The notes below the pieces were generated by a model. That model was not told the DNA's origin. It made no database searches and saw only the letters and a program-made list of their open reading frames with translations. A stretch of DNA of 64,000 nucleotides from positions 3,711 to 67,710 of the IMG/VR virus record IMGVR_UViG_3300038705_000018. One strand, written 5' to 3'. Positions 1 to 64,000 of the stretch are shown here, piece by piece (position 1 is the stretch's first letter; every line of letters starts with the position of its first letter). Both the position numbers and the translations under genes were made by a program. This DNA comes from a virus.

Positions 1-1
1 T

Positions 2-175
2 ACCATTGTGAGATATCAAGAGCGCCTAAAAGTTTACGATATTGAAGGCATTCATAAAAACGTTAACGTTAGCGGTAATATTGATATGTGGGATGAAAAA
101 GCTCATCAACTATTCATCGATGTTCTAAGCGAACTAAATGAACATGAAAATTATTTTGCTACTATTAATGCTTAA
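2..175 (+). CDS. 3' end of a gene truncated by the window edge (function unknown)
   Basis: Frame is open from nt 2 to TAA at 173-175 (...FIDVLSELNEHENYFATINA*). The RBS of the next gene follows directly. Confidence 0.45.
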   Translation, partial: TIVRYQERLKVYDIEGIHKNVNVSGNIDMWDEKAHQLFIDVLSELNEHENYFATINA

Positions 176-189
176 AGAGGAGGTTCGTC

Positions 190-591
190 ATGTCTAAAGC
201 ACCATTTCAACCTATAGTCACAAAACCTGGAAACACTTTAAATGACAAAGGTGTACAGATAAAAGGAACTAACGATTTTGGCCGTAATAGTGAGCCCGTT
301 AAGAAACAAGTTATTAAGCCTATTATCAATAAAGCTAAAGTGACTGCTCCTGAAAAGCCAGATCAACGTTTAGTTCCATCTAAAACGGCTAAAATTTCAC
401 CAGCTGTTCTATTAAAACTAAATACACTTAAACCATTTATAAAAGAACAAGAAAGTATGGATAAGGCATCGATTAACAGTATTATCGATATGCTTCTTGA
501 AAGCTATGTAAATACTAAGCTAACAACAAGACAATCTGAAGGTTATAAAGGGATGTACAAGCACCTTTATGAAATGTTGGAAAAGAAATAA
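190..591 (+). CDS. Small basic protein; possible plasmid-partition/centromere-binding adaptor (weak)
   Basis: RBS AAAGAGGAGG lies just upstream of ATG190. Lys/Pro-rich N-half, helical C-half. Tight linkage to the upstream gene. The family idea is from memory only. Confidence 0.5.
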   Translation: MSKAPFQPIVTKPGNTLNDKGVQIKGTNDFGRNSEPVKKQVIKPIINKAKVTAPEKPDQRLVPSKTAKISPAVLLKLNTLKPFIKEQESMDKASINSIIDMLLESYVNTKLTTRQSEGYKGMYKHLYEMLEKK

Positions 592-646
592 ACAACAAAT
601 ACAATTTTCCTAGTCTATAGAATAATTCTTAGCATTTTCAATCCTA

Positions 647-1633
647 ATGTTAATGGAGATGAATTTCATGGGAGTAATTACGAAAAATGGCGATAATATA
701 ATTAATTTCGATTTATTTATAGAAGAGTACGGTTGCATAAAAGTTGAATTTAAGCAAAAAGAAGGGGAAAGGTACTATTTATATGCTTTTCGTAACGATT
801 TATCTGAGTGGGATTTTAATAAAGGCGAATTAATTTTAGTGACCCACAATGAAGATAAAGTTAAAGAGATCTCCTCAAAAGTGCTAACTTTATATGTAGG
901 TGAATTCTTTTGTAAAGAGTGTTTTAGAAAAAAAGATATTGAAAAATTATCTAAGAAAGATAATACGAAATATTGGTGTCATAATTTTTGGAAACAAACC
1001 CCGAATCATACTAAAAAATTACTACAAGATGAAATTTTATATTCAATAGATGATATGGATTGGTCTATGGTAAAAAGTATAACTAATAATGATAAATCTT
1101 TTGTATTCTTTGGAATATGTTCAGATTTTTGCATGACTCGTGAAGAATTCAAAAATAATGATGTAATACAAGAAAAAATAAAGTTGATGGACGACATATG
1201 GGAAGAACTAATAACAGATGAATTAATGAATGGCCCTGAAAGTTTATTAGAAGATATATTATGCGACCATATATTCATCATTGAAGAAGGTATGTCTTTT
1301 ATAGAAAGACAATATAGAGTTGAAAATGGGATTATTGATATTATAGCGAAGGATGAAAATGGCACTAAATGTATTATTGAATTGAAGACGGTTGATGATG
1401 ATAAAAGTTTAGTGTGGCAATCTGCTTATTACCCATCCTGTTTCAATGAAGATGTTCGTATGATTACAATTGCTCCCAATTATTCTACTCGAATATATAA
1501 CGCTCTTAAAAATATAAACAATGTTGAAATGAAAGTTTTCGGAAAAGGTCCAAACGGGAAACTCGATATAAAAGAATTTGATCCAGGAGAATCTGTTTCG
1601 GAAATAACAGAGGAATTGCCAATTATCGTGTGA
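647..1633 (+). CDS. PD-(D/E)XK nuclease-like protein (NucS/DUF91-like C-terminal domain)
   Basis: C-terminal motif ERQYRVENGIIDIIAKDENGTKCIIELK (D...E-x-K core) then QSAYY. N-half is unassigned and Cys-containing. The start could be a downstream Met. Confidence 0.55.
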   Translation: MLMEMNFMGVITKNGDNIINFDLFIEEYGCIKVEFKQKEGERYYLYAFRNDLSEWDFNKGELILVTHNEDKVKEISSKVLTLYVGEFFCKECFRKKDIEKLSKKDNTKYWCHNFWKQTPNHTKKLLQDEILYSIDDMDWSMVKSITNNDKSFVFFGICSDFCMTREEFKNNDVIQEKIKLMDDIWEELITDELMNGPESLLEDILCDHIFIIEEGMSFIERQYRVENGIIDIIAKDENGTKCIIELKTVDDDKSLVWQSAYYPSCFNEDVRMITIAPNYSTRIYNALKNINNVEMKVFGKGPNGKLDIKEFDPGESVSEITEELPIIV

Positions 1634-1640
1634 ATGATTT

Positions 1641-1665
1641 AGCCCTACATATGTAGGGCTTTTTG
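1641..1665 (+). terminator. Rho-independent terminator
   Basis: agccctacat/atgtagggct hairpin followed by TTTTT. Confidence 0.8.
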
Positions 1666-1678
1666 TATAATCACTCTT

Positions 1679-1793
1679 AAGTAGAAAAGTATACTTTTCT
1701 ACTTTTGCGTAGTTTTATGCAAATCCTTTACCAGAACCACCACGGCTGTTTCTTCTTTTTTAATCCTGTGCTTCCACTCGTTCATTATGCGCT
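1679..1793 (-). pseudogene. Decayed, internally deleted copy of the 3' end and terminator of a MerR-like gene
   Basis: Aligns with 3466-3672: same 22-bp palindrome GTAGAAAAGTATACTTTTCTAC, ccaccacggct, gtgcttcca, ttcattatgcgct. About 85 bp of the intact copy is missing. Confidence 0.7.
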
Positions 1794-1884
1794 AAATGAA
1801 AGTATCCACAAAATAAAAATAACCCTAATCTATTAACTGTCCTGTATCAAATGAACAGTTCACTATAAATATGGGCTCTTTTTT

Positions 1885-2340
1885 TTAAAGTTCACCAATA
1901 TGGGCTTTTAATCCTACAATATCGAATACTTTTTTTATTTCATTTTTATCATTTGTATTAATGAAGCTCTCTTGTTCGTGTGAACATGAAACTAACCATT
2001 TTTCTCCCTTTTTAAAGAAAGATAAATCTTCCGGCAAATCTGGCTGTTCCCAACAATATAGTGAATTGGATAAGTCTTTCAAAACCTTTTTCGCATGAGT
2101 ATTCGCGTGATAGAAATAAACTTTTGCTGTTTGATTATCACCTAAAATAGTACTAGACCACTCTGATAGTTCTCTCATTTCAATCAATGAAAAGTCAAGT
2201 TTCTTTAAAATTGTATCATAAGAATCCAATGGCCCCATATCTTTCCTTAAAACTAAATGGAATGTATCACAAGTTTCAAAAGCTAAGTCTAATAAATCTA
2301 CGTACACTTGATCTTTTGGATTAGAATCAATAATTATCAT
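1885..2340 (-). CDS. Immunity-like protein downstream of the toxin-like gene
   Basis: RBS GGGAGGAAAAC before MIIIDS. Small acidic cytoplasmic protein with a PEDLSFF...SCSHEQE motif, 41 nt after the toxin-like ORF. Assignment by context. Confidence 0.4.
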   Translation of the reverse strand: MIIIDSNPKDQVYVDLLDLAFETCDTFHLVLRKDMGPLDSYDTILKKLDFSLIEMRELSEWSSTILGDNQTAKVYFYHANTHAKKVLKDLSNSLYCWEQPDLPEDLSFFKKGEKWLVSCSHEQESFINTNDKNEIKKVFDIVGLKAHIGEL

Positions 2341-2411
2341 TGTGTTTTCCTCCCTTTTAAAATACTCCATATCTTAACAATAAAGATATGGAGTATAAAA
2401 GTAATTATATT

Positions 2412-3203
2412 TTATCTAGGGCCACCATAGAAAGCATGGCAATTCATACGTACAGATTTACCTTGTTTTAAATAACTAACTGGATGATAATGATAATGTT
2501 TCCCACTACCATTCGCATCAATTTCTGGTCCAACAGCCTTTCCAATCATACTAGCCATTTTAGCAAGACTCTGCGCGTTACTTTGAGATGTAGACCACGT
2601 ATCCCCCCCACCTTGTAGATGAGTGATTGCACGTGTTGTATCCATACCATTTCCGATAAATAATCCTCCAGTACGCCTGATAGCTACGTAATGGGTTTTA
2701 GATTTAGAACGTTTAGCAAATTCTTTATAAGCAATATATGTCGATCCACCAATTGCAATAACAAGACCCGAAGCAGCAAGTGCTCTTAAAAGTTGTTGAG
2801 TAATTGCAACTCCTATAGGAATAGCGAAAGCTGCTGCTGCTCTAGACGGATCTGCTACTTTAGAAGAACTGACTGTGAACTTTTCTTCTGTTTCAATATC
2901 AGTGACAGTTGCTTCCACTTCTTCTGTAGTTACATTTTCAACTTCTAATTTATACTCTTTCCCAAGTTGCCCAACATCTTCAGACTTTTCATTAGTTTGT
3001 ACAGACATATCTAAAGTTTCTTTATCTACTTTTATTAACCCTTTAATCCCATCGATTTCTGTTTCTATTACTAGTTTATCATTATCATTAGTGATAATTT
3101 TATAATCTTCATTACTTACAGCATGAGTTTCCTTTTGAAATCCCAAAGTGAACACTAAGGTGAAGCATAACAATGCGAGAATACTTTTTTTTATAAATTT
3201 CAT
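2412..3203 (-). CDS. Secreted protein with a His-rich C-terminal toxin-like domain (family unassigned)
   Basis: Signal peptide MKFIKKSILALLCFTLVFTLGFQKETHA, acidic middle, hydrophobic segment. C-terminus GKHYHYHP...NCHAFYGGPR. Confidence 0.4.
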   Translation of the reverse strand: MKFIKKSILALLCFTLVFTLGFQKETHAVSNEDYKIITNDNDKLVIETEIDGIKGLIKVDKETLDMSVQTNEKSEDVGQLGKEYKLEVENVTTEEVEATVTDIETEEKFTVSSSKVADPSRAAAAFAIPIGVAITQQLLRALAASGLVIAIGGSTYIAYKEFAKRSKSKTHYVAIRRTGGLFIGNGMDTTRAITHLQGGGDTWSTSQSNAQSLAKMASMIGKAVGPEIDANGSGKHYHYHPVSYLKQGKSVRMNCHAFYGGPR

Positions 3204-3460
3204 CTACTAATCTCCCCTTCTTTCTACTTCCGTGCGCACATTCTAAAATATAATTGATCAGATTATATATATAATCATAGTATTAAAAGTAAAATATTTC
3301 TAGTATTGGAATTAAATAATTTATATGTTATCATTTATAATTTAATACAACACTTTACTATATTTACTATATTTATCCATTTTTTATTTATCGCGTTTCT
3401 CTATTAAAGTAAACTCTTCCTAACAAACGTTAAAGCATATTTTTAATTAAAAATATTTAC

Positions 3461-3491
3461 AAAAAAAGGTAGAAAAGTATACTTTTCTACC
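3461..3491 (-). terminator. Terminator of the MerR-like gene
   Basis: Perfect palindrome ggtagaaaagta/tacttttctacc at 3468-3491. The A-run at 3461-3467 gives a U-run on the minus strand. Confidence 0.75.
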
Positions 3492-3515
3492 TTTGCGTAA
3501 CTTGTATAAATGCTT

Positions 3516-4103
3516 TTACCAAAACCGCCACCACGGCTTCTTCTCTTTTGCAGCAGCAACCTCATACCGAAACTCCTGCATCATTCTCTTCGTATCCTGC
3601 ATCTCACGCAGCGTTTTCATAAGCGTCTCATCCCGTGCTTCCAATCGTTTTTCCACGCGTTCATTATGCGCTTCTACACTCGCTTTGATTTCCTCGTTAC
3701 TTTGCTTCGCCTGCTCACTTAATCGCTTCTCCATCGCTAACATGCTTTGATTCATTTCTTGCGCCATAACGCTGTACTGTTCCTGTAATTGTTGTTTAAT
3801 GTGGAATGGCACTAAGTCCGTTTCCTCAGCCTCTTCTTGAATCAGATCCGGATTAACCTTCTCTATTTGCTGCGCAATCATCTTAGCTGCCTTTTCTAGC
3901 GTCATACCGTCATGCTTGCTGATTTCAATTAATCTCTCAATAACCATAATATCGCCTTCTGAGTATTCCCGTCTGCCGCGCTTATCCTTCTTTACTGCGA
4001 ATCCCTCACGTGACAATACTTCCATGTACTTTCTAAGGGTGCTATCGGAAATTCCTATTCGTTTGTATACTTCACTAGCAGAATAAACAATTTCGTCCGT
4101 CAT
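3516..4103 (-). CDS. MerR-family HTH protein with coiled-coil C-terminus (excisionase/regulator-like)
   Basis: N-terminus YSASEVYKRIGISDSTLRKYMEVLSREGFAVKKDKRGRREYSEGDI is a typical MerR wing-HTH. Confidence 0.7.
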   Translation of the reverse strand: MTDEIVYSASEVYKRIGISDSTLRKYMEVLSREGFAVKKDKRGRREYSEGDIMVIERLIEISKHDGMTLEKAAKMIAQQIEKVNPDLIQEEAEETDLVPFHIKQQLQEQYSVMAQEMNQSMLAMEKRLSEQAKQSNEEIKASVEAHNERVEKRLEARDETLMKTLREMQDTKRMMQEFRYEVAAAKEKKPWWRFW

Positions 4104-4205
4104 AACGTCACAACACCTCCTAGTGAGAGTATTCCATGACAGTTAAGGAATTCCTGCAAATAAAAAAGCCCTGGTATATAGGGCTTAGTTTTTACCACAT
4201 GATAT

Positions 4206-4394
4206 TTAAGGCCATATGAGAATAAGAAATATAACAAAAGCAATTAGTAATATCCCACATCCCATTGTCGGTTGCCCCATTTGAGATCCGTACTTACTAG
4301 AAATTGAACCTGCAATTATAAGAAATACACCAGCTAATATCAAAAATAACATGGTGAAGATAACCAAATTCATCCCCCTCAAATTTTGATACAC
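4206..4394 (-). CDS. Small two-TM membrane protein
   Basis: 62 aa, almost entirely hydrophobic. Confidence 0.45.
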   Translation of the reverse strand: MYQNLRGMNLVIFTMLFLILAGVFLIIAGSISSKYGSQMGQPTMGCGILLIAFVIFLILIWP

Positions 4395-4436
4395 CCTTTA
4401 TAATTTATTTAATTCATATAAAGTTTATTAAAGCTT

Positions 4437-4925
4437 TTAAATAGCTTTAGCAATCTCAACAAGCAGCCTCATAAATAAAGGAATCATTTGAACAACTATA
4501 TAACCAATCCCTGCACGACTTATTAGTGAGAATCCCCGTTCCTGGCTACCTACCATAATGAACAACCCACCGCATAACGCTACAACGGATGCAATCGGAT
4601 AGGATACTGCTTTAATCAAGAAGATAACCGGTTCAAACGCATTTACAATACGATTGTATAACTGGCCATCTATATAATTTTTTATTGCCCCGTCATTGGA
4701 CTGCACATCTTTAAATACTTCATTCACGTCTGGATTATTACCATCAGCAAATACATGAGGAATATCTATAATATTGCTGAATATAATAGCACTACCGATC
4801 ACAATACTTATTCGCGCCGCCACGGGTGCGTATTTTTTTACTTTCTTTTTGAACAAGCTCCACTTTTTCTTTGCTCCATAGTTACCATCCATAAAATCTT
4901 TGATGCTCATTGTCTCAGTTGCCAT
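4437..4925 (-). CDS. Membrane protein (transfer-module associated)
   Basis: RBS AGGGAG precedes ATGGCA (MATETMSIKDF). Several TM segments. The longer track ORF overlaps the upstream gene. Confidence 0.5.
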   Translation of the reverse strand: MATETMSIKDFMDGNYGAKKKWSLFKKKVKKYAPVAARISIVIGSAIIFSNIIDIPHVFADGNNPDVNEVFKDVQSNDGAIKNYIDGQLYNRIVNAFEPVIFLIKAVSYPIASVVALCGGLFIMVGSQERGFSLISRAGIGYIVVQMIPLFMRLLVEIAKAI

Positions 4926-4944
4926 ATGGACCATCTCCCTATTT

Positions 4945-5541
4945 TTAATGGAAATCAGTAACCGTAAATATGTTACAATCCAATCCCTCACAAAGCTTTT
5001 GAAGGTTCTTCCTGCGATATTCCGTCGTGGTGTACCAAATAAACTTAGGTGTCTTTTCAAATACTTTGCATTCCATTAATTTGCGATACTTCTGCATCTT
5101 GATACGGTTCGCGCTCATCTTTTGTTCATGATCCACCTCTACAATGTGGTAACGGCCATTATCCGTAAATAGTGCATCTGCAATTATGGAAACGATACCT
5201 TTCACATTCATCTTTACTTCCTGCTTCCACGTTTTCGGGCATTCATAAGCAATGTAGATGTCATTTCTCATAATGTAATGGCGAAATTGATTCGAACGTT
5301 TGAGTATCTTCTTACTTCCAATACGTTCACGCCCTTCCTTGTTAAGATAATAAACCTTCTCTCCATCCCTAAAGCTAGATACATATTCTTCAATTCCTTT
5401 CATGACACGAGAAGCATTCCTGTCACCACCAAGATCGTGAAGTACCTGGATTTGCTTTCTACTAAGAAAGCCGAGTTTCTTCAAGCTCAAGAGTATACTT
5501 TCCGTTCGGGCTTCCTTCATTGCTAACTTTTGCATTTTCAT
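4945..5541 (-). CDS. Replication-relaxation family protein
   Basis: RBS GGAAGGAG. N-terminal wHTH-like ILLSLKKLGFLSRKQIQVLH. Paired with the FtsK/SpoIIIE gene, as is typical for this family. Confidence 0.6.
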   Translation of the reverse strand: MKMQKLAMKEARTESILLSLKKLGFLSRKQIQVLHDLGGDRNASRVMKGIEEYVSSFRDGEKVYYLNKEGRERIGSKKILKRSNQFRHYIMRNDIYIAYECPKTWKQEVKMNVKGIVSIIADALFTDNGRYHIVEVDHEQKMSANRIKMQKYRKLMECKVFEKTPKFIWYTTTEYRRKNLQKLCEGLDCNIFTVTDFH

Positions 5542-6757
5542 ACTCCTTCCTCGCTCTGATGTTAATGTGTGGCTTTATAATGTTATCTATTTGCTTATTA
5601 TCGATATAAACCGTCTGTACGACCTTCTTCTCGTTCGTTTGATATATAGCCCTTCCCTTTATGTTAGGAAGACTCTCTGCGCCGCCTTCATCTAGCACAG
5701 CACGACTCCCTGCTTCTGTCTGCAGTCTGAAGCAAACACGAGCGCCAATGTTTTGACGCAGTTGTGACGGCATAGCGCTATTCGTCGGATATTGAGTTGC
5801 ATATATTAAACGAAATCCAGCCGCCCTGCCACGACGACCAATATCAACAATAATGTCCTGGCACTCCTGATATGGCGCTATATCGGCTGCTTCATCTACG
5901 ATTACAAAATACCGTAATGGATCCCCGGCTTCTTTTATATCTTCGTATCCTTTTTCTAGTAAGTATTCGTTTCTAGCAGTCAGTTTATCTTGTAATTCCC
6001 TTAGAGTCTCAAGTGCCTCCTCTGGGTTCTTCGCAATCGATTCGACTTGATTTAGGAATCTGTATCGGTTGAAAGAGAGCCCCCCCTTCAAATCTATAAG
6101 GAATAGCTTTATATTTTCTGATTGGTTGCGTACCAAGGATGTAATGATGAGCTTTAGTACATTAGATTTACCCATATCCGTCATACCGGCAGAGATCATA
6201 TGTGATAACTGGTCAAAGTCGTGTTTTATCAATCCATCCCTTGTATAACCAATAGGTACTTCCCATCCCCTACATTGTTTCATCATCTCATCTTCAAATT
6301 TCACGAAATCAGGAATTCCTTTCTCATAAACTCGTATTTTAAGTAATCCATCGTAAGACAGCTCAATTTCCTTTCTAACGAGGTTTTTCTTGTTTATGAT
6401 GTTTTGCATTTGTTTTAAGATGTCTTTTCGCAGTCGAAGAGATTTGAAGTCTTGTAGTTTAAAATCATAAACTTTGCTCTTGTGATTTAATCCATCCTCT
6501 AAATGTTGTATCTTTTGTTCGAAATCGGAGAAACTAAGACCAAGCGGAATCCTATACGCATATTCAACTCCCCAATCATTTCTTGTCTTACGGAGTAGCT
6601 GTATAGTCCTAGTTTCTTTCCCTTCCTTAACCTTCAAACCACAATTAGCGCAGATCCTTTGAATCTTAGAGGCATCATTTGTTGCTCCTTTTTGATGCAT
6701 TTTTGATAGAAAGACTACACCACCAACTGCCGCTGAACTTACTAACTCAAATATCAA
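5462..6757 (-). CDS. FtsK/SpoIIIE-family DNA translocase (TM-anchored)
   Basis: N-terminal TM segment. Walker A GMTDMGKSN, Walker B YFVIVDEAAD, then RGRAAGFRLIYATQ. Confidence 0.85.
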   Translation of the reverse strand: MIFELVSSAAVGGVVFLSKMHQKGATNDASKIQRICANCGLKVKEGKETRTIQLLRKTRNDWGVEYAYRIPLGLSFSDFEQKIQHLEDGLNHKSKVYDFKLQDFKSLRLRKDILKQMQNIINKKNLVRKEIELSYDGLLKIRVYEKGIPDFVKFEDEMMKQCRGWEVPIGYTRDGLIKHDFDQLSHMISAGMTDMGKSNVLKLIITSLVRNQSENIKLFLIDLKGGLSFNRYRFLNQVESIAKNPEEALETLRELQDKLTARNEYLLEKGYEDIKEAGDPLRYFVIVDEAADIAPYQECQDIIVDIGRRGRAAGFRLIYATQYPTNSAMPSQLRQNIGARVCFRLQTEAGSRAVLDEGGAESLPNIKGRAIYQTNEKKVVQTVYIDNKQIDNIIKPHINIRARKEYENAKVSNEGSPNGKYTLELEETRLS

Positions 6758-7039
6758 TGTTCAAACACCACCCTTCTTTATGTATTCTGCAAGAATAGTC
6801 CCTAGAGATTAGAAGAGAGAAAAACTGCTATGAATCATTGAAACTACTTATCTTTCAATGTCTGAAGCAGTATTCTGTAAACTAATTCTATTTGGAATAG
6901 GTGAAACGAAGTTTTAAAAGGTTATTAATTTAGAACTTAGAATCGTAATTTGTTTGGTATGGTAAAAGGTATTTCGTACTGTTTGGCCTTTATGTCAGTT
7001 TTTTTCCCACGTTTAAAAAAATGACGAAAAGGGCAAGCT

Positions 7040-7279
7040 ATGGTTGAGGTGGTAATATTGTTCGGATTAGGTAAAAAACGTAGTAAGTTCGGTCGTTGGT
7101 TAGACAAGCAAGGGATTACACAAGGAGATTTAGAGAAGGCCGCCAAGTTAAGTAGAGGTACGATTTCGAAAGTATGTAATGATAAAGAATACACACCTAA
7201 ATTTTCGACTATATCCCAAATAACAAGGGGATTAAAAAAATTAGGGAAAAACATAAATGAAAATGACTTTTGGATGTAA
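7040..7279 (+). CDS. XRE-family HTH regulator
   Basis: GITQGDLEKAAKLSRGTISKVCN helix-turn-helix. Divergent from the FtsK operon. Confidence 0.65.
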   Translation: MVEVVILFGLGKKRSKFGRWLDKQGITQGDLEKAAKLSRGTISKVCNDKEYTPKFSTISQITRGLKKLGKNINENDFWM

Positions 7280-7691
7280 TAATCAGCTCTCAAAACCGGG
7301 GACTGATTATTTTTTTCTTGAAATTTTCCTACCACTTTGATTTTTTAATTACTTGCCCCTCTTTAATAAGTATAAAGGGGGATTTATAATGCAAATTAAT
7401 TTCAATACTAATGGAAAGAAAATCAAATTTAAAATGACGGTTAACAAGCCTAGTTTTAAAGTCAAAGCAACAAGCCTGTTAATATTACTAAGGATTTCAG
7501 AAATTTTAAGTGCTATATCGCGTATCTTCTTTTAATAAAAAGCTGACTAAATTATGAAGATGGATTCTTACTTACTAGCTATATGACCGTCATTGATATT
7601 GATCCGTTGAATAAATCTATAATTTGTACGGATGCTTTTTACAATAACATGACGTTGAAATTTATCGATATTATTGATGCAAACTGAAAAA

Positions 7692-7720
7692 AAGCCGCCC
7701 AACAGGACGGCTCTTATTTT
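7692..7720 (+). terminator. Rho-independent terminator
   Basis: gccgccc/ggacggc stem followed by tcttattttt. Confidence 0.6.
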
Positions 7721-7935
7721 TGTTAATCAAACTATTCTTTTATATGAAATATCTAGCATATACCTAGACTTCGTTTGCCGTTACATAGTATATTCCTTTG
7801 CTATTTTGTAATTTATATTCGACATCATTATCAATATGCAACATTGCATATTAAAATAATAATATATAAACATTGTAATTTACATTTAACCCCTGTAAAA
7901 TTTAGGATGAAAAAAATATTATAGGAGATGTGATT

Positions 7936-8442
7936 ATGAAGAAAATCTTAACTTCACTTATGCTAATTGGATTAGTAGTATTTGGATTTATTTTACCAAG
8001 CAATAATGCAAGTGCAGCTGAAAATACCCCACTTGTCGACAATGTGCAAATTACTAACATTGGAAACAATGAGTATATCGACTATGGACAAGGTAAAAAA
8101 TATCGAGTTTATGCATATAAAAACACAACATTTAAAGGATATGCATATGACGCAAATGGGCAAGCAGTACCTGCTGGTACAACTTTTTACATTTACTTCG
8201 ATGGCGCACTAAATTTTGCTAAAAAAGATATTTTATGTACTGTAGGAGCAAATGGTGCATTTGAAGGTTCAGTGGAAATGCCTAGTGGTAAGGGGAACTA
8301 TTCTTTCTGGGCTTCAAGATCAACACACTACTATGATATTGTAAATCTTGGTTATTACAATGGTCCTAACAAAACTAATCCGATTTCAAAAGCAAATGAA
8401 AAAACAGTTTATCATTACTCTCATGGAGTATATCATTCATAA
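7936..8442 (+). CDS. Secreted protein of unknown function
   Basis: RBS TAGGAGA. Signal peptide MKKILTSLMLIGLVVFGFILPSNNASA. Own terminator. Confidence 0.65.
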   Translation: MKKILTSLMLIGLVVFGFILPSNNASAAENTPLVDNVQITNIGNNEYIDYGQGKKYRVYAYKNTTFKGYAYDANGQAVPAGTTFYIYFDGALNFAKKDILCTVGANGAFEGSVEMPSGKGNYSFWASRSTHYYDIVNLGYYNGPNKTNPISKANEKTVYHYSHGVYHS

Positions 8443-8448
8443 AAAAGA

Positions 8449-8474
8449 GCCAGCTCATAAGCTGGCCTTTTTTT
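8449..8474 (+). terminator. Rho-independent terminator
   Basis: gccagc/gctggc stem plus a T7 run. Confidence 0.8.
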
Positions 8475-8635
8475 ATTTCATAGAAATATAGACGTGATAA
8501 GTCTTAGTATGTTTTTCCTTTTAAATTGTGCTCTTTGTATTGCATGGATGCTTTCGGTTCAAATACTGAGTTTAAATTTGATGAATTAGTGAATATATAT
8601 TTTAAAAATCCACTCGACAGGATGAATTTCAATGT

Positions 8636-9445
8636 TTATTTTTTAATATACTCGTACCACCATTGTCTTTCGTCCATCCAAGCTGTAATCTTATCAAGTT
8701 CACCATTAGGTAGTGTCTCAGTTTGTAAGTACGCTAATCCAGTTAATGGATCAGATACAACTTGTCCCTCAGTACCGCGCTCATTCATAGCATTTACGAC
8801 TTCCTGGACCAATGAAATGCCAAATCCACCAGATTTAACATATTGATATCCACCATTAGAAACGTTTTGTTCTGGCTGATTCATTTCTGTAAACCAAGAT
8901 AAAGGTTTACTTCCGATTAATTCATTCAAATCACACTTACCGATACCAGGCACATTACCTGTTTCAGTATATTGCCAAATATCGCATAGATATGCTGGTC
9001 TCTTCCCACCATAACGTGGAATCCATACAAAGTCAGCAATTACATTTTCCATTCCAAATGGAGCATACATATGATGCCCGACATATAAACCAACTTTTTG
9101 AGCACCTAATCGGCGTAATTCATCAATAAATGCTTGTGTGCCCGCTCTCATATCATTCATTGTTTTTACTTCCACATCAGCAACCCAGACCGTTGCGCTC
9201 TTGTCTCCGCGATTCCAGAAGTCACGAGCTTCTATACGTGCATCATTTTCAGAAACAAAACGACAGAATGCATAGTTACCAAAAGGAATACCATGTTGCT
9301 TCATAGCTTGTACATACCCCTTATATAATGGATCTATATAATTTGAACCATCTTGTACACGTGTAATAATAAAATCAATATGTTGCTTTGCTACAGGCCA
9401 GTTAATATTACCATTCCATTTTGAAATATCTACAATATTTCCCAT
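8636..9445 (-). CDS. Endolysin, GH25 muramidase with C-terminal wall-binding region
   Basis: N-terminus [35 protein letters not shown] is typical GH25. Sits next to the holin. Confidence 0.85.
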
Positions 9446-9870
9446 TATTGAACATCTCCCTTTTTCTCTTCTTGTTTTTGTTTACCACCTAAAATTTCAA
9501 CTGCATTTGTTAAATCTTGTGGCAACGGAATACCCATTCGACCAGCATTTTCTAAAAGTGAAAGTAATTCATTACCCATGAAGAAGAAAATTGTTGCTTC
9601 TCGAATAGCACTATTACTTTCAAGTGCTGAATCTAGTTGTGCGGCCGCTCCGACCAAAAGAAAAAGCACCACCTTTTTGGCGATACCTTTGAAACCAACT
9701 TTGCTTTTTAATTCTCCGTTATATCCTGCTGCAATCATGCCAGTTAAATAATCAATAACTGCCATTGTGACTAAGATTTTCAATGTTGCATCCCATCCTC
9801 CTAAGAAATACCCACAGAAGCCACCAAAAGTGGCAATAAAAGTTTTTAATAGTACATCAATACGATCCAT
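9445..9870 (-). CDS. Holin
   Basis: 141 aa with 3-4 TM segments and a charged C-terminal tail. Its stop overlaps the endolysin start. Confidence 0.8.
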
Positions 9871-9904
9871 ATTCTTTCCTCCGTTTCAAAATAAAAAAGA
9901 CCAA

Positions 9905-10285
9905 CTATTGCTGCTCCTGCTTTGTTTGTGTGTTATTTTCATTAGTTGATGTTGGCGGTTCTTGAGATGGATAATTCCCTGTAAGTGATGTATAACACTC
10001 TAAACAAATATTCTTTTTCGCAAACCCCATATCCAGTGCGTACAGACGAGCTCCGCGTTTACATATTTCGCATCTTGTTGCAATACGGAAATATATCGTT
10101 CCATCCGTTTCCCCCCACACCTCTACTTTATTCGCACCATATAAACCGGCATTGTTTAGCATATCAAAAGGAATTCGCACAAATACTCCGTTTTCGTTTC
10201 TTTCTGAATCTACTAACCTACCCGCAAACGGAGCACCTTTCCCTGCTTGTAAGGGATAACCTTGTAAATCTTTGTAATCGTCCAT
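9905..10285 (-). CDS. Phage protein with CxxC...CxxC zinc ribbon
   Basis: RCEICKRG...ICLECY. Lies between the tail fibre and the holin. Confidence 0.55.
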   Translation of the reverse strand: MDDYKDLQGYPLQAGKGAPFAGRLVDSERNENGVFVRIPFDMLNNAGLYGANKVEVWGETDGTIYFRIATRCEICKRGARLYALDMGFAKKNICLECYTSLTGNYPSQEPPTSTNENNTQTKQEQQ

Positions 10286-10296
10286 ATATTTTCCTC

Positions 10297-13200
10297 CTAA
10301 ACGTTAGGTAGCTTGTACCATTGTCCTCCCATTCCCATAAAATAAAACCCATAGCCTCGACCGCCATCAAAGAAACGAATGGACCCAGCTTGGCCCATTT
10401 TATTACGCCCTAAATTTATTCCCTGCGTTAGAATAGGTTGATGTATGAATACATCCTTTTCTGTACTTATATCAAAGGTCTGCCCATGAGCAGCTGGACC
10501 TATGTTGTTATTTACGCTGCCTATAGCAATTCTATTAAACGGTTGAAGACCATCGGCCCTTTCTGCTGCTGCACGGTCCCAGTTATACATGCAAGCATAG
10601 TTACCACTAACCAATGTTATCCCTGAAACACAAACAGCTCTACCTGCAGAAACTTGCGCATTTGCAGCTGTAATTTTAACTACAATCATATGTTCTTGTG
10701 GATTGTAATTGTTAGGAATGGTAAATGTGAAATTATACCTTCTAATTTCACCATAAAATGTAGATGGCTCTGGAAAATCTTTATATATTTCGTGCCAAAT
10801 TTTATAACTCACTTCATCCAATGGCGTAACAAAGCATACCTGCAATCGTGGTTTTGCCGTTACACGTACACCATTAATCTGTGCGGTTCTATAATGTGCT
10901 GACAATGTATAAGAGTTTCCTGGATGAATCCCGTTTTGAACTTTTGTTTCTGGATAATTATACGTGTCGACACGGACTGCATTTACCATTTGTTCATAGT
11001 TAAATATAAAAGTATTATTTTCTATCACTACACCGTTTCCTTGTACTTTCCAAGGTAGACCGTATCCAGCACCAAACCCCTGATAATTGGGGTTACCTAT
11101 GTTCAATTTTGGAACACTAGAAAAATCATGATCGGCTATTAAATTTCGTTTTGGCATAACGGTTGTTTTCGTTCCCCATTCATCTTCAAAAAGGAAGTCT
11201 AACATTTTAATAGTAACGCCGTTTTTATTAATGGTAATCTTATCGCCATTAACTTTAATAATATTCGTATCAATGCCCTTTGCCGTTAACCATTGCACCA
11301 TTGTATCAGCACTGATAGCAAGTTTTGAAACACTAATAGTAATCTTTTCGGCTGTCTGGTTAATAGCAGAAATGATGTCGCTTTTTTGTACGGTACTAGT
11401 AATTACTTTTTCGGTTAAATCAATACGTGCTGCTTGTCTATCAACGTAAGCTTTATCAGCATAACGTCCATCAGATTCTGTTCTTGTATATACTTCTGTT
11501 TTAACTGCAGCAAGACTAATACCCTTTGCATTTGCGGAAATAAGACGTTCTAACTCTGTTACCTTTGTATTGTAACTTTCAGTGGCTATTTTTTTAGATA
11601 TCTTATCTAATAAATCTTGCTTGTTTTTTGTAACAGTGTTCTTTAACTCAGGTATTTGAAAACCACCGATATAATCTTCTACTTGTTTAATTCCAACTTT
11701 TGCTTCAATTGCTGTGGCCTGTTGTTGAATTTTAGAATTAGCATCGGTAATCTTTTTTCCTTGATCGGATACTACATTGTTCAAATTACTAACTGTGGTG
11801 GATAGCCCGCTTGCTGTTTGCTCTACTGTAGTCATACGCTTTTCGAATCCGGATTGGCGATTTTGCACATTGGTTACAGTGGTTTTTACGCCATTCACAC
11901 TTTTTTCGATCTCGGTTGTTTTTTTAGTGAATTCATCATTCGTTACTTGGTTTTCTGGAGCTGGTGTCCAATCCTGTGGCTTATTACCTTTATATAAAGC
12001 AACCCATTCTACAACGGATTTTGTATTGTTATTTGGAAAGTTATATAGATTTAACTTTCTTTCATTTCCACTCGTTGTTACTACAGCTTTAAAAGTTACA
12101 TAGGTAATACCATTCGCATAAAAACTTGTTGCATATCCAACATTATTTGAACCACCATTCTGCCAAATTCCAAATTTCTGGCCTTGCGGGACACTCCCTT
12201 TAATTACAAAAGTATATTCCTCACCTGGAACAAAATTTTCAGTTAGAGAATATGGATTGATTAGATAATCTGTTTTTTCGTATTTAACATTTGAATCTAA
12301 TAACAGATTACGCCCTCCAGCTTTATCGGTATTAAATTTCTTTTCTACGATCTCCAACTTCTCACTAATCTGGCCGGCCTTTTCTGTAATTTCAGTTGTG
12401 GTTTTCTTTAGATTATTAGTTGTTTGCTGCATCTCAGAGATGGTCTTTTTCGTACCTTCAGCAGTCTCTACCACTGTACTTAATTTTTCAGTGATTTCAC
12501 CGTCTTTTTTTATTAAAGATTCAATAGATTTAGTAAAACCTTCGTTGGTTTGTTTCATTTCAGAGACAGTTTTGTCAATTTCACCTTGAGAGTTTTGTAC
12601 ATTTTTTATCGTTTGCGAAACTTCTTGGAGACTATTTTTAACTTCCTTGAATTGTCCATTGGTTTCACTTTGCGCTTCTTCCACTTTCTTATTTAATTCT
12701 TCTTTTGTGAGTTTAATATCCTTATTAACCTGCTCAAGTGTATCTTTCTTAACTGACTCCACATCAGGAATAAGAAGTTCCCAATCTTTACCGTTCCATA
12801 CTTTTAAGATACCAGGTTTACCATTACTGATATCTCGCCATATCGTCTTACCAATTTTAAGATTCGTTGTTGGCGGATTTACAGCTTCGATAATTTCCAC
12901 GGTATTATTTTTTAGATTTTCTTGAACTTTTTCGGCTAATTCTTTTGCTATCTGACTCTCTTTTTGAGCTTGTTCGGCTGTCCCTTTCGCTTCTTCTGCC
13001 AACTTTTCTAGTTGTTCTAATAGTTCTTTATTAGCTTTATTACCTAAAGAAGCAAGTACTCTATTGTATAATTTTCGCATTTCTTCGTTTGGATCGGTAA
13101 TTTCACGATAGTCACCAAATATATATTTATCTTGTGAAGAATCCGTAAATGATTCATCACAAGCGATTGCACGTGCTTCTAAATAAAGCTTCGGTGTAAA

Positions 13201-14172
13201 TCCAGTATCTTTAATTCGAATTGTATCTCCTTCATTAATTATCTCGTGAGATAATCCAAATACACGCCCTATAGCTGCGCCTTCTACATCGTAAACAACA
13301 GAAGTATTAACGCGTTTTGCGAACTCTGTTTTCATAAGAGTCAAGAGACGCTTTGGTGTCATATTTTGTTCTTCTGTTTCTGGAGTGTAAAAGCCAAATT
13401 TATGTTTACCATTCTCGTTCCAGCGTTGATAGGCATCGCTATCAGTAATATAAGGTAAACCATCATTAATGCTTTCAACTGTGATAATGGTATTCCCTTC
13501 GCCCTGAACGAATCCGATTAAGGCAGTACAAATATCCCTAGAATGCTCAATACGTCTAACACCGACTAAATCCTTCCCTAAAGTTACTTCCTTGCCAGTG
13601 TCTCTACCGCGTTTTTTCACCATATCCACGTACCAGCCAACAATCTGTGAACCGACTACTTCTACACGGTATTGAATCTCTAATTCAAATAAAGAAGCTA
13701 TTTTCTTTAAAAAAGTAAGAGGATCTATAATGGTATCAATGGTCATGGTATGGAAACCAGCATACTCTGTTTTTCCGCGTTTCCACTTCGTACCTACAAG
13801 AGCCATATCCATGAATTGATTTACTGTTTTACCTTCTATACGTTGTGGCATGATATAACCGTCTTTTGCTATCTGAACCCATGCACCCGAAGTACGTACA
13901 GTAAGTGACCTATCTCTTGAATCCTTTTCAACCTCATTATTTATAACGTAAGGAACAATCCGTCCATCACGTACTTCTTTTAAAACTAAATTTTGCTGCA
14001 TAAGTGTCGCTGCATGCTCTGTATTATCAAACACTTTAAACTCTAAAGTATCTATATTGTTCTTAATCTCCCAATGACGTATATCATCCCAATAATTTTG
14101 TGGCTGGATATTAGCAACAATTTGGTCCGTTTTAAAATCAATAACATGAAGTGTGCCGCTAGGTGCTCTCAT
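10297..14172 (-). CDS. Tail-associated minor structural / host-recognition protein (1291 aa)
   Basis: Sits after the distal tail protein. Has a long coiled-coil Lys/Glu-rich centre. Confidence 0.8.
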   Translation of the reverse strand: MRAPSGTLHVIDFKTDQIVANIQPQNYWDDIRHWEIKNNIDTLEFKVFDNTEHAATLMQQNLVLKEVRDGRIVPYVINNEVEKDSRDRSLTVRTSGAWVQIAKDGYIMPQRIEGKTVNQFMDMALVGTKWKRGKTEYAGFHTMTIDTIIDPLTFLKKIASLFELEIQYRVEVVGSQIVGWYVDMVKKRGRDTGKEVTLGKDLVGVRRIEHSRDICTALIGFVQGEGNTIITVESINDGLPYITDSDAYQRWNENGKHKFGFYTPETEEQNMTPKRLLTLMKTEFAKRVNTSVVYDVEGAAIGRVFGLSHEIINEGDTIRIKDTGFTPKLYLEARAIACDESFTDSSQDKYIFGDYREITDPNEEMRKLYNRVLASLGNKANKELLEQLEKLAEEAKGTAEQAQKESQIAKELAEKVQENLKNNTVEIIEAVNPPTTNLKIGKTIWRDISNGKPGILKVWNGKDWELLIPDVESVKKDTLEQVNKDIKLTKEELNKKVEEAQSETNGQFKEVKNSLQEVSQTIKNVQNSQGEIDKTVSEMKQTNEGFTKSIESLIKKDGEITEKLSTVVETAEGTKKTISEMQQTTNNLKKTTTEITEKAGQISEKLEIVEKKFNTDKAGGRNLLLDSNVKYEKTDYLINPYSLTENFVPGEEYTFVIKGSVPQGQKFGIWQNGGSNNVGYATSFYANGITYVTFKAVVTTSGNERKLNLYNFPNNNTKSVVEWVALYKGNKPQDWTPAPENQVTNDEFTKKTTEIEKSVNGVKTTVTNVQNRQSGFEKRMTTVEQTASGLSTTVSNLNNVVSDQGKKITDANSKIQQQATAIEAKVGIKQVEDYIGGFQIPELKNTVTKNKQDLLDKISKKIATESYNTKVTELERLISANAKGISLAAVKTEVYTRTESDGRYADKAYVDRQAARIDLTEKVITSTVQKSDIISAINQTAEKITISVSKLAISADTMVQWLTAKGIDTNIIKVNGDKITINKNGVTIKMLDFLFEDEWGTKTTVMPKRNLIADHDFSSVPKLNIGNPNYQGFGAGYGLPWKVQGNGVVIENNTFIFNYEQMVNAVRVDTYNYPETKVQNGIHPGNSYTLSAHYRTAQINGVRVTAKPRLQVCFVTPLDEVSYKIWHEIYKDFPEPSTFYGEIRRYNFTFTIPNNYNPQEHMIVVKITAANAQVSAGRAVCVSGITLVSGNYACMYNWDRAAAERADGLQPFNRIAIGSVNNNIGPAAHGQTFDISTEKDVFIHQPILTQGINLGRNKMGQAGSIRFFDGGRGYGFYFMGMGGQWYKLPNV

Positions 14173-15641
14173 CGATATCTCTCCCTATATGTTACTTTGG
14201 CTATTCCCACATCGGAAGGCATAATTTCAAGCTTGTTTGAACCTTTGCTAACAACTGGATAATCACTGAATATATCTTTTAAATTTATAACTTTTTTACC
14301 ATTAATCGATACAAGGCTTCGCTCGGTATCAATAACTACCTTATCTCCAACATCAAAAATGTAAGGTGGATTATCTTGTGTATTCATATTGACCTTCCAG
14401 ATTTTCAAATCATCAATGCTCATGTCTGTACAGAACATGTTATCCGAAAATTGACTGATGCTAATTTGAACTTGTGCCACTTTGTCCATATTCACATTGT
14501 TTTCATCTTCCCACACAACAAAGCGTTCCGAGTCATCCTTTTCGGTATTCCATAAAAACTTAGAAATATACGCTTCCCACCTATTACCGGTACGCGCTAA
14601 CCACAAGCGACCACGATATTGATTCCATGTAGTAGGATGGTCCCCTGGTTCATTTATAAGTACTCGCTCACCAACTGGTTTCTTTTTGTTGCCAAGCTTA
14701 GCGAACCCTGTATTTTGTTCAGCTTGCCAATGGACATCATTCATAGAAATACGAGCTACATAGTCACTGTTTTCATCCAATAAACCTATTTCAACGCGTC
14801 CCATTTGATCTGGATGCGAGCTTCTTACCCCAACATACGCCTGCATAATAAAGTCTTGCAGTGGCCCTTGCGGAATGTTCTTTTTGGCTATGCAACCATG
14901 CCATCCTTTTATGTTTGTTTCACCTAAATAAACCGGAACTAGGCGTGAGCCTGCATCCACTTTGAAAGCTCCTCCCCCTACCATATCTTCTGCATTCGGA
15001 ACATCCGTCCATCCTATAGTGGTAGACATTTCATCCCACATAACACGCTGATTTCTCTCAACAGGTACCTGATCCATTCTAAGCGGCCATCCAATACGAA
15101 AGTAATTATCTCCATTCCATACATCAAGAAAAGTGGCGGGTTTCGTTACCTCAATTTCAATAATTGGGTTAGATTCGAGACTTCCTTTGTTTTGAATATT
15201 CGCTACTAGCCCACGCTCATTAGCTTGAAATTCTACGGTTCTTGTAGGACCTAATTTATATGGCATTTCACAAATAAAAGTAAGTACTCCTTCTCCTAAA
15301 TTCACTAATTGCTGTGGGTCAAAAGATTCATCAATAACAGCCAAATACGTACGATCTTTTTCATCATCAAAGATCAGTTCTTGAGGTTGGTCTGTAATAA
15401 GCCAATCAGCTATTTCTTCCTTTAACTTTTCGGCCTCTTCCATAGATTCATAAAATAATGCAACTGGTACAATTATTTTTCTCATTTTTGTTTGTGTTCT
15501 TATCAAACGCCCACCTGGATAGTGAGGAACTTCAAGAAATGTACGTTCCAAAGGAGCCCATGCAGGGCGTTTTTTACCCTGCAATGGGATTACATTCGGA
15601 TTGCTTTTCCCGTTAAAACTAAAGAAACTAATTCCAGTCAT
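14169..15641 (-). CDS. Distal tail protein (Dit-like)
   Basis: Lies between the tape measure and the tail fibre. ATGA overlap with the downstream gene. Confidence 0.7.
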   Translation of the reverse strand: MTGISFFSFNGKSNPNVIPLQGKKRPAWAPLERTFLEVPHYPGGRLIRTQTKMRKIIVPVALFYESMEEAEKLKEEIADWLITDQPQELIFDDEKDRTYLAVIDESFDPQQLVNLGEGVLTFICEMPYKLGPTRTVEFQANERGLVANIQNKGSLESNPIIEIEVTKPATFLDVWNGDNYFRIGWPLRMDQVPVERNQRVMWDEMSTTIGWTDVPNAEDMVGGGAFKVDAGSRLVPVYLGETNIKGWHGCIAKKNIPQGPLQDFIMQAYVGVRSSHPDQMGRVEIGLLDENSDYVARISMNDVHWQAEQNTGFAKLGNKKKPVGERVLINEPGDHPTTWNQYRGRLWLARTGNRWEAYISKFLWNTEKDDSERFVVWEDENNVNMDKVAQVQISISQFSDNMFCTDMSIDDLKIWKVNMNTQDNPPYIFDVGDKVVIDTERSLVSINGKKVINLKDIFSDYPVVSKGSNKLEIMPSDVGIAKVTYRERYR

Positions 15642-15653
15642 ATCATCACCTGC

Positions 15654-18596
15654 CTAAAATACTCTCAATCTTTCTTTCTCGCTTTCTTGAAACTTGCTAA
15701 CATCTGAGTAGATTTCCTTCGCTATTTCTCTGCCGTTCAAATTAACTTGCAAGATAGTTGGACCTTGTGATGCATATTGCTGCGCTCCAGCTTGTTGAGT
15801 TAATGGTAGTGACCCCATTATTCCATTAGCAATGGCATCAAAGGTTTGTTTGCGCAGGGGTAACACCGTTTCGTCATATCCTCGAGCATCCCCAACCCCG
15901 ATTAATGTAGGGTTACCTGGTTTAATTAAAGCGCCGTTTGCAGCCCACTTAACACTGAAAGATGGTAAACCTTCACTTGCCCAATTAACAGGATTTAGTG
16001 ATCCATTTACACTAATCTTCGGAACAGGAATGTGAATACCACTAAACATATTTGCTACGCCGTTTTTAATTTTATCAATCCAGCCCATAATTCCACTCCA
16101 AGCTTCTTTAATAGGATTAATCAGTTTATCTTTAATTTTCATAGCGGCTTCACCTATATCAATTGCCATACGAACTACAGAAGCGATTGGTTCCTTAATA
16201 AATGTCTTGAAATATCCAACAACAGTAGACCACATGCTACTAATCATAGAGCCAAAAGAAGATGCAAGACCTTTCACTGCGCCGAAAATTTGTTTAACAA
16301 ATGAAAATTGAATAAGCCCCCAGATTAATTGGATTGCACCACTGAAAATTTGTTTTATCCCTGCCCACATTCCAGAGAAATCACCAGTTAAAACAGATGC
16401 GAAAAACTTAATAATTCCCATAATGAGATTAACAGCACCCTGGATAATATCTTTTATAGCGTCCCATGCACTTTTTACAATCATCATTACAGCTGGCATT
16501 ACAAAAGTTATAATAGATTGAATGATTGAAAAGGCATTTTTTACGGCTTGTACAATTTGATCTCCGTTTTCTTTCCAAAACGAGGTAATTTGCGCTATAA
16601 TCCCATTCACAAAGTTAAGGACATCCGTCAGTAAAGGCATTAAATAAGGAGCTATCGTGTTAAATACACCTTTAATAAATTCCCAAGTAGCGCCGATTAT
16701 TCCCATAACTACTGGTGCTTGCGCTGCTATCAAGGATTGTACATCTTCTATGAAACTACTCAATTGAGCATGCACATCCTGAACGAACATAATAATATCC
16801 GCTTTCTGCTCAGGTGAAAAACCTAACTTGTCTAAGAAATTACTAGCAGCTCCCCAGTCACCAGATACAAGAGCTTTTAAAACTTCAATCCCTTGACTGA
16901 CAGTTTGGACTACAGAGTTAACGATCGTAATTGCTTCGGTACTAAATCCAAGCTTAGTAAGGATACTTATCCCATTAACACCAGATTGTCTTGAATCAGA
17001 ATCATCGCCTTTTGCCGCCTTCCAAAGGTCAGAAATAGCCTCTCCAATACTTTTAATAGGTGTAATAACCATATCTGATACTGCTTGCCATTTCTTTTCT
17101 TTTTCTTGTGCAGCATTGATAGCTTTTTCGCGATTTTTATATATCAGCTCAGATTCCTCAAGAATTTTGTTAGCTTCTTCTTGTTTCAACTTCCCAGCTG
17201 CAACATCTGCTGCTAATTCCTGCTCTTTGGTAGCTAACATTCCTTTTGCAGTAAGGTTTTCAGATAAAAGCCTATTTGAGTCTTCTATTCGTTTGTTACG
17301 CTCTGTTTCAGAGATAGCTCCTTTTTCGTACATCATTTGAGCAATTTCTTCTGCTTGTGCATGGCGAGTTCTTTCTGTAGCCAACGCTTTTGTTGCTTCG
17401 ACGGCCTGTCCTGTTGGGTCTAACATTCTAGAAATACCGTCTATAAGACCTGTAGTTCCATTTGTAGCTGACATAAGACCAGGATTAATCATATCGAACA
17501 GAACAAGCCCTAAATTACTTAGGGATGATGTCATATTCTTAGTAGCACCCTCTAAGTTATTAGACATAACTTTAGCCATGCGATTAGCTGCGCCACTGGA
17601 GTTATCCATCAACATTTTTAATTCATCGAAACCTTTACCACCAGCATCGATTACAGGCAACCAGGCGGAGAAGGCTTCTTGTCCGAAGATAGATTGAGCA
17701 GCAGCGATTTTTTGTGATTGAGATAGATTACCGAACTTTACATGCATATCCTCTACAATGTCACGGATCTTTCTCATAGAACCATCCGCATTTGTAGTCG
17801 AAATACCAAGTCCGTCTAAAGCTTTAGCAGCATCTTTAGGCGGTTTAGCTAAGCGTGATAGACCTGCACGTAATGCTGTACCAGCCATAGACCCTTTTGT
17901 ACCAGCGTTTGCAAATTCACCAAGAATAACATTCGTTTCCGCTAAATCCATACCGAAAGCGTGTGCTACAGGAGCAACGTATTTCATCGCTTCCCCTAAT
18001 TGACTAATATTCGTATTGGTACTAGCCTGGATAACAGCGAATTGGTCAGCTGCTTTACCAGCCTCATTAGCACCCATGGCAAACCCCTGCATTGTATCGG
18101 TAACAATATCGGTTGCACGGCCGAGGTCCATATTCCCTGCTGTAGCCATAGAAAGTAATGGTCCTATTGCGGCAATTTGCTGATTAGCATTCCATCCGGC
18201 TAGAGCCATATACTCCATTCCCTCAGCAACTTCAGTAGCAGAATAACGTGTACTTGCGCCTAATTCACGAGCTTTTCCTGTTAAATCCCCCATCGCAACA
18301 GAAGATGAACCGGTAAGAGCTTCGACTTTACTCATTTGCTTCTCGAATCCCATTCCTTCTTTAACAGTTCCAGAAAATGCAGTGCCAAGACCAATAGCTA
18401 AACCTGCTATTCCTCCAAGAGCCAAAGCTGCACCGCCTACAGAAGAACCTAAACCAGCGGCAGCGGCACCAACTTGACCAAATCCACGCCCTAAGATACC
18501 TGTAGTCCTTTGCCCGCTTCTTTCCGCATTAGTCAATCCTCTTTGTAACTGATCATCCTTTAAGAAGATTGATCCAAACATCTTAAATAATTCCAT
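15654..18596 (-). CDS. Tape measure protein
   Basis: 980 aa, Gly/Ala-rich with TM stretches. Sits directly after the chaperone pair. Confidence 0.9.
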   Translation of the reverse strand: MELFKMFGSIFLKDDQLQRGLTNAERSGQRTTGILGRGFGQVGAAAAGLGSSVGGAALALGGIAGLAIGLGTAFSGTVKEGMGFEKQMSKVEALTGSSSVAMGDLTGKARELGASTRYSATEVAEGMEYMALAGWNANQQIAAIGPLLSMATAGNMDLGRATDIVTDTMQGFAMGANEAGKAADQFAVIQASTNTNISQLGEAMKYVAPVAHAFGMDLAETNVILGEFANAGTKGSMAGTALRAGLSRLAKPPKDAAKALDGLGISTTNADGSMRKIRDIVEDMHVKFGNLSQSQKIAAAQSIFGQEAFSAWLPVIDAGGKGFDELKMLMDNSSGAANRMAKVMSNNLEGATKNMTSSLSNLGLVLFDMINPGLMSATNGTTGLIDGISRMLDPTGQAVEATKALATERTRHAQAEEIAQMMYEKGAISETERNKRIEDSNRLLSENLTAKGMLATKEQELAADVAAGKLKQEEANKILEESELIYKNREKAINAAQEKEKKWQAVSDMVITPIKSIGEAISDLWKAAKGDDSDSRQSGVNGISILTKLGFSTEAITIVNSVVQTVSQGIEVLKALVSGDWGAASNFLDKLGFSPEQKADIIMFVQDVHAQLSSFIEDVQSLIAAQAPVVMGIIGATWEFIKGVFNTIAPYLMPLLTDVLNFVNGIIAQITSFWKENGDQIVQAVKNAFSIIQSIITFVMPAVMMIVKSAWDAIKDIIQGAVNLIMGIIKFFASVLTGDFSGMWAGIKQIFSGAIQLIWGLIQFSFVKQIFGAVKGLASSFGSMISSMWSTVVGYFKTFIKEPIASVVRMAIDIGEAAMKIKDKLINPIKEAWSGIMGWIDKIKNGVANMFSGIHIPVPKISVNGSLNPVNWASEGLPSFSVKWAANGALIKPGNPTLIGVGDARGYDETVLPLRKQTFDAIANGIMGSLPLTQQAGAQQYASQGPTILQVNLNGREIAKEIYSDVSKFQESEKERLRVF

Positions 18597-18941
18597 TTAT
18601 TCACCCGCCTTTCCGCGGATTTTACCAACACGAGCAAACACTTCTTCTTTTGTGAGTTTCTGTTTCGGTGTTTGTTCGATTGAATTATTATATTGTAGTA
18701 CCTGTTCTTGCGTTGGGTTTTCGCGCTTATGTTTAAATTGAGGAAATGTTTCATCGCAGTACGGTTGTAGGGCACACCATTCTTCCCATAACATGCGGTC
18801 CATCTCTTTTTTCTTTGCGGTGAGATACAGATTAATAACTATCTCGACATCCAAACCACGTATGTACTCCATATTTGGATAACGAGAAGCTAACGTATCG
18901 ATGAAGTCTATTTCATCAAGTTCACCGCATTGGAAAAAAGT
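18597..18941 (-). CDS. T-like extension of the tail chaperone, reached by -1 frameshift
   Basis: The downstream ORF is in the -1 frame, which is open from 18941. The U6 run C-UUU-UUU-CC (plus-strand A-run 18934-18939) lies 9 codons before the G stop. Confidence 0.55.
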   Translation of the reverse strand, partial: TFFQCGELDEIDFIDTLASRYPNMEYIRGLDVEIVINLYLTAKKKEMDRMLWEEWCALQPYCDETFPQFKHKRENPTQEQVLQYNNSIEQTPKQKLTKEEVFARVGKIRGKAGE

Positions 18942-19336
18942 TTAACCAATCCAACTTCTGAATCTTTGATTGCAGTAAACAGCTTAACTAACTCTTCTAG
19001 ATTTAAAGTTCGTATTGTTTCCCAATCTGGAGATGTTTTTTTACCATTTTCATCTTCATAAACTAAAAGTCCAGCTACAAATTCAAAGAATTCCTGTTCC
19101 GCTTCTTCTAATCCGAAAATAAACTTCATGATAATGTCGTAACCAAAAGTCTCTTGTGCAGCTAATACATCAGCTTGTGTTGCCCCTTCTTTATTTCGTA
19201 CGCCCATCATTAAATCTTTAAGTAAGTTAATATCCACCTTAAATTTCGATTTCTTCAAAATACGAACTACAGAAAATAAATCTCCGCCATGAATTTGTCT
19301 CACTTTGTATTCTTTTTCTTGAATTGCAATAGTCAC
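18908..19336 (-). CDS. Tail assembly chaperone (G-like)
   Basis: 142-aa acidic protein between the major tail protein and the tape measure. Confidence 0.7.
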   Translation of the reverse strand: MTIAIQEKEYKVRQIHGGDLFSVVRILKKSKFKVDINLLKDLMMGVRNKEGATQADVLAAQETFGYDIIMKFIFGLEEAEQEFFEFVAGLLVYEDENGKKTSPDWETIRTLNLEELVKLFTAIKDSEVGLVKLFSNAVNLMK

Positions 19337-19382
19337 ATTTATTCCTCCTTAAAATAAAAAGAGCAGGGATTATCCCTACTCT

Positions 19383-19976
19383 CTAACCTGCTGGTATTAA
19401 TTTAGCTACTTCTATCGCTGTTAAAATACGTTTTTTCCATGGTACTTTTCGAATATTTTCTGGATCACGGTGTCCTGTGAATGTTACTTCTGGAACAACT
19501 TCACTTTCGTTTTCAAATCCTAGTTCTAATGAACCGTCAGATAATGCGTTATATACGATAATTTCAACGATATCACCACCTAAAGTTTCACCAACCCATG
19601 CTACATTTTTAAGATAGCTTTCTTTCGTAAGACGTTCTGTAGCTTCAATCACGTCGTACTTAATTGTTTTCCCGTCTTTTGTAACAGTCTCTTCTGATAC
19701 TTTTAAACCAGCAATAAAGTTTTTGATTTTTTCTTTATCCAAAAATTCAAGTGTCTTAAAACTGATTTGAGTTTTGGATTTAGTGATACGTTTCATCCCC
19801 ATTGTGTCACCAGGAGAACCATCATATTCAATTTCTTTAAACTCTGGTTCATATTTAAATGAACCGCCACCTTGCGTAGCACCTACAGGAAGTTCATCTT
19901 TTTCTCCATAATTAAAGAAGAATGCACCCCAATCTCCGAAGAGGACATTCTCTGGTTTTGGTTGTGGAGCTGCCAT
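19383..19976 (-). CDS. Major tail protein
   Basis: 197 aa. Sits upstream of the chaperones. Confidence 0.7.
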   Translation of the reverse strand: MAAPQPKPENVLFGDWGAFFFNYGEKDELPVGATQGGGSFKYEPEFKEIEYDGSPGDTMGMKRITKSKTQISFKTLEFLDKEKIKNFIAGLKVSEETVTKDGKTIKYDVIEATERLTKESYLKNVAWVGETLGGDIVEIIVYNALSDGSLELGFENESEVVPEVTFTGHRDPENIRKVPWKKRILTAIEVAKLIPAG

Positions 19977-19990
19977 ATAATCAACCCTTT

Positions 19991-20353
19991 CTATTGTCTA
20001 AAATAAGTTCGTAAAATGAGTCGCACTTCTTTGCGTATGATATTTGGGTCTGGATCAGGTACTTTCTGACTCGAAAGATAAGAAATAGCAGCACCAAATT
20101 CAGCGCTGCTTAACCTTTTTCTATGAAGATTGTTTTCTAGCTTCATAATCAGTTCATCTATTTTACTAAGATGAGCAGAAGTACCGTAAATATCAATTGT
20201 AAGCATGATATTCTTTCGTCCCCATGGTTCTTTATCATCATTAACCGTGTACACCAAATAAGGCATTACAGCGGTTGTTTTAGCGATTTCATAATACGTT
20301 TCTTTATCAATTTGTTTTAATTCACTGTGTAATATATTTATAAAGTCATTCAT
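19991..20353 (-). CDS. Tail completion / tail terminator-like protein
   Basis: Assigned by position in the head-tail joining block. Confidence 0.45.
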   Translation of the reverse strand: MNDFINILHSELKQIDKETYYEIAKTTAVMPYLVYTVNDDKEPWGRKNIMLTIDIYGTSAHLSKIDELIMKLENNLHRKRLSSAEFGAAISYLSSQKVPDPDPNIIRKEVRLILRTYFRQ

Positions 20354-20358
20354 ACTAT

Positions 20359-20766
20359 CTACCTCATTAACGACGAATAGGTTCGCGTGCCAACTTGTGT
20401 AATTTGCGGTTTATTGCTCTCTGCTGCTGGTCTAAGAAAAGGCTGTGCATGTTGCCCTTGAGTTTTAACCATCTTCCCTGTTTTAGGGTCACGGTACATC
20501 CAAGGAGTTTTACGCCCATCACCGTCTACAGCATAAATTCCTGTTCCTTTCTCAACATAAATTCCATGATCAGCAGAAGTACCGATAATAACTTTTTCTT
20601 GCTCTGCTTTAGAACTAATGCTTCTTCTTAGATTGCCAGTGTCTACAGCAGCAAGTAATTTAGCTTTAGAAGATACAAATTGACCAATAGCAGTATGAGC
20701 TGCTTTCTTTGCAGCCAAATGTCTTGCCATAACAGCGGCTCTATTGGATTGGAATTTCACGCTCAT
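20359..20766 (-). CDS. HK97 gp10-family head-tail joining protein
   Basis: Motifs TGNLRRSI and GTSADHGIYVEKGTG resemble the gp10 family. Confidence 0.6.
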   Translation of the reverse strand: MSVKFQSNRAAVMARHLAAKKAAHTAIGQFVSSKAKLLAAVDTGNLRRSISSKAEQEKVIIGTSADHGIYVEKGTGIYAVDGDGRKTPWMYRDPKTGKMVKTQGQHAQPFLRPAAESNKPQITQVGTRTYSSLMR

Positions 20767-21085
20767 ATGGCAACATCTCCAATTCTATTTGAAAGAATCT
20801 ACCCGCATTCATTGGATCGCCCGGATAAGTAACGCTGTATACCTTCTTATCGATAACTAATCTATCTTGAATAGTTACGTCGAAAAGCATGCAGTAAAAG
20901 AAATGTGTGCTTTTCTCTTCTACTTTCTTATTGCGAGCATCCTTTGTCCCTTGGATTGCATCCAATACACCTTTAACAGTATTTATTTCTTTCCATTCTT
21001 CTGTTGGATATGGCCCATCATCAAAACCAGCGTTGCGAAGTACTGTAGCATCTTTGCCAAACTTACGTAGCATTGAATGGATCAT
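20741..21085 (-). CDS. Head closure / head-tail adaptor protein
   Basis: Assigned by position and size (114 aa). Confidence 0.5.
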   Translation of the reverse strand: MIHSMLRKFGKDATVLRNAGFDDGPYPTEEWKEINTVKGVLDAIQGTKDARNKKVEEKSTHFFYCMLFDVTIQDRLVIDKKVYSVTYPGDPMNAGRFFQIELEMLPYEREIPIQ

Positions 21086-21393
21086 CGAACACGTAACCTC
21101 ACTTTCAGTCCTTTCGTGATGCTTGCTGGATAATCTCCCACGTCATCATAAGTAACAGAATAGTTACCTAATGATTCGCTTTTCTTCCCTTCTCTCTCCC
21201 GCTCCTTATACTGATGAACCACCATTTTAGCGATGATACCAGGATAAGCAGGAGGGAATTCAGGAATAGTTCTATTGGTATACTCTGCAACCATTAACAT
21301 TGTATCTTCAATGCTTATTAATAAATTTTCATCACTTATATTAGGTACTTGCAGTTTTACACGTTTTAAAATTTCTGCTTTCATATCTTCCAT
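21082..21393 (-). CDS. Head-tail connector (gp6-like)
   Basis: 103 aa, directly downstream of the capsid gene. Confidence 0.5.
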   Translation of the reverse strand: MEDMKAEILKRVKLQVPNISDENLLISIEDTMLMVAEYTNRTIPEFPPAYPGIIAKMVVHQYKEREREGKKSESLGNYSVTYDDVGDYPASITKGLKVRLRVR

Positions 21394-21436
21394 CTAATCA
21401 CCTACTTACGTAAAAGAAAAAAATGGAGAAGGCTTA

Positions 21437-22282
21437 TTAAGCCCCTCCACCTGGTTTTTCCGGAGTAATTGATGTAACTGTAGCTGTAAGTACCGCTATT
21501 GACTCTTGACGAAGGATATCTCCACCATAAACCATAAGACCACGAATACCATCTGCAAAGGAATTTTGCAGACGTTGTGCCTCTGTTTCAGTTAACTGTG
21601 TCCCGTATCCAATAGCAGACTTATGAAGACCTAAAATTTTATACTTACCACCAGTACCGTGAATTTCTTCTGATACAACGATTTGTGATCCATTAATAAT
21701 CTGTCCTTCAACAATACCATTTTCTAAAACAACAGGTTGCTTAGTAAAGCGATCATCTTTAGATAATAAACCTAAAACCTGAGAATTGATGATTGTGAAT
21801 CGTTCAGTTTTAGGAACCTTTTTAATATTTAAAATCGTATTTAAGTCTACAATGTAATCATATGCATTTTTAGGTGATAACTCAATTGGACTAGAGTCAC
21901 TCCCAATTGTATGAGTTTTATGTGCGCCTTTATAAAGCCCTAATACGAATGTATCAACGGTTTCCTGAAGTACCGCTCCTGCCTCTTGTGTATGTGGGTC
22001 GATTAAATCTCCAGCAGCCTGAACTGCATCTACATCATCAACTTTGAAAGCAAAATACTTTTGTTGATCCATATTAATTTCTACTTTAGAAGGGTTGGTA
22101 TCATCCCATTCGATTGTACCATTATAATCTTTTACATTTACTGCGCCTACACGATTAAAGATAATCTTATTACCTTCGATTTTCGTTGGCGTTGTTGTAA
22201 TTAAATCCGCAATAGAACGCTTGTGAAAGTTCGCCATCAAGCGCGCTTCCCAAATTGTTGGAATAAAAGTTGATACTGACAT
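21437..22282 (-). CDS. Major capsid protein
   Basis: 281 aa after the scaffold gene. Strong RBS. Confidence 0.75.
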   Translation of the reverse strand: MSVSTFIPTIWEARLMANFHKRSIADLITTTPTKIEGNKIIFNRVGAVNVKDYNGTIEWDDTNPSKVEINMDQQKYFAFKVDDVDAVQAAGDLIDPHTQEAGAVLQETVDTFVLGLYKGAHKTHTIGSDSSPIELSPKNAYDYIVDLNTILNIKKVPKTERFTIINSQVLGLLSKDDRFTKQPVVLENGIVEGQIINGSQIVVSEEIHGTGGKYKILGLHKSAIGYGTQLTETEAQRLQNSFADGIRGLMVYGGDILRQESIAVLTATVTSITPEKPGGGA

Positions 22283-22399
22283 ATATTAATTCCTCCTTAA
22301 TGTTTTTCCATAACAAAAGAGATTACTAAACTAGCAATCTCTTTTGTTCGTTTTATATTTTTTTGAATGTACCATTCAAATCACTTAACTTTCCTAGTG

Positions 22400-23131
22400 C
22401 TACTTACCCCAATTGCGCATATCCTTCTGAATTTGTGGCCAGTTCGCATTAATTTCAGCTTGACTCATTGAATTTACTTGTTCTCTCGTAAATCCCCCTC
22501 CAGTTCCGCCACTAACATGGATTTCTCGGCCAGCAGCTTTAAACTTTTCAGCCACTTTTACTTCTAATGCAGTAGAGAATAAATCATTAAACTTTGACAC
22601 CCTAACTTTTGTATCTTCTACATCTGAACCAATAACAAAATCTACAAATTTAAGATCCAATCCAACCGCTGATAAACCATCTGATGCAACACTCTGCATT
22701 TCTTTCTGATGAAGTACCCTTTCTCGCTCTTCTAGTTGTTCCTGAAGTTGCTTCATCTCATATTCAGCTTTCTCTTGTGCAGTCATAGAAGCGGTTTTAT
22801 AGTTCTCTAATTCCTTTTTTGTTGCATTCAGTTCTTTCGAATATTTAGAGCGCACTCTATCTTCCGCTGATTGTACCATCTTCTCAATAAATGTTTTTGT
22901 TGCATCATCTAATTTCGGTTCTTTTTGTTCACCAACTGGCGGTTCTTTTTGCTCTTCAACTAGTGAATCTTTTATATCATCCGCAGGTGATGTTTGTTCA
23001 TTCTGTAGTGTCTCATCTGCAGGTATTGCAGGATCAGAAAAGAATTGCAGATTTGATAAACGAAACGGTAACTTTGTTAGTTCTCTTTCTTTTAAAAACT
23101 GTACTTCCGCTTGCTTTTGTAATTGTTTCAT
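22400..23131 (-). CDS. Scaffolding protein
   Basis: Acidic coiled-coil protein upstream of the capsid gene. Confidence 0.7.
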   Translation of the reverse strand: MKQLQKQAEVQFLKERELTKLPFRLSNLQFFSDPAIPADETLQNEQTSPADDIKDSLVEEQKEPPVGEQKEPKLDDATKTFIEKMVQSAEDRVRSKYSKELNATKKELENYKTASMTAQEKAEYEMKQLQEQLEERERVLHQKEMQSVASDGLSAVGLDLKFVDFVIGSDVEDTKVRVSKFNDLFSTALEVKVAEKFKAAGREIHVSGGTGGGFTREQVNSMSQAEINANWPQIQKDMRNWGK

Positions 23132-23203
23132 TATTATTCCTCCTCTGAGTTCCTATGAATACACCCTATTTAGTTCGTATTTTATAAGCCCTCGTGTGTT
23201 TTA

Positions 23204-24130
23204 TTATTCAAGAGAGTCTTTCCATTCCTCGTAACTAACTGCGCTAATCACCTCATTCTTACCTGTAGTTGGGTTTCTGGCCCTTCTCTCAATGAATGAG
23301 CTAACATCCGCTACCTCAGTAATGAAAGTACAGCGGCATCGTACAACTTCTTTAGCAGGTAAATTACTATCATGTGGATATTCGCAACTATAACCACCGA
23401 CTTTAAATAATCCTTTAAACGGTACTTTTTGATGATCTGCTGCTTGGTGAGTAGGACGCGTACGTTTATCTAATGTAGAAATCCAAATCTTCTTCATTGA
23501 TACACCTTCATCAAAAGCGTGAGAAGCACTGTCATAAGTACCTAAGTTTTGCACCCTAGCACTTTCTGTCCAAACGACCATTTGGGCTTTCTTCGCATCA
23601 CCATCAAGTATCGGCTTAATCCGATTTGCCATTGTTGCATATCCTTCGCCTTTTCTAAGACCGATAGATAACTCTCTGCGTATTCGGTTAACTATCTGTA
23701 CTCGATGTGTACTTAACCTTTGATTGAGTGTCATTTTATCGATTGGCATTTGTACCGCTCGTTTAATGACGTTCGGGTCAAGAAGACCATACGAAAGAGC
23801 CACGCCGACTTCTTTCTCGATGAGATAACTCGTATAATAAAAAGACTCTCCATACTGATTGGAGAGCGTTTCATTGAGAGTTTTCTTTTTCTCATATGTT
23901 ATTTCATTAATAACGTGTTGCAGTTCACTTTGCATGCTCTTATATCGATTGAATCGGCGCATTTCCTGCATACTCAACTGCTCATTTACGGCATATTTGG
24001 CATAATAAAAAGCCAGTATTCCTCTGACTTCTTCTAAAGCATCTTTATACAGGTAGAGAATCGCCTTTTCCAGTTCGTCCTCTATCTTTTGGAGATGTTT
24101 CTGCTTCTTGTCCCATTCCACTAGGCTCAC
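23204..24130 (-). CDS. Head morphogenesis / minor capsid protein (SPP1 gp7-like)
   Basis: Sits after the portal. C-terminal motif DKRTRPTHQAADHQ...RCRC. Confidence 0.7.
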   Translation of the reverse strand: MSLVEWDKKQKHLQKIEDELEKAILYLYKDALEEVRGILAFYYAKYAVNEQLSMQEMRRFNRYKSMQSELQHVINEITYEKKKTLNETLSNQYGESFYYTSYLIEKEVGVALSYGLLDPNVIKRAVQMPIDKMTLNQRLSTHRVQIVNRIRRELSIGLRKGEGYATMANRIKPILDGDAKKAQMVVWTESARVQNLGTYDSASHAFDEGVSMKKIWISTLDKRTRPTHQAADHQKVPFKGLFKVGGYSCEYPHDSNLPAKEVVRCRCTFITEVADVSSFIERRARNPTTGKNEVISAVSYEEWKDSLE

Positions 24131-25469
24131 CTACCTTGTCGAGATTCATGGAATCCGCCTCTTCTTCCTGCATCTTCTGTATCTCCGCTTTCGGATCAGA
24201 AACAACAGATAACATAGATAATCGTGTTTCTTCGCTTACTAAACCTTGTAGTTTAGACTGCACATCAGCTTCATCAGCTAAGTTGGCTGGAAGGTTTCGC
24301 GTAAATTGAAACGTCATACAAAGGTAGTCTAGTTCTCCTTTATTTGAGCGTAAGTTCCAAGCGTCAAACAATAACTTAAATTGTTGTCGCAATGACTTAG
24401 TAAACTTCATTTCTAATGTTCCTGATTTAGTTTCTAAAGCTAATAACTTGTAACGAATAGCAACACCAGTAAGGTTACCACCAAATGATTCATCAGAAAG
24501 GTTCACATGCTTTGTGAAACGGCATATATTCTTTTCTAATCTGTCGAGATGGTGTTCTAAGATGTTGTCATTAAGGTCCTTAGTTAAAAAAGAAGCCTCA
24601 CCATTCTCACCTACATCAAGAGCTCCTGTTTGTTTTAGCTTCTCGATAGTATCATCATCTATATCAACGCCTTTAAAGATCATATAAGCCAGACGAAACT
24701 GTTCAATTTCACTGTTTACATCGGAAAATGAACGGTCGTAACCTTCAATAAGTGATATAGCTTTATCTACATCGCCTTGTAATTCTTCATTATTAGGAAA
24801 CCCAATAAGTGGCACACCTTTAAATAAGTTTGGAATACGGTCAGTCTCTGTTAACTTATCTAAACCTTCACCAGTGTACTCAATAATGTTTGTTTCATTG
24901 TAAAACTCTACTTTGTAACCATCCTTGAAATCATCACCATCAATTACTTTGATTGGATAGCAGCGTATAGCGTATTTAGGTTCTGCAATACTTGAATTCG
25001 TAAGAAATATAGCTTCGTAAGGTTTGATATTCATAACCTTTTCGATACCTTCTTTATCGTGATACAGTAGTCTCGCTCCGTATCCACAAATAGAAGCGAA
25101 CTTCCCTGTTTCTGCGTCAGCATCCTCAGTATGATTCGCTTTTAAAAAGTCCTGAATACGTTTCAATACTTCATCATCTTCATGATCTAAGCTGTATGAG
25201 ATAGGCACCCCAAACATATAACCGATTTTTGTATCGATAATTTCAGAAAAGAAGTCATTGTTTAGCTTATTGTTAACCTTATCTTTATTACCATCACCTT
25301 TAAACTCGCGAGTAAAGATAGGCACACCCTTTTCACTTGCTTTGTATCGCTCGTACCTGTTAATCATGCGTTGTTTTAATGGTTCAAACTCATCAATAAT
25401 TTTTTTTAGTAACTTTGATGTAGGCTCGCCATTTTGTTCATCCAGCAACGGAATATAGTGTTCAAACAT
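24045..25469 (-). CDS. Portal protein
   Basis: 474 aa, directly after the large terminase. Confidence 0.85.
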   Translation of the reverse strand: MFEHYIPLLDEQNGEPTSKLLKKIIDEFEPLKQRMINRYERYKASEKGVPIFTREFKGDGNKDKVNNKLNNDFFSEIIDTKIGYMFGVPISYSLDHEDDEVLKRIQDFLKANHTEDADAETGKFASICGYGARLLYHDKEGIEKVMNIKPYEAIFLTNSSIAEPKYAIRCYPIKVIDGDDFKDGYKVEFYNETNIIEYTGEGLDKLTETDRIPNLFKGVPLIGFPNNEELQGDVDKAISLIEGYDRSFSDVNSEIEQFRLAYMIFKGVDIDDDTIEKLKQTGALDVGENGEASFLTKDLNDNILEHHLDRLEKNICRFTKHVNLSDESFGGNLTGVAIRYKLLALETKSGTLEMKFTKSLRQQFKLLFDAWNLRSNKGELDYLCMTFQFTRNLPANLADEADVQSKLQGLVSEETRLSMLSVVSDPKAEIQKMQEEEADSMNLDKVGEPSGMGQEAETSPKDRGRTGKGDSLPV

Positions 25470-25481
25470 CGTCTCACCTCC

Positions 25482-26756
25482 TTAATAGATTGACTTAACA
25501 GCCTTAGCTTTGTTATTAGTTACAACAACTGTATTTACAAAGTAACGATCACCATCCATTTGGTGGTCATTCTCTTTATTTGGTTTATCTTCACCACGAG
25601 CTGTAGCTTTTTCATCCCAAGTATAAGAAGCGTATTCACGGAATGTTTCTTTACAGCAGTCGTTGTATTTTATCTTATCTTCATTAAGAAGTCGCGCTAC
25701 ATTTCGTATGCCATCTATAACTTCATTCTTAGCTTTAAGCACTTTGAATCGATTCTTTTTCAATAAAGCAATAAATGAAGCTGCTGATGGGTCAACTATA
25801 ATCCCACGAATAGAAATATCTCCGATGAATTCTTTTAGGTCGTCAAGATACTCATCATCTGTCTTTTGCCGTGAATTTTTACGACCATCATAATGGTACT
25901 CTTTTGTTTTGTACCATATACCTTTACACAATCCCCATAGTCCATATGTCATAGGGTTCTGTGTACCATAGTCACAAGATACATAATACTTCTCGTATTC
26001 TCTTTCTACTGTTTTTACAACATGCTTTTCTTTGTTAAACATGTCATATACAATACCTTCTGCAAGCACCCATAAACCTAAAATGAAGCGTTGAAAGAAG
26101 ACTCCACTATACATACGATAGTATCTTTGCTTCACTTTTTCAGATAAAGAAAGATTATCGTCCATTGTAAAATGAATATGTAGCAGGTTCTTGTCTTCCT
26201 TATTATCTATCCATTCAAGTTTGAACCAATGATACGGGCCGGCAGGGTTACAGTTAAACCAATACTTTGAGCCTTCAATAGAACAACGTCCTGTCGCTTG
26301 GTTCACAAAGCTTTGCGGCATAAGAGCAACTTCATCAAAAAACATACCAGCTAATGTAATACCTTGGATAAGTTCTTGTGATGATTCGTCCTTACCACCA
26401 AATATATAGAAATGATTCGTATGGCCATCTTTACTAATGGTAAGCATGTTCTCTGATAGATGGTCTTTCACTTTATATTTACGTGATTTTAACATCTTCT
26501 TTAATGGAGTAATTACGTTGCGTCGCAGTGATCCAATTGTTTTACCTGCCATACCTAAGTTTTCACCATTAAATGTTGCAGTTCCCCACATAACATAAGA
26601 AAGAGCCATCGAAACAGTTTTGCCAGCACGAATAGAACCATCGCATATAATACCGTCATGGTCCTTCACAAGTGAATCTTTTCTCCACCAAGTGAGTACT
26701 TTTAATTGTTTCTTTGAGAATGGTCTAAATTTAAAAGGGGCAGGTTTAAGTCTCAT
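25482..26756 (-). CDS. Terminase large subunit
   Basis: Walker A DGSIRAGKT, Walker B MFFDEVA. C-terminal nuclease-like region. Confidence 0.9.
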   Translation of the reverse strand: MRLKPAPFKFRPFSKKQLKVLTWWRKDSLVKDHDGIICDGSIRAGKTVSMALSYVMWGTATFNGENLGMAGKTIGSLRRNVITPLKKMLKSRKYKVKDHLSENMLTISKDGHTNHFYIFGGKDESSQELIQGITLAGMFFDEVALMPQSFVNQATGRCSIEGSKYWFNCNPAGPYHWFKLEWIDNKEDKNLLHIHFTMDDNLSLSEKVKQRYYRMYSGVFFQRFILGLWVLAEGIVYDMFNKEKHVVKTVEREYEKYYVSCDYGTQNPMTYGLWGLCKGIWYKTKEYHYDGRKNSRQKTDDEYLDDLKEFIGDISIRGIIVDPSAASFIALLKKNRFKVLKAKNEVIDGIRNVARLLNEDKIKYNDCCKETFREYASYTWDEKATARGEDKPNKENDHQMDGDRYFVNTVVVTNNKAKAVKSIY

Positions 26757-27657
26757 CTTCCCACACCTCTGCTGTTTTACCTTCTAACGCATCGATGAAT
26801 CCGTCATCTTCATACTCTTCACCTTCATCACCTTTAATACGAGAAGTATCTGCTTTAATTTTATCAATTTGAGCTTTCTGCACTTCCATCTGCATTTTGT
26901 GGCGTTCTTCTTCGATTTTACGTTTGAAATTGTCAGGTACTAAGTCAAAGTACTGAGATAGTTTGTCCAGTGCTTTCATCTTGTCAGCAAGTTTTACTGA
27001 CACGCCATCTTTTCCGAGTTTTACTTCGGTTATTATAGAACCATCAACCATGTCAGCCTCGTGTAAATCTACATAATTTATGATACGAGTTATTTCTTTA
27101 CCGGATTCATCTTTCATCGGTCCAAACCTCCCCATTACAGGTACTTCCTTCTGTCCAAAGGTTACATAGTTAGTAATATCAGCAAAAGCAATCTTAATGT
27201 ACTCTTTAAGTACATCCATAGCTTCTACAAATACATTCTCGACTAACTCACCTTTAAGCTCCTTTATATAGGAAGAAACTCGTTCACGTCTTAGCAATCG
27301 ACTAGCCTGTACATGAGCACCGTCTTTGGAGTATCCAGCCTTCAGTGCAGCTTGTGTACCATTGAAGTATTTCACATAATACAAACAAAAGAGCCTTTCT
27401 TTTTCGGATAGCTCCTCATCGTCTAATATTTCTTTCAATTTTTTCTTCGTTTTGGGATTTTCTACTTTGGTAATTACCTTTTTGCCAGCGGTAATATTAC
27501 CGGTAATATTTTCATCCCATTTATCAATCGTTTTCCACTTTCTGATTAAAGAAACGCTTTTTCCTAAATCAGCAGCTATGTCTTCGATAGGAATTTCACC
27601 TTTCGAATTCTTGTACATCTCAAATGCTTTATCTCGTTCTGGGCTTCGTCTACTCAT
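26746..27657 (-). CDS. Terminase small subunit with N-terminal HTH
   Basis: ERLFCLYYVKYFNGTQAALKAGYS is a TerS signature. Overlaps the TerL start. Confidence 0.8.
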   Translation of the reverse strand: MSRRSPERDKAFEMYKNSKGEIPIEDIAADLGKSVSLIRKWKTIDKWDENITGNITAGKKVITKVENPKTKKKLKEILDDEELSEKERLFCLYYVKYFNGTQAALKAGYSKDGAHVQASRLLRRERVSSYIKELKGELVENVFVEAMDVLKEYIKIAFADITNYVTFGQKEVPVMGRFGPMKDESGKEITRIINYVDLHEADMVDGSIITEVKLGKDGVSVKLADKMKALDKLSQYFDLVPDNFKRKIEEERHKMQMEVQKAQIDKIKADTSRIKGDEGEEYEDDGFIDALEGKTAEVWEDET

Positions 27658-27728
27658 GTCACATCACCTTCTCATCTCCACTCTTGTATACAAATTAAAA
27701 AAGACCACCTTATATGAAGTGATCTTTT

Positions 27729-28415
27729 TTAATCTATATACTTTTCACTACTAATTCGTTGATACTCTAATATATTATCTAATCGGTTTTGTTCAAAGAA
27801 AGGTTGGCTTCTAAACCAATCATTTAAATCTTGATTATTTTTCGTTCTGTTGCATCTTGAACACGCTGGAATGATATTATCGATACTATATGTTCCACCT
27901 TTATCTACAGAAATGATGTGTTCCTTTTCTAAGCTATCCGCAACATCTCCACAGTATGCACAACAACTTTCGTTATCTTCATTTCTAAAGTAATTTTTAC
28001 ATTCTTCCCACTCTTCATTTGAAATAGAATCACCTAGATGAAGGTTCACTCGTCTTTCTATCTTGTTTATTTTCCTGCCTAAGCCCTGATTTTCCATCAA
28101 TTTAACTAACAAATCGCAAGCTTTGAGTTTACTCTCGATGGATACGTCATCAGATTTTATTGCTGTTGTCACTACATTAAGAACTTGCAGGTAAAGTGTC
28201 TTTTTATTATCTTCTTTGTTATCATTTTCAGATTCTTTACCATCGACGCTTAAATTTTCTTCTTGTGCATTCCACTTATAGTAATACTTCCATTTTCTAA
28301 CCTGAGACTCAGAGACGCCTATTTCTTTAGCTATATCTTTTAATAATATTTTACCGTTTTCTCTTTTCCATATTTCATAAGCAGTATAGCTTTTTTCGCT
28401 TCTGGCTCTAGCCAT
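27729..28415 (-). CDS. HNH endonuclease with N-terminal HTH (packaging-associated)
   Basis: RBS GAGGAGGG before MARARSEK. HNH core CAYCGD...EHIISVDKGG...NIIPACSRCNRTKNN. Confidence 0.8.
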   Translation of the reverse strand: MARARSEKSYTAYEIWKRENGKILLKDIAKEIGVSESQVRKWKYYYKWNAQEENLSVDGKESENDNKEDNKKTLYLQVLNVVTTAIKSDDVSIESKLKACDLLVKLMENQGLGRKINKIERRVNLHLGDSISNEEWEECKNYFRNEDNESCCAYCGDVADSLEKEHIISVDKGGTYSIDNIIPACSRCNRTKNNQDLNDWFRSQPFFEQNRLDNILEYQRISSEKYID

Positions 28416-28416
28416 A

Positions 28417-29001
28417 TTAACCCTCCTCAGTATTTGAAACTGATTGTTTAGAATCATGTTCTTTTATATACCTATAAAGGGTTGCGCGAGCTACATCAAA
28501 CATTTCGCATACTTCTACTTTTGTTTTACCAGTAGCAAGCATTTCCATCATGCCTTGTATTTGTTGAGGAGTATGAGCTTTCTTTCTACCACCTTCTCTT
28601 CCTCTTGCCTTAGCGGCAGCTACACCGCTAATAACACGCTCATTAATTACTTCACGTTCCATTTCAGCCATAGCGCCAAATATATGAAATAGGAATCTTC
28701 CCATTGTTGTAGATGTATTAATTCCATCTTTAATAGAAACAAAGTGAATTCCCTTTTCATTAAACTCTTGTAGTAAATTAACAAGCTGATGCATTGTTCT
28801 TCCTAAACGATCAAGTTTATAAACAACTAAAGTATCGTCCTTTCGAAGTTTACTAAGAAGCAGATGAAGTTCTTTTCTATCCTTCTTCGCACCACTTTCT
28901 TTTTCAGTTATGATTTCCTCACAACCATATCGTTTCAACTCATCTAATTGCATATCCAAACTTTGCTTTTTGGTCGATACCCTCGCATAACCAAATATCA
29001 T
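28417..29001 (-). CDS. Small serine recombinase (resolvase/invertase family)
   Basis: MIFGYARVSTKKQSLDMQ has the catalytic Ser. C-terminal HTH ARATLYRYI. 194 aa, so not a large serine integrase. Confidence 0.9.
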   Translation of the reverse strand: MIFGYARVSTKKQSLDMQLDELKRYGCEEIITEKESGAKKDRKELHLLLSKLRKDDTLVVYKLDRLGRTMHQLVNLLQEFNEKGIHFVSIKDGINTSTTMGRFLFHIFGAMAEMEREVINERVISGVAAAKARGREGGRKKAHTPQQIQGMMEMLATGKTKVEVCEMFDVARATLYRYIKEHDSKQSVSNTEEG

Positions 29002-29032
29002 TCCCCATCACCCTTTATGTTTGATAGGTTAA

Positions 29033-29148
29033 TTGTATCAATTTCCTGTCTCAAATTCAATTGTTTTTGATACATAGTTTTGATACATAATAATCGTTGA
29101 TAATCGGTTGATGGTGACTACGTATCATAATCAAATGTTTTTGAGACA
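29033..29148. promoter_or_regulatory. res-like cluster of recombinase half-sites
   Basis: TTGTATCAA 29033-41, TGTCTCAAA 29047-55, TTGATACA 29067-74 and 29080-87, GTATCATA 29122-29, TTTGAGACA 29140-48. Both orientations, directly upstream of the recombinase. Confidence 0.5.
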
Positions 29149-29443
29149 TTGAACTTACTACGAACGATGCTTTAATCCAGCTAAAGTTGCTTTGATAAAC
29201 ACCTTTTCTTCATCACCGACTTGAGTTAATAACTTATCGACTATATATCTATCTGTGTTATGCAATACCGCTCACATAAGCCGTAGCGTCTTTGCTTTCA
29301 CCATTCATTTGCATAGAAAACGTAACGTTAGGTTTCATCCCCTCACCCCTTATCTTTCCTTAACAACAAACAAGACGCCACCCAGATCACGGCAGCGCCT
29401 ACAATAATTGCTATACACTTAATCAAAATCATTTATCCTCACA

Positions 29444-29635
29444 TTATTTATTTCTTTGCTTCCATACCCCATTCTCTTTACGATAAGTATTCTTGCCATC
29501 CATGAATTCAGCTGTATTACCAGGAATGCTATATTTCTTATTCTTTTTCTTAGCCTTCTTCTTCAATCTCTTCTCTTCTTGAACAGCTTGCAAATCCGCC
29601 TTCCATTGTTTCAACAAATCCTTTTCACGTCGCAT
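29444..29635 (-). CDS. Small basic phage protein
   Basis: 63 aa, Lys-rich. Confidence 0.45.
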   Translation of the reverse strand: MRREKDLLKQWKADLQAVQEEKRLKKKAKKKNKKYSIPGNTAEFMDGKNTYRKENGVWKQRNK

Positions 29636-29817
29636 CGAATTTGTACCCCTCGGATTAAAATGTAAACCAAATAATTAGATTCTACCTATTTATATAGAAT
29701 CCTTTAATCCAAATGTCCATTTTTTCAGACTCTCGTTTAGCATGTACCAATTTCTGTTTTTTCTTCTATATAGACCAACGATGTATTATAATTCTTTATA
29801 TACCCAAGGAGGTTTCC

Positions 29818-29916
29818 ATGCTTAAATTTCATAAAACATTCCCCATCTTAGGATTCTTTTGGTTTTTATACGGTTTCATCGGTCTCGTCTTTTTATTACT
29901 ATTCCTTAACGTTTAG
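29818..29916 (+). CDS. Small hydrophobic peptide (32 aa)
   Basis: RBS AAGGAGG before ATG29818 (MLKFHKTFPILGFFWFLYGFIGLVFLLLFLNV). Confidence 0.4.
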   Translation: MLKFHKTFPILGFFWFLYGFIGLVFLLLFLNV

Positions 29917-29993
29917 TAACCATGCATGTAAACATATGTTTAATGTGTAATTTCTATATAACAAAGAAAAAAGTACCCGTTATGGATGCTTGA

Positions 29994-30347
29994 TTAGCCT
30001 AAAAAGACAGTTGTTGCAGTTTTTATAGCGAGTGCCTTCATTATTTCAAACGGGATATTCCCACCTTTTTCTGCAATAGTTTGTTTTAATTTTTTCCATA
30101 CTGTATCATTTTTTATTGCATCTAAGAACTCATGTCCATCCCATGTTAATGTACTATGAATCCACATAGGAGCGTTATCAGCATAGAATATTTTATTCTC
30201 TGTAAAACCAGCTTGTTCTAATAAATTCAAGTGATAGACTGCTACCTTTCTATCAATTTCAGACGGAATATTCAATTCCTTGCTATTATCATCTTGTTCC
30301 TCAATAAGTACCAATAGTTTTCTAACTAACTCCATATCTCTTTTCAT
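29994..30347 (-). CDS. DUF2513-like protein
   Basis: RBS AAGGGGAA before MKRDMELVRKLL. Motif WDGHEFLD. Confidence 0.55.
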   Translation of the reverse strand: MKRDMELVRKLLVLIEEQDDNSKELNIPSEIDRKVAVYHLNLLEQAGFTENKIFYADNAPMWIHSTLTWDGHEFLDAIKNDTVWKKLKQTIAEKGGNIPFEIMKALAIKTATTVFLG

Positions 30348-30410
30348 TTGTAATTCCCCTTTTAAGTTTAATTCTCCATATTTATACATTGTAGCACTAT
30401 TTTCCAATAG

Positions 30411-30445
30411 AGAAAAAATAAAAAGCCATCACCGAAGTGACAGCT
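30411..30445 (-). terminator. Minus-strand intrinsic terminator closing the ORF-free segment
   Basis: On the minus strand: AGCUGUCAC-UUCG-GUGAUGGCU, 9 bp with two G.U pairs that exist only on this strand, then UUUUAUUUUUU. Confidence 0.7.
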
Positions 30446-31250
30446 TTCAAGGGGATGGGAGAAAAGAGAGAAAACAAATGGCAAGGTCTCTCTTAGATCA
30501 AGGCTGAGTGCTCTCAACCTTCTCCAAGCCACCGCATCATGTAATTTTTTAGCCCTTATTAGCTACACGCCTCACGTTCGGTGGCTAGGAGAAGACTAAG
30601 AATCTTCTCGTTTATACTCCGTAGAGCTGGTCAATATATCGGCTGTCGCATGGCCTTAGCTGATTAAATCGTTTATACAATAATTTATATCCAAGACGTA
30701 TATGTTTCTTCCGACGCCTTGTTTGAACCAATACACTAGAGGTACGGAAGGGGAATGTTTCCGCTGTATTGGCTCAAACAAAGAGTGGAACTCTTTGCCC
30801 TCGTTTTTGTCATTAATAAGAATCATGGGTAATTACTAATGTACGAGATACGTATACTTTTTAGCTTTTTAGAATGCAAGTGTCACTCAATCATGAGCAA
30901 CCACCCCCATTCCATTTTCAAGAACCGACATAATAAAAGAAACTAGACTTATATTTATTATCAACCCAGAGGACGCATTCCGAGCTGATTGATAAATACA
31001 ATAAAAACAGCATGACGAATGCGAATTATCTCACACCCGCCACACTGGAATATGTCATTGTAATACATTCATTGGTCTTTTCGTCTTAACGCGGGTTCGT
31101 ACCGCCTTGCCCGCCCTACTATGCGGTATACGTTACCGTGACATTCTCGCATAAGAACGTTTCACTTGTAGGTGTACTAATCCTCTTCGATATGCGGTTG
31201 TCAAAGAGCTTGTACATTAAGAATATCGTTGATTTCATTATCAAAATTCC
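30446..31250 (-). ncRNA. Candidate large structured noncoding RNA (family unknown)
   Basis: About 0.8 kb with no track ORF in any frame. G+C counted by hand is 27/60 (30541-30600) and 35/60 (31081-31140), against 18/60 in flanking CDS. Several long helices and its own terminator. Confidence 0.4.
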
Positions 31251-31345
31251 CCCTATTTAGTCCCCTTTTTTGTCGGTATTTTGTCGACGTTTTTAAATAC
31301 AAAAAGAGCAGAATCAATATAATGACTCTACTCTATATGTACTAT

Positions 31346-31825
31346 TTAGTTTGTTTTCTCATATTTATAATTAAGCTTTTCAGCAACTTCCTTTAAAAAA
31401 GCTTCCTTATCTTCAGCTTCTTTAAAATTCTTTTGGAATTTTTCCCAATGATTATTCATATCAAAATCTACTCTTCCAATAGACATTCCATTATCAGTAG
31501 GTGCTACTAAATATTTCTCAGGTCCAGATGACAGGTGCAAAGGATTACTTTTACCAAATTGCTCTTTTAAAGATAATGATACAACTGCATACTTTCCGCC
31601 TTTATATTCAGTTTCCTCAACTTTATATAAAGCATATTCATTAGCACGATCTCTCTTTCCGTGCATTTTCCATTCATTATCTTCTGTTATTTCTATAAAT
31701 GTATATCCATCACTTTCCTTGTACTTGTCTCCCTTTTTAAAAGCTACCGAAGAGCCTCCACACCCTGTAAGTAAAATCAATATACTTACAAATAAAACTG
31801 ATAATAATTTCGTTTTCTTAAACAT
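31346..31825 (-). CDS. Lipoprotein (prophage moron)
   Basis: Lipobox LLTGC in MFKKTKLLSVLFVSILILLTGCGGS. Confidence 0.75.
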   Translation of the reverse strand: MFKKTKLLSVLFVSILILLTGCGGSSVAFKKGDKYKESDGYTFIEITEDNEWKMHGKRDRANEYALYKVEETEYKGGKYAVVSLSLKEQFGKSNPLHLSSGPEKYLVAPTDNGMSIGRVDFDMNNHWEKFQKNFKEAEDKEAFLKEVAEKLNYKYEKTN

Positions 31826-31914
31826 GCTTTAATCTCCCTATTAATATATTAAAAATTAATAACTATAATATATTAACATATAAATATTGCATAATACACT
31901 ATTTTTCTATATCT

Positions 31915-32298
31915 TCAAATCATACCCAATGAAGTTGCGATTAATCGAATAGCATTTTTCTTCTTATAATAGAAATGATCTTTCTTCATTGATAATTCAG
32001 TGTAGATAAAACTATCCTTTAACTTCCCACCATTCAAATACTTCATCTTAATAATCTCTGCCTCATCATAATCTAAAACGTGTTGTAAAGCCTTATCGAT
32101 TTGCTTGAATTTTACATTACTGACATGTCTTGTATTACTTATCTCAGGAAACAGACTAATTCCCTCTTGTTGTTGCTCCATTTCATTCTCAAAACGTGCT
32201 TTTAAGGCGCGATACTCTTTTAGAATGCTCACAACTTCCTTTTGCATCTTCTTTTCCATTTCTTTGTCCATTACTGGTAAGAAAGCTAATTGTTCCAT
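31915..32298 (-). CDS. ArpU-family late transcription regulator
   Basis: 127 aa between the replication and packaging modules. The N-terminus resembles ArpU-type phage regulators. Confidence 0.55.
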   Translation of the reverse strand: MEQLAFLPVMDKEMEKKMQKEVVSILKEYRALKARFENEMEQQQEGISLFPEISNTRHVSNVKFKQIDKALQHVLDYDEAEIIKMKYLNGGKLKDSFIYTELSMKKDHFYYKKKNAIRLIATSLGMI

Positions 32299-32436
32299 GA
32301 AGGAATCCCCCTATTTCTGAATTTGTCTTTTTACATTCACATCAGGTACGTGAAATTTTACTATCTCTTTGTTGAATAAGGGAAATATGCATAGCGAATA
32401 GTCCCCACCATCCACCTTGCAAGGTTCCGTTATCCA

Positions 32437-33066
32437 TTAAACCCTTAATAATTTACATTTCTTGTTGACCATCTTCTCTTTTGCTGCTTCAATATTATTC
32501 GCTACCTTTTGATAGTCCTGATCAAACTGAATCATTCCATCAAATATAACTGGCGCTACTACTTCATCAATATATTGTAAGTAATCAACTGGCGCTCGTT
32601 CTGTCTGTTCTACTAAGTATCCATAAATATCGAAGTCTGCTCTTGGTATAGACTTCTTGCCCTTCGGTTGATGAGACATCCTTACATAAGATTGAATAAC
32701 TGATAGTGGTACAACGAATACTGACTTATCCTTACTGAATTCTATAAGAAAGAAGCATATCGCTCCCATCTTCTCCGCTTTCTCCAGGTAATCCAATTGA
32801 TGCTGCGCAATGTTCTTTAAATCAAAACGTGTATCTTTCTCTGTAGACTTCGCTTCAAATGCGATAGCTCGTCCCTTATACACACCGTCATAGTCAACTG
32901 TACTTTTAGCTTCATAGAATCCATTTAGTACACGGCCACCTTTACTTTTCAACACCTTAACAGGAGTCGGACGCTTGTTTATAAGCGCCACTCCACTTCT
33001 TTGATACATTTCATTCGCTAGATTGATGAGCATTTCAAATGCCATCCCACGGTTTCCTAGTCCCAT
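32437..33066 (-). CDS. recU: Holliday junction resolvase RecU
   Basis: GNRGMAFEMLINLANEMY...INKRPTPVKV...VDYDGVYKGRAIAFEAKST is colinear with RecU. Confidence 0.8.
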   Translation of the reverse strand: MGLGNRGMAFEMLINLANEMYQRSGVALINKRPTPVKVLKSKGGRVLNGFYEAKSTVDYDGVYKGRAIAFEAKSTEKDTRFDLKNIAQHQLDYLEKAEKMGAICFFLIEFSKDKSVFVVPLSVIQSYVRMSHQPKGKKSIPRADFDIYGYLVEQTERAPVDYLQYIDEVVAPVIFDGMIQFDQDYQKVANNIEAAKEKMVNKKCKLLRV

Positions 33067-33192
33067 TGTTATTCCTCACTTTCTATTAAAAGGATTATTT
33101 TGTTTAAATTTAGCTTAATTCTCATCAGTAATTATCTAAAAATTGAAAAATCGTTATATAATGAACTTAAATTAAGATTAGGAGTGGTTAAA

Positions 33193-33357
33193 ATGCCGGA
33201 TACAATAAGGCTCGTTCTTTTCATCCTTATAGCAATTAGTGCTGTTTTCTCTTTAATAAAAGAGTTTAAAAAACCTGAGAAAAAAGCAATTTGGATTACG
33301 ATTGAATTTTTAGTTCTTTTCTGGGCGATATGGGTAATAGCGAATATCATAATCTAA
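33193..33357 (+). CDS. Small two-TM membrane protein
   Basis: RBS TAGGAG before ATG33193. A terminator hairpin at 33479-33510 follows. Confidence 0.45.
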   Translation: MPDTIRLVLFILIAISAVFSLIKEFKKPEKKAIWITIEFLVLFWAIWVIANIII

Positions 33358-34501
33358 TTTATAAATTATGATTCCCCCGACTAAAACTCAATATTCCGTC
33401 AATAATATAGATAGGCGATAGCCAAAACCCGTTTAATGAAGTCCCTAGCCTTTCTCCTTGTTCCCCCTTGGAGAACCGAGCAGTTAGCTTTTGCTAGCTG
33501 CTTTGTTGTGTAAAATAAAGCATTTATAAAAAGCTTTCTCAACACCCAAGATATGGAATTCAACTTCCTTTTATGGTAACTTATTGGTAATCCCATAAGG
33601 ATCTATCGTTCCATTAACAGGATCCGTCCCCTAATCGGATCCTGTTAAATATTTTCTATTAAAATAGCGTTTTTATTAAAAACACTCGTAAACAAATTGC
33701 ATATACTAAACCGAATACTCTCTACAGTACATTCACCTTTAGGGCGCCTTTCTCCCAAGGCGCTCTATTCATTTATTGTTGGTTTCGAAAAGTACTTTTC
33801 ACCTTTTAACTGGACAAGCATATGTTATTGTACGGAGACTCCCACTCATAGGAATCTACCTTTCTTGTCCAAGAGCACATATATTGTGCTCTTTTTTATG
33901 GATATATAAGGATTTTTTTAAAATTTTTTTAACCTTATTAATTCTTTTACATACAGTATTATCACAAGGAATTCAATAAGTGCTCCGGTCTAGTTACCTT
34001 GAATTTCTTGCAAACCTTGTAGGAAGAATCCGTTTATAACAAACGGATTCCTTTATTTATCCATCATAAAATAACTATTTTGTTCAATTCATTGATACAT
34101 TTACGAAACATTCATGTGTTATCTTCAGTAAGTTCTTTTCTTTTCCTAAATTGTGTGAATTATACCCACACAAAAAGCTCTAGATCCCTAAATCTAGAGC
34201 TCCTTCGTTTTAATAACTATTTTGTTCAATTTGTTGTATAGACAACTATATATTTAGGTGTTAAAATATTATTGTGACTCCCACATGGTTCACATACGAC
34301 TTTTTTCTTCGATTATGGGGTTCTTACGTAATAGTAAGGACCATTTTTTTATTTAGTGCCCATAGCCAGTAAATCCGAAACCATATTTCTCCTTTCTGAT
34401 TCCAATAATCCTAACGTTTCTACTGACGCTATGACGCCTACTGGTGCCTCGTTCAATCAAATGAGTTTCTGCCCTTTAAATACGTCATAACGCTATGTCT
34501 C

Positions 34502-34765
34502 TTAATCTAAATTCATTATCTCTTCTAAGGTTCTATCGGAAATATACGTGGTGATAATCTGTATCTTTCCGTATTTCTTTTTAGCCATTTCTATCGCTTC
34601 GCTCTCGGACTTCGCCTCAAACCAACGAAGCTTCCACTTCTCATCTATATCGTAAAACTCTACTGAGTACGTCATAACGCTATTACGCTTCAAAAATTTG
34701 TCCACGGTACTTGTTGCCGTATAATCAAAACTTCCGACTACATCCTCTAGTGTTAGTTGTTTCAT
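34502..34765 (-). CDS. Hypothetical phage protein
   Basis: 87-aa ORF with ATGA overlap to the upstream gene. Confidence 0.5.
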   Translation of the reverse strand: MKQLTLEDVVGSFDYTATSTVDKFLKRNSVMTYSVEFYDIDEKWKLRWFEAKSESEAIEMAKKKYGKIQIITTYISDRTLEEIMNLD

Positions 34766-35049
34766 GCTCCTAACCCCATTGGACGCGATTTGATTTTGTT
34801 CTTATCTGCCTGATCCATAATTAATGCGGCGATTTCTAGTTGATGCCTTCCTAACTCTTTTGCTATTTCAAGAATATCTTTATCCTCATCCCACATTTCT
34901 CGTAATTGAATCACTTCAATTTCATCAAACACTAAGTCCAACTCTTCTAGAGCAATATATAAGTTACGACGCGACTTCTTCATGTACTTCCCCTGCTGCA
35001 ACGCCATTGTGTAATTCTCCTTTTCCAAATCCGTTCCAAGTCGTGGCAT
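34762..35049 (-). CDS. Small HTH-like phage protein (start uncertain)
   Basis: ILEIAKELGRHQLEIAALI is an HTH-like segment. Internal Mets at 35007 and 34983 are alternative starts. Confidence 0.45.
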   Translation of the reverse strand: MPRLGTDLEKENYTMALQQGKYMKKSRRNLYIALEELDLVFDEIEVIQLREMWDEDKDILEIAKELGRHQLEIAALIMDQADKNKIKSRPMGLGA

Positions 35050-35227
35050 CCCATTTCCCCTCCAGCTGTAATTGATGAATTTCTCTTAACTCCGCCATAA
35101 CGGCATGACGTCTTCTATCCACTTCTTCAGGACTGCGATTCCCTGCTTCGCAAATACACGGTGCAAATTGATAGCAGCCATTCCCCATATCATTGCTAAT
35201 TACTCCCATTCCTTCACATACACACAT
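34964..35227 (-). CDS. Cys-rich small phage protein
   Basis: MCVCEGMG...CYQFAPCICEAG. The 3' part overlaps the next gene out of frame. Confidence 0.4.
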   Translation of the reverse strand: MCVCEGMGVISNDMGNGCYQFAPCICEAGNRSPEEVDRRRHAVMAELREIHQLQLEGKWDATTWNGFGKGELHNGVAAGEVHEEVAS

Positions 35228-35242
35228 CGTTTATTCCCCCTT

Positions 35243-36052
35243 TTAAAATGGCAATGCCTTTCTTCTGTAATCCTTTGTTTCTTTGAAAGTGATCGTTCTG
35301 AAATTATTGAGAATCCGCGATACAATCCGTTCATCGTACGCCTCATCTAAACGCTTTCCTGTGAGGTTTGTCGTGAAGATAGTAGATTTACCTTGCCTAC
35401 CATCGAAAACATCGAATAGTACCCTATTAATGAAGTTTGTTGCTTTCGTATTGGCATCTAATGCGCCTAACTCTGCTCCTAAATCATCGACTATTAATAC
35501 TTGTGCTCTTACTAAACTTTGAATTATTGCGTCCTCAGTTAAGGAGGAATCTTTATTGAACGTACTTTTAATCTTCCGTAGCAATTCGCCAACTGTGACG
35601 AAGACAACAGATATCCCCGCACCTGCAAGCTGATCCGCTATAGCGTAAGCAAGATGTGTTTTCCCTGCTCCGCAATTTCCGGCCATAATCGTGTTAAATA
35701 CTTTACCATTGAGATAATCCGTTGCGATGACCTTTGCGAGTCCAAGGTTCTTCGCTCCTTCCTCGCTAGTAGGTTGGTAGTTTTCAAAGTTAGCTTTCTT
35801 AATGTTGCTATCCGCAATCATGCTTTGTTGATGGAACATGAACTTCTTCTCATTCGCTTTATCTGCATCGTATTTAGCTTGTTCCTGTTGCTGAAGCTTC
35901 TTACTATCGTTTTCAAGGAAGCATCGAGGGCAAACAACTTGTCCACCGAACTTCATCTTATTCATGCCATGTGTATCACACACATCAGAATCCATAGTCA
36001 TATTCACCTTTTTGGCTATATCGGTTGGTATTGCTGCCGCAGCTCTCTGCAT
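35243..36052 (-). CDS. DnaC/IstB-like helicase loader ATPase
   Basis: Walker A GNCGAGKTH, Walker B VLIVDDLG. N-terminal zinc ribbon. The true start may be at 36001 or 35995. Confidence 0.85.
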   Translation of the reverse strand: MQRAAAAIPTDIAKKVNMTMDSDVCDTHGMNKMKFGGQVVCPRCFLENDSKKLQQQEQAKYDADKANEKKFMFHQQSMIADSNIKKANFENYQPTSEEGAKNLGLAKVIATDYLNGKVFNTIMAGNCGAGKTHLAYAIADQLAGAGISVVFVTVGELLRKIKSTFNKDSSLTEDAIIQSLVRAQVLIVDDLGAELGALDANTKATNFINRVLFDVFDGRQGKSTIFTTNLTGKRLDEAYDERIVSRILNNFRTITFKETKDYRRKALPF

Positions 36053-36854
36053 TGTTATTCGCTCCTTTTTTAGAATTCATTTGAATAGTTAGTTGGTCAA
36101 ACTTCTCCCGTAGCTTTTTAGGAGATAAAATGTTACCTTGCCAGAACGGATCAGCTTGGCACCAATCAATAACATCTTTAATCTCTTGCGGTTCTCTGTT
36201 ATCGCGTTCTCGCATTAATCTAAACTCATTTGCCCAATTATTGAAGTTAGGTTCTTTTTGCCTAGGATTGTTCCCCTTAATTTTTTCAAATAGATACTTA
36301 GCCCCATTGGTGTCGCAAGTTTCAAACTTGTGACGGGAAGATTTTTCTCTCTTCTTTTTATCTTTTTCTTTATCTAATTCTTTATCTTCTTCTATATCTG
36401 TATCGTCACGTGACGTCACGCAAACGTCATTTTCTTCACCCTTATTTTCTAGTGCTAATTGCTGTTGTTTCTTACGTTCACGGTACTTTTTGTTTCGTTC
36501 TGCATTCAATTGTTTTACACGTTCTAACCCATCGATGTTCTGATGTTTCTCCCAATTCGAGATGCATATGTACTGATCATCAGTGATGTCTATCATTCCG
36601 AATTGCTTAAACGTTTGTAGTGCGAGTCTCACAGTTGCTATCGGTCTATTAAAAAGTGTTGAGAGCATTTCTTCTGTGAAAGGAATGTTTTCACTCAAGA
36701 AAATGTAACCATTGGCATTTGTTCTGCCCGCTTGAGACAACAATTTAATCCAAATAATTAGTAGTGTATCTGCATCTGGTAAACTTTCAATTAATCGAAT
36801 CTTTTCATCTTCAAACATACTAGTAGAGAGCTTTATCCATTTAACATCTGCCAT
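35985..36854 (-). CDS. Phage replisome organizer (DnaD-like)
   Basis: N-terminus MADVKWIKLSTSMFEDEKIRLIESLPDADTLLIIWIKLL is typical of replisome-organizer N domains. Confidence 0.8.
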   Translation of the reverse strand: MADVKWIKLSTSMFEDEKIRLIESLPDADTLLIIWIKLLSQAGRTNANGYIFLSENIPFTEEMLSTLFNRPIATVRLALQTFKQFGMIDITDDQYICISNWEKHQNIDGLERVKQLNAERNKKYRERKKQQQLALENKGEENDVCVTSRDDTDIEEDKELDKEKDKKKREKSSRHKFETCDTNGAKYLFEKIKGNNPRQKEPNFNNWANEFRLMRERDNREPQEIKDVIDWCQADPFWQGNILSPKKLREKFDQLTIQMNSKKGANNNAESCGSNTNRYSQKGEYDYGF

Positions 36855-37076
36855 TTAATTCACCTTCTTCATCCAACATTCATAACTCACATTGTCTTCC
36901 ATGCCAGTAAACCGAACCTTTTCTCTCCCTCTGAACTTACCTTCATGATAAAAAGTTCTTTCTGCCCTATATATTCGTTTAATTGGCGTTACATAGTCAT
37001 AACCCCGTTTTTCTAAATCACGCACTGCTATTAACATTTCTTTCATTGATCCACGTCTGACAGGTATCTTAAACAT
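36855..37076 (-). CDS. Hypothetical phage protein
   Basis: RBS AAAGGGAGAA before MFKIPVRRG. Confidence 0.45.
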   Translation of the reverse strand: MFKIPVRRGSMKEMLIAVRDLEKRGYDYVTPIKRIYRAERTFYHEGKFRGREKVRFTGMEDNVSYECWMKKVN

Positions 37077-37267
37077 CACGCATTCTCCCTTTCGCATACC
37101 GCTATGTCGCCTTGAATTTTGATTATTTTATATCCTGGGTAGCGATCGGGAGTGATGTACTCAATCGCCTTTACTCTTGCTTCTTTTTTATTCCGTGCGC
37201 CCTTCCACACCCACTTCGGAAGGACGACTTTAGATTGATTTTTGTCTAACATAGGCTTAGCATCTCC

Positions 37268-37900
37268 TTAGTTTGTTTGTTCTATTTTTTCTACTTTTTC
37301 TTGCTCTTCGATTTCAGAGGTTTCTTTTTCAGCCTGTTTAACCCACTTTGTTAATTTCTTAAGTACTTCTCCAGCTTGGTTTAATGTCAATTCGCCAACT
37401 TCTTTAATACTTAAGTGTCCTTTAATCGTGTCTTCATCCACTTTTCGAAGAGAAGCTAATTTTTTTATGTTTACTTTAATTGCACCAACTTGTTGAGCAG
37501 TAATCATTTCCTCTTGGATCTCTGGTAAATCTTCACCCGCATAGATGTACAATCCTAATCCGTGAAGTGCAATTGCCTTTACTAAGCAACGTTGGATACT
37601 TGTGTTAATGTCAAAGCTGTTAGGCTCTGCAATCGGCTTGTTCTGATTGTCAAGTATCGGGTGAATCTGACTTAGTGGTATTCCTTGTACAGTTACTTCA
37701 ACTTCTACAAAGTAACCACAATCTGTTTTGAGGTAAGGCACTCCATCAAATCGTTTTACTTCCCATGTAGCTGTTGGATCTACTTCACGAAGCTTTTTAA
37801 CTGCCCATGCCCACGATAAGTAATTAAAACGCCCTTTCTTCTCAACATGTCCCGAACAATCTATTTGAGCCAATTTAGAAAAGTAATTTTCAGTTATCAT
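37268..37900 (-). CDS. Single-strand annealing protein (DUF1071 / Rad52-like Sak)
   Basis: FNYLSWAWAVKKLREVDP...IQRCLVKAIALHGLGLYIYAGEDLP. Confidence 0.65.
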   Translation of the reverse strand: MITENYFSKLAQIDCSGHVEKKGRFNYLSWAWAVKKLREVDPTATWEVKRFDGVPYLKTDCGYFVEVEVTVQGIPLSQIHPILDNQNKPIAEPNSFDINTSIQRCLVKAIALHGLGLYIYAGEDLPEIQEEMITAQQVGAIKVNIKKLASLRKVDEDTIKGHLSIKEVGELTLNQAGEVLKKLTKWVKQAEKETSEIEEQEKVEKIEQTN

Positions 37901-37917
37901 ATGAATCTCCCCTTCTT

Positions 37918-38103
37918 TTAAAATGGTGCTATTTCCGTTTGTTTACTAGCTTCATACACTTCCATAAGTGCTTGTAATCCATATTCGTAAGCTACAACCA
38001 TTGATGCAGCGTTAGGCTCTTTACTTTGCTTGTATCGTTCAACTAGACTCTTCATAATTTGAATTTCAGCTTCAATTTTGTTTTGTAGGACCACCTTATT
38101 CAC
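37918..38103 (-). CDS. Hypothetical phage protein
   Basis: 61-aa helical ORF in the operon. Confidence 0.45.
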   Translation of the reverse strand: MNKVVLQNKIEAEIQIMKSLVERYKQSKEPNAASMVVAYEYGLQALMEVYEASKQTEIAPF

Positions 38104-38296
38104 CTGCTACTTTCTTCATCGAATGTTCTTCAACGTACTGTTTGATGCATTCGGATTCGGTATGGATTGGATCACCACTAAAATCAAGGTACCCTTCTCC
38201 GTAGAAGATTTCTCCACCACACCCTTGGCAATAATCCATGAAGTCTCTTGCTGATGAATCGTGATGGTTTCCGTAAGTAATTGGATTTTCAATCAT
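38096..38296 (-). CDS. Small Cys-containing phage protein
   Basis: RBS AAGGAGGAA before MIENPITYG. Contains CQGCGGE. Confidence 0.5.
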   Translation of the reverse strand: MIENPITYGNHHDSSARDFMDYCQGCGGEIFYGEGYLDFSGDPIHTESECIKQYVEEHSMKKVAGE

Positions 38297-38647
38297 TTTT
38301 TTGAATTCCTCCTTATTTACTGAGAGAAAACTTATGGTATAATATAGGTAGCTAATTTTAGGGAATGTTTTCTCTACATCGCTCGTTGCCATCGAGCGTT
38401 TTTTATTTTTCAATAGCTAACTTTCTGAAAGTTTGTTAAAATTTAGTTACCGATATGTGTAACAACTGGCCTGTGCTTCTGTACGGGCTTTTTTGATGCT
38501 TTCACGCATCAAAATATCCAGGAATCCTTTTACTAGATGGGGAACACCATTAAATTCCTGAATATTACGACAAGCGAATGCGCGTCTTATCCTTGTAGGA
38601 TTTTCCTCCTTTCTGTCGAATTACTTAGACTGGAAGAAGGTGTTTTT

Positions 38648-38896
38648 ATGAAACCAACTACTATAAATATTCGTGTTGACTTAGATGATATTTTCAAACT
38701 ATCTCATCATGAAATTGTTGACGGTGTTTTAAAATACGTCCATGAACAATCGCACCAGTATAATGATTTAACTCCAGAGAGCAGTCTGGAAATGGTTATA
38801 AAAGAAGCAACAAAAGCTTATGAAGATAACTTAAGAAAACATATGCATGAACGATATAGTGCTACTATTTCTGGTCAAGTTGAAGTACAACTTTAG
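38648..38896 (+). CDS. Hypothetical protein on the opposite strand within the early region
   Basis: RBS GAAGAAGGTG before ATG38648 (MKPTTINIRVD...). Confidence 0.45.
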   Translation: MKPTTINIRVDLDDIFKLSHHEIVDGVLKYVHEQSHQYNDLTPESSLEMVIKEATKAYEDNLRKHMHERYSATISGQVEVQL

Positions 38897-39159
38897 ATTC
38901 ACAAATTTGCTTATTATTTAATAGAATTTTTACTTCTACAACAGCCTCTGTTACCGCAGGAGCTTGATTCTTGTTTTCTTCCACATGAATCACTCCTTTT
39001 ATCAAATTTTATCCATGTTCATAAATCCGTAAAATCTTTATATAAAAATTTAATGAACTATGTGTTAAACTTATTACATTCCAAGAAGTCCTTTACTTTT
39101 AGAATCGACAATTCTTCAATACCCTTAGTCTTGCCCTACATCCCCTTGTAGGGCTTTTA

Positions 39160-39297
39160 TCATTTAGCAAGCGTGATATACCTCTTGTATGTTTCCTCAA
39201 CCTTATCTGCGCTGTTATGTATCCCTCTAGTTCGTAAATCACGTATCATTTTGATGATGTTTACTTTGTCTTCCTTATCCTTCTGCTGTTTATCCAT
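39160..39297 (-). CDS. Small basic phage protein (45 aa, not in track)
   Basis: MDKQQKDKEDKVNIIKMIRDL... The start overlaps the preceding stop (TGATG). Confidence 0.35.
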   Translation of the reverse strand: MDKQQKDKEDKVNIIKMIRDLRTRGIHNSADKVEETYKRYITLAK

Positions 39298-39413
39298 CAA
39301 TTTTCATCCCTTATATACCGTCTATCTATCCAATCCATTAAACGAATGAATCCGGCAAGTAAAATGAATAGAACCAGAATCATTAGATGTGATAATGTGC
39401 TTTCTTCCGTCAT
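39297..39413 (-). CDS. Small TM peptide (38 aa, not in track)
   Basis: MTEESTLSHLMILVLFILLAGFIRLMDW... The ATG abuts the TAA of the upstream gene. Confidence 0.35.
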   Translation of the reverse strand: MTEESTLSHLMILVLFILLAGFIRLMDWIDRRYIRDEN

Positions 39414-40118
39414 TTAAACCGCCTCCTGCTCTTGCTCTTTCTTTAGTCGGTCTATGATGTAGGCTTGTCCTTTTGGTGTTACGTATGTTGTTGTCCATGT
39501 GAATGCTTCACCATTTGGTTTCTGTTTAACACCTTGTGCGATTTCAAAGTATCCTTTTTCAACTGCTAGCTGAGTTGGTTCAGTGGATCTTTTGAACATT
39601 AACTCCCATTCTCGAAGCTTTGCGAATAACTGGCGTTGGCCAATTTTTACTCCTTGTTTTGTTGCTAACTTTGCAACTTCACTTACTTTCAGTGTTTGTT
39701 CTGACTGCATACACGCTTCAGCAAAGACTACTAATGGTTTTTGCTGAACAATTTGTTGTTGTGCTGCTACAAGCCTTTCTTTTTCTTCTTTTAATTTAGT
39801 GATAAGACCAATTACGAAGTCTGGATTTGTTACTGCTTGTTCCAGGACTTAATCTGTCATGTATGCTCCGTGTTTTCTAATAGAAGGAAGTACTTCGCTT
39901 GTAACCCATTTTCGAAATTCTTTTGCTTTCTGAGTTTCTGATTCGAAAATTAGCTCATACAATCCATCTTCGGTACTGTATGGTTGTCCATCGTGGACAA
40001 TTACTGATATATCAGCTTTTTGGATGACTTTCTCGATACGATCTTTTCGAAGATAAGTTTTCCCTTTTGCCACTTTCGTATATCCAAGTGACCACGCTAC
40101 ATTTTCAAGATTAAACAT
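39414..40118 (-). pseudogene. Antirepressor (Bro-N + KilA-C) interrupted by one in-frame TAA
   Basis: The Bro-N ORF ends ...HGAYMTD-TAA at 39849-39851. The same frame continues VLEQAVTNPDF... for 46 codons into the KilA-C ORF (39414-39710). Confidence 0.7.
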
Positions 40119-40135
40119 TTTCTTTCCTCCTCTTA

Positions 40136-40152
40136 GTTCACAAAAGGTGAAC
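40136..40152. promoter_or_regulatory. Operator-like palindrome GTTCAC-N5-GTGAAC (copy 2)
   Basis: Same perfect half-sites as 40428-40444. Lies between cro-like and the antirepressor. Confidence 0.5.
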
Positions 40153-40182
40153 ATTTAGTTAAAAATAATAGTTAACTTTTCG

Positions 40183-40383
40183 TTAACTTTCTACTAATTC
40201 ATCAACTGTAACATCATACAATTTAGACAACAAACCCAATCTGTATATACTTGGTTGTCTCTTGCCAGATTCAAGTTGTGAATAAGCGGATTTTGTTGAG
40301 TAACCAAGATAATCACCTACATAAGCTTGACTATAACCACGTTTCTTACGTAATGATTTGGCCTTTTCGATATTTAGTTTCAT
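40183..40383 (-). CDS. Cro-like XRE HTH regulator
   Basis: RGYSQAYVGDYLGYSTKSAYSQLESGKRQP. Divergent from the cI-like gene. Confidence 0.7.
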   Translation of the reverse strand: MKLNIEKAKSLRKKRGYSQAYVGDYLGYSTKSAYSQLESGKRQPSIYRLGLLSKLYDVTVDELVES

Positions 40384-40427
40384 GTTTATCACCTTTGTTC
40401 TTTTCGTTAATTTGATAATAACACATC

Positions 40428-40444
40428 GTTCACTTTTTGTGAAC
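40428..40444. promoter_or_regulatory. Operator-like palindrome GTTCAC-N5-GTGAAC (copy 1) in the cI/cro intergenic region
   Basis: Perfect 6-bp inverted half-sites within the 195-bp divergent promoter region. Confidence 0.55.
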
Positions 40445-40587
40445 AGTAAAATTTATTTTTTTCTCTAAACTTAAAAAGGTTGTCTTTGAGTGAACTTTCC
40501 TGTTAAATTTTATATATATTGACTATAGTTAATGAAAAAAAGTAAAAGATAAAAGTAGACGGGACTTCTATAAAGGAGAGAAAACTG

Positions 40588-40938
40588 ATGAATCATCAAT
40601 TGATTAGTAAAAGGGTTAAAGAAATCAGAACGGAAATACTCAAAATGAGCCAATCTGAATTCATTAACGCATTAGGACTAAAAAGTAAATCTGCTGTATC
40701 TATGTGGGAGAACGAAGAAATAGATAAATGTCCATCGAGAAAAACTTCTTTAGATATAGCTAAACTCGCAAATGTATCCGTTTCTTATGTATTAGGTGAA
40801 TCCGATGAGAAGAATCCTGAATTAACAGCGAAGGATGACTTAGAACAAGTAATGATAGATATTCGATCTAAGAATCCTGATAAACAAAAAGAACTTATTG
40901 AAATGATAAAACAACTAGTTAAAATATCAGGCGATTGA
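40588..40938 (+). CDS. cI-like XRE-family repressor
   Basis: ILKMSQSEFINALGLKSKSAVSMWEN is an HTH. Only plus-strand gene at the switch. Confidence 0.7.
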   Translation: MNHQLISKRVKEIRTEILKMSQSEFINALGLKSKSAVSMWENEEIDKCPSRKTSLDIAKLANVSVSYVLGESDEKNPELTAKDDLEQVMIDIRSKNPDKQKELIEMIKQLVKISGD

Positions 40939-40943
40939 TAGCG

Positions 40944-41081
40944 TTAAATGCTACCGATCGCCTCTTTTATTTTCAAAAGAATTTCATAAGACTCAGCATC
41001 CCCATTATGAGCCGCATTAAAAATTCCTTGTAGATTACTTTCAACTTCAATTAACTCTTTTTCGATTGTATTTTGTTCCAT
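40944..41081 (-). CDS. Small acidic helical protein (45 aa, not in track) at the aimX position
   Basis: RBS GGAGGA 9 nt before ATG (MEQNTIEKELIEVESNLQG...). Downstream of the aimP-like ORF. Confidence 0.35.
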   Translation of the reverse strand: MEQNTIEKELIEVESNLQGIFNAAHNGDAESYEILLKIKEAIGSI

Positions 41082-41247
41082 CACCAACATCCTCCGATAT
41101 TTTCATAGTAGTTTGTGAATTTCTCACAATGTATAACTAATATTTAATTTTGAAATTTAGTTAATCCCCCTATAAACAGCGAATGCGATTGCCCCATTAA
41201 GAGACAATCGCATTCAATCTATTTATATCGGACCCTTAACCAGAAAA

Positions 41248-41403
41248 TTATCCCATTCCTGTCCCTGGGTCCATTCTAAGCATAATTTGAGTTTGAGCAT
41301 CCTTTGCTACTTGTTTAGGCTGCTCCTTTTGACCTTTAACAGGAGATACATATAATACTCCGACTAAAGCCAAAGTTGTTACTAAAGCTAGTACTTTTTT
41401 CAT
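41248..41403 (-). CDS. aimP: AimP-like secreted signalling pro-peptide (51 aa, not in track)
   Basis: ATGA overlap with the receptor stop. MKKVLALVTTLALVGVLYVSPV signal-like N-terminus. C-terminus ...MLRMDPGTGMG. Confidence 0.5.
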   Translation of the reverse strand: MKKVLALVTTLALVGVLYVSPVKGQKEQPKQVAKDAQTQIMLRMDPGTGMG

Positions 41404-42572
41404 TTAGCATCACCCTTGTATATTATACTATTTTTATTAATATCTACCAATATTTTTCGAGGTAAATAACTATAAAATTTACACCCTTGCGAGTAGAATA
41501 ACTCAATTGATTTTTCTAGTAATTTTCTATCTTCCAATGCCATTCCTAAATAACATAATTTCATTGGAGACAGACTACCATTCTCTTTTTCGTACTTTCT
41601 TAATATAGTGGCAGCTTTTTCTTTTTGTCCTGTTACTATATATAGAAGCGCTTTCTCGCCCACATCAAAAATTTGTAAATCATACATATCCTTTTGATGG
41701 ATTATTCTAATGTAAGACCTCATATTTAAAAACTCTTTTTTTCGGTTTTCTGCTTTCTCATAGGATAGTTGGTCTAGCATCTCAATCCCTTTATTTAAAT
41801 ACCATAAAGATTGTTCATAATTTTCAACGTATGATTCACCTAAATATCCTAATGCAGAAATTTTTAATAACCTTAGATAACCTAATTCATCATTAACATT
41901 CAATATACTATGGCATAGTTCTCTTGATTTTTCTATTTGCTCGTCCATTAGCAATGCATACGCATACCATTCCTTTACACGGCTACTGTATATATCTTTT
42001 ATAAATTGGCTAGGAAGTTCAGATATTTTTTCCTGTAATGTTTGTATATACCCATCTAAAAGTTTAAAATTCCTACAATCATACATAGAATATAATGTTA
42101 AAATATCAAACATTATTTTAGTTTCTTCATTTTTAAGAACTTTACTCTTTTTCCTACTCTCAGTCTCCGTTAAAAGTTTTTCAGCTGTAAAAAATTTCTT
42201 AGCTCTTAACCAAACGAGTTCATATATATATGCCCATTCGTAAGTTTTAGAGTTATTAGATTCAAAGCCTCTTTGAATCGCAATTCTAAGGAGTTCCAAA
42301 TCCCCTAAAGCATTTCCATACTCCATAGCTATTCTTAAATTCTTTTTACTTTTAGTTTTTTTACAAAATTCATGGATCATATAATTCTTTTCAAGCGGAT
42401 CTTCATATAATAATTCAACTAACTTTACTACATTTAAAAAATTCAATTCACTTTTCCCTGATAAATTCTTTGAAAACGCAGGGCCACTTATTCCAAGTTC
42501 TTTTGAAATACTCTCTTGGCTCTTTTTTTGAAAATCAATTTGATCAACAACTTTAAATAACCAATATTTCAT
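41400..42572 (-). CDS. aimR: AimR-like RNPP-family receptor (HTH + TPR)
   Basis: RBS AAGGAGGAG before MKYWLF. N-terminal HTH SQESISKELGISGPAFSKNLSG. TPR-like body. C-terminus resembles AimR. Confidence 0.65.
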   Translation of the reverse strand: MKYWLFKVVDQIDFQKKSQESISKELGISGPAFSKNLSGKSELNFLNVVKLVELLYEDPLEKNYMIHEFCKKTKSKKNLRIAMEYGNALGDLELLRIAIQRGFESNNSKTYEWAYIYELVWLRAKKFFTAEKLLTETESRKKSKVLKNEETKIMFDILTLYSMYDCRNFKLLDGYIQTLQEKISELPSQFIKDIYSSRVKEWYAYALLMDEQIEKSRELCHSILNVNDELGYLRLLKISALGYLGESYVENYEQSLWYLNKGIEMLDQLSYEKAENRKKEFLNMRSYIRIIHQKDMYDLQIFDVGEKALLYIVTGQKEKAATILRKYEKENGSLSPMKLCYLGMALEDRKLLEKSIELFYSQGCKFYSYLPRKILVDINKNSIIYKGDAK

Positions 42573-43050
42573 TTTGCTCCTCCTTGCCGGAACAAAAGAC
42601 ACGTAAACCCCATAAAGGAAAACGTGCCACCCTCAATCTATGGTGTGTTATAATTATATGTATAAGATCCGCGACAATGTTCCCTAGGGTAGTAGGGGCA
42701 GTGTAAGAGTGTTACCAGCACTACTTGCACCGTGGGTCTTTTTTACGTCCGTTTATTTTATTATTTTCATAATATCATATTTTTGCCAAAATTCAGTCGT
42801 GTGGTTATCAGAAAAATGTTGAGAAAGTTTGAAAATAGCTGTATATCAAGGTTTTCTTACGCTTTATTGAAAGGATATGCAATAGTGCATCTTTCTGTAT
42901 GAAGTACCTATATACATATTTTACTGTATTAACCATGAGAGATACCGCTCTCTTTTTTTATTTACTCTTTTTAAACTAGAACCTTTTTATACAACCTTCA
43001 TAATATATATGGGACAACCTTAAACTCTTTTTTGAGAGGAATGATTAGAT

Positions 43051-43512
43051 ATGGCAGATTATTTCTGTAAAGATGGAAAGAAATATTACAAGAAAAAAGA
43101 AAAATCATGTAACTCTTCAAACTCCAATAACTGTTTCATAGAGACATTTACAATTTTCGGCTCTGAAACTACCCCTACAAGTCTTGAAATTCCACCCGGT
43201 TCTACAATTACCCTATTTGAAAATTTTACAACTAATCACAATAAAACTCTAATTCGCTTTAGTTTTAGCCCTGTATTTGCTGCGTTTGTTACATTGACTA
43301 TTAGAACATTTAATTCTACAACTCCACAAACAATTACATTAACACCAGGAGATAGAAAAACTTTCTTATTTGAGGATGTTCAAAGTATTACTTTCTCAAA
43401 TGCCACTACAGCTAACGCTGAACTTAGTCCATTATTTATCCAACAAACAACATGTATTTGTTGTGGTGAATCAAATTCATATTACTATGAGAGTAGTGAT
43501 TATGGTTATTAG
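43051..43512 (+). CDS. Cys-flanked beta-rich small protein (possibly spore-appendage/DUF3992-like)
   Basis: N-terminal Cys at residues 6, 20 and 28. S/T/N-rich beta-strand core. C-terminal TCICCG and a Tyr-rich tail. Confidence 0.35.
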   Translation: MADYFCKDGKKYYKKKEKSCNSSNSNNCFIETFTIFGSETTPTSLEIPPGSTITLFENFTTNHNKTLIRFSFSPVFAAFVTLTIRTFNSTTPQTITLTPGDRKTFLFEDVQSITFSNATTANAELSPLFIQQTTCICCGESNSYYYESSDYGY

Positions 43513-43720
43513 TAGTTATTATAGAGGGCTTCGGCTCTCTTTTTTTATGTATGTTCTGAAACTGGATTTACATACAGGTGTCCTTAATGGAGAGAGTTAC
43601 AAAGGGGAAACTTCATTTTCTCTATAACTGAGGTATTGTTGATTTATGCTATTATAATTTTATAATTATTTTTTTCATTTGATTCATAGTTAAAACTGAA
43701 ACTGTCTTGGGGGATTAAAC

Positions 43721-45418
43721 ATGTATATAGACACGATTGAAATAAGCAATTTTAGATCGATTGGAAGCAGCCCACCACTAAAACTAGATATTAGTGATAT
43801 TACCGTTCTGTCAGGAATTAATGATACAGGTAAAACTTCAGCCTTATTAGCCTCATTTATTGGTTTGAATAATGTTTCAACAAAAAATCAAGAATTATAT
43901 AAATTATTGGATGGAAGTAAACATCGTAAAGGCTATGCTTTAGACGAATCCGCACAAGCTATTAAGCCTACTTTCAAATGTACGGAAGAAGATGTAGAAA
44001 AAGTATGGGAATACATACAACATAAGGGAATTTTGAAATATATCTTGCAAGAATTAAGGAAAGAAGAGATTAATATTGAGGAAGATACGGTTAAAGAATT
44101 TATTTCAGAAGCTGTAATCACACTAAAAATCCCACTGGATAGTCGACGATTCTCCTTTTACGATAGTTGTGTTGATCTTGTACTTTGGAATAAATGTGTT
44201 GAGAACTTCTTTAAATACGAAAATATTTTAGAATTGTCAAACTATTTACATCGAGCAATTAATACTGCTGCTGCATTAGAGACATCTATAAACAACATGA
44301 ATTGTTTATATGTTCCGGGTGTTACAAGAAGTAATGATCAAATTTTATTCAGAGAAAAAGATCGAAAATCGCAATTAATAGCCTTTTTCAAAGGGATTTG
44401 TTCGGAACAAGGGAAAACTTCCGGGAAATACGACGCTTTTAAGGAATATTTTAAAATTTTACTCCCTGAATTGGTAAGGTTTGAAATAAATATTGTTCAA
44501 GATAATGAAGAATCTGAGGATATATTTTTAACTTGGAACCATAATGACTGTGAAAAAGAACAACCATTATCCCGAAGTGGTGATGGAATCTATAATACTA
44601 TATTTCTTATGGCCAAGGTGCTAAATAATTTTAATGCAATGAATATTGTATTTATTGATGAACCTGAAATAGGATTACATCCATTGCTACAGCAAAGATT
44701 TATTAAGTTGCTTAGAAAACTTTCTCGTGAATACTCAATAAAATGGGTGTTAGCAACGCATTCTCCCTTTATATTACAGTCTTTAAAAGATACAGAGAAA
44801 CTATATTTAATTAAGCATGATGGTCACCAAACAAATTGTCTGGAAATTGATATCGCTAATAAAGATGTTGTTTTTAGTACTTTAGGTGCTTATTTGCCTT
44901 TAGCTCTTTCTGCCACAGGTGTAATATTTGTTGAGGGACAAACTGAGGCGACCGTTTTAACCATACTATTAGCTAAAGTTGGTTTAAACATAGAAAGGGA
45001 ACGAATAATAATTATCCCTCTTGGTGGTGAAAATCTCTTTCAGATTTCTGCAAAAGATTTAAAAAAATTACATGAAAAAAGTATGGTCATTATAGATAGT
45101 GATTTATCTAAACCTGAAAAAGAAGGAGGAAATATAAAAAAAATAAAATTAGATTATCAAGCTGAATGTGAAGAAAATAATGTTGAATTCTTAATGATTA
45201 AGGACTATAGAACATTAGAAAATATGTATCCAAAGGATGTTTTAGCGGAAGTTTTAGGTAAAGAAGTTGAAACTCTTGATTATGGAAACTTTGATGAGGT
45301 ACCTGGAATTCGTAATAAAATCAAGGTAGGGGAAGAAGTCGCAAATAAAATGTCTAAAGAAGAAGCTGAGCGTTTTCCTTTGATTAAAGAAATACAAAAA
45401 TGGTGGAATGAGAAATAA
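43721..45418 (+). CDS. OLD-family nuclease (ABC-type ATPase + TOPRIM)
   Basis: Walker A GINDTGKT, Walker B VFIDEPEIGLHP, ATHSP. TOPRIM motifs FVEGQTE and VIIDSD. Confidence 0.85.
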   Translation: MYIDTIEISNFRSIGSSPPLKLDISDITVLSGINDTGKTSALLASFIGLNNVSTKNQELYKLLDGSKHRKGYALDESAQAIKPTFKCTEEDVEKVWEYIQHKGILKYILQELRKEEINIEEDTVKEFISEAVITLKIPLDSRRFSFYDSCVDLVLWNKCVENFFKYENILELSNYLHRAINTAAALETSINNMNCLYVPGVTRSNDQILFREKDRKSQLIAFFKGICSEQGKTSGKYDAFKEYFKILLPELVRFEINIVQDNEESEDIFLTWNHNDCEKEQPLSRSGDGIYNTIFLMAKVLNNFNAMNIVFIDEPEIGLHPLLQQRFIKLLRKLSREYSIKWVLATHSPFILQSLKDTEKLYLIKHDGHQTNCLEIDIANKDVVFSTLGAYLPLALSATGVIFVEGQTEATVLTILLAKVGLNIERERIIIIPLGGENLFQISAKDLKKLHEKSMVIIDSDLSKPEKEGGNIKKIKLDYQAECEENNVEFLMIKDYRTLENMYPKDVLAEVLGKEVETLDYGNFDEVPGIRNKIKVGEEVANKMSKEEAERFPLIKEIQKWWNEK

Positions 45419-45422
45419 TATT

Positions 45423-45500
45423 TGGATGGGAGTCCAATACATATTATTAAAATTAAAGTGGTTCAAGTCGCAGGAAGGCACCTTAGGGTGTCTTTTTTTA
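45423..45500 (+). repeat. Interspersed ~80-nt repeat ending in a terminator (copy A)
   Basis: TGGATGGGAGTCCAATACATATTATTAAAATTAAAGTGGTTCAAGTCGCAGGAAGGCACCTTAGGGTGTCTTTTTTT, just after the OLD-gene stop. Confidence 0.8.
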
Positions 45501-45693
45501 TGATTTAACACAATCATAATCACATTTTGAGGTACTTCTTGTTTTTAGACCTATCATTTTACCTTCCTTTATAAGTCCTATTTTAGTGCTGAATTTTAAA
45601 ATATAAATTCATTTTCAATAACTTTATTTCTACAGGTAATATATAATTTGAATATTGATACATTAAAAACAATATAAAAAGGAGTGTATATCG

Positions 45694-46992
45694 TTGGAAT
45701 CATTAAGACGATTTGCTAAGGCTGCATTATATTACTGTAATAGGAATAACAAATGGGATGTAGATATGCATAGTGATAAGCCCTTGAAAACTTTATTAGA
45801 AAAAATATATGAACACCCTAGATTTAGTGCTATTTTTGAAGTTGAAATAGCAGAAAGTATAATTAATTCGTATCTCGAAGATATACACATACAACAGCAA
45901 ACAAACTATGGTGATCAAGATGCAGATCAATTTTTAGAATATATATATGAAAATCTTTATATAAATATCAAAGAAAGATGGATCATTTTCCCTTTAAAAG
46001 GAGCATTTCTTTCAAAAACAGTAAAGTATAAAGATTTTATTTTCATTTCAGGGGATAGAAATGAAAAATTAAATACATTAAAAAAAATATTTAAAGTGTC
46101 ATTGAATGAAACGAAAACAAGAATGCAGCATATTGAGAGAAAATCATCTTCTTTTTTACAACATCCATTAGTAGCTATTAGAGTAAAACATCAATATAGT
46201 TATGTTTTTTATAGGGCAAGACATATAGGACTTTATACAAATTCTATTTTACATGCTATATACTGGGGGAATGTGTATCCTAAATACAAATTACCTCTTT
46301 TCAGTAATATACATCAAAATGAACATATTAATATTCTCTTAACATGTGGTACTACAGAATATGAATTCAACAACGCACCGCTTAATTTTAATGCAAATTG
46401 TTTTATAAACTTAGACTGGCTCCTAGAAAAGAAATATATAAAGTTATTGGATCTAATATATCAAGAAATGGTTATGAAAACTCATAACCCGGTCTCCCAA
46501 AAATTTTTGAACGGTATAAATTTTTTTAAAAGAGCTATAGAGGTTGAAAATAGTAATGATATAACTCAAGGATTAGGAACACCTTTATTGTTGTTAACAA
46601 TTGCTAGTGAAAATATTCTATTAAAACATAAAGATTCTAAGCGAGACAGATTACGTGTATTATTCCCTTGTTTGGTTAATTGGGATGTCATGGATAAGAA
46701 TGAATTTAGTTCATTAATAAGTCAAATTTATACTTGGAGATCAGAATTTGTACATGCGGGGATAGAGCTGTATAAGGATTATAATGAAGATTTTTCATCA
46801 GGACCTAACACAAAACAATATATAAATTTTAAAGTAGCGGTATCAAAATTATTATGTAGATCTCCTTATTTCATAAGGCTAGTTAACAATCGTTTTGTTA
46901 AACAGGATTCAATAAGACATATTGATCTATGGAATACATATTTAGATAATCATTGGAACAGAGGTAAGAGTTTATTAAATAAGGTGGAATAG
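45694..46992 (+). CDS. HEPN-domain protein (ApeA-like)
   Basis: TTG start with RBS AAGGAG. C-terminal Rx4H motif in IYTWRSEFVHAG. N-terminal region unassigned. Confidence 0.5.
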   Translation: MESLRRFAKAALYYCNRNNKWDVDMHSDKPLKTLLEKIYEHPRFSAIFEVEIAESIINSYLEDIHIQQQTNYGDQDADQFLEYIYENLYINIKERWIIFPLKGAFLSKTVKYKDFIFISGDRNEKLNTLKKIFKVSLNETKTRMQHIERKSSSFLQHPLVAIRVKHQYSYVFYRARHIGLYTNSILHAIYWGNVYPKYKLPLFSNIHQNEHINILLTCGTTEYEFNNAPLNFNANCFINLDWLLEKKYIKLLDLIYQEMVMKTHNPVSQKFLNGINFFKRAIEVENSNDITQGLGTPLLLLTIASENILLKHKDSKRDRLRVLFPCLVNWDVMDKNEFSSLISQIYTWRSEFVHAGIELYKDYNEDFSSGPNTKQYINFKVAVSKLLCRSPYFIRLVNNRFVKQDSIRHIDLWNTYLDNHWNRGKSLLNKVE

Positions 46993-47235
46993 AAATAATT
47001 TATAATAAGTATAAAATCATATTAGAGACGGTCTATATACTCTTTTAAATTAACGGTTTTCTGTTGAGGGTGGCGCGGTGAACCCTATCATACGTAAATG
47101 GGGTTTTATTAGCTTTAAGTAATCTTTAAATAATTAATTTTATGAGCCATCTTTGGGATTTGGCATTCCTCCAATGTATCATAGTCTATACTAGATGATG
47201 GAATAAGTTCGTTATGATTAATATTTAACTAAAGA

Positions 47236-47264
47236 GAAAAGCTCTCTAATTGAGAGCTTTTTTA
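47236..47264. terminator. Bidirectional terminator between convergent genes
   Basis: aaaagctctc-taatt-gagagctttt, flanked by A-runs and T-runs. Confidence 0.7.
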
Positions 47265-47339
47265 GATAAATGGCTTTAATACAAACCATCTTTTTATTAT
47301 TTATGTATGCACATAAAATGAACATACATTAAAATACAA

Positions 47340-48212
47340 CTATTCGAAAATTTGTAAGTTTATTAAATCATCAGGTCCCTCTAATTGAGGTTCTTGAGCG
47401 TAATTTGAGCGCTCTAAAACCATATTTCTTACTAAGAAATATAATTCTTTATAAGTGATTGCACTTTGGCTTCCCATCACGTCAGTTAATGCTTTAGTAA
47501 AACGGCCATATGTACCTTCATCATATGATACTTGATCTGCTTTACATCCTGCTAATAAAATATGATTCGGTCCTGAAAAAGATGAAAAGTCTTTTCTAAT
47601 AGGTTCAAAACCACTCATAATCATTTTTATGTCTTGAATGGTTTGGGTTGGAGGAATGTAACGAGGTTTAATACTTGATAAATCTCTTCTTTCAACGTTA
47701 TTAAAACTATTAATTATTGCTTTTACATCCTCAATAGTTCGCGCTTGCGGAATAGAATAATAATTACCAAAGTTCCTTGTACCAGTTCCAGAATGACAAC
47801 TATCCAAAATAACCACAAATTTTACACCTTTAGGTATGTTAGATAGTATTGTATTAATTTCATCATCTCTAATAAGATTAGATTGGTCAGCAAGTGCATC
47901 GATGGGTACAATAGCTTCATCCAACATATCTTCCTCATCAATTGGTGGCAAATCCGCTGTCTGTGTTCCGTGTCCCGAGTATGTAAATAATCCAATATCC
48001 CCAGGTTCTAGTTGATTAACTAGCCATTCCAGTCCTTTGAGAATATTTTTTTTAGTCGCTACTTCCTCAATAAGTAATTGTATATTAGACTGATTAAAAT
48101 CAAATTTTTTAACTAGCGTATTTAAGATCATTGATGCATCGTTTATACAGCCCCCTAACTCATATTTACTGCCTCGATAATTTATACCTGTAATTAACGC
48201 TAATTTCTTCAC
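47340..48212 (-). CDS. Caspase-family (C14, metacaspase-like) peptidase
   Basis: GTG start with RBS AGGAGGAG. Catalytic His in YSGHGTQ, catalytic Cys in ILDSCHSGTG. Confidence 0.85.
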   Translation of the reverse strand: MKKLALITGINYRGSKYELGGCINDASMILNTLVKKFDFNQSNIQLLIEEVATKKNILKGLEWLVNQLEPGDIGLFTYSGHGTQTADLPPIDEEDMLDEAIVPIDALADQSNLIRDDEINTILSNIPKGVKFVVILDSCHSGTGTRNFGNYYSIPQARTIEDVKAIINSFNNVERRDLSSIKPRYIPPTQTIQDIKMIMSGFEPIRKDFSSFSGPNHILLAGCKADQVSYDEGTYGRFTKALTDVMGSQSAITYKELYFLVRNMVLERSNYAQEPQLEGPDDLINLQIFE

Positions 48213-48238
48213 TTTACTCCTCCTATTACTAATTTATA

Positions 48239-48268
48239 AAGTGGACAGAAAATCATTTCTGTCCACTT
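48239..48268 (-). promoter_or_regulatory. 13-bp hairpin between the small gene and the caspase gene (possible attenuator)
   Basis: aagtggacagaaa/tttctgtccactt. Only a weak U-tract follows on the minus strand. Confidence 0.4.
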
Positions 48269-48369
48269 ATAAAAAAACACTTAAATTATATCTATAGAGC
48301 TTCTATAGACATCCAACTATTTGTAGCTTATTCTTCGATTACAATTGCCTTACTCTGAACTTAACATCA

Positions 48370-48594
48370 TCAAAAAAGTTTAATATTAGCATCAATAATC
48401 TCCCCAGCGGTTGTTCCAATTGCCGCTCCTACAGGTCCACCAATTACACCACCAATTGCACCAGTAATTGGTGCCGTAGGAATACTTTCAGTACCTGGAA
48501 TACCAAAAAAACGTGCCTGAGTTTGTAGGTCACCTTCAACTAAAAGTAACCCTTTTCCATTGATACTTAGTTTTCCAACAACTCTTCCATTCAT
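48370..48594 (-). CDS. 74-aa glycine-zipper protein upstream of the caspase
   Basis: RBS AAGGAGGTGAAAG. C-half PITGAIGGVIGGPVGAAIGTTAG has repeated GxxxG. N-half is beta-like. Single Arg in the linker (QTQARFFG). Confidence 0.6.
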   Translation of the reverse strand: MNGRVVGKLSINGKGLLLVEGDLQTQARFFGIPGTESIPTAPITGAIGGVIGGPVGAAIGTTAGEIIDANIKLF

Positions 48595-48987
48595 CTTCTT
48601 TCACCTCCTTCCACAACAGTATTTACAATTTAATTTAACTAATACATTTTTTTACTATTTTGTTATTTTTAAATAATTATAAATTTTCTTTATAAGAATA
48701 ATTGGATGATATAAGGTTATTCTGATAGATTAAATTCTTTATATACATATAATTTTAAAATAATATATATTGATTAATAGTTAATAATATTTAATCTAAA
48801 AATCTAATCATATATTAACTGATTAAACATTGACTACATTGATGAGTTCTATAAAGAACCCTTTAAAAAGGTATTCAGTCCATTTTTAACATGATTGAAT
48901 AAAGAATTTAATATGAAAACAGTAACAAAAGAAAAATGGGATTTACAAGTTGAAGAAAACCACCTTAAGGTGTCTTTATTATTACTC

Positions 48988-49060
48988 TTCGACATAATAT
49001 GACGAAATAGGTTTAACCAATTCTGTTATGATGATTCGGAAATCTTACATTGTTTTAAGT
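48988..49060 (+). promoter_or_regulatory. Conserved upstream module, copy 1 (TTCGACA box + TGTTATGAT)
   Basis: Shared with 50870-50945 and 57444-57520. TTCGACATAATATGACGAA ... TCTGTTATGAT ... GAAATCTTACATT. Confidence 0.5.
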
Positions 49061-49182
49061 GGTAAGTCCTCAACCATAAAAGAAAGAAGTGATAGTTACG
49101 GATAATTCAACCTCTTCGAATAAGAATTCTGGTTTATCGGATAATCAAATGTATATAAATAGTTACTAAAGGGGATGGGGAT

Positions 49183-49680
49183 TTGAAGCAGAAGCTGATT
49201 GTTATAATATGTAGTTTAATTTTAATCCCTCTTGTGATTATGGGATGGAATAAGTATTTAGATTACAAATATGAAAAGGAACGAGAAAAAGTCCATGCCG
49301 ACTACGAAAAAGAACTAGTAGAACTGGAAAAGGAACAAACCAAACAGCTAGCGAAAGAAGAAAAAAGACTAGAAGAGCTAGAAGAACAGAATCGTAATGC
49401 AGAAGCTAAGCAGAAACGTATGACTGACGCTTTCAACAGCTTACGCCAAGGTATGTCCTACGAAGAAGTTGCAGCAGCGTTCGGTACAGAAGGTGATTTA
49501 AAAAACCAAGGTACCTATAGTAATGAATGGAAAGACTATAAAAAAAATCACCCTGCGTATTTTTGGAATTATGACAGCATCTACAATATAGTTTGTAATT
49601 TTAGCTATAACAAACTAACGTCATGTAAGAAACAAGAACGTGTTCGAGTAAAAGTGAATGGAACTTGGTATGAAAATTAA
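49183..49680 (+). CDS. Membrane-anchored coiled-coil protein with a DUF3862-like C-terminal domain
   Basis: TTG start with RBS AAAGGGGA. N-terminal TM, EK-rich coil, then GMSYEEVAAAFGTEG. Confidence 0.55.
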   Translation: MKQKLIVIICSLILIPLVIMGWNKYLDYKYEKEREKVHADYEKELVELEKEQTKQLAKEEKRLEELEEQNRNAEAKQKRMTDAFNSLRQGMSYEEVAAAFGTEGDLKNQGTYSNEWKDYKKNHPAYFWNYDSIYNIVCNFSYNKLTSCKKQERVRVKVNGTWYEN

Positions 49681-49950
49681 ACTCATCTAGTTCTTGATGG
49701 GTTTTCCTTTTATAAAAATGGCCATCAGCAAAGGCTACAATTTGCTAAACGACCAGCGTTGTATGTAAACGTGCTGCGTAACAACAAAGATATATTGTGA
49801 TTTGATTTCATCATTTTTACAAAAAGCCTTCAATTTAGATTGAGGGCTTTTTATAGTTATGGTGTAAAGATAATAGAAGGAAAATACAATATTTCCGTTC
49901 ATAATAATAAGTATATTTTTATGAATTCCATAATTCAGGAAATAGAAAGG

Positions 49951-50535
49951 CTAATTTTTGGGTGTTCTCTTTTCCTTGTATATCGTGATAATTGTATCTA
50001 CTATAACAAATGTAAGTAGTGCTTCAGCAGAAATTTCAATAAGGCTTTTGATAAAAGCAGAATCATAGTGATAACTGCGATATGAATTATAGTTTCTAAT
50101 TATATATAAGATAAGTAACATTGCATAAGTTATCATCCTAAAATTTAATCGTTCAAAAGTCTTATTATACTTCTCCACTAAATCCCTTGTATATGCAGTG
50201 TTATTAGCTAATAAAAACCACCTAATGGAATACTTTACTATTAGGGGGAAGTAAGCAAATGTAATTGAAAAACCGACTGAATACACATACAAATATTGAG
50301 GGGTAATAGACCATGTAAGGAATCCTATAATAATTAAAGTTACTATCAAAATAAATACGGATACAAACAAGGCATGATTTAGAAACTTCATTAGTCCTAC
50401 AAAGAAGTTAACCAAATGTATAAGTGGTTTCGGTATTTCTTCTACCCCCTTATCCTTATAAATATACAACCCTAATAATAAAGCTACAAATAATGTAATT
50501 ATGAGTCCTATTGGTACTATAAAAATCCAATTCAT
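49951..50535 (-). CDS. Polytopic membrane protein
   Basis: RBS AAAGGAGG before MNWIFIVPIG. About 5 TM segments. Confidence 0.6.
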   Translation of the reverse strand: MNWIFIVPIGLIITLFVALLLGLYIYKDKGVEEIPKPLIHLVNFFVGLMKFLNHALFVSVFILIVTLIIIGFLTWSITPQYLYVYSVGFSITFAYFPLIVKYSIRWFLLANNTAYTRDLVEKYNKTFERLNFRMITYAMLLILYIIRNYNSYRSYHYDSAFIKSLIEISAEALLTFVIVDTIITIYKEKRTPKN

Positions 50536-50869
50536 ATTTAAGCCTCCTTTATTTTTAATATAATACATTGAATCTACAAATCCCTCTCTGGAATATATAA
50601 GATTCTAGATAATATTTTATTATATACGAATATAACTATAAAGATAAAAGAATGAATTAATGAAACTAATGTTAATCCTTTTATATTCTAAAAGGTACAT
50701 CTTTCGAGACACACTCCTTCCTAGCCATATTAAAACCACATCTCCCGATAGATTTGACAAAAACCATTACTCAATATTAGTAAAAAATAGAGGATATTTC
50801 TCTATTATCCATCGGTAAATTCTTATCATTTTCCCATTGAGAGTCATGACTCTCTCTTTTTTATTTCCA

Positions 50870-50945
50870 TTCGACATAATATGACAATATAATAATGTTT
50901 GTTTTGATAAGATTGTCCAGAAATATTACATTTTATATATCTTGG
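50870..50945 (+). promoter_or_regulatory. Conserved upstream module, copy 2
   Basis: TTCGACATAATATGACAAT ... CCAGAAATATTACATTTTA. Preceded by the terminator gagagtcatgactctc plus a T-run. Confidence 0.5.
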
Positions 50946-50957
50946 AGGAATTCAATT

Positions 50958-51596
50958 ATGAGCAAAAAATTATTAATGGCTTTAGCATGCAGCGTGTTAC
51001 TTATGGGATTGGCTGCTTGTGGTTCAAATGATAAAGCAAGTACATCAGAAGAACCAAAACAAGAAACTAAAAAAGAAGATGAGCAAAAACAGGAAGAGGA
51101 ACAAAAGAAAATAGAAGAACAGAAAAAAGCCGAAGAACAAAAACAAGCTGAGGAACAAAAGAAGTTAGAAGAACAGAAAAAAGCCGAAGAACAAAAACAA
51201 GCTGAAGAGCAACAGAAGTTAGAAGAACAGAAAAAGGCTGAAGAACAAAAAGCTGAAGAAAAAGCTAAACAAGAAGAGCAGCAACGTCAAGAAGCTGAGG
51301 CGCAACGACAGGCTGAAGAAAAAACGAAGCAAGAACAACAACGTCAAAAGCAGGAACAAGTGCAAAAACAAAGAGAAGTAAATCAAAAGAAGACAGAGAA
51401 AGAAGCACGTGAGGAACAAGAAAGTTTAGAATATGCAAAAAGGAGAGCTCAATCATTTGAGGATAAAGAACGAGAAAAAATGAGTTGTGATGAAGCGAAA
51501 AATGTTCTTGAACAATTAAAGAATGGCGAACAGAATCCAGCAACAAAAGAGCATATTATTAAGTATCAAGAAAAAGTAAATATGTGTAGCAAGTAA
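50958..51596 (+). CDS. Lipoprotein with an EEQKK-type repeat region
   Basis: RBS GGAGGAA. Lipobox LAACGS. Tandem EEQKKAEEQKQA repeats, with DNA repeats at about 51100-51240. Confidence 0.7.
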   Translation: MSKKLLMALACSVLLMGLAACGSNDKASTSEEPKQETKKEDEQKQEEEQKKIEEQKKAEEQKQAEEQKKLEEQKKAEEQKQAEEQQKLEEQKKAEEQKAEEKAKQEEQQRQEAEAQRQAEEKTKQEQQRQKQEQVQKQREVNQKKTEKEAREEQESLEYAKRRAQSFEDKEREKMSCDEAKNVLEQLKNGEQNPATKEHIIKYQEKVNMCSK

Positions 51597-51624
51597 CAAA
51601 ATAACTTAAAATAGTAAAACACCA

Positions 51625-51705
51625 TTTGGATGAGAGTCCAATACATATCATTAAAATTAAAGTGGTTCAAGTCGGAGAAAGGCACCTTAGGGTGTCTTTT
51701 CTTTA
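51625..51705 (+). repeat. Interspersed repeat/terminator (copy B)
   Basis: Near-identical to copy A. Follows the lipoprotein gene. Confidence 0.8.
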
Positions 51706-51900
51706 TGTATAAAATAGCCCGACTATTTCCGTAGATGTGCTAAATAGTAACCCCTATTACCATTTATTTAAATATCTCCAAGTCAATATTATATAATTTC
51801 GATATATTTAAATTATATTTTAATTATATAAGTAGTGCAAAAGACGTTAGGCTTTGTTATCATGTTCTACGAATTAAAATTATTTCAAGGAGGTTTTTTT

Positions 51901-52563
51901 GTGTTTGATATATTAAAAAAACAATGTCGATTCAATAAGATGTCGGCAATATCGTTAGGGATTTTTGTGCTTTATATGATTTTAAAGCAATTTATCGCAC
52001 TAGTTTATTTCATTAGTGATGAACAGTTTAGCGGGATGAGCATTTCGTTTGACGCAATTGATTTGTTACTTGTTCTAATAATTTATTTTTATTATCGTAG
52101 ATCTAAAGAGCCTTTTACAAATCAAAATAATTTTACGATGAGTTTGCCAAAAAGCTTACTTTTAGGTCTAGTACTAACTGTAGTATGTAAATTCCTCCCG
52201 CTGTTACTAGCAGATTTTATAAGTTTTCAGTCATCCAATCAAGTTGAACTAGAAAGCCAAGTAACGTTACCAATTTTAGTCTTCGCATTTTCTGTTGCTC
52301 TGGTAGCACCCATTGGTGAAGAAATTGTCCATCGTGGTGTTATACAGCATGGAATTTTTAAAAATTCCTGGTTAGGTGTATTTGTTTCTTCAGCTATTTT
52401 TGCAGGTTTACATGTTAGTCTTCTTTCTTTAGAAGCAATTCCGTATTTCCTTCTGGGAATTGGTTTAGGTTGTACTTATAAGTTAACCGGGCGTTTATAT
52501 GTGGGAATTATAATGCACATGATTAATAATTCACTAGCAGTGATTGCTATTTACTATTTTTAA
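51901..52563 (+). CDS. CPBP-family intramembrane protease (CAAX/Abi)
   Basis: GTG start after AAGGAGG. Motifs GEEIVHRG and HMINNS. Multiple TM segments. Confidence 0.8.
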   Translation: MFDILKKQCRFNKMSAISLGIFVLYMILKQFIALVYFISDEQFSGMSISFDAIDLLLVLIIYFYYRRSKEPFTNQNNFTMSLPKSLLLGLVLTVVCKFLPLLLADFISFQSSNQVELESQVTLPILVFAFSVALVAPIGEEIVHRGVIQHGIFKNSWLGVFVSSAIFAGLHVSLLSLEAIPYFLLGIGLGCTYKLTGRLYVGIIMHMINNSLAVIAIYYF

Positions 52564-52662
52564 ATAAAAGAATTAAGAGGGAGTATGCTACAGGTGAATA
52601 CTAAGAAAAATAATTTGTTAATATCTTAACTCCATTCCAGACCGAACCGTCCGGTCTGAATC

Positions 52663-52707
52663 TGTGGTTCAAGTCAGAGGGAGGCACCTTTAGGTGTCTT
52701 TTCTTTT
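52663..52707 (+). repeat. Interspersed repeat/terminator (copy C, 3' half)
   Basis: GTGGTTCAAGTCAGAGGGAGGCACCTTTAGGTGTCTTTTC. Confidence 0.75.
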
Positions 52708-52732
52708 GTACATTATATCCATTACGTGCTCA

Positions 52733-52760
52733 TTGATTTTTTATGCACGTTTGATATAAT
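52733..52760 (+). promoter_or_regulatory. Near-consensus sigma-A promoter convergent on the small toxin-like ORF (antisense RNA candidate)
   Basis: TTGATT-N16-TATAAT. Conserved at 62981-63008 in the paralogous locus. Confidence 0.5.
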
Positions 52761-52865
52761 TATTGTAATAGTATTACAGTAATACCTTGTGTATATAATA
52801 AAAAGAAGAGATGCGCTAACATCTCTTCAAGTAACTGCTACCGCAAGGTGGTCGGTTGCTTAAAC

Positions 52866-53030
52866 TTATTTTTTGCGTTTAGAACCGCCCTTTCGCTTGC
52901 CGGCATTTGGGGCGGTTCTTTTATTTCGTTTACTGCTAATCTTCTTCGCCAGCTCATTCGCATAAGCTGTTGCAAATACTGTAAGGAATACCTTAGCAGC
53001 GTCATACAATAAATTAAATAAAGAATCCAT
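52866..53030 (-). CDS. 54-aa protein with hydrophobic N-half and poly-basic tail (type I toxin candidate)
   Basis: RBS AAAGGAGGTGA. MDSLFNLLYDAAKVFLTVFATAYANELAKKISSKRNKRTAPNAGKRKGGSKRKK. The SD is sequestered by a 10-bp hairpin (53040-53067). Confidence 0.45.
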   Translation of the reverse strand: MDSLFNLLYDAAKVFLTVFATAYANELAKKISSKRNKRTAPNAGKRKGGSKRKK

Positions 53031-53362
53031 TCGGTCACCTCCTTTCTCTCTAGAATCAGAGAAAGGATAGCAACCTCCCGCCCTCACAATATACAGTTAC
53101 ATACAGTCTATCACACAATTTTATTAGAGGAAATATCATTGGAATAATCTCAAATTACATCGAGTTAAAAATAGAATATAGATTTTGTTCACTTTTACGA
53201 TACATTTATGAAACATTCATATGTTACGTTGTATAAGTCCTTTTTTGAATCATTTTCATTCTGTCAAAAAGTCCTAGCCTCTCTAGGACTTTTTGCGTTT
53301 AAATAAAGAGGTGTACTAAATTTCTCAATGTACAATATTACTTAACGTGGTAAAATAATAGT

Positions 53363-53442
53363 TGGATTGGCGTCCAATACATATTATTAAAACTAAGATG
53401 ATTCAAGTCGGAGGAAGGCACCTTAGGGTGTCTTTTCTTTTT
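53363..53442 (+). repeat. Interspersed repeat/terminator (copy D)
   Basis: TGGATTGGCGTCCAATACATATTATTAAAACTAAGATGATTCAAGTCGGAGGAAGGCACCTTAGGGTGTC. Confidence 0.8.
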
Positions 53443-53698
53443 TATTATCCTATTATAACGGGTTAGTCATAGCGTTATGATATTTTTGGTGTAGATCCAT
53501 TCCTATCAATTAAATTTGAAAAATATAACTGTCTTTTATTTAAAGGACATATATTATAAGAAATGTGATTATAAGTTTCATAATTAAAATTATGAAACTT
53601 ATAAAAAAAACGAAAAATTGTGTTATAGTAATATAAGTATAGGTATTGGCCTCCAGGCAAAGTGAATGCAAATATTATCTTTGTGGAGGTATTTTAGT

Positions 53699-53917
53699 AT
53701 GTTTAAAGAAAAAACCTATAAAAAAACTAAAAAGAAAACTGTAGAGGAGAAGCAAACAGCGACTACCAAAACAGTTACTCATGTCACAGAAGTTGAGGTC
53801 GTTAGAACTCAAAAGAAAAAGAGTGGAACTACTACTTCCAACTCTTTCCAGTGGCGTGATGCAGTAAATTGGGTTTTCCGTCTAGGGACACTCATTATTT
53901 CTCTTTTTAAAGGCTAA
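53699..53917 (+). CDS. Small basic tail-anchored membrane protein
   Basis: RBS GGAGG. Lys/Thr-rich N-terminus, C-terminal TM WVFRLGTLIISLF. Confidence 0.5.
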   Translation: MFKEKTYKKTKKKTVEEKQTATTKTVTHVTEVEVVRTQKKKSGTTTSNSFQWRDAVNWVFRLGTLIISLFKG

Positions 53918-54141
53918 TGGTCAAAATAATACTAATCATTAAATAGTAAAGAATCCCACCCAAGGCAAGCGTTGAGATTTTCTAGATAATTGAGGACTAG
54001 TCACCCTCGCATATTATCAGTTCATATATGCTATACATATGCAATTCACTAGCCTAGAAGTGCAATCTTTAACTGGTGCACTTTGTTATTTAATGCATTA
54101 CATTATTATTGATTATTATTACCTTAAAGAAAGAAAATAAA

Positions 54142-54181
54142 CAAAAAAGCTTTCCGTTAGTCAGGCGGAAAGCTTTTTTTG
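54142..54181. terminator. Bidirectional terminator
   Basis: aaaaaagctttccg...cggaaagcttttttt. Confidence 0.7.
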
Positions 54182-54772
54182 TTTACCTAATTATTATCTT
54201 TGTGTGGTTTCAGTAACACAATTAACAACAGCAGTAAGGCTTGCTAGCGATGGTTATTACCTTAGTGTATTTTTTGAACAAAACAAGGGATTTTACGAAA
54301 TTCCGCCTGATCATCTAAAACATAAATTTTACACATATATATACACGCTTCAAACAATCCTCCAGTGTTTATAATGTGTACTGTCACCATGGTATTTAAG
54401 TATGTCTAAGTTGAATATACCACTTTCTTATATTTTATTCAACAATGGGATAGAATGTTTTATTGCATAAAAAGGCTCCATTGCTGGGTCACTCCAAAAA
54501 TAATATAAGTAAATGAATTAAAACAAATTACTAATATAGAAATCCTATTTTTTACTGATATAATAAACTTACTCGATAATTGTTATATTTTTTTATGGTT
54601 TTTCAGCAATATAATACTTTCTTAACACCAAATGTACAATTAATGGTTACTCATGCACTTTTGGAGCCTGAATATACTGAGAAAGTTCCATTTTACGATT
54701 GGTTAGCTTTGTAACGATAGTATATAAAACTTCTAATTTGTATATACTATAAATCTATAGGGGTGATATTGA

Positions 54773-55872
54773 TGGAAAAATGTATTTACTTAAAAGATAG
54801 CAAACAACAATTATCATTTGATTCAGAAGAACATATTTTTCCAGCTGGACTAGGTGGAATTAGAAAACTCCCAAAAGGATATGTAAGTGATGAATGTAAT
54901 AATTTCTTTTCCGGTATGGAAACTGAATTTATGAGAAGATCTCCTTTGGCTATACCAAGACAATTTGTCGGTCCAGGTAAGAGAGGTAAACTAAACGAAA
55001 AATATGCAACTAAGTCTGATATATCTCTAATGTCTGATGAAAATTCTCCTATAGGAATAGAATTTGGTTATATTTCTTTAGGTAAACCTTATTCAATACC
55101 GCAATTCAAAATTCGTCTTGAAGGAAAGATGCAATTTATCTCAGATCAATCATTCGGAGATGCTACAGCACAATATAATAATCTAATGGACAAACTAGAA
55201 AAATTTAACAATCAATATACAATTTATGAAGATGAACGAATTGATGAAAACTCATTTCTAATTGGTTACGAAAGCAAAGAAAATAAATGGCATATAGCTT
55301 TTCATAAAAAAGATCATGGGATTAATGTTAATGAATGGATTGAGAGAGTCATAAAGTCCAAAAAAAATATCAATAATGATGATATTGAGTATGGTAAGAT
55401 GCAACCCAAAGTAATACAGAGTATGAAAATTGATTTGATAGATTTCCATCGGGTTTATGCGAAAATCGCATTTAATTTCTTAGCCGAACTAACAAATCAA
55501 GAATTCGTACTTGATGATCAGTTTGACCCAATAAGAAATTGGATACTACATGGCGGCGAAAATGAATTTGTTACCTTAACAGGTAACGGCGAAAATTTCA
55601 AATCAATTAGCAATTTGATTCCAGTTCCTAAATCATCACATTTAGTGATGATAATTCAAAATAGAAACCATTTATTTGCAACTATTAGCTTTTATGGCGG
55701 GCAATTTGAAGTCTCTGTATTATTAAGTGATAGATTTGATGGTGTTTTTGAACAAGATGGTTTTATCTGTGATTGGGAAAATAGACAAGAATTTAGAATT
55801 TTTGAATACATGCTTAAGGAGCAAGAGAAGAAACTTAAAAAAATTAAAGAACTTCAAGACGTAGAAGACTAA
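54773..55872 (+). CDS. HNH_5-like nuclease-domain protein
   Basis: RBS GGGGTGA. N-terminus CIYLKDSKQQLSFDSEEHIFPAGLGGIRKLPKGYVSDECNNFFS. Only one Cys of each expected CxxC pair is retained. Confidence 0.5.
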
Positions 55873-56534
55873 AACAAAAATTATAAAATTAACGAACTAT
55901 GTCTGTTCTGTAAATTGAAACTTCAGTTTGTAGAGGATTTTATCCAAGATAAGAGAGATTGGCTAGAATCCTAAAAAATCTAAGTCAGAAAACAGATGAT
56001 ACTTTATAGAAAATTGCGATTAGGGAAGGCCGTATGATTGTTCAGGGGGGCAAGAATGATTAAACGTATATTTCATAAATAAATTGTAGTTGTAGCTGAT
56101 ATAGATTTAGCTTATTTCGGAGGCGAAGATTATGTGGATTCACCATTCCCTTATGCCAATTATAGATATTCTAGTAAATATCTATAGTTTTTGAACATTA
56201 TATATGTCCCCTTTCGATTAAGAACCTTTCTAAGATTAGGAAATAATTTGTACTATGCCAAAATAATAAATTATTATTTAAAAATTAAAATAGTTTTATT
56301 CGGAGGAAGACACCCTAAGGTGTCTTTTTTTAAGACTGGACATCAACAGAGTCGTTTTGCTAAGCCACTAAGCTGGTTTTATTTTATGTGAAAATGCTAC
56401 AAAAAAATAAAATATACTGTAATTTGATTTTTTTTCAGAAGAAAGCATTTCCATTTAATATAGATAAAATTATTGATTCACAACAAAAAGAATGCAAATA
56501 CTTCACCTGCATTCTTTTTGTTTCATATACAGGA

Positions 56535-57299
56535 CTACTTTAAATCATACAGATCTGAAGGAATAGCCTGTACATTAATATCAAATTTTTTAAGAACTGC
56601 ATTTACAACATCAACAAACCAAGACGCTGCACCAGGATAAACATAAACATTTCCAATCAAATCTTTTAGATTTACTTGAATATTCTTCCCTATCTTATGT
56701 TCATCACTAACATCATATTGTGAAGGTATAGAAACAAACCTTACTTCTTGTTCATGACTAAACGAAACTCTCTTTGTAAAAAACGGCTCAATATAATGTT
56801 TTTTAAGATTATTTTCCGTAGTATTATCCAAATATCTAACTTTACCAATAAAAACTTCATCCTCGCAAGCATTCAAGCTCTTTTTCACCCTATCAAAAGT
56901 AGTTTGAATCGCTATTCCTTCTTTACCATTAGAATACAAATCCCACATGGCTGCTGATTCATACTCATTTAAATGCCAACAGTTAATAAAAATCTTTTTA
57001 CGCTGTTCATCCAGTCCTATACTCAACTCTTTTTTAAACTGTTCTATCTCAATTTGCTCAGCATACTCTCTATATTCACTCATTTCCTCCATTTTCATTA
57101 CTCTATTTAATAATGCAAATGCATCCTGATCTGTTTGGTTAAATAATTTACCCTCAAATGTATCTCTAAAATTATCCGATCTACAAAAGAAGATTGACTG
57201 CGTAGATAACAAACTTACTAACTTAGTAAAATCCATATATCGCCATAGTTTAGCATCACCTTTTATATCTGAATTAATCCATTGACTCTCTACAAACAC
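56535..57299 (-). CDS. DUF2971-family protein
   Basis: LWRYMDFTKLVSLLSTQSIFFCRSDNFRDTFEG, INCWHLNEYESAAMWDLY, FFTKRVSFSHEQEVRFV. Confidence 0.65.
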   Translation of the reverse strand: MFVESQWINSDIKGDAKLWRYMDFTKLVSLLSTQSIFFCRSDNFRDTFEGKLFNQTDQDAFALLNRVMKMEEMSEYREYAEQIEIEQFKKELSIGLDEQRKKIFINCWHLNEYESAAMWDLYSNGKEGIAIQTTFDRVKKSLNACEDEVFIGKVRYLDNTTENNLKKHYIEPFFTKRVSFSHEQEVRFVSIPSQYDVSDEHKIGKNIQVNLKDLIGNVYVYPGAASWFVDVVNAVLKKFDINVQAIPSDLYDLK

Positions 57300-57443
57300 A
57301 ACTACTCATCCTTTCATTTCCTTTAAAATATTATTATCATCGATAATTAATTAGAACAGAAATATCCCCAGTATAATTAACCATTATACTGGATATATTT
57401 CTCAAATTATATTATATAAAACCATTAGTTTTTTTTATTTTCG

Positions 57444-57520
57444 TTCGACGAAATATGACAAAATAGTTGTAACCATTTCTGTTATGATGGTTTCAGAAAT
57501 CTTACATTTTACATAATTGG
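57444..57520 (+). promoter_or_regulatory. Conserved upstream module, copy 3
   Basis: TTCGACGAAATATGACAAA ... TCTGTTATGAT ... CAGAAATCTTACATTTTA. Confidence 0.5.
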
Positions 57521-57530
57521 GGGAAACAAA

Positions 57531-58058
57531 ATGTATAAGAAATTGGTTACAATCACTATAACTGGGGCACTTGCTTTTAGTTTAGCTGCATGTGGTGAAA
57601 CTGAAGAAACTGCAAAAAAGGTATCAAATGATACTAAAACAGAACAACCAGCTGAAAAGAAAGAAGAGAAGAAAGAATTTAAAATTGGTGAAATGATTCA
57701 ACTTGGAGACCACAAGTTAACTGTCACAAATATTGAAAAGTCTCAAGGTGGAGAATTTGATAAACCCAAAGATGGACATGAATTTTTAATCGCTAAGGTA
57801 ACTATAGAAAACGGTGGTAAGGAAGAAATAAGTTATAATCCTTTCGATTTTAGCTTACAAAACAGTGAAGGGAATATTGTAGATCAAGCATTTACTACAG
57901 TTAACCAAGATACTGTGTTGAATTCCGGGAAACTTGCACCAAACGGAAAAATTTCTGGAACTATCGCTTTCGAATCAAAGCAAGGAGATCCTAAGCTTCA
58001 ATTAATCTTCAAACCAAATTTCTTATCTAAAAAAGAAATTCGAGTAAATCTTCAATAA
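57531..58058 (+). CDS. DUF4352-like lipoprotein
   Basis: Lipobox LAACGE. Motifs KIGEMIQLGDHKLTV and KVTIENGGKE. Confidence 0.7.
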   Translation: MYKKLVTITITGALAFSLAACGETEETAKKVSNDTKTEQPAEKKEEKKEFKIGEMIQLGDHKLTVTNIEKSQGGEFDKPKDGHEFLIAKVTIENGGKEEISYNPFDFSLQNSEGNIVDQAFTTVNQDTVLNSGKLAPNGKISGTIAFESKQGDPKLQLIFKPNFLSKKEIRVNLQ

Positions 58059-58082
58059 CAAATTAGAAATGGAGTTATAACT

Positions 58083-58427
58083 ATGAAAAGAACAGCTGAA
58101 TTTGTATTAGGGCTTATTGGTGGGATTTTTGGAATCCTATGTGCATTTATCGCATTATTTATCGGTGGACTTGGATCTGCTTTAGAAACTGATGGCGCAA
58201 ACACTGTTATTGGCTTAGGATGGGGCGCTGTAGCTCTATCTATATTAGGAATCGTTGGATCTGTTATGGTAAGAAGTAAAGCGAAAGTTGGCGGTATCAT
58301 GATGACTGTTGCTGCTATCGGAGGCTTTATCTGTATATCTCTGATTTACTTATTACCAGGAGTATTATTATTAATCGGCGGATTAATGGGTATCTTCCGT
58401 AAAGATAAAGTTGTTGTATCTGCTTAA
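58083..58427 (+). CDS. DUF4064-like membrane protein
   Basis: MKRTAEFVLGLIGGIFGI... Three to four Gly-rich TM segments. The pairing with a DUF4352 protein is common. Confidence 0.65.
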   Translation: MKRTAEFVLGLIGGIFGILCAFIALFIGGLGSALETDGANTVIGLGWGAVALSILGIVGSVMVRSKAKVGGIMMTVAAIGGFICISLIYLLPGVLLLIGGLMGIFRKDKVVVSA

Positions 58428-58492
58428 AATGGGCACTCGAAAGAGTGCTTTTATTTTACTCTCTGGCATAAATGAAATTAGGGGTGATGCGC

Positions 58493-59194
58493 ATGAGGAA
58501 AGAATTTTTTTGGGGATTGCTGTTTACTACATGTCTGATATTTTCTGGTTGTTCAGCTAATATGAAATATGTAGAACATGAAACTAAGGAAAAATTAGAA
58601 AATAGTTCATTGGGACCATATATTGAAAAAGTCGATTATAAAGCTGATAAAAAGGAGGACGATACTACACCAGTAAATATTCAAGCGATCGTAGATGAGA
58701 AGTTCTCTGATTTGTCTACCATGGAAAAATATCAAATCATGTACACTACGCTCGATCAAATTATGGGTTCTTTTAATAATGTTTATTGTGGAGAGAATAG
58801 ATCATGTCGTTACAAGGACCTTAAATTACTATACGATGACGATACATTTGTTATGGACATTTTTGATAAAACACTGGTTATTAACGAGTTCGAAAAATAT
58901 TCAAAACGTGATTATGACATAGAACTAGCTAATAGCACTTATAAAGCCACCCCCAATAACGTATCTAAATACACATCGCAAAAGAAAGAGAAATTTGCTA
59001 GCAACGGAATGAACTACATGATTATATTTGATTTTATGAAAGAACAATACAGAATCCTCACAAACAATGACGAAAACTACATCCCCGAAGTACATGATCC
59101 TCGGGTAGCCGAAATAGCTGCTAAACGATTTGGAATTACAGCCAAAGAAGCTGGATTTATTTATGAAGAAGTGCAAATGGATGCTTTTAAGTAA
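58493..59194 (+). CDS. Lipoprotein of unknown function
   Basis: RBS GGGGTGA. MRKEFFWGLLFTTCLIFSGCSA lipobox. Confidence 0.6.
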   Translation: MRKEFFWGLLFTTCLIFSGCSANMKYVEHETKEKLENSSLGPYIEKVDYKADKKEDDTTPVNIQAIVDEKFSDLSTMEKYQIMYTTLDQIMGSFNNVYCGENRSCRYKDLKLLYDDDTFVMDIFDKTLVINEFEKYSKRDYDIELANSTYKATPNNVSKYTSQKKEKFASNGMNYMIIFDFMKEQYRILTNNDENYIPEVHDPRVAEIAAKRFGITAKEAGFIYEEVQMDAFK

Positions 59195-59195
59195 A

Positions 59196-59270
59196 ATATA
59201 GATTTTGTTCTAATACATATTATTAAAGTGGGTCAAGTCGGAGGAAGGCACCTTTGGGTGTCCTTTCTTT
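59196..59270 (+). repeat. Interspersed repeat/terminator (copy E)
   Basis: Starts right after the stop at 59194. ...TAATACATATTATTAAAGTGGGTCAAGTCGGAGGAAGGCACCTTTGGGTGTCC. Confidence 0.75.
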
Positions 59271-59413
59271 ATAAAAAAGAACTCATAAAACGCCTTAAAT
59301 TATTAAATTTAAATATCATAATTTTATTATAAAATAATACATTAATATTAACACTAAAAATTTGTTATAATTAGTAAAGAATTCTATTAATTAGATAGAG
59401 AGGATACAATATT

Positions 59414-59974
59414 ATGGGTTATAAATTTCGTAGAATTATCCAGTTTTCCCCGGGTGTGAAAATTAACTTTACATACACAGGTACGGGAGGGAACTCTATT
59501 CCACCTGAATCAAGAACGACATCTTATATACCTGGAACTGGAATCTCGTATACACCACGAATAGCTGAGTCAAACAACTATTATATACAACGCGGATATC
59601 AAGGACCAAACACTTCCTATCCCACTATGGATGAACAAGAATACAATACGGTAAATGCATTTGAGCCAGTAAAAGAAACCCAAACTTACCTTGTTACTGC
59701 TTTTCGTAAAAAGGATAATCAAGTAAACTCCGTAGGTAGAAAACTAATGAAACCACTTTCCATAATTACAGGCGTGTTTGCGGGCCTATTCTTAATTATG
59801 ATGCTTATTATACCTGCTCTAATCATGGCATTCTTTTCTTTCCTATGCTATAAAAATATAAAAACACCATTTGCAGTTGTATGCCCAGAATGTGATGCTG
59901 AGAATCTATTCATTTTTGAAGAAGAGAAGATTGCTTGTCGTAAATGTGAGAGTACTCTTATAATCCAAAAATAA
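59414..59974 (+). CDS. DUF4236-like protein with TM segment and C-terminal zinc ribbon
   Basis: MGYKFRRIIQFSPGVKINFT. TM FAGLFLIMMLIIPALIMAFF. CPECD...CRKC. Confidence 0.6.
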   Translation: MGYKFRRIIQFSPGVKINFTYTGTGGNSIPPESRTTSYIPGTGISYTPRIAESNNYYIQRGYQGPNTSYPTMDEQEYNTVNAFEPVKETQTYLVTAFRKKDNQVNSVGRKLMKPLSIITGVFAGLFLIMMLIIPALIMAFFSFLCYKNIKTPFAVVCPECDAENLFIFEEEKIACRKCESTLIIQK

Positions 59975-60056
59975 ATGGTTCTCAAATTAACATCTCTTTA
60001 TTAGTCAAAACAATATAAATCTAATTATAAATATAAATAGATAAAAAGAGGGATAA

Positions 60057-60266
60057 GTGAATATCATTATTAACTTTGAAGCGTTTAATCCAACTATAAA
60101 CGACTTAGCTATCAAACTTGCTATGGTACTGTTTATACCGTTATTCTTAGCATTGATTGTCAAAGTGATACTTATGAAATTTATGAAAGAATCAATTGCT
60201 GGCAGATTAGCAAGTCTATCTTTGTTATTCTTTATGTACTATGTATTTAAATTTATTACAGCGTAA
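60057..60266 (+). CDS. Small membrane protein
   Basis: GTG start with RBS AGAGGGA. Two TM segments. Confidence 0.4.
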   Translation: MNIIINFEAFNPTINDLAIKLAMVLFIPLFLALIVKVILMKFMKESIAGRLASLSLLFFMYYVFKFITA

Positions 60267-60300
60267 AAGGCACCTTTGGGTGTCTTTTTTCTGCATTAAA

Positions 60301-60330
60301 AATGCCTACCTATTTCCCTAGGTAGGCATT
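60301..60330. terminator. Bidirectional terminator hairpin with conserved ATTTCC loop
   Basis: aatgcctacct/aggtaggcatt 11-bp stem between convergent genes. A related hairpin lies at 63776-63801. Confidence 0.65.
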
Positions 60331-60433
60331 TTGTGACTTTGTATTTGCAAACGATGATATTATGACAAAACTCCTTAATCCCCAAACTCTCTGATCGTTC
60401 GTCTTCAATACGCTTAAAATGGTTCTATGTATA

Positions 60434-60850
60434 CTAGTCTAAAGTACGAGCAGCTGCATAGAACGATCCAGAACCACCATTTCTGTGAGTAACTTTAAGC
60501 TTATATTTACCTTTTGAAAGAGTATTGTACGTATTTGTAAAACCCTTTCCTGCTGCTAACGATCCAGAACCAATAACATTACCTTTTGAGTCTTTTAAAG
60601 ACCAGTCAAGTGTACCTTTAGTATTGTTCGTCATATGAACTCTCATATCCGCTTTTTTTACATGCTCGAACGGTACTTCTCTTTCACCATTTATCAGACT
60701 GAAATCATCTTTAAGTATTTGGGTACGTTGGACAATTGGTGCTGAATTTTTAGTATTATCTACACCTTCTGTACTTGCTGATGCTGCTCCAATCCCTCCA
60801 GTTAATGCGATACCAGTTGCTAATGTTCCTACTACTAATTTCTTAAACAT
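60434..60850 (-). CDS. Secreted beta-rich protein
   Basis: RBS AAAGGGGGA. Signal peptide MFKKLVVGTLATGIALTGGIGAASA. Confidence 0.65.
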   Translation of the reverse strand: MFKKLVVGTLATGIALTGGIGAASASTEGVDNTKNSAPIVQRTQILKDDFSLINGEREVPFEHVKKADMRVHMTNNTKGTLDWSLKDSKGNVIGSGSLAAGKGFTNTYNTLSKGKYKLKVTHRNGGSGSFYAAARTLD

Positions 60851-61252
60851 AATAAATCCCCCTTTAATAGTTTTTTATAACTTGCACCTTAAATGTATCA
60901 CTTTTGTAATTTTTGTAAATATTTTCAATTTATACAAATATTTATTTAATTATTAACAATATTGGAATTTTATTTTATCAAATAGAAAATAGAGGGATTT
61001 ATGATGATATGTAATAATGCATGTTCATTCGGCAAAAAATCGTGATAAAATCTAAGCACCTGTTCTATTTTTTTCAATTAAAATGGAAACCTTACTTCTT
61101 ATTTACCCAAATGGGAGGCGCTTTATAGCGTCTTTTTTTTATTTTCAAAAGGCCATGCTCATTTAATCCATAAAAACATAAAGTAATTTGAATCCATTAA
61201 GATACATGAGTGACTCCTTATTTTTCTCCTACTATTTAAAGGAGGAATTATT

Positions 61253-61363
61253 ATGGGCTTTGGTGGTAGCTGCGGTGGCGGCTGTGGCTTTGCAGGAGGA
61301 TTTGCTTTATTAGTTGTATTGTTTATATTATTAATTATTGTCGGAGCTTCTTGCTTCTGCTAA
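61253..61363 (+). CDS. YjcZ-like tiny TM protein (36 aa, not in track)
   Basis: RBS AAAGGAGGAA. MGFGGSCGGGCGFAGGFALLVVLFILLIIVGASCFC. Confidence 0.7.
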   Translation: MGFGGSCGGGCGFAGGFALLVVLFILLIIVGASCFC

Positions 61364-61558
61364 AAAACTATTAGAAAAGGCACCCTTATATGGGAGCCTT
61401 TTCTTTATGTATATTATCTATTATCCGATTCATCAGTTTTATTATAAACACATTTAGCTTCTCCAAAAAAAACACCCGTGCCTCATTCTCCACCATAATA
61501 CGCATACTTCCCAGGTGAACCATTATCTCGTATACTTGGATATGATTTTAGTTTATAT

Positions 61559-61759
61559 TCATAAACCTAAACCATAAAAATATAAATAGATTACCATGAT
61601 TAGAATTCCCATAACAGTAACTAATAGGAGTTTCCCATCCGCACCTGTAATAACTTCTTTTAGATTTTCTTTTGCTTGTTGTTTCTTTTCTCCACTTAAA
61701 AAGAGATAAATAATAAAATAAGTAACCACTAAGAAGAATGAGAATATTATATCTATCAT
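61559..61759 (-). CDS. Small two-TM protein (paralog of 61826-62014)
   Basis: MIDIIFSFFLVVTYFIIYLFLSGEKKQQAKENLKEVI... aligns with its neighbour. Confidence 0.5.
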   Translation of the reverse strand: MIDIIFSFFLVVTYFIIYLFLSGEKKQQAKENLKEVITGADGKLLLVTVMGILIMVIYLYFYGLGL

Positions 61760-61825
61760 TACTTATGTACCTCCCTAATGCGTGCTATTAATTTCCTTAT
61801 ACGTTTTAAACTAAGATATCTGAAA

Positions 61826-62014
61826 TCATAATGTTAATAAATATATCCCCCCGATTAAAAGTGCCGCAGCAAAGACTAATATTATTATTCCATCAGGACT
61901 ATTAAGAATTTCTTTTATATGTTTTTTTGCTATTTGCTTAGTTTCTCCACTTGAAAAGAGATAAACAATGGAATGGAAAATTAGTAAGAAAAATGCCGTA
62001 ACTAACTCTATCAT
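61826..62014 (-). CDS. Small two-TM protein (paralog of 61559-61759)
   Basis: MIELVTAFFLLIFHSIVYLFSSGETKQIAKKHIKEIL... Confidence 0.5.
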   Translation of the reverse strand: MIELVTAFFLLIFHSIVYLFSSGETKQIAKKHIKEILNSPDGIIILVFAAALLIGGIYLLTL

Positions 62015-62139
62015 GGTTTATGTACCTCCTAATATATATGTACCTTTAATTAACCAATAATTGCCTTATACATTATATCAGCTAGGGTACACGGAAGTAT
62101 AACGAATTATTTTTATAATTTAATTTATTAATCGGAACA

Positions 62140-62197
62140 GCCTTAATACAGGATTGTTCAAGTCGGAGGAAGGTGCCTTTGGGTGTCTTTTTTTATT
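62140..62197 (+). repeat. Interspersed repeat/terminator (copy F)
   Basis: AATACAGGATTGTTCAAGTCGGAGGAAGGTGCCTTTGGGTGTC. Confidence 0.7.
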
Positions 62198-62270
62198 ATA
62201 AAAACCCTCAAGCATTCATACACTTGAGGGTTTATCAATTGAAAGGTAGGGCTGTTTGGAGTTCCTTAAA

Positions 62271-62405
62271 TTAAGAACAAAGCGGGATTACTCCTAAACC
62301 AATTAATAGAGCTGCAGCAAACGCTGGAATTGGCACAGGGATCTCGATACCTTCTACAACTAAGAAGTATTGTCCACTTACTACTTTAAAACAAACTAAT
62401 TGCAT
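62271..62405 (-). CDS. Small hydrophobic protein (44 aa, not in track)
   Basis: RBS AAGGGAGGAA before MQLVCFKVVSGQYFLVVEGIEIPVPIPAFAAALLIGLGVIPLCS. Confidence 0.4.
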   Translation of the reverse strand: MQLVCFKVVSGQYFLVVEGIEIPVPIPAFAAALLIGLGVIPLCS

Positions 62406-62653
62406 GGTTATTCCTCCCTTCTGCTAGGATTAATACATTATATTCATTAATCTTATTATCGTTATAATTAGATTGTTTATTTTTAAAGAAATGTGCAATT
62501 TATTTATATTCAGGTGAAGTACCTTAGATCATCTTTCCCTTATTTTCAAAAAGGACCTGCTCAATTAACTCTTAAAAACATAAGGTAAAGAGAATCCATT
62601 AAAATACATGAGTGACCTCATTTTTTCGCCTCTTACTAAAAGGAGAGATTAAT

Positions 62654-62770
62654 ATGAGTTATGGTGGTAGCTGCGGTAGTTGCGGCGGTGGCGGTTTTGC
62701 TGGAGGATTCGCTTTATTAGTTGTATTATTTATTTTATTAATCATCGTTGGAGCTTCTTGCTTCTGCTAA
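62654..62770 (+). CDS. YjcZ-like tiny TM protein (38 aa, not in track)
   Basis: RBS AAAGGAGAG. MSYGGSCGSCGGGGFAGGFALLVVLFILLIIVGASCFC. Confidence 0.7.
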   Translation: MSYGGSCGSCGGGGFAGGFALLVVLFILLIIVGASCFC

Positions 62771-62914
62771 AAAACTATCGGAAAAGGCACTCTTATATGG
62801 GTGTCTTTTCTTTATAAAATTTACATTAAATTAATTAAACTTTATAAAGAGATGTAGTAAAATATAAATTGGGTGGAACCCAGATATATTTGTGCTGTAA
62901 GAAAAGTCTTATGT

Positions 62915-62955
62915 AGATTGAGTAGAGGAAGGCACCTTAGGGTGTCTTTTCTTTT
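62915..62955 (+). repeat. Interspersed repeat/terminator (copy G, 3' half)
   Basis: GAGTAGAGGAAGGCACCTTAGGGTGTCTTTTC. Abuts the second toxin-like locus. Confidence 0.7.
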
Positions 62956-63115
62956 GTCCATTATATCCATTACGTACGCATTGATTTTTTATGTGCATTT
63001 GGTATAATTACTGTAATATTACTACAGTAATACCTTTTGTATATAATAAAAGAAGAGATGCTCTAACATCTCTTCAAGTAACTGCTACCGCAAGGTGAGT
63101 GGTTGCGACTAAATA

Positions 63116-63271
63116 CTACTTTTTAGATTTAGAAGACTTCCCACGCTTGCGAGGCTGACGGGTGGTCTTCTTCTTTTTATTTTTAGAAGTAATTTTCTTA
63201 ACCACGAAAACTACAAGTTCTCGTACAATCGTCTTAATTACCTCTAATACTATTTGAAGAAATAGATCCAT
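63116..63271 (-). CDS. 51-aa paralog of the toxin-like protein (not in track)
   Basis: RBS AAAGGAGGTG. MDLFLQIVLEVIKTIVRELVVFVVKKITSKNKKKKTTRQPRKRGKSSKSKK. A 12-bp hairpin covers the SD. Confidence 0.45.
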   Translation of the reverse strand: MDLFLQIVLEVIKTIVRELVVFVVKKITSKNKKKKTTRQPRKRGKSSKSKK

Positions 63272-63485
63272 TGGCTACACCTCCTTTCCTCATTAAATGA
63301 GAAAAGGACAGTCGTAACCGCCCACCCTACAATATACAGTTGTTCTTATTCTATCATACTAGTACAATCTCACCAATATAAAAAAACCACCATTACTGGC
63401 AGTCCTTTTTGGGTAGTTTTAGAGAGCTTAATTTTATTATATTTATATTATAATTAACAAATGAAAATTTCTAGGAGGGGAATTT

Positions 63486-63647
63486 TTACATAACATGTGA
63501 TTTTTTATACCATGCTTTGTTGATACATTTAACCTTCTTATGTGTTGAGGGTTTAAAATTATCCCTTGGTGTAGCCATATCGTTAGAACATCCTGCGATA
63601 TTTAAACAAAATGTAGCCAATAAAAACAATGATATTAATTTATTCAA
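63486..63647 (-). CDS. Possible small lipoprotein (53 aa, TTG start, not in track)
   Basis: NKLISLFLLATFCLNIAGCSN lipobox. Weak RBS. Confidence 0.3.
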   Translation of the reverse strand: MNKLISLFLLATFCLNIAGCSNDMATPRDNFKPSTHKKVKCINKAWYKKSHVM

Positions 63648-63670
63648 ATAATCACTTCTAATTCTTTTTT

Positions 63671-63719
63671 ATTTTCGAACCTTTCATCTAATTCTACATT
63701 AGATGAAAGGTTCGAAAAT
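63671..63719. repeat. Perfect 20-bp inverted repeat with a 9-nt loop
   Basis: attttcgaacctttcatcta / tagatgaaaggttcgaaaat. Confidence 0.8.
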
Positions 63720-64000
63720 ATTCTTATAATCATAAGTTGTTAAATTAGTTTACAACGAGATAGAACTACCAAAACAAGCCCACCTATTTCCGTAGGTGGG
63801 CTATATCTTTATTACACAATACCAAATTATACTCTCATTTTTTCATATACTTTATGCAATTATACATATCCATAAAAAATGCACCAAATAAATATTACAT
63901 GTAGTAAAATATAAATTGTGGATACATTCTATAAAGCAGATTCTTTTGAAAGACGTAACATATTGATCTCAAATCTCTTGATATTTTGTGAACTAACAAT

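Follow-up and report, generated by a model that had tools for sequence, protein, structure and literature searches.

The segment between the DUF2513 gene (29994-30407, minus strand) and the lipoprotein gene (31346-31825, minus strand) is, with a probability of about 90%, the gene for a highly structured RNA of about 0.8 kb that is read from the minus strand. Positions are those of the window, the whole 64-kb stretch of viral DNA that was analysed. Computation shows the segment to be non-coding, to fold in a strand-specific manner, to keep about 18 hairpins and to be conserved among temperate phages and plasmid prophages of the B. cereus group. The RNA is previously unclassified and is a rare new large structured phage RNA; its function is inferred only. 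A preliminary description of this DNA had proposed a large structured RNA in the orientation of the lytic genes, and the proposal is borne out by the folding, by the excess of G.U over A-C combinations within helices, by compensatory changes above controls and by the lack of a coding signal. The G+C content of the element is 41.6%, compared with 34.3% for the whole window and 31% for the flanking genes, and the hand counts given earlier are exact (45.0% for 30541-30600, 58.3% for 31081-31140 and 30.0% for 31381-31440). The accompanying claim that the interval has no ORF of 60 aa or more holds for ORFs wholly inside it, the longest of which has 56 aa (30656-30826, minus strand), but fails for one TTG-start ORF of 75 aa (30280-30507, plus strand), which is antisense to DUF2513 and reaches 97 nt into the interval.

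The minus-strand RNA of 796 nt has a minimum free energy (MFE) of -259.4 kcal/mol (z = -8.14), a value that none of 20 shuffled sequences matched; the plus strand reaches -194.8 (z = -1.47). Pairing was tested helix by helix, with slid and shuffled controls, on MAFFT alignments that were not fitted to the structure. This approach was used because a global G-test/APC covariation scan did not discriminate: linkage from module swapping dominates it, especially among the promoter alleles. Over all segments, 88-94% of the cells are paired, compared with 32-52% in the slid controls, the individual values being 93.7% for the 5' segment (slid controls 32-52%), 92.9% for the middle segment (38-43%) and 88.5% for the 3' segment (37-51%). 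Compensatory changes, which had been named earlier as a check on the homologues, abound in the middle third and the 3' third, where 46 pairs have changed on both sides (about 18 helices in the whole RNA), and exceed both kinds of control, with 25 such pairs in the middle segment against 5-14 in the slid controls and 21 in the 3' segment against 7-16; in each segment 0 of 500 shuffles were as high. Within the predicted helices 1999 cells hold G.U and 234 hold A-C, a count that is biased by the prediction itself. Helices and motifs are listed in Table 1, together with the neighbouring signals.

Table 1. Features of the RNA element and of its upstream context, in the direction of transcription (paired: alignment cells paired; both sides: pairs changed on both sides).
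Feature	Position	Strand	Basis or remarks
ArpU-family (Ltr superfamily) late activator gene; context, not part of the RNA	31915-32298	-	127-aa ORF
Lipoprotein moron intrinsic terminator, 12-bp stem then TTTTTGTATTT	31305-31334	-	Consensus scan
Four direct repeats phased at 11 bp: CGACAAAA, CGACAAAA, GGACTAAA, GGGGGAAT	31246-31286	-	Sequence
Promoter-like core: TTGATA, 17-nt spacer, CTTAAT	31216-31244	-	Read from sequence
Whole RNA, about 0.8 kb	30413-31211	-	Conservation profile, strand-specific folding, covariation
P1, 5'-proximal hairpin	31183-31208 (31208-31201/31190-31183)	-	83.8% paired, 3 both sides
P2 domain	31115-31172 (P2 31172-31168/31119-31115, P2a 31160-31153/31148-31141, P2b 31138-31134/31128-31124)	-	90-97% paired
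P4, 18-bp hairpin then UUUUU, internal, terminator-like	31003-31047 (31047-31030/31025-31008)	-	Consensus terminator scan
P5, two-part hairpin	30949-31001 (P5a 31001-30992/30958-30949, P5b 30988-30979/30970-30961)	-	14/20 pairs both sides
G-rich motif AAUGGGGGUGG	30900-30912	-	Nearly invariant; complementary to CCAUCCCC
P6 hairpin	30882-30901	-	87% paired, 3 both sides
P8 hairpin	30811-30841	-	83% paired, 2 both sides
P9 hairpin (caaagagt/actctttg)	30778-30798	-	100% paired, A-U to G.U at two positions
P10, long hairpin with variable inner hairpin	30723-30777	-	99.2% paired, 5 both sides
P11 hairpin, conserved loop CGGAAGAAAC	30692-30721	-	98.7% paired including second phage group; GU to AU and UA to UG changes
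P13 hairpin	30629-30665 (outer 30665-30661/30633-30629, inner 30655-30653/30643-30641)	-	79-90% paired, 3 both sides
P14 mini-hairpin CUC-UACG-GAG (UNCG-type loop), then conserved GUAUAAACGAGAAG	30617-30626	-	
P15 and long P16 hairpin	30519-30609 (P15 30609-30602/30596-30589, P16 30594-30579/30534-30519)	-	
P17 hairpin	30503-30518	-	88% paired, 3/6 pairs both sides; alternative sequence versions exist
P18, variable hairpin (aagagag/ctctctt)	30464-30494	-	Unrelated hairpins instead in other copies
Polypyrimidine run ending in near-invariant UCUCCCAUCCCCUU, abutting 5' side of terminator	30449-30478	-	Kept across both phage groups; some variants
3' intrinsic terminator, 12-bp stem, UUCG loop, then UUUUUAUUUUUU	30413-30448 (30448-30437/30432-30421)	-	Consensus scan

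All four helices of the preliminary description exist and are conserved: 30721-30735/30765-30779 (P10), 30519-30534/30579-30594 (P16), 30779-30797 (P9) and 30463-30493 (P18). The position in P10 that is A-C on the plus strand is, as had been noted, G.U on the minus strand (22/30 sequences), with A-U in 7/30; the helix is kept in several different sequence versions, with one pair, for example, being CG 18 times and UA 11 times. Covariation is weak in the P2 domain because this segment is highly conserved. At the six G.U positions of P4, A-U, G-C and U-A are the only alternatives, and in 61 sequences 98-99% of the cells are paired; the P5 hairpin is kept in some copies despite wholesale replacement of its sequence. 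In many copies an insertion and a substitution add a C-G pair to P9. By manual reading, one-sided changes preserve P15 in the second phage group (see below), and P16 has 92.7% of its cells paired and four pairs changed on both sides. The value is 63% for P18, which MAFFT aligned poorly. From invariant sequences, mutually exclusive helices are possible: an extended P10 would rule out P9 and P11, and the outer part of P16 would rule out P15.

Two sites meet the criterion for intrinsic terminators, a G+C-rich hairpin followed by a U-run and conserved in position: the 3' end of the element (30448-30413) and P4 (31047-31003). In the 3' terminator 89.9% of the cells are paired and four pairs changed on both sides. 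Its two G.U pairs, which had been said to exist on the minus strand alone, were recovered there (UG in 21/29 sequences, GU in 25/29), the U-run extends to 30413, and the same site was found by the consensus scan. Copies without this terminator sequence carry another hairpin and U-run instead. An antiterminator overlapping the terminator stem, formed by the P13 loop GCGACAGC and the 5' arm, was considered by hand and rejected because it contains a mismatch and the second phage group has not retained it. The G-rich motif AAUGGGGGUGG is, by complementarity, a candidate long-range partner of the C-rich motif CCAUCCCC. The pairing has no covariation support, and the cognate and non-cognate duplexes have indistinguishable energies (-13.58 and -13.50). 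It remains a hypothesis supported solely by recurrence, as a different G-rich segment, AAAGGGGU, pairs with the same C-rich motif in the MFE fold of the RNA from the second phage group.

Homologues come from 22 records of Bacillus phages, from 131 plasmids of Bacillus and from more than 100 contigs of IMG/VR or metagenome origin, as well as from 13 genome contigs (12 of B. cereus-group species), and they fall into gaps that carry no annotation; P11 was used as a probe in the genome scan. Carriers include the growable phages IEBH, phage 250, 0105phi7-2 and LY4, many are plasmid-like prophages of 50-70 kb, and the copies show a mosaic, module-swapping pattern. A metagenome scan for transcript-sized contigs gave 33 contigs, with ends unrelated to the RNA boundaries. 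The second phage group (Waukesha-type), which has a sigma-like late factor, has only the 3' 330 nt in common with the element, starting with P11. The 3' 330 nt are thus more conserved than the regulators, since they occur in phages with a different class of late regulator, and this conservation points to a host partner. A universal protein partner was not found downstream, where the small ORFs fall into many clusters; because the immediately downstream genes vary, no protein partner is fixed there. The preliminary description had mentioned neither that the 3' third alone is common to this second group, nor the internal terminator-like hairpin, nor a start at an ArpU-dependent late promoter.

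The earlier statement that the RNA cannot be assigned to a known family is upheld by a cmscan of the whole window with Rfam 15 at gathering thresholds, which gave no match; the families covered include GOLLD, ROOL, OLE, HEARO, raiA, group I and II introns, 6S, tmRNA, RNase P and T-box. A permissive scan of 30200-31500 (E < 10) with the same release gave noise only, consisting of an L20 leader on the neighbouring terminator and of plant or animal miRNA and snoRNA models with 12-21 bits, compared with cut-offs of 36-110. The literature searched (carrier phages, Cecivirus, ArpU with structured RNA, large RNAs from 2023-2026, and literal sequence strings) contains no description of the element, and an overlap with an unnamed candidate in a survey of 10,006 csRNAs is not excluded.

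The RNA is probably driven by a late promoter. Ltr proteins (ArpU, RinA, LtrA-C) bind to direct repeats that follow closely on the gene encoding them, and are the only phage protein needed for activation of the late operon (PMC3753634). Here, a gene whose positional counterparts in 0105phi7-2 and PfNC7401 are annotated as ArpU-like or ArpU family lies upstream of four phased repeats, which are presumed to be the ArpU operator of the promoter, with binding and activator dependence both inferred. Every copy has two to four such repeats, and the exact repeat pair is unique within the window, being the sole recognisable ArpU repeat site there. Wherever the flank of a locus is long enough, an ArpU homologue precedes the RNA by 67-830 nt, and the RNA is carried by all 37 of the 37 loci that were retrieved through the ArpU protein alone, 220-820 nt downstream and on the same strand. 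Irrespective of the spacing, the repeat allele changes with the ArpU allele, and six repeat types map one-to-one onto classes of ArpU identity (100-80%, 69-61%, 60.6%, 60-58%, 53.6% and 42%); physical linkage could be a partial cause of this co-variation. With that caveat, the locus has the hallmarks of Ltr-dependent late promoters, in which allele-specific direct repeats lie immediately distal to the ltr gene (PMC3753634). It differs in that the repeats and promoter of the studied S. aureus and E. faecalis phages are directly upstream of terS (PMC3753634), whereas here they are separated from it by the 0.8-kb RNA, a terminator and variable small genes spanning 2-3 kb. An AT-rich hexamer (CTTAAT, TTATAT or TATTAT) is found at the same position in all copies, and conservation starts just 3' of the promoter core at ACAAGC, right after which some copies have an extra hairpin inserted. 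Transcription is inferred from these sequences to start at about 31211-31209; the start has not been mapped. The terminator of the lipoprotein moron is inferred to insulate the promoter from upstream transcription.

What the RNA does is a more tentative matter. At somewhat less than even odds, we favor an action in cis as a gate of the late operon. The terS, terL and structural genes all lie downstream of the RNA on the same strand, as do the packaging, head, tail and lysis genes relative to the ArpU repeat site. Because the sole recognisable site is upstream of the RNA, RNA polymerase must cross the RNA to express the late genes, although it is not ruled out that the RNA is followed by a second late promoter that went unrecognised. 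In the proposed sequence of events, the ArpU-family activator would bind the four repeats (31286-31246) and switch the promoter on, and transcription would begin near 31211, making the RNA the first product of late transcription. The conserved 3' domain (P11-P18), which a G-rich segment possibly closes by pairing with the invariant motif next to the terminator, may then set the balance between termination, which would set free a stable RNA, and read-through towards the late genes. Such gating would depend on a conserved component of the host, RNA polymerase for example, much as with lambda PR'-6S-tR' or HK022 put RNA. The presence of a terminator at the 3' end of every variant, even where the sequence has been replaced, speaks for a cis gate, as do the terminator-like P4, the position of the late genes and the mutually exclusive helices. 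Terminator-like sites inside the late operon exceed expectation (20 compared with 10.3, with a strong one at 19384-19358), an excess that is suggestive but decides neither for nor against antitermination.

The lambda PR'-6S RNA-tR' unit, which is read through with the aid of Q, also produces a non-coding transcript from the late promoter and has an intrinsic terminator before all late genes, an arrangement that is inferred for the element. The lambda leader is, however, only 194 nt long and without elaborate conserved structure, and its promoter is constitutive with Q as the regulator, whereas the promoter of the element is inferred to be activator-dependent and no Q-like factor is known. HK022 put and B. 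subtilis EAR are promoter-proximal structured RNAs that act in cis on the transcribing host polymerase, and an RNA acting on polymerase in this manner would account for the conservation of the 3' module among phages whose regulators differ. These RNAs, unlike the element, have about 70-120 nt and two or few hairpins, and no similarity between them and the element was detected. Only the location, promoter-proximal and upstream of terminators and late genes, is consistent with processive antitermination of the put/EAR type; the activity is inferred. Weighing against a cis gate, the start site, the activity of both terminators and read-through are all inferred without transcript data, no antiterminator pairing was found that is conserved and overlaps the terminator stem, and the long-range closing helix is without covariation support. 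The put element of HK022 has about 70 nt, and 0.8 kb with about 18 conserved hairpins is far above the need of known cis antitermination elements.

A strong terminator that is universally kept fits a free-standing RNA gene equally well, and the close rival of the cis gate is a trans-acting "ornate" RNA in the manner of GOLLD and ROOL. We hold this to be possible without being persuaded of it. In this reading the late promoter would yield the RNA in bulk; freed at its own terminator, the RNA would act on a host or phage target or self-assemble, with the late genes expressed by partial read-through or from another promoter. The element has a promoter of its own, by inference, and a terminator that is kept in all variants, the size and the number of conserved hairpins and loops go beyond the need of a cis element, and the UUCG and UACG loops and the 5'-proximal hairpin are features of stable RNAs. 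The element meets the description of the GOLLD/ROOL kind in its large size, its many covarying helices and its phage or prophage location; it resembles GOLLD in having about 0.8 kb, many conserved helices and a conserved 3' and variable 5' region, and ROOL in that both are large structured RNAs carried by phages and prophages of Firmicutes. The GOLLD and ROOL families usually lie near tRNA islands, whereas ARAGORN finds no tRNA in the window and the element is never found apart from the Ltr gene and repeat module. It further differs from GOLLD, whose Rfam model it does not match even at E < 10, in its tie to an Ltr/ArpU late promoter, in the terminator before the late genes and in its B. cereus-group hosts, and from ROOL, likewise without an Rfam match, in its genomic context and in that no pseudoknots are established. 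Neither a target nor an oligomerisation interface has been identified, and there is no evidence of oligomerisation. Expression of GOLLD rises during lysis (PMC12286853), while late timing of the element is only inferred.

That the element is merely a long 5' leader or insulator, without any specific regulatory or trans function and with hairpins that serve only to shield the late mRNA from 5'-3' decay and to stop leaky read-through out of upstream genes, is improbable. Terminators do flank the promoter and end the element, a hairpin is present near the 5' end, and insulation would be useful given the published remark that premature late expression is harmful (PMC3753634). A passive role leaves unexplained the conserved loops and single-stranded motifs over 0.8 kb, the many non-terminator helices kept by compensatory change and the 330-nt module common to phage genera with different regulators. 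Still harder to maintain is an element acting as DNA, be it a packaging site, a site for the replication or partition of plasmid prophages, or a recombination hot spot. The many plasmid-like carriers, the location a few kb upstream of the terminase genes and the mosaic module swapping would suit it; the helices, however, need G.U pairs, which would turn into A-C mismatches on the opposite strand, as they would in DNA; only one of the strands folds significantly, and no iterons or tandem repeats were seen besides the promoter repeats. A decayed protein gene, the refutation envisaged in the preliminary description, has nothing in its favor except the missing annotation and, like any protein-coding gene or pseudogene, can be set aside, since no ORF is conserved between copies (median longest ORF 55 aa), variability is flat by codon phase (0.153/0.149/0.144), only 17% of indels are multiples of three, below chance expectation, and none of ten short ORFs in the element has a Pfam match.

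To our knowledge, fewer than ten classes of very large structured RNAs are known from bacteria and phages, and most, including GOLLD and ROOL, are without known function. A more far-reaching reading, which we think rather unlikely, takes the element for a large ornate phage RNA of a new class that forms part of the late-gene switch, either as an RNA-only device for processive antitermination and timing, about ten times the size of put, or as a self-assembling late RNA machine. If true, it would be the first such RNA with a known promoter, inducer (ArpU) and downstream targets; its self-assembling version would have counterparts in the nanocages of GOLLD and ROOL, from which a defined regulatory context would set it apart. 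That context is informative, with an activator-dependent late promoter upstream, a regulator family that has been characterised experimentally and every late gene beyond the RNA. Because the RNA stands between a late promoter of a characterised type and the late genes, its role is directly testable, and it occurs in phages of B. cereus and B. thuringiensis that are open to genetics. The RNA fills a recurrent unannotated gap of 1 kb in the annotations of B. cereus-group phages and plasmids, and it could show how a large group of Gram-positive phages, for which the published model places the promoter directly at terS, gates its late transcription.

The minus-strand segment carries an element that is non-coding, structured on one strand only and conserved widely, and that is fixed beside an Ltr repeat module. 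ORF, G+C, helix and folding checks establish that this ORF-free structure is real, confined to one strand and well above chance. G+C content reaches 41.6% in the element, compared with 34.3% across the window and 31% in flanking genes; the local values that the preliminary description counted by hand (45.0%, 58.3%, and 30.0%) are exact, and the four helices it named and the terminator are all present. The minus-strand RNA (796 nt) folds at -259.4 kcal/mol (z = -8.14), a value that 0/20 dinucleotide shuffles equal; folding the plus strand as RNA gives -194.8 (z = -1.47). Over all predicted helices there are 1999 G.U cells versus 234 A-C cells, a count biased by prediction.

The preliminary description also held that no ORF of 60 aa or more exists between the DUF2513 and lipoprotein genes. 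This is correct for ORFs fully inside the interval, the longest having 56 aa, but a 75-aa TTG-start ORF antisense to DUF2513 enters it by 97 nt. Pfam searches with ten short ORFs of the element yield zero matches at E <= 0.1; the single chance-level match (E = 0.14) is far under the curated cut-off. Across 68 distinct homologues, among the matches listed, substitutions are spread evenly over the three codon phases (0.153/0.149/0.144), just 17% of 979 indel events have a length divisible by three, and the longest ORF has a median of 55 aa. Given the missing Pfam match, the flat codon phase and these indels, the degraded protein gene that would have refuted the RNA reading has not materialized, and a decayed coding gene can for practical purposes be discarded.

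By blastn, the segment is 76-83% identical to Bacillus phages 0105phi7-2, IEBH, vB_BceS_LY4, phage 250, PfNC7401, and PfIS075 (the last five Cecivirus or related), where it lies in a gap of 0.9-1.1 kb that carries no annotation. Further matches, limited to a 170-nt core, are in Waukesha92, BMBtp3, phi4J1, phiS58, BceA1/SpaA1, TP21T, and CUBc25. In the carefully annotated 0105phi7-2 genome (retrieved locus L001, 2631-3553), locus tags go straight from 077 to 079 at precisely the RNA-bearing gap, and an ORF call there may have been removed. An invariant 20-mer retrieves at least 80 IMG/VR contigs, at least 68 distinct full-length copies (71-95% identity) and 33 metagenome contigs, and megablast against PLSDB finds the element in 131 plasmids, all Bacillus, with 0/131 annotated at that spot. 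Among one-genome-per-species representatives, a degenerate pattern of hairpin P11 matches 13 contigs, 12 of them from B. cereus-group species. The thirteenth (L101, JAUEPE010000041.1, 56 kb) is labelled 'Frankia sp. RB7', an actinobacterium; contamination or mislabelling is likely, because the label sits on a B. cereus-group phage element and the contig is plasmid-prophage-sized. The element's limits are defined by conservation, which climbs sharply at ~31290/31210 and drops at ~30415.

The molecule is a chain of ~18 hairpins (P1-P18 from the 5' end, terminator last) with conserved loops and linkers (GACAUAUUCCAG, AAUGGGGGUGG, GUAUAAACGAGAAG, and the P11 loop CGGAAGAAAC), a conserved polypyrimidine run ending in UCUCCCAUCCCCUU, and UNCG-type loops in P14 (UACG) and the terminator (UUCG). 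Helices were tested on MAFFT alignments not fitted to any structure, against controls with the 3' partner slid by 1-3 columns and against 500 column shuffles. In the middle third (31005-30685; 30 sequences, no two >93% identical), 66 pairs of P5a, P5b, P6, P8, P9, P10, and P11 are 92.9% paired versus 38-43% when slid, and 25 pairs (107 cells) have both-sided changes versus 5-14 pairs (6-44 cells); 0/500 shuffles attain these values. P10 and P5 occur in several unrelated sequence versions with the helix kept in all (arms CCAAUACA/UGUAUUGG, CUAACGUA/UACGUUAG, CCAAUGUA/UACAUUGG, and CCAGUACA/UGUGCUGG, for example). The 60 pairs of the 3' third (29 sequences, second phage group included) are 88.5% paired versus 37-51% in controls, with both-sided changes at 21 versus 7-16 pairs and 0/500 shuffles as high. 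Thus the absence of covariation, likewise named as refuting, is not what homologues display. The 5' third (61 distinct sequences) is 93.7% paired versus 32-52%; its covariation is weak because it is highly conserved. Its 18-bp hairpin P4 has six G.U positions whose variants are only A-U, G-C, or U-A, and these G.U pairs become A-C mismatches if read on the other strand; that the segment serves as a DNA site is very improbable.

Phage 250-type copies (locus L004, ~1285-1706; columns 880-985 of A1, an alignment of copies) have ~80 extra nt, which form a hairpin of their own, inserted between P14 and P15, and other copies have an extra hairpin (AGCUCAUUAAAGAGCU) directly past the inferred start. 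Judged from these two cases, the RNA tolerates modular insertions.

The preliminary description could name no family, and cmscan of the window against Rfam 15 at gathering thresholds gives 0 matches; a permissive Rfam 15 scan of the element region at E<10 returns only noise. Both scans exclude GOLLD, ROOL, OLE, HEARO, raiA, introns, 6S, and T-box as families. ARAGORN detects neither tRNA nor tmRNA in the whole window. The literature searched contains no paper mentioning the element or its sequence, although unnamed overlap with a 10,006-candidate viral survey is not excluded. Minus-only folding, paired helices, and the lack of coding signal and Rfam match support the preliminary description's reading of the element as a large structured RNA, and we count it among known kinds of RNA, namely large structured RNAs of phages and late leader RNAs.

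All genes around the element lie on the minus strand, in the order RecU, ArpU-family activator, lipoprotein moron, RNA, DUF2513, small ORFs, terS, terL, and portal to tail genes.

Coordinates of the element and neighboring features in the window
Feature	Position	Strand	Remark
ArpU-family activator gene	31915-32298	-	
ArpU-to-repeats slot	31305-31825	-	variable
Lipoprotein gene	31346-31825	-	borders ORF-poor interval
Lipoprotein moron's own terminator	31334-31305	-	
Four direct repeats, 11-bp phase	31286-31246		directly 5' of conserved RNA
TTGATA-17 nt-CTTAAT	31244-31216		just after repeats
P4 and UUUUU	31047-31003	-	second terminator-like site, inside RNA
RNA 3' terminator	30448-30413	-	12-bp UUCG-capped hairpin, long U-run
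75-aa TTG-start ORF	30280-30507	+	
DUF2513 gene	29994-30407	-	borders ORF-poor interval
Putative DUF2513 insert with adjoining block	29938-30407	-	
CTTTGTTATATAGAAATTACACATTAAAC block	~29968-29938		conserved, borders putative insert
Terminator-like hairpin	29373-29400	-	co-oriented, within late operon
Serine-recombinase/resolvase-like ORF, 194 aa	28417-29001	-	late region, between RNA and terS
terS	26746-27657	-	
Terminator-like hairpin	19358-19384	-	co-oriented, within late operon; strong, 12 bp then U-run

The Ltr superfamily comprises ArpU, RinA, LtrA/sigma70_r4, LtrB, and LtrC; each activator binds allele-specific direct repeats that lie just distal to the gene encoding it and upstream of the late promoter, and no other phage protein is required for switching on the genes of packaging and lysis (Quiles-Puchalt et al., 2013, PMC3753634). 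The element's repeats match this published pattern in being distal to the ArpU gene and allele-linked. Every copy has 2-4 such repeats, whose type corresponds one-to-one with the ArpU allele encoded 67-830 nt upstream, irrespective of inserts between; the exact repeat pair has no second occurrence in the 64-kb window. When loci are ascertained independently via the ArpU protein alone, 37/37 IMG/VR loci have the RNA 220-820 nt downstream in the same orientation. From the repeats, their allele match, the Ltr literature and these 37 loci, the RNA is inferred, without transcript data, to be the first product of the late promoter, starting near 31211; late ArpU-dependent transcription and termination at 30413 are also inferences. 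The slot between ArpU and the repeats holds the lipoprotein gene and its terminator here and a Dam methylase and small ORF in 0105phi7-2; many copies have it empty, with 67-78 nt separating the repeats from the ArpU stop codon.

In Waukesha-type phages, the ORF-free gap is shorter (~590 nt) and comes directly after a sigma-70-like 'positive control' late factor. Homology with the window's RNA is confined to the 3' 330 nt (P11 to the terminator), whereas the 5' part is unrelated; the Waukesha-type RNA likewise folds significantly (z = -4.64). Waukesha92, BMBtp3, CUBc25, and phi4J1 carry CGAAA-type repeats at 11-bp spacing (GCGAAAAATGT / CGAAATTTGTG), then a TATATA box, just downstream of the sigma-like factor gene. 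Judged from these repeats, promoter architecture seems common to ArpU phages and phages with sigma70_r4-type late factors.

The 3' terminator hairpin is kept with compensatory changes, and copies without it have a different hairpin and U-run; the P4 U-run is interrupted (UUUCUAUU) in most copies. In phage 250 and several IMG/VR copies, the CTTTGTTATATAGAAATTACACATTAAAC block directly follows the terminator, and the U-rich terminator tail is apparently duplicated at the end of the DUF2513 insert. This arrangement suggests that the DUF2513 gene is a moron which entered between terminator and block. At the place of the resolvase-like ORF, phage 250 carries a fragment described as 'similar to resolvase'. 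Downstream genes vary, with no fixed protein partner. Terminator-like sites in 10500-30420 number 20 versus 10.3 +/- 3.1 expected (both strands counted), and the further co-oriented late-operon hairpins fit a need for read-through without proving it.

All late genes lie beyond the RNA and the sole recognizable ArpU site lies ahead of it, so that polymerase has to pass through the RNA and its terminators. The model that we prefer, at a probability of about 0.45, has the RNA gate the late operon in cis: the conserved 3' domain beside the terminator would set the balance of termination and read-through. It would probably act through a host component, proposed because this domain is common to phages whose regulators are of different classes. 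Some of the helices open to invariant sequences exclude each other (P9+P11 or a longer P10; P15 or outer P16), and GGAGAAGG can alternatively pair with UUUUCUCC. In both subfamilies, a G-rich segment is complementary to an invariant C-rich motif; this pairing would close the 3' domain and has no covariation support. Both features are compatible with the cis-acting gate but are themselves unproven. A close if tentative rival is a free ornate RNA of the GOLLD or ROOL kind that acts in trans; in its favor are the large size, the many conserved loops and the universality of the terminator. GOLLD is described as a conserved 3' domain with a variable 5' domain (PMC12286853), as is found here; unlike GOLLD and ROOL, however, the element is strictly coupled to the late promoter and has no tRNAs. 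A passive leader or insulator is unlikely.

While its function is inferred only, the element is a rare new large structured RNA whose regulatory context is well defined and experimentally accessible, and it is distinctive in being built into an Ltr-type late-gene switch.

Follow-up and report, generated by a model that had tools for sequence, protein, structure and literature searches.

The comparisons presented here support the conclusion that a small-peptide gene and a metacaspase gene form a recurring pair on Bacillus mobile elements. In the window (the whole 64,000-nucleotide stretch of viral DNA that was analysed), a gene for a 74-aa peptide lies upstream of a gene for a 290-aa metacaspase, both on the minus strand and separated by a 157-bp spacer, and the best reading of this arrangement is that of a precursor peptide with a dedicated, putatively Arg-specific processing protease. 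Most likely, the metacaspase would cut the 74-aa peptide and thereby free a membrane-active piece. The two genes and their ribosome-binding sites (RBSs) are placed as follows.

48602..48610, minus strand: Shine-Dalgarno sequence AAGGAGGTG of the 74-aa gene, 8 nt 5' of the ATG (direct sequence reading)
48370..48594, minus strand: gene of the 74-aa predicted precursor peptide, stop codon counted (ORF and membership of a leader/core family)
48217..48225, minus strand: Shine-Dalgarno sequence TAGGAGGAG of the caspase gene (direct sequence reading)
47340..48212, minus strand: gene of the 290-aa stand-alone C14 metacaspase (ORF, Pfam, invariant residues, AlphaFold2 and Foldseek)

The preliminary description had pointed to a peptide ORF with a strong RBS ahead of a sensor-less metacaspase, and this arrangement is real, both ORFs and both RBSs being read in the sequence. 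Homologues of the peptide gene have similar GGAGGTG sites upstream, with a strong RBS at every copy, and the caspase gene, which starts with GTG, is preceded by a GGAGGA that shows no variation in the alignment of the intergenic region. The identical 74-aa protein occurs on 15 contigs (8 places listed), and in each case the C14 gene comes after it.

Whole-sequence searches, word-indexed as well as by exhaustive HMMER comparison with 1.84 billion representatives, detected no homologue of the 74-aa protein and recovered just the identical protein and spurious Gly-rich repeats of giant proteins. Its relatives were uncovered by reading the DNA 5' of caspase homologues that share 45–71% identity, which brought to light a family of unannotated peptides, encoded on plasmids and prophages of Bacillus, with a shared β-hairpin leader (GKVVGKIxLNGKQLLLVE). 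In each member the conserved leader is followed by an Arg and then by a hypervariable C-terminal part. Leader identity within the family is 30–50%, and the partner caspases are 45–71% identical. The Arg that had been proposed as the cleavage site closes this leader at a conserved position, 6–9 residues past an invariant Glu in 11/11 peptides and at +8 in 8/11, and is preceded by a polar and then a small residue (QAR, NAR, NTR, NSR, HNR and others). It is not the only Arg of the 74-aa peptide, as had been claimed, since R4 is present in addition to R28.

Conserved synteny had been set as a test beforehand, and it holds in about nine divergent lineages, in which the family peptide lies 0–910 bp from a close caspase homologue. 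Across the 2.04 Mb scanned, every significant family match was found within the same distance of a C14 gene, and there were 0 matches in 78 distant-caspase loci and 150 unrelated loci. The first peptide models, built from the window, ZJS3, B. thuringiensis and B. toyonensis peptides only, recovered members on which they had not been trained, namely three peptides in locus L099, those of L100 and L101, and a third copy in L089/L096. A profile search of protein databases returned four other proteins, three of which had been used for training or were nearly identical to sequences that had; the sole new member (P0129) has an adjacent C14 gene, and P0127, on a further contig, likewise adjoins one. 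The conserved pairing, the leader and the position of the Arg therefore support both the synteny and the predicted cleavage site.

The peptide family is rare. A tblastn search of plasmids and phages with the consensus leader gave the ZJS3 plasmid as its lone match, and the family, which is frequently unannotated, is not represented in Pfam, NCBIfam, PHROGs or PADLOC. Six close caspase homologues (L001, L002, L092, L093, L098 and L103) have no family peptide nearby. A screen of 80 genome loci for Gly-zipper ORFs near caspases yielded none that was real, the few matches being off-frame ORFs in GC-rich DNA, and caspase homologues at ≤37% identity were without a Gly-zipper partner in this screen.

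Within the 74-aa peptide, the following parts can be distinguished.

48511..48594, minus strand: leader or pro-region, residues 1–28 (MNGRVVGKLSINGKGLLLVEGDLQTQAR), the conserved block in alignment A4
48511-48513, minus strand: codon of the conserved Arg28, the end of the leader
48373..48510, minus strand: variable C-terminal part, residues 29–74, hypervariable in the family comparison
48403-48462, minus strand: glycine zipper, residues 45–64, with non-random Gly periodicity

The N-half had been described as a β-hairpin-like pro-region, which agrees with the conserved β-hairpin leader of the family and with an AlphaFold2 model of the peptide (five sequences) that places strands at residues 4–11 and 14–20 (pLDDT ~64) and gives the remainder, including the C-half, values below 50; with just the hairpin modelled, the prediction was unsuitable for a fold search. 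The glycine-zipper repeats reported in the C-half are also present, as the core contains five Gly at i+4 (G48-G52-G56-G60-G64) and six GxxxG pairs, and shuffled cores match the five-Gly run in 0.5% and the GxxxG pair count in 0.06% of cases. The best 19-residue hydropathy of the peptide is 1.44, a borderline value for a transmembrane helix. Residues 29–74 also include a C-terminal IIDANIKLF motif, and an hDh(N/K)hDhF-like motif is found again at the C-terminus of several family members.

The zipper does not carry over to the family and thus fails as a general basis for a pore-forming effector. Core lengths range from 8 residues (FLDINFNF) to the 46 of the window peptide, siblings having 8–39, and a periodic Gly zipper is restricted to the window and ZJS3/N12 peptides, the ZJS3 zipper being strongly acidic and non-hydrophobic. 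Some sibling cores have paired cysteines, with two-Cys and five-Cys cores among them, and the charge of the cores is neutral to acidic. One protease can have several different peptides around it, as in L099 and L089/L096, with three each. The cargo of a Mob/RepL plasmid from B. toyonensis, 5.8 kb in size, comprises no more than a Gly-rich family peptide of 65 aa, its caspase and a MerR-like DUF3967 protein.

The spacer between the two genes and the region 3' of the caspase gene each contain a hairpin.

48239..48268, minus strand: inverted repeat or stem-loop AAGTGGACAGAAA-TGAT-TTTCTGTCCACTT, identified by folding, ~15 nt 5' of the caspase RBS
47237-47261, minus strand: terminator-like hairpin closing the two-gene unit, identified by a terminator scan 3' of the caspase gene

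The 13-bp hairpin noted earlier between the genes (arms AAGTGGACA...TGTCCACTT) is indeed present and conserved across family loci, as it also stands between peptide and caspase in seven further ones (L089, L090, L091, L094, L095, L096 and L100), L100 showing a paired C>T/G>A change. Folding of the 157-nt spacer gave -36.3 kcal/mol (z = -3.7), and the window has 1 such hairpin against 0 expected. This intergenic hairpin failed the terminator scan, and an Rfam scan of 40-53 kb of the window gave no match. A search of metagenome and viral collections returned 150 hairpin matches, all due to chance except the identical IMG/VR copy; the chance matches lie away from any peptide or caspase gene and were used as a negative control.

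The downstream gene product is a metacaspase, as originally proposed. Pfam Peptidase_C14 (PF00656) matches residues 2-278 (6e-34) with no second domain, confirming the description of a bare C14 domain devoid of a sensor and with an intact His/Cys dyad, whose two motifs, YSGHG (His81) and DSCHSG (Cys139), are invariant among 33 homologues.

47970-47972, minus strand: codon of His81, catalytic dyad
47796-47798, minus strand: codon of Cys139, catalytic dyad

The best PDB profile match is Yca1 (3.5e-53), and a Foldseek search with the AlphaFold2 model (pLDDT 88) returned metacaspases as all of its top matches, led by AtMC4 and AtMC9 (~1e-21); the nearest solved relatives are Yca1, AtMC4, AtMC9 and TbMCA2. 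Residues 141-153 form a disordered loop in which Arg146 is conserved; a (K/R)R-x-h-P-P motif at Arg184 is conserved too. The protein has no signal peptide, its N-terminus being the first strand of the fold, and its only match in PADLOC-DB v2 is the generic 'caspase' model (2.5e-19). Members of the metacaspase family cleave after Arg or Lys. In TbMCA2, this specificity is provided by an acidic S1 pocket comprising Cys92, Asp95, Ser156 and Asp211 (PMC4357240). The window caspase has C22, D25, S79 and D137 at these positions, as assigned from alignment offsets and Yca1 motif identity rather than from a bound-substrate structure, and among homologues C22, D25 and D137 vary hardly or not at all.

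The module is located in an accessory region beside an arbitrium prophage (AimR/AimP), and its genes are convergent with an adjoining OLD-family nuclease gene, as had been noted, whose ATPase and TOPRIM domains were identified. Another copy adjoins a HinfI R-M system, the L101 prophage contains Rap-Phr, and in B. velezensis the pair lies directly 3' of holin and endolysin genes. Two further genes flank the module in the window.

45694..46992, plus strand: 432-aa protein with no assigned family, convergent, a constant neighbour in B. cereus copies
49183..49680, plus strand: 165-aa membrane-anchored BLIP/DUF3862-like protein, divergent, constant only in near-identical B. cereus copies

The 432-aa protein had been labelled HEPN, a label that finds no database support, as the protein has just an R-x4-H motif and no match in Pfam, NCBIfam, PADLOC, PHROGs or PDB. 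Because its gene is missing from the other peptide-caspase loci, it is probably outside the module.

Tentatively, and with somewhat less than even confidence, the pair is regarded as a precursor and processing-protease cassette of Bacillaceae mobile elements, the freed peptide of which would self-associate at a membrane, somewhat more likely that of the producer than that of a competitor. The sensor-less metacaspase would recognize the conserved β-hairpin leader of the 74-aa product and, as an Arg/Lys-type protease, would cut after Arg28 (QTQAR/FF), which would release a mildly hydrophobic, acidic glycine-zipper peptide of 46 residues that might self-associate in or on the membrane. The intergenic stem-loop probably attenuates transcription, hence the peptide would be made in large excess over the protease. 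If the producer's own membrane is the target, the cassette would work as a suicide or abortive-infection toxin gated by a protease, the metacaspase zymogen being the presumed switch, perhaps operated by Ca2+ or by autoprocessing at the conserved loop arginines. Such a pro-toxin cassette is favoured by the self-sufficiency of the pair on the 5.8-kb B. toyonensis plasmid, by the precedent of the EACC1 system, which follows the same protease-release logic, and by neighbours such as the OLD-family nuclease or the HinfI R-M system. However, the presumed effector part is not conserved and its AlphaFold2 model is uninformative, the protease lacks a sensor domain, the family peptide is missing beside six close caspase homologues, close caspase relatives lie beside RiPP maturases, and the two- and five-Cys cores together with the several peptides per locus resemble secreted peptide natural products. 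Of the caspase-gasdermin logic put forward originally, the pairing, the Arg position and the metacaspase have thus stood, but the unconserved zipper and the relatives in RiPP clusters speak against it.

It is rather unlikely that the pair is a bacteriocin- or RiPP-like system directed against other cells, in which the metacaspase would be a new type of leader peptidase and release of the variable cores, in the window an unmodified Gly-rich peptide, would depend on an unlinked transporter or prophage-induced lysis. The conserved leader, the hypervariable cores and the multiple precursors per locus are as expected for such a system, paired-Cys cores are typical of extracellular peptides, and the pairs are carried on plasmids and prophages, in B. 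velezensis after holin and endolysin. A stem-loop between structural and processing genes is classical in bacteriocin operons, and one is found here between the precursor and protease genes. Furthermore, two close caspase relatives lie in RiPP clusters with their own, different precursors: in L098 the caspase is beside a radical SAM/SPASM maturase and three tandem precursors ending in R-GSGFCLINF, and in L103 it is directly 3' of a LanL/LanKC-like lyase-kinase that is accompanied by a Thr-rich precursor of 92 aa. These sister caspases suggest that the protease may act as a constitutive leader peptidase rather than as a triggered switch; a literature search found no report of a C14 metacaspase as a leader peptidase. 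The leaders of the L098 precursors (KVEKLSDKELKLILPEG) look akin to the family leader by eye, but this likeness was not significant by HMM and is not claimed.

Several observations argue against a bacteriocin or RiPP. An exporter or immunity gene was not seen in about ten contexts, including the 5.8-kb plasmid; more generally, the window and most other loci showed no exporter, immunity gene or modifying enzyme, the window having none of the latter despite its leader/core layout, and the gene lists of the loci examined are free of ABC transporters and C39 domains. Since the protease lacks a signal peptide, the active peptide would arise inside the producer. The cores, instead of being cationic, range from neutral to acidic. 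A double-glycine leader together with an ABC exporter would have indicated an ordinary bacteriocin, yet neither turned up at any of the loci, the last leader residue is an Arg, and the family peptides match no bacteriocin or RiPP precursor model. The bacteriocin alternative considered at the outset fits the leader/variable-core pattern about as well as the gasdermin analogy does, but without its usual leader and exporter. If it were true, peptide natural-product biosynthesis would gain a novel leader family and protease class, and the hypervariable cores would be worth mining.

A toxin-antitoxin-like arrangement is improbable. Here the metacaspase would be toxic and the peptide a pseudo-substrate inhibitor, its leader hairpin and Arg loop occupying the active site, so that loss or degradation of the peptide would unleash the protease. 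Addiction and abortive-infection modules are common on small plasmids and at prophage ends, and the pair makes up the whole cargo of one small plasmid and also occurs at prophage ends. The order of the genes, small one first and enzyme second, is consistent with this arrangement, as are a stem-loop whose attenuating effect would leave the small protein in excess, conservation focused on the leader and the Arg flanks, as a protease-binding element would require, and the reported action of an orthocaspase on a toxin-antitoxin module (PMC7935541). Nevertheless, divergent peptides for one protease, Gly-zipper or Cys-rich tails and RiPP relatives are unexpected for antitoxins, the toxin-antitoxin and defence models of PADLOC-DB v2 match neither the peptide nor the 432-aa and 165-aa proteins, and bare metacaspase homologues are widespread without a small-peptide partner.

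A more speculative idea, with little probability attached to it, is that phages and plasmids of Bacillus might carry a bacterial counterpart of the danger signal that plants derive from a metacaspase and a propeptide. A sensor-less, Ca2+- or damage-activated metacaspase would cut the precursors, which have no signal peptide, after the conserved Arg at membrane injury or lysis, and the strain-specific variable peptides would serve as alarms or weapons towards neighbouring cells; C14 metacaspases would then be an unrecognized class of leader peptidase for ribosomal peptides. The narrower version, a damage or lysis signal whereby Ca2+-activated cleavage of cytosolic propeptides after Arg would yield short C-terminal peptides sensed by neighbours, in parallel with plant AtMC4 and PROPEP1, is very doubtful and inferential throughout. 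AtMC4 and AtMC9 are the best structural matches, the precursors have no signal peptides, several cores are pheromone-sized (8-23 residues), and the host prophages already use peptide signalling (AimR/AimP, and Rap-Phr in L101), but the pair has no linked receptor gene and a 46-residue Gly-zipper core is unlike known Firmicute pheromones. Least probable, and already disfavoured, is the absence of any functional link, the small ORFs being unrelated short genes or non-genes ahead of the caspase by chance, which would suit the fruitless whole-sequence search and the six peptide-less caspase homologues but not the strong RBS at each copy, the conserved leader beside conserved caspases, the invariable proximity (≤910 bp) to a C14 gene or the conserved junction hairpin.

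Returning to the pro-toxin cassette, the pair had been thought to be without a named counterpart, but a precedent exists in the EACC1-caspase system, a two-gene conflict system that has been tested experimentally (Kaur et al. 2020, PMC7159879; Evans et al. 2025 preprint, PMC12642450). Here the gene of the small protein EACC1 stands ahead of that of a caspase, which cleaves off the N-terminal β-sheet fragment of EACC1; the C-terminal fragment, with a Gly-rich transmembrane segment, then permeabilizes membranes (PMC12642450, PMC7159879). In both systems, a caspase-superfamily gene is immediately preceded, on its own strand, by the gene of a small non-enzymatic protein, and both small proteins have an N-terminal β element, a central small or Gly-rich segment and C-terminal β-strand-like residues; removal of an inhibitory N-terminal piece frees the membrane-permeabilizing C-terminal fragment of EACC1, and the window pair is proposed to follow this logic. 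They differ in that EACC1 (~115 aa versus 74 aa) stays constant within its system, in contrast to the hypervariable C-terminal part of the window family; the modelled EACC1 cut is after Asp49, whereas the conserved residue here is Arg; and EACC1 hosts are mostly actinobacteria and other multicellular bacteria, not Bacillaceae mobile elements. EACC1 caspases are fused to Avs, DGR, DnaK or other C-terminal domains, unlike the bare window enzyme, which scores 28 bits against a cutoff of 140 with the EACC1-associated caspase model NF047832. EACC1 has a strongly conserved single transmembrane helix with a central patch of small or Gly residues; the window peptide has a Gly zipper of borderline hydropathy, in a segment absent from most family members. 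The 74-aa protein and 10 relatives gave no Pfam or NCBIfam match to EACC1 or any other family at E up to 10, in libraries that possibly hold no EACC1 model. The pair thus appears to resemble the EACC1-caspase pore module in logic rather than as a demonstrable member.

Bacterial gasdermins are similar in that a protease gene adjoins that of a latent membrane-permeabilizing protein freed from an inhibitory piece. However, gasdermins are ~240 aa or more, whereas the window partner has 74 aa, no Pfam match and no gasdermin fold; their inhibitory piece is C-terminal instead of N-terminal, as proposed here, and their proteases have sensor or repeat domains. Leader-peptide bacteriocins and RiPPs (with LanP, the C39 domains of ABC exporters or the class III proteases AplP/FlaP) share the leader, the variable core, the multiple precursors, the stem-loop after the structural gene, the protease gene beside the precursor and, in the sister loci, radical SAM and LanKC/LanL-like maturases, but the window has no exporter, immunity gene, modifying enzyme or GG motif, and the cores are acidic or neutral. 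The MaOC1 orthocaspase of Microcystis is Arg-specific and adjoins a type II toxin-antitoxin module (PMC7935541). It offers a prokaryotic Arg-specific caspase homologue acting on an adjacent small protein, as may be the case here, although its substrate is the antitoxin of a recognizable, downstream pair and the window genes belong to no recognizable toxin-antitoxin family. The putative cut by a metacaspase after an Arg of a propeptide that has no signal peptide would also have a parallel in plants, and AtMC4 is the best structural match. Plant AtMC4 (structures 6w8r/6w8s) cuts the signal-peptide-less PROPEP1 after Arg and frees a C-terminal peptide that is a receptor ligand; this system is eukaryotic, and its enzyme and substrate genes are unlinked.

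Protease-gated small toxins (EACC1, Pepco and gasdermins) have recently been recognized as a major logic of bacterial immunity, with proteases that have a sensor domain. Beside these, a 74-residue propeptide and a bare metacaspase able to travel on a 5.8-kb plasmid would be about the smallest imaginable protease-gated toxin, which raises the question of how a sensor-less metacaspase gets switched on. To our knowledge, almost no substrates of bacterial metacaspases are known, and the present pair provides one such enzyme with a genetically linked candidate substrate and a predicted scissile bond.

The preliminary description had claimed two co-oriented genes, for a 74-aa peptide and a bare C14 protease with intact His and Cys residues, and these are confirmed by the open reading frames, Pfam and an alignment of 33 homologues. 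The two-gene module is real, conserved and unannotated, and it carries a conserved cis element. The module and its neighbours in the window are as follows.

41248-42602, minus strand: AimR (400 aa; NCBIfam, 9e-110) and a 51-aa candidate AimP, at the prophage end
43721-45418, plus strand: stand-alone OLD-family ATPase-TOPRIM nuclease (PADLOC models AriA, Old and GajA)
45694-46992, plus strand: 432-aa protein with a WRSEFVH (R-x4-H) motif, convergent with the caspase gene
47237-47261, minus strand: terminator-like site 3' of the caspase gene (terminator scan)
47340-48212, minus strand: 290-aa metacaspase gene, GTG start, RBS TAGGAGGAG upstream
48239-48268, minus strand: 13-bp stem in the peptide-caspase spacer (folding of the spacer)
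48370-48594, minus strand: 74-aa protein gene, RBS AAGGAGGTG at the right distance upstream
50895-51596, plus strand: lipoprotein-like ORF, largely EEQKK-type charged repeats
51835-52563, plus strand: CPBP/Rce1-like intramembrane protease, after the repeat ORF and about 3.2 kb from the peptide gene

Pfam, the catalytic dyad, profile and structure matches and the S1-pocket positions together establish that the 290-aa protein is a genuine metacaspase-type enzyme. Peptidase_C14 matches residues 2-278 (6e-34), leaving a caspase domain alone with no other Pfam domain, and His81 (YSGHG) and Cys139 (DSCHSG) are invariant in the alignment. The 33-homologue profile matches yeast Yca1 best (3.5e-53), followed by AtMC4, AtMC9 and TbMCA2, and a PDB structure search with the AlphaFold2 model (pLDDT 88) places the same metacaspases on top (AtMC4 at 5.7e-22). 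In addition, C22, D25, S79 and D137 map to positions of the TbMCA2 S1 pocket (residues listed in PMC4357240), and C22, D25 and D137 are invariant or nearly invariant among the homologues. Established knowledge of the family gives good grounds to infer Arg/Lys specificity. By inference only, candidate autoprocessing sites are the loop of residues 141-153, which directly follows the catalytic Cys, is disordered in the model and contains the widely conserved Arg146, and the (K/R)R-x-h-P-P motif at Arg184, conserved among homologues.

The C-terminal half of the 74-aa protein has six GxxxG pairs and, between G48 and G64, five Gly at i+4 spacing; when its residues are shuffled, this Gly run is reached in 0.5% and this GxxxG count in 0.06% of cases. 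Hydropathy is borderline for a membrane span (only 1.44 over the best 19 residues). AlphaFold2, run with five sequences, predicts just a hairpin at the N-terminus (strands 4-11 and 14-20, pLDDT about 64), and pLDDT is below 50 everywhere past residue 25. The protein has two arginines, R4 and R28, and the earlier statement that its only Arg lies in the linker was thus mistaken.

As direct sequence searches with the 74-aa protein found only the identical sequence and no other relative, the DNA upstream of caspase homologues was read for small ORFs. Two such ORFs precede a caspase of 57% identity on the Bacillus sp. ZJS3 megaplasmid, and one precedes a B. thuringiensis caspase of 56% identity; like the window peptide, their products have the block (G)KVVGKIxLNGKxLLLVE in the N-terminal part and an Arg after it. 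The 74-aa protein is not an orphan. A profile search of protein databases returned four other proteins, three of them training sequences or near-identical; the one new match, P0129 (65 aa, B. toyonensis), adjoins a C14 gene, and so does P0127, on a contig new to the survey. Small HMMs built from the first five peptides then detected untrained members. A different B. thuringiensis contig (L099) has three of them around a single caspase, locus L100 (1212-3876) has one of 47 aa flanked by two tandem caspases, and B. velezensis (L101) has one of 54 aa directly after a prophage holin-endolysin cassette. ZJS3 and N12 carry a third copy, rich in Cys and next to a C92 papain-like gene, and L104 has a C-terminal fragment where the contig ends. 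The co-occurrence with C14 peptidases that had been proposed as a check is borne out, with every significant match in the 2.04 Mb searched lying 0-910 bp from a C14 gene. The HMMs gave zero matches in 78 distant-caspase loci (37% identity or less) and in 150 unrelated loci, and no family peptide was found near six close caspase homologues (L001, L002, L092, L093, L098 and L103). A P. polymyxa homologue (45% identity), with a serine recombinase beside it, is preceded by a 63-aa ORF and a 14-bp hairpin; the family HMM does not match the leader of this ORF, and only the motif R|GLDIKV recurs.

Locus L100 also encodes a divergent 137-aa protein with a weakly leader-like N-terminus (E = 0.08-0.12). 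A C92 gene (YiiX/YaeF-like permuted papain) recurs beside caspases in L089 (6038-6911), L090, L096, L091 and L098; immediately upstream of it, L089 and L090 encode a peptide that has the leader and the core SFFKDKFKLCGCIDPTECCC, and L096 has a truncated copy of this peptide.

The family leader consists of about 20 conserved residues, the span of the predicted hairpin. An Arg, preceded by a polar and then a small residue, stands 6-9 residues past an invariant Glu in 11/11 peptides (at +8 in 8/11). The cores are 8 to 46 residues long and neutral to acidic. Periodic Gly zippers occur in the window and ZJS3/N12 peptides; the B. toyonensis core is Gly-rich and non-periodic, those of L104 and L101 are Gly/Ser-rich, those of L099 and L089 have two or five Cys, and others, FLDINFNF for example, are amphipathic strands of very few residues. 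Many members have the alternating motif h-D-h-(N/K)-h-D-h-F at the C-terminus, and a good Shine-Dalgarno sequence precedes every copy. The original interpretation, a protease that releases a pore-forming glycine-zipper peptide, therefore survives in part: the conserved pairing and the Arg position support it, whereas the zipper pore applies to the window copy and a few relatives and is not a trait of the whole family.

The previously described hairpin between the genes is present and conserved across loci. The 157-nt spacer folds at -36.3 kcal/mol (z = -3.7), and its stem lacks the T-run needed for a terminator score. The sequence TATAAAGTGGACA...TGTCCACTTTA occurs once in the window, versus none expected by chance, and is kept in L089, L090, L091, L094, L095, L096 and L100, the last with a paired C>T/G>A change; the distal stem and loop differ among loci.

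The prophage covers roughly 1-42.6 kb of the window (replisome organiser, Sak annealing protein, large tail protein). The 51-aa ORF after AimR has a signal peptide and the end ...MDPGTGMG and is a likely AimP; with AimR it makes up an arbitrium lysis-lysogeny module. Beyond it lie a phage-associated 153-aa gene and the OLD-family gene, beside which no Gabija, PARIS or retron partner is visible in the window. The 432-aa protein has no match in Pfam, NCBIfam, PADLOC, PHROGs or PDB sequences, and in every one of the B. cereus copies its gene converges on the caspase gene, whereas other peptide-caspase loci lack it. The pair is convergent with these preceding genes, and past it a divergent gene encodes a 165-aa membrane-anchored BLIP-like protein. 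An identical 74-aa protein is found on 15 contigs; in each of the 8 places listed the order is 165 aa / 74 aa / C14 / 432 aa, and the outer flanks of these copies vary (AimR, a HinfI R-M system, or sortase genes). Since the inner order is constant, the outer flanks differ and the provirus predicted by IMG/VR includes the pair, B. cereus-group prophages carry the pair as cargo, in an accessory region that is variable.

A non-coding stretch of ~95 nt just past the OLD gene (45413-45507) is 92-93% identical to the Bacillus phages 0105phi7-2, PfNC7401 and PfIS075; it is the sole part of 43-49.2 kb common to sequenced phages and has no Rfam match. The CPBP/Rce1-like protease family is often tied to bacteriocin immunity, and its member here is not seen adjoining the module in the other contigs.

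The 74-aa protein is probably the cognate substrate of the adjacent metacaspase, which would cut it after Arg28, at the end of the leader, as this is the simplest account of the conserved leader, the terminal basic residue, the adjacent Arg/Lys-specific protease and the conserved junction element. The freed C-terminal piece would be a membrane-active product, and we tentatively favour a pro-peptide with its processing protease, leaning to self-targeting. A self-directed toxin gated by the protease is suggested by the analogous layout of the experimentally characterised EACC1-caspase pair, by the cytoplasmic caspase and the adjoining defence genes, and by the lack of an exporter or immunity gene in any peptide-caspase locus examined. 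It is also consistent with an apparently complete, mobilisable 5.8-kb Mob_Pre/RepL plasmid of B. toyonensis (L094/L095), which has no cargo beyond a Gly-rich family peptide of 65 aa, the caspase and a MerR-like DUF3967 protein.

An outward-directed, bacteriocin- or RiPP-like peptide system is the second reading, only a little less likely than the first. The leader and hypervariable-core pattern, several different precursors at one locus and paired Cys in some cores argue for it, as do two sister caspases. One, in Priestia megaterium (L098, 1-4600), has as its neighbour a TIGR04463-like radical SAM/SPASM RiPP maturase accompanied by three precursors in tandem, which end in PHRPR-GSGFCLINF and are divergent from the caspase and C92 papain-like pair; this locus has the look of a hitherto undescribed RiPP cluster, the metacaspase being a candidate leader peptidase. 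The other, chromosomal (L103, 1779-4274), lies 22 bp downstream of a LanL/LanKC-like lyase-kinase that lacks a cyclase domain and follows a 92-aa precursor with a Thr-rich core. That the protease is itself toxic and is inhibited by the peptide as a pseudo-substrate is improbable: the order of the genes, the attenuator and the pattern of conservation would fit such a role, whereas the elaborate variable tails would not. A damage signal resembling plant AtMC4-PROPEP1 is very unlikely.

In the EACC1-caspase system, the N-terminal beta fragment encoded by the small 5' gene is inhibitory, and cleavage lets the C-terminal fragment, which has a Gly-rich segment, form pores (PMC7159879; PMC12642450). 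The module resembles it in its working logic, a small 5' gene with a 3' caspase. However, the family peptide has no profile match, the window caspase falls well short of the cutoff set for the EACC1-associated caspase model and has no fused domains, the presumed P1 is Arg instead of Asp, and the C-terminal part is variable where that of EACC1 is constant; membership was therefore set aside. The module is neither a gasdermin system nor a double-glycine bacteriocin, and it is not in PADLOC. Full-text literature searches gave nothing pertinent on glycine zippers paired with metacaspases, on precursors or leaders linked to Peptidase_C14, or on the caspase family in connection with RiPP leader peptides. 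The module adds to the theme of a protease plus a small effector as a new variation on it.
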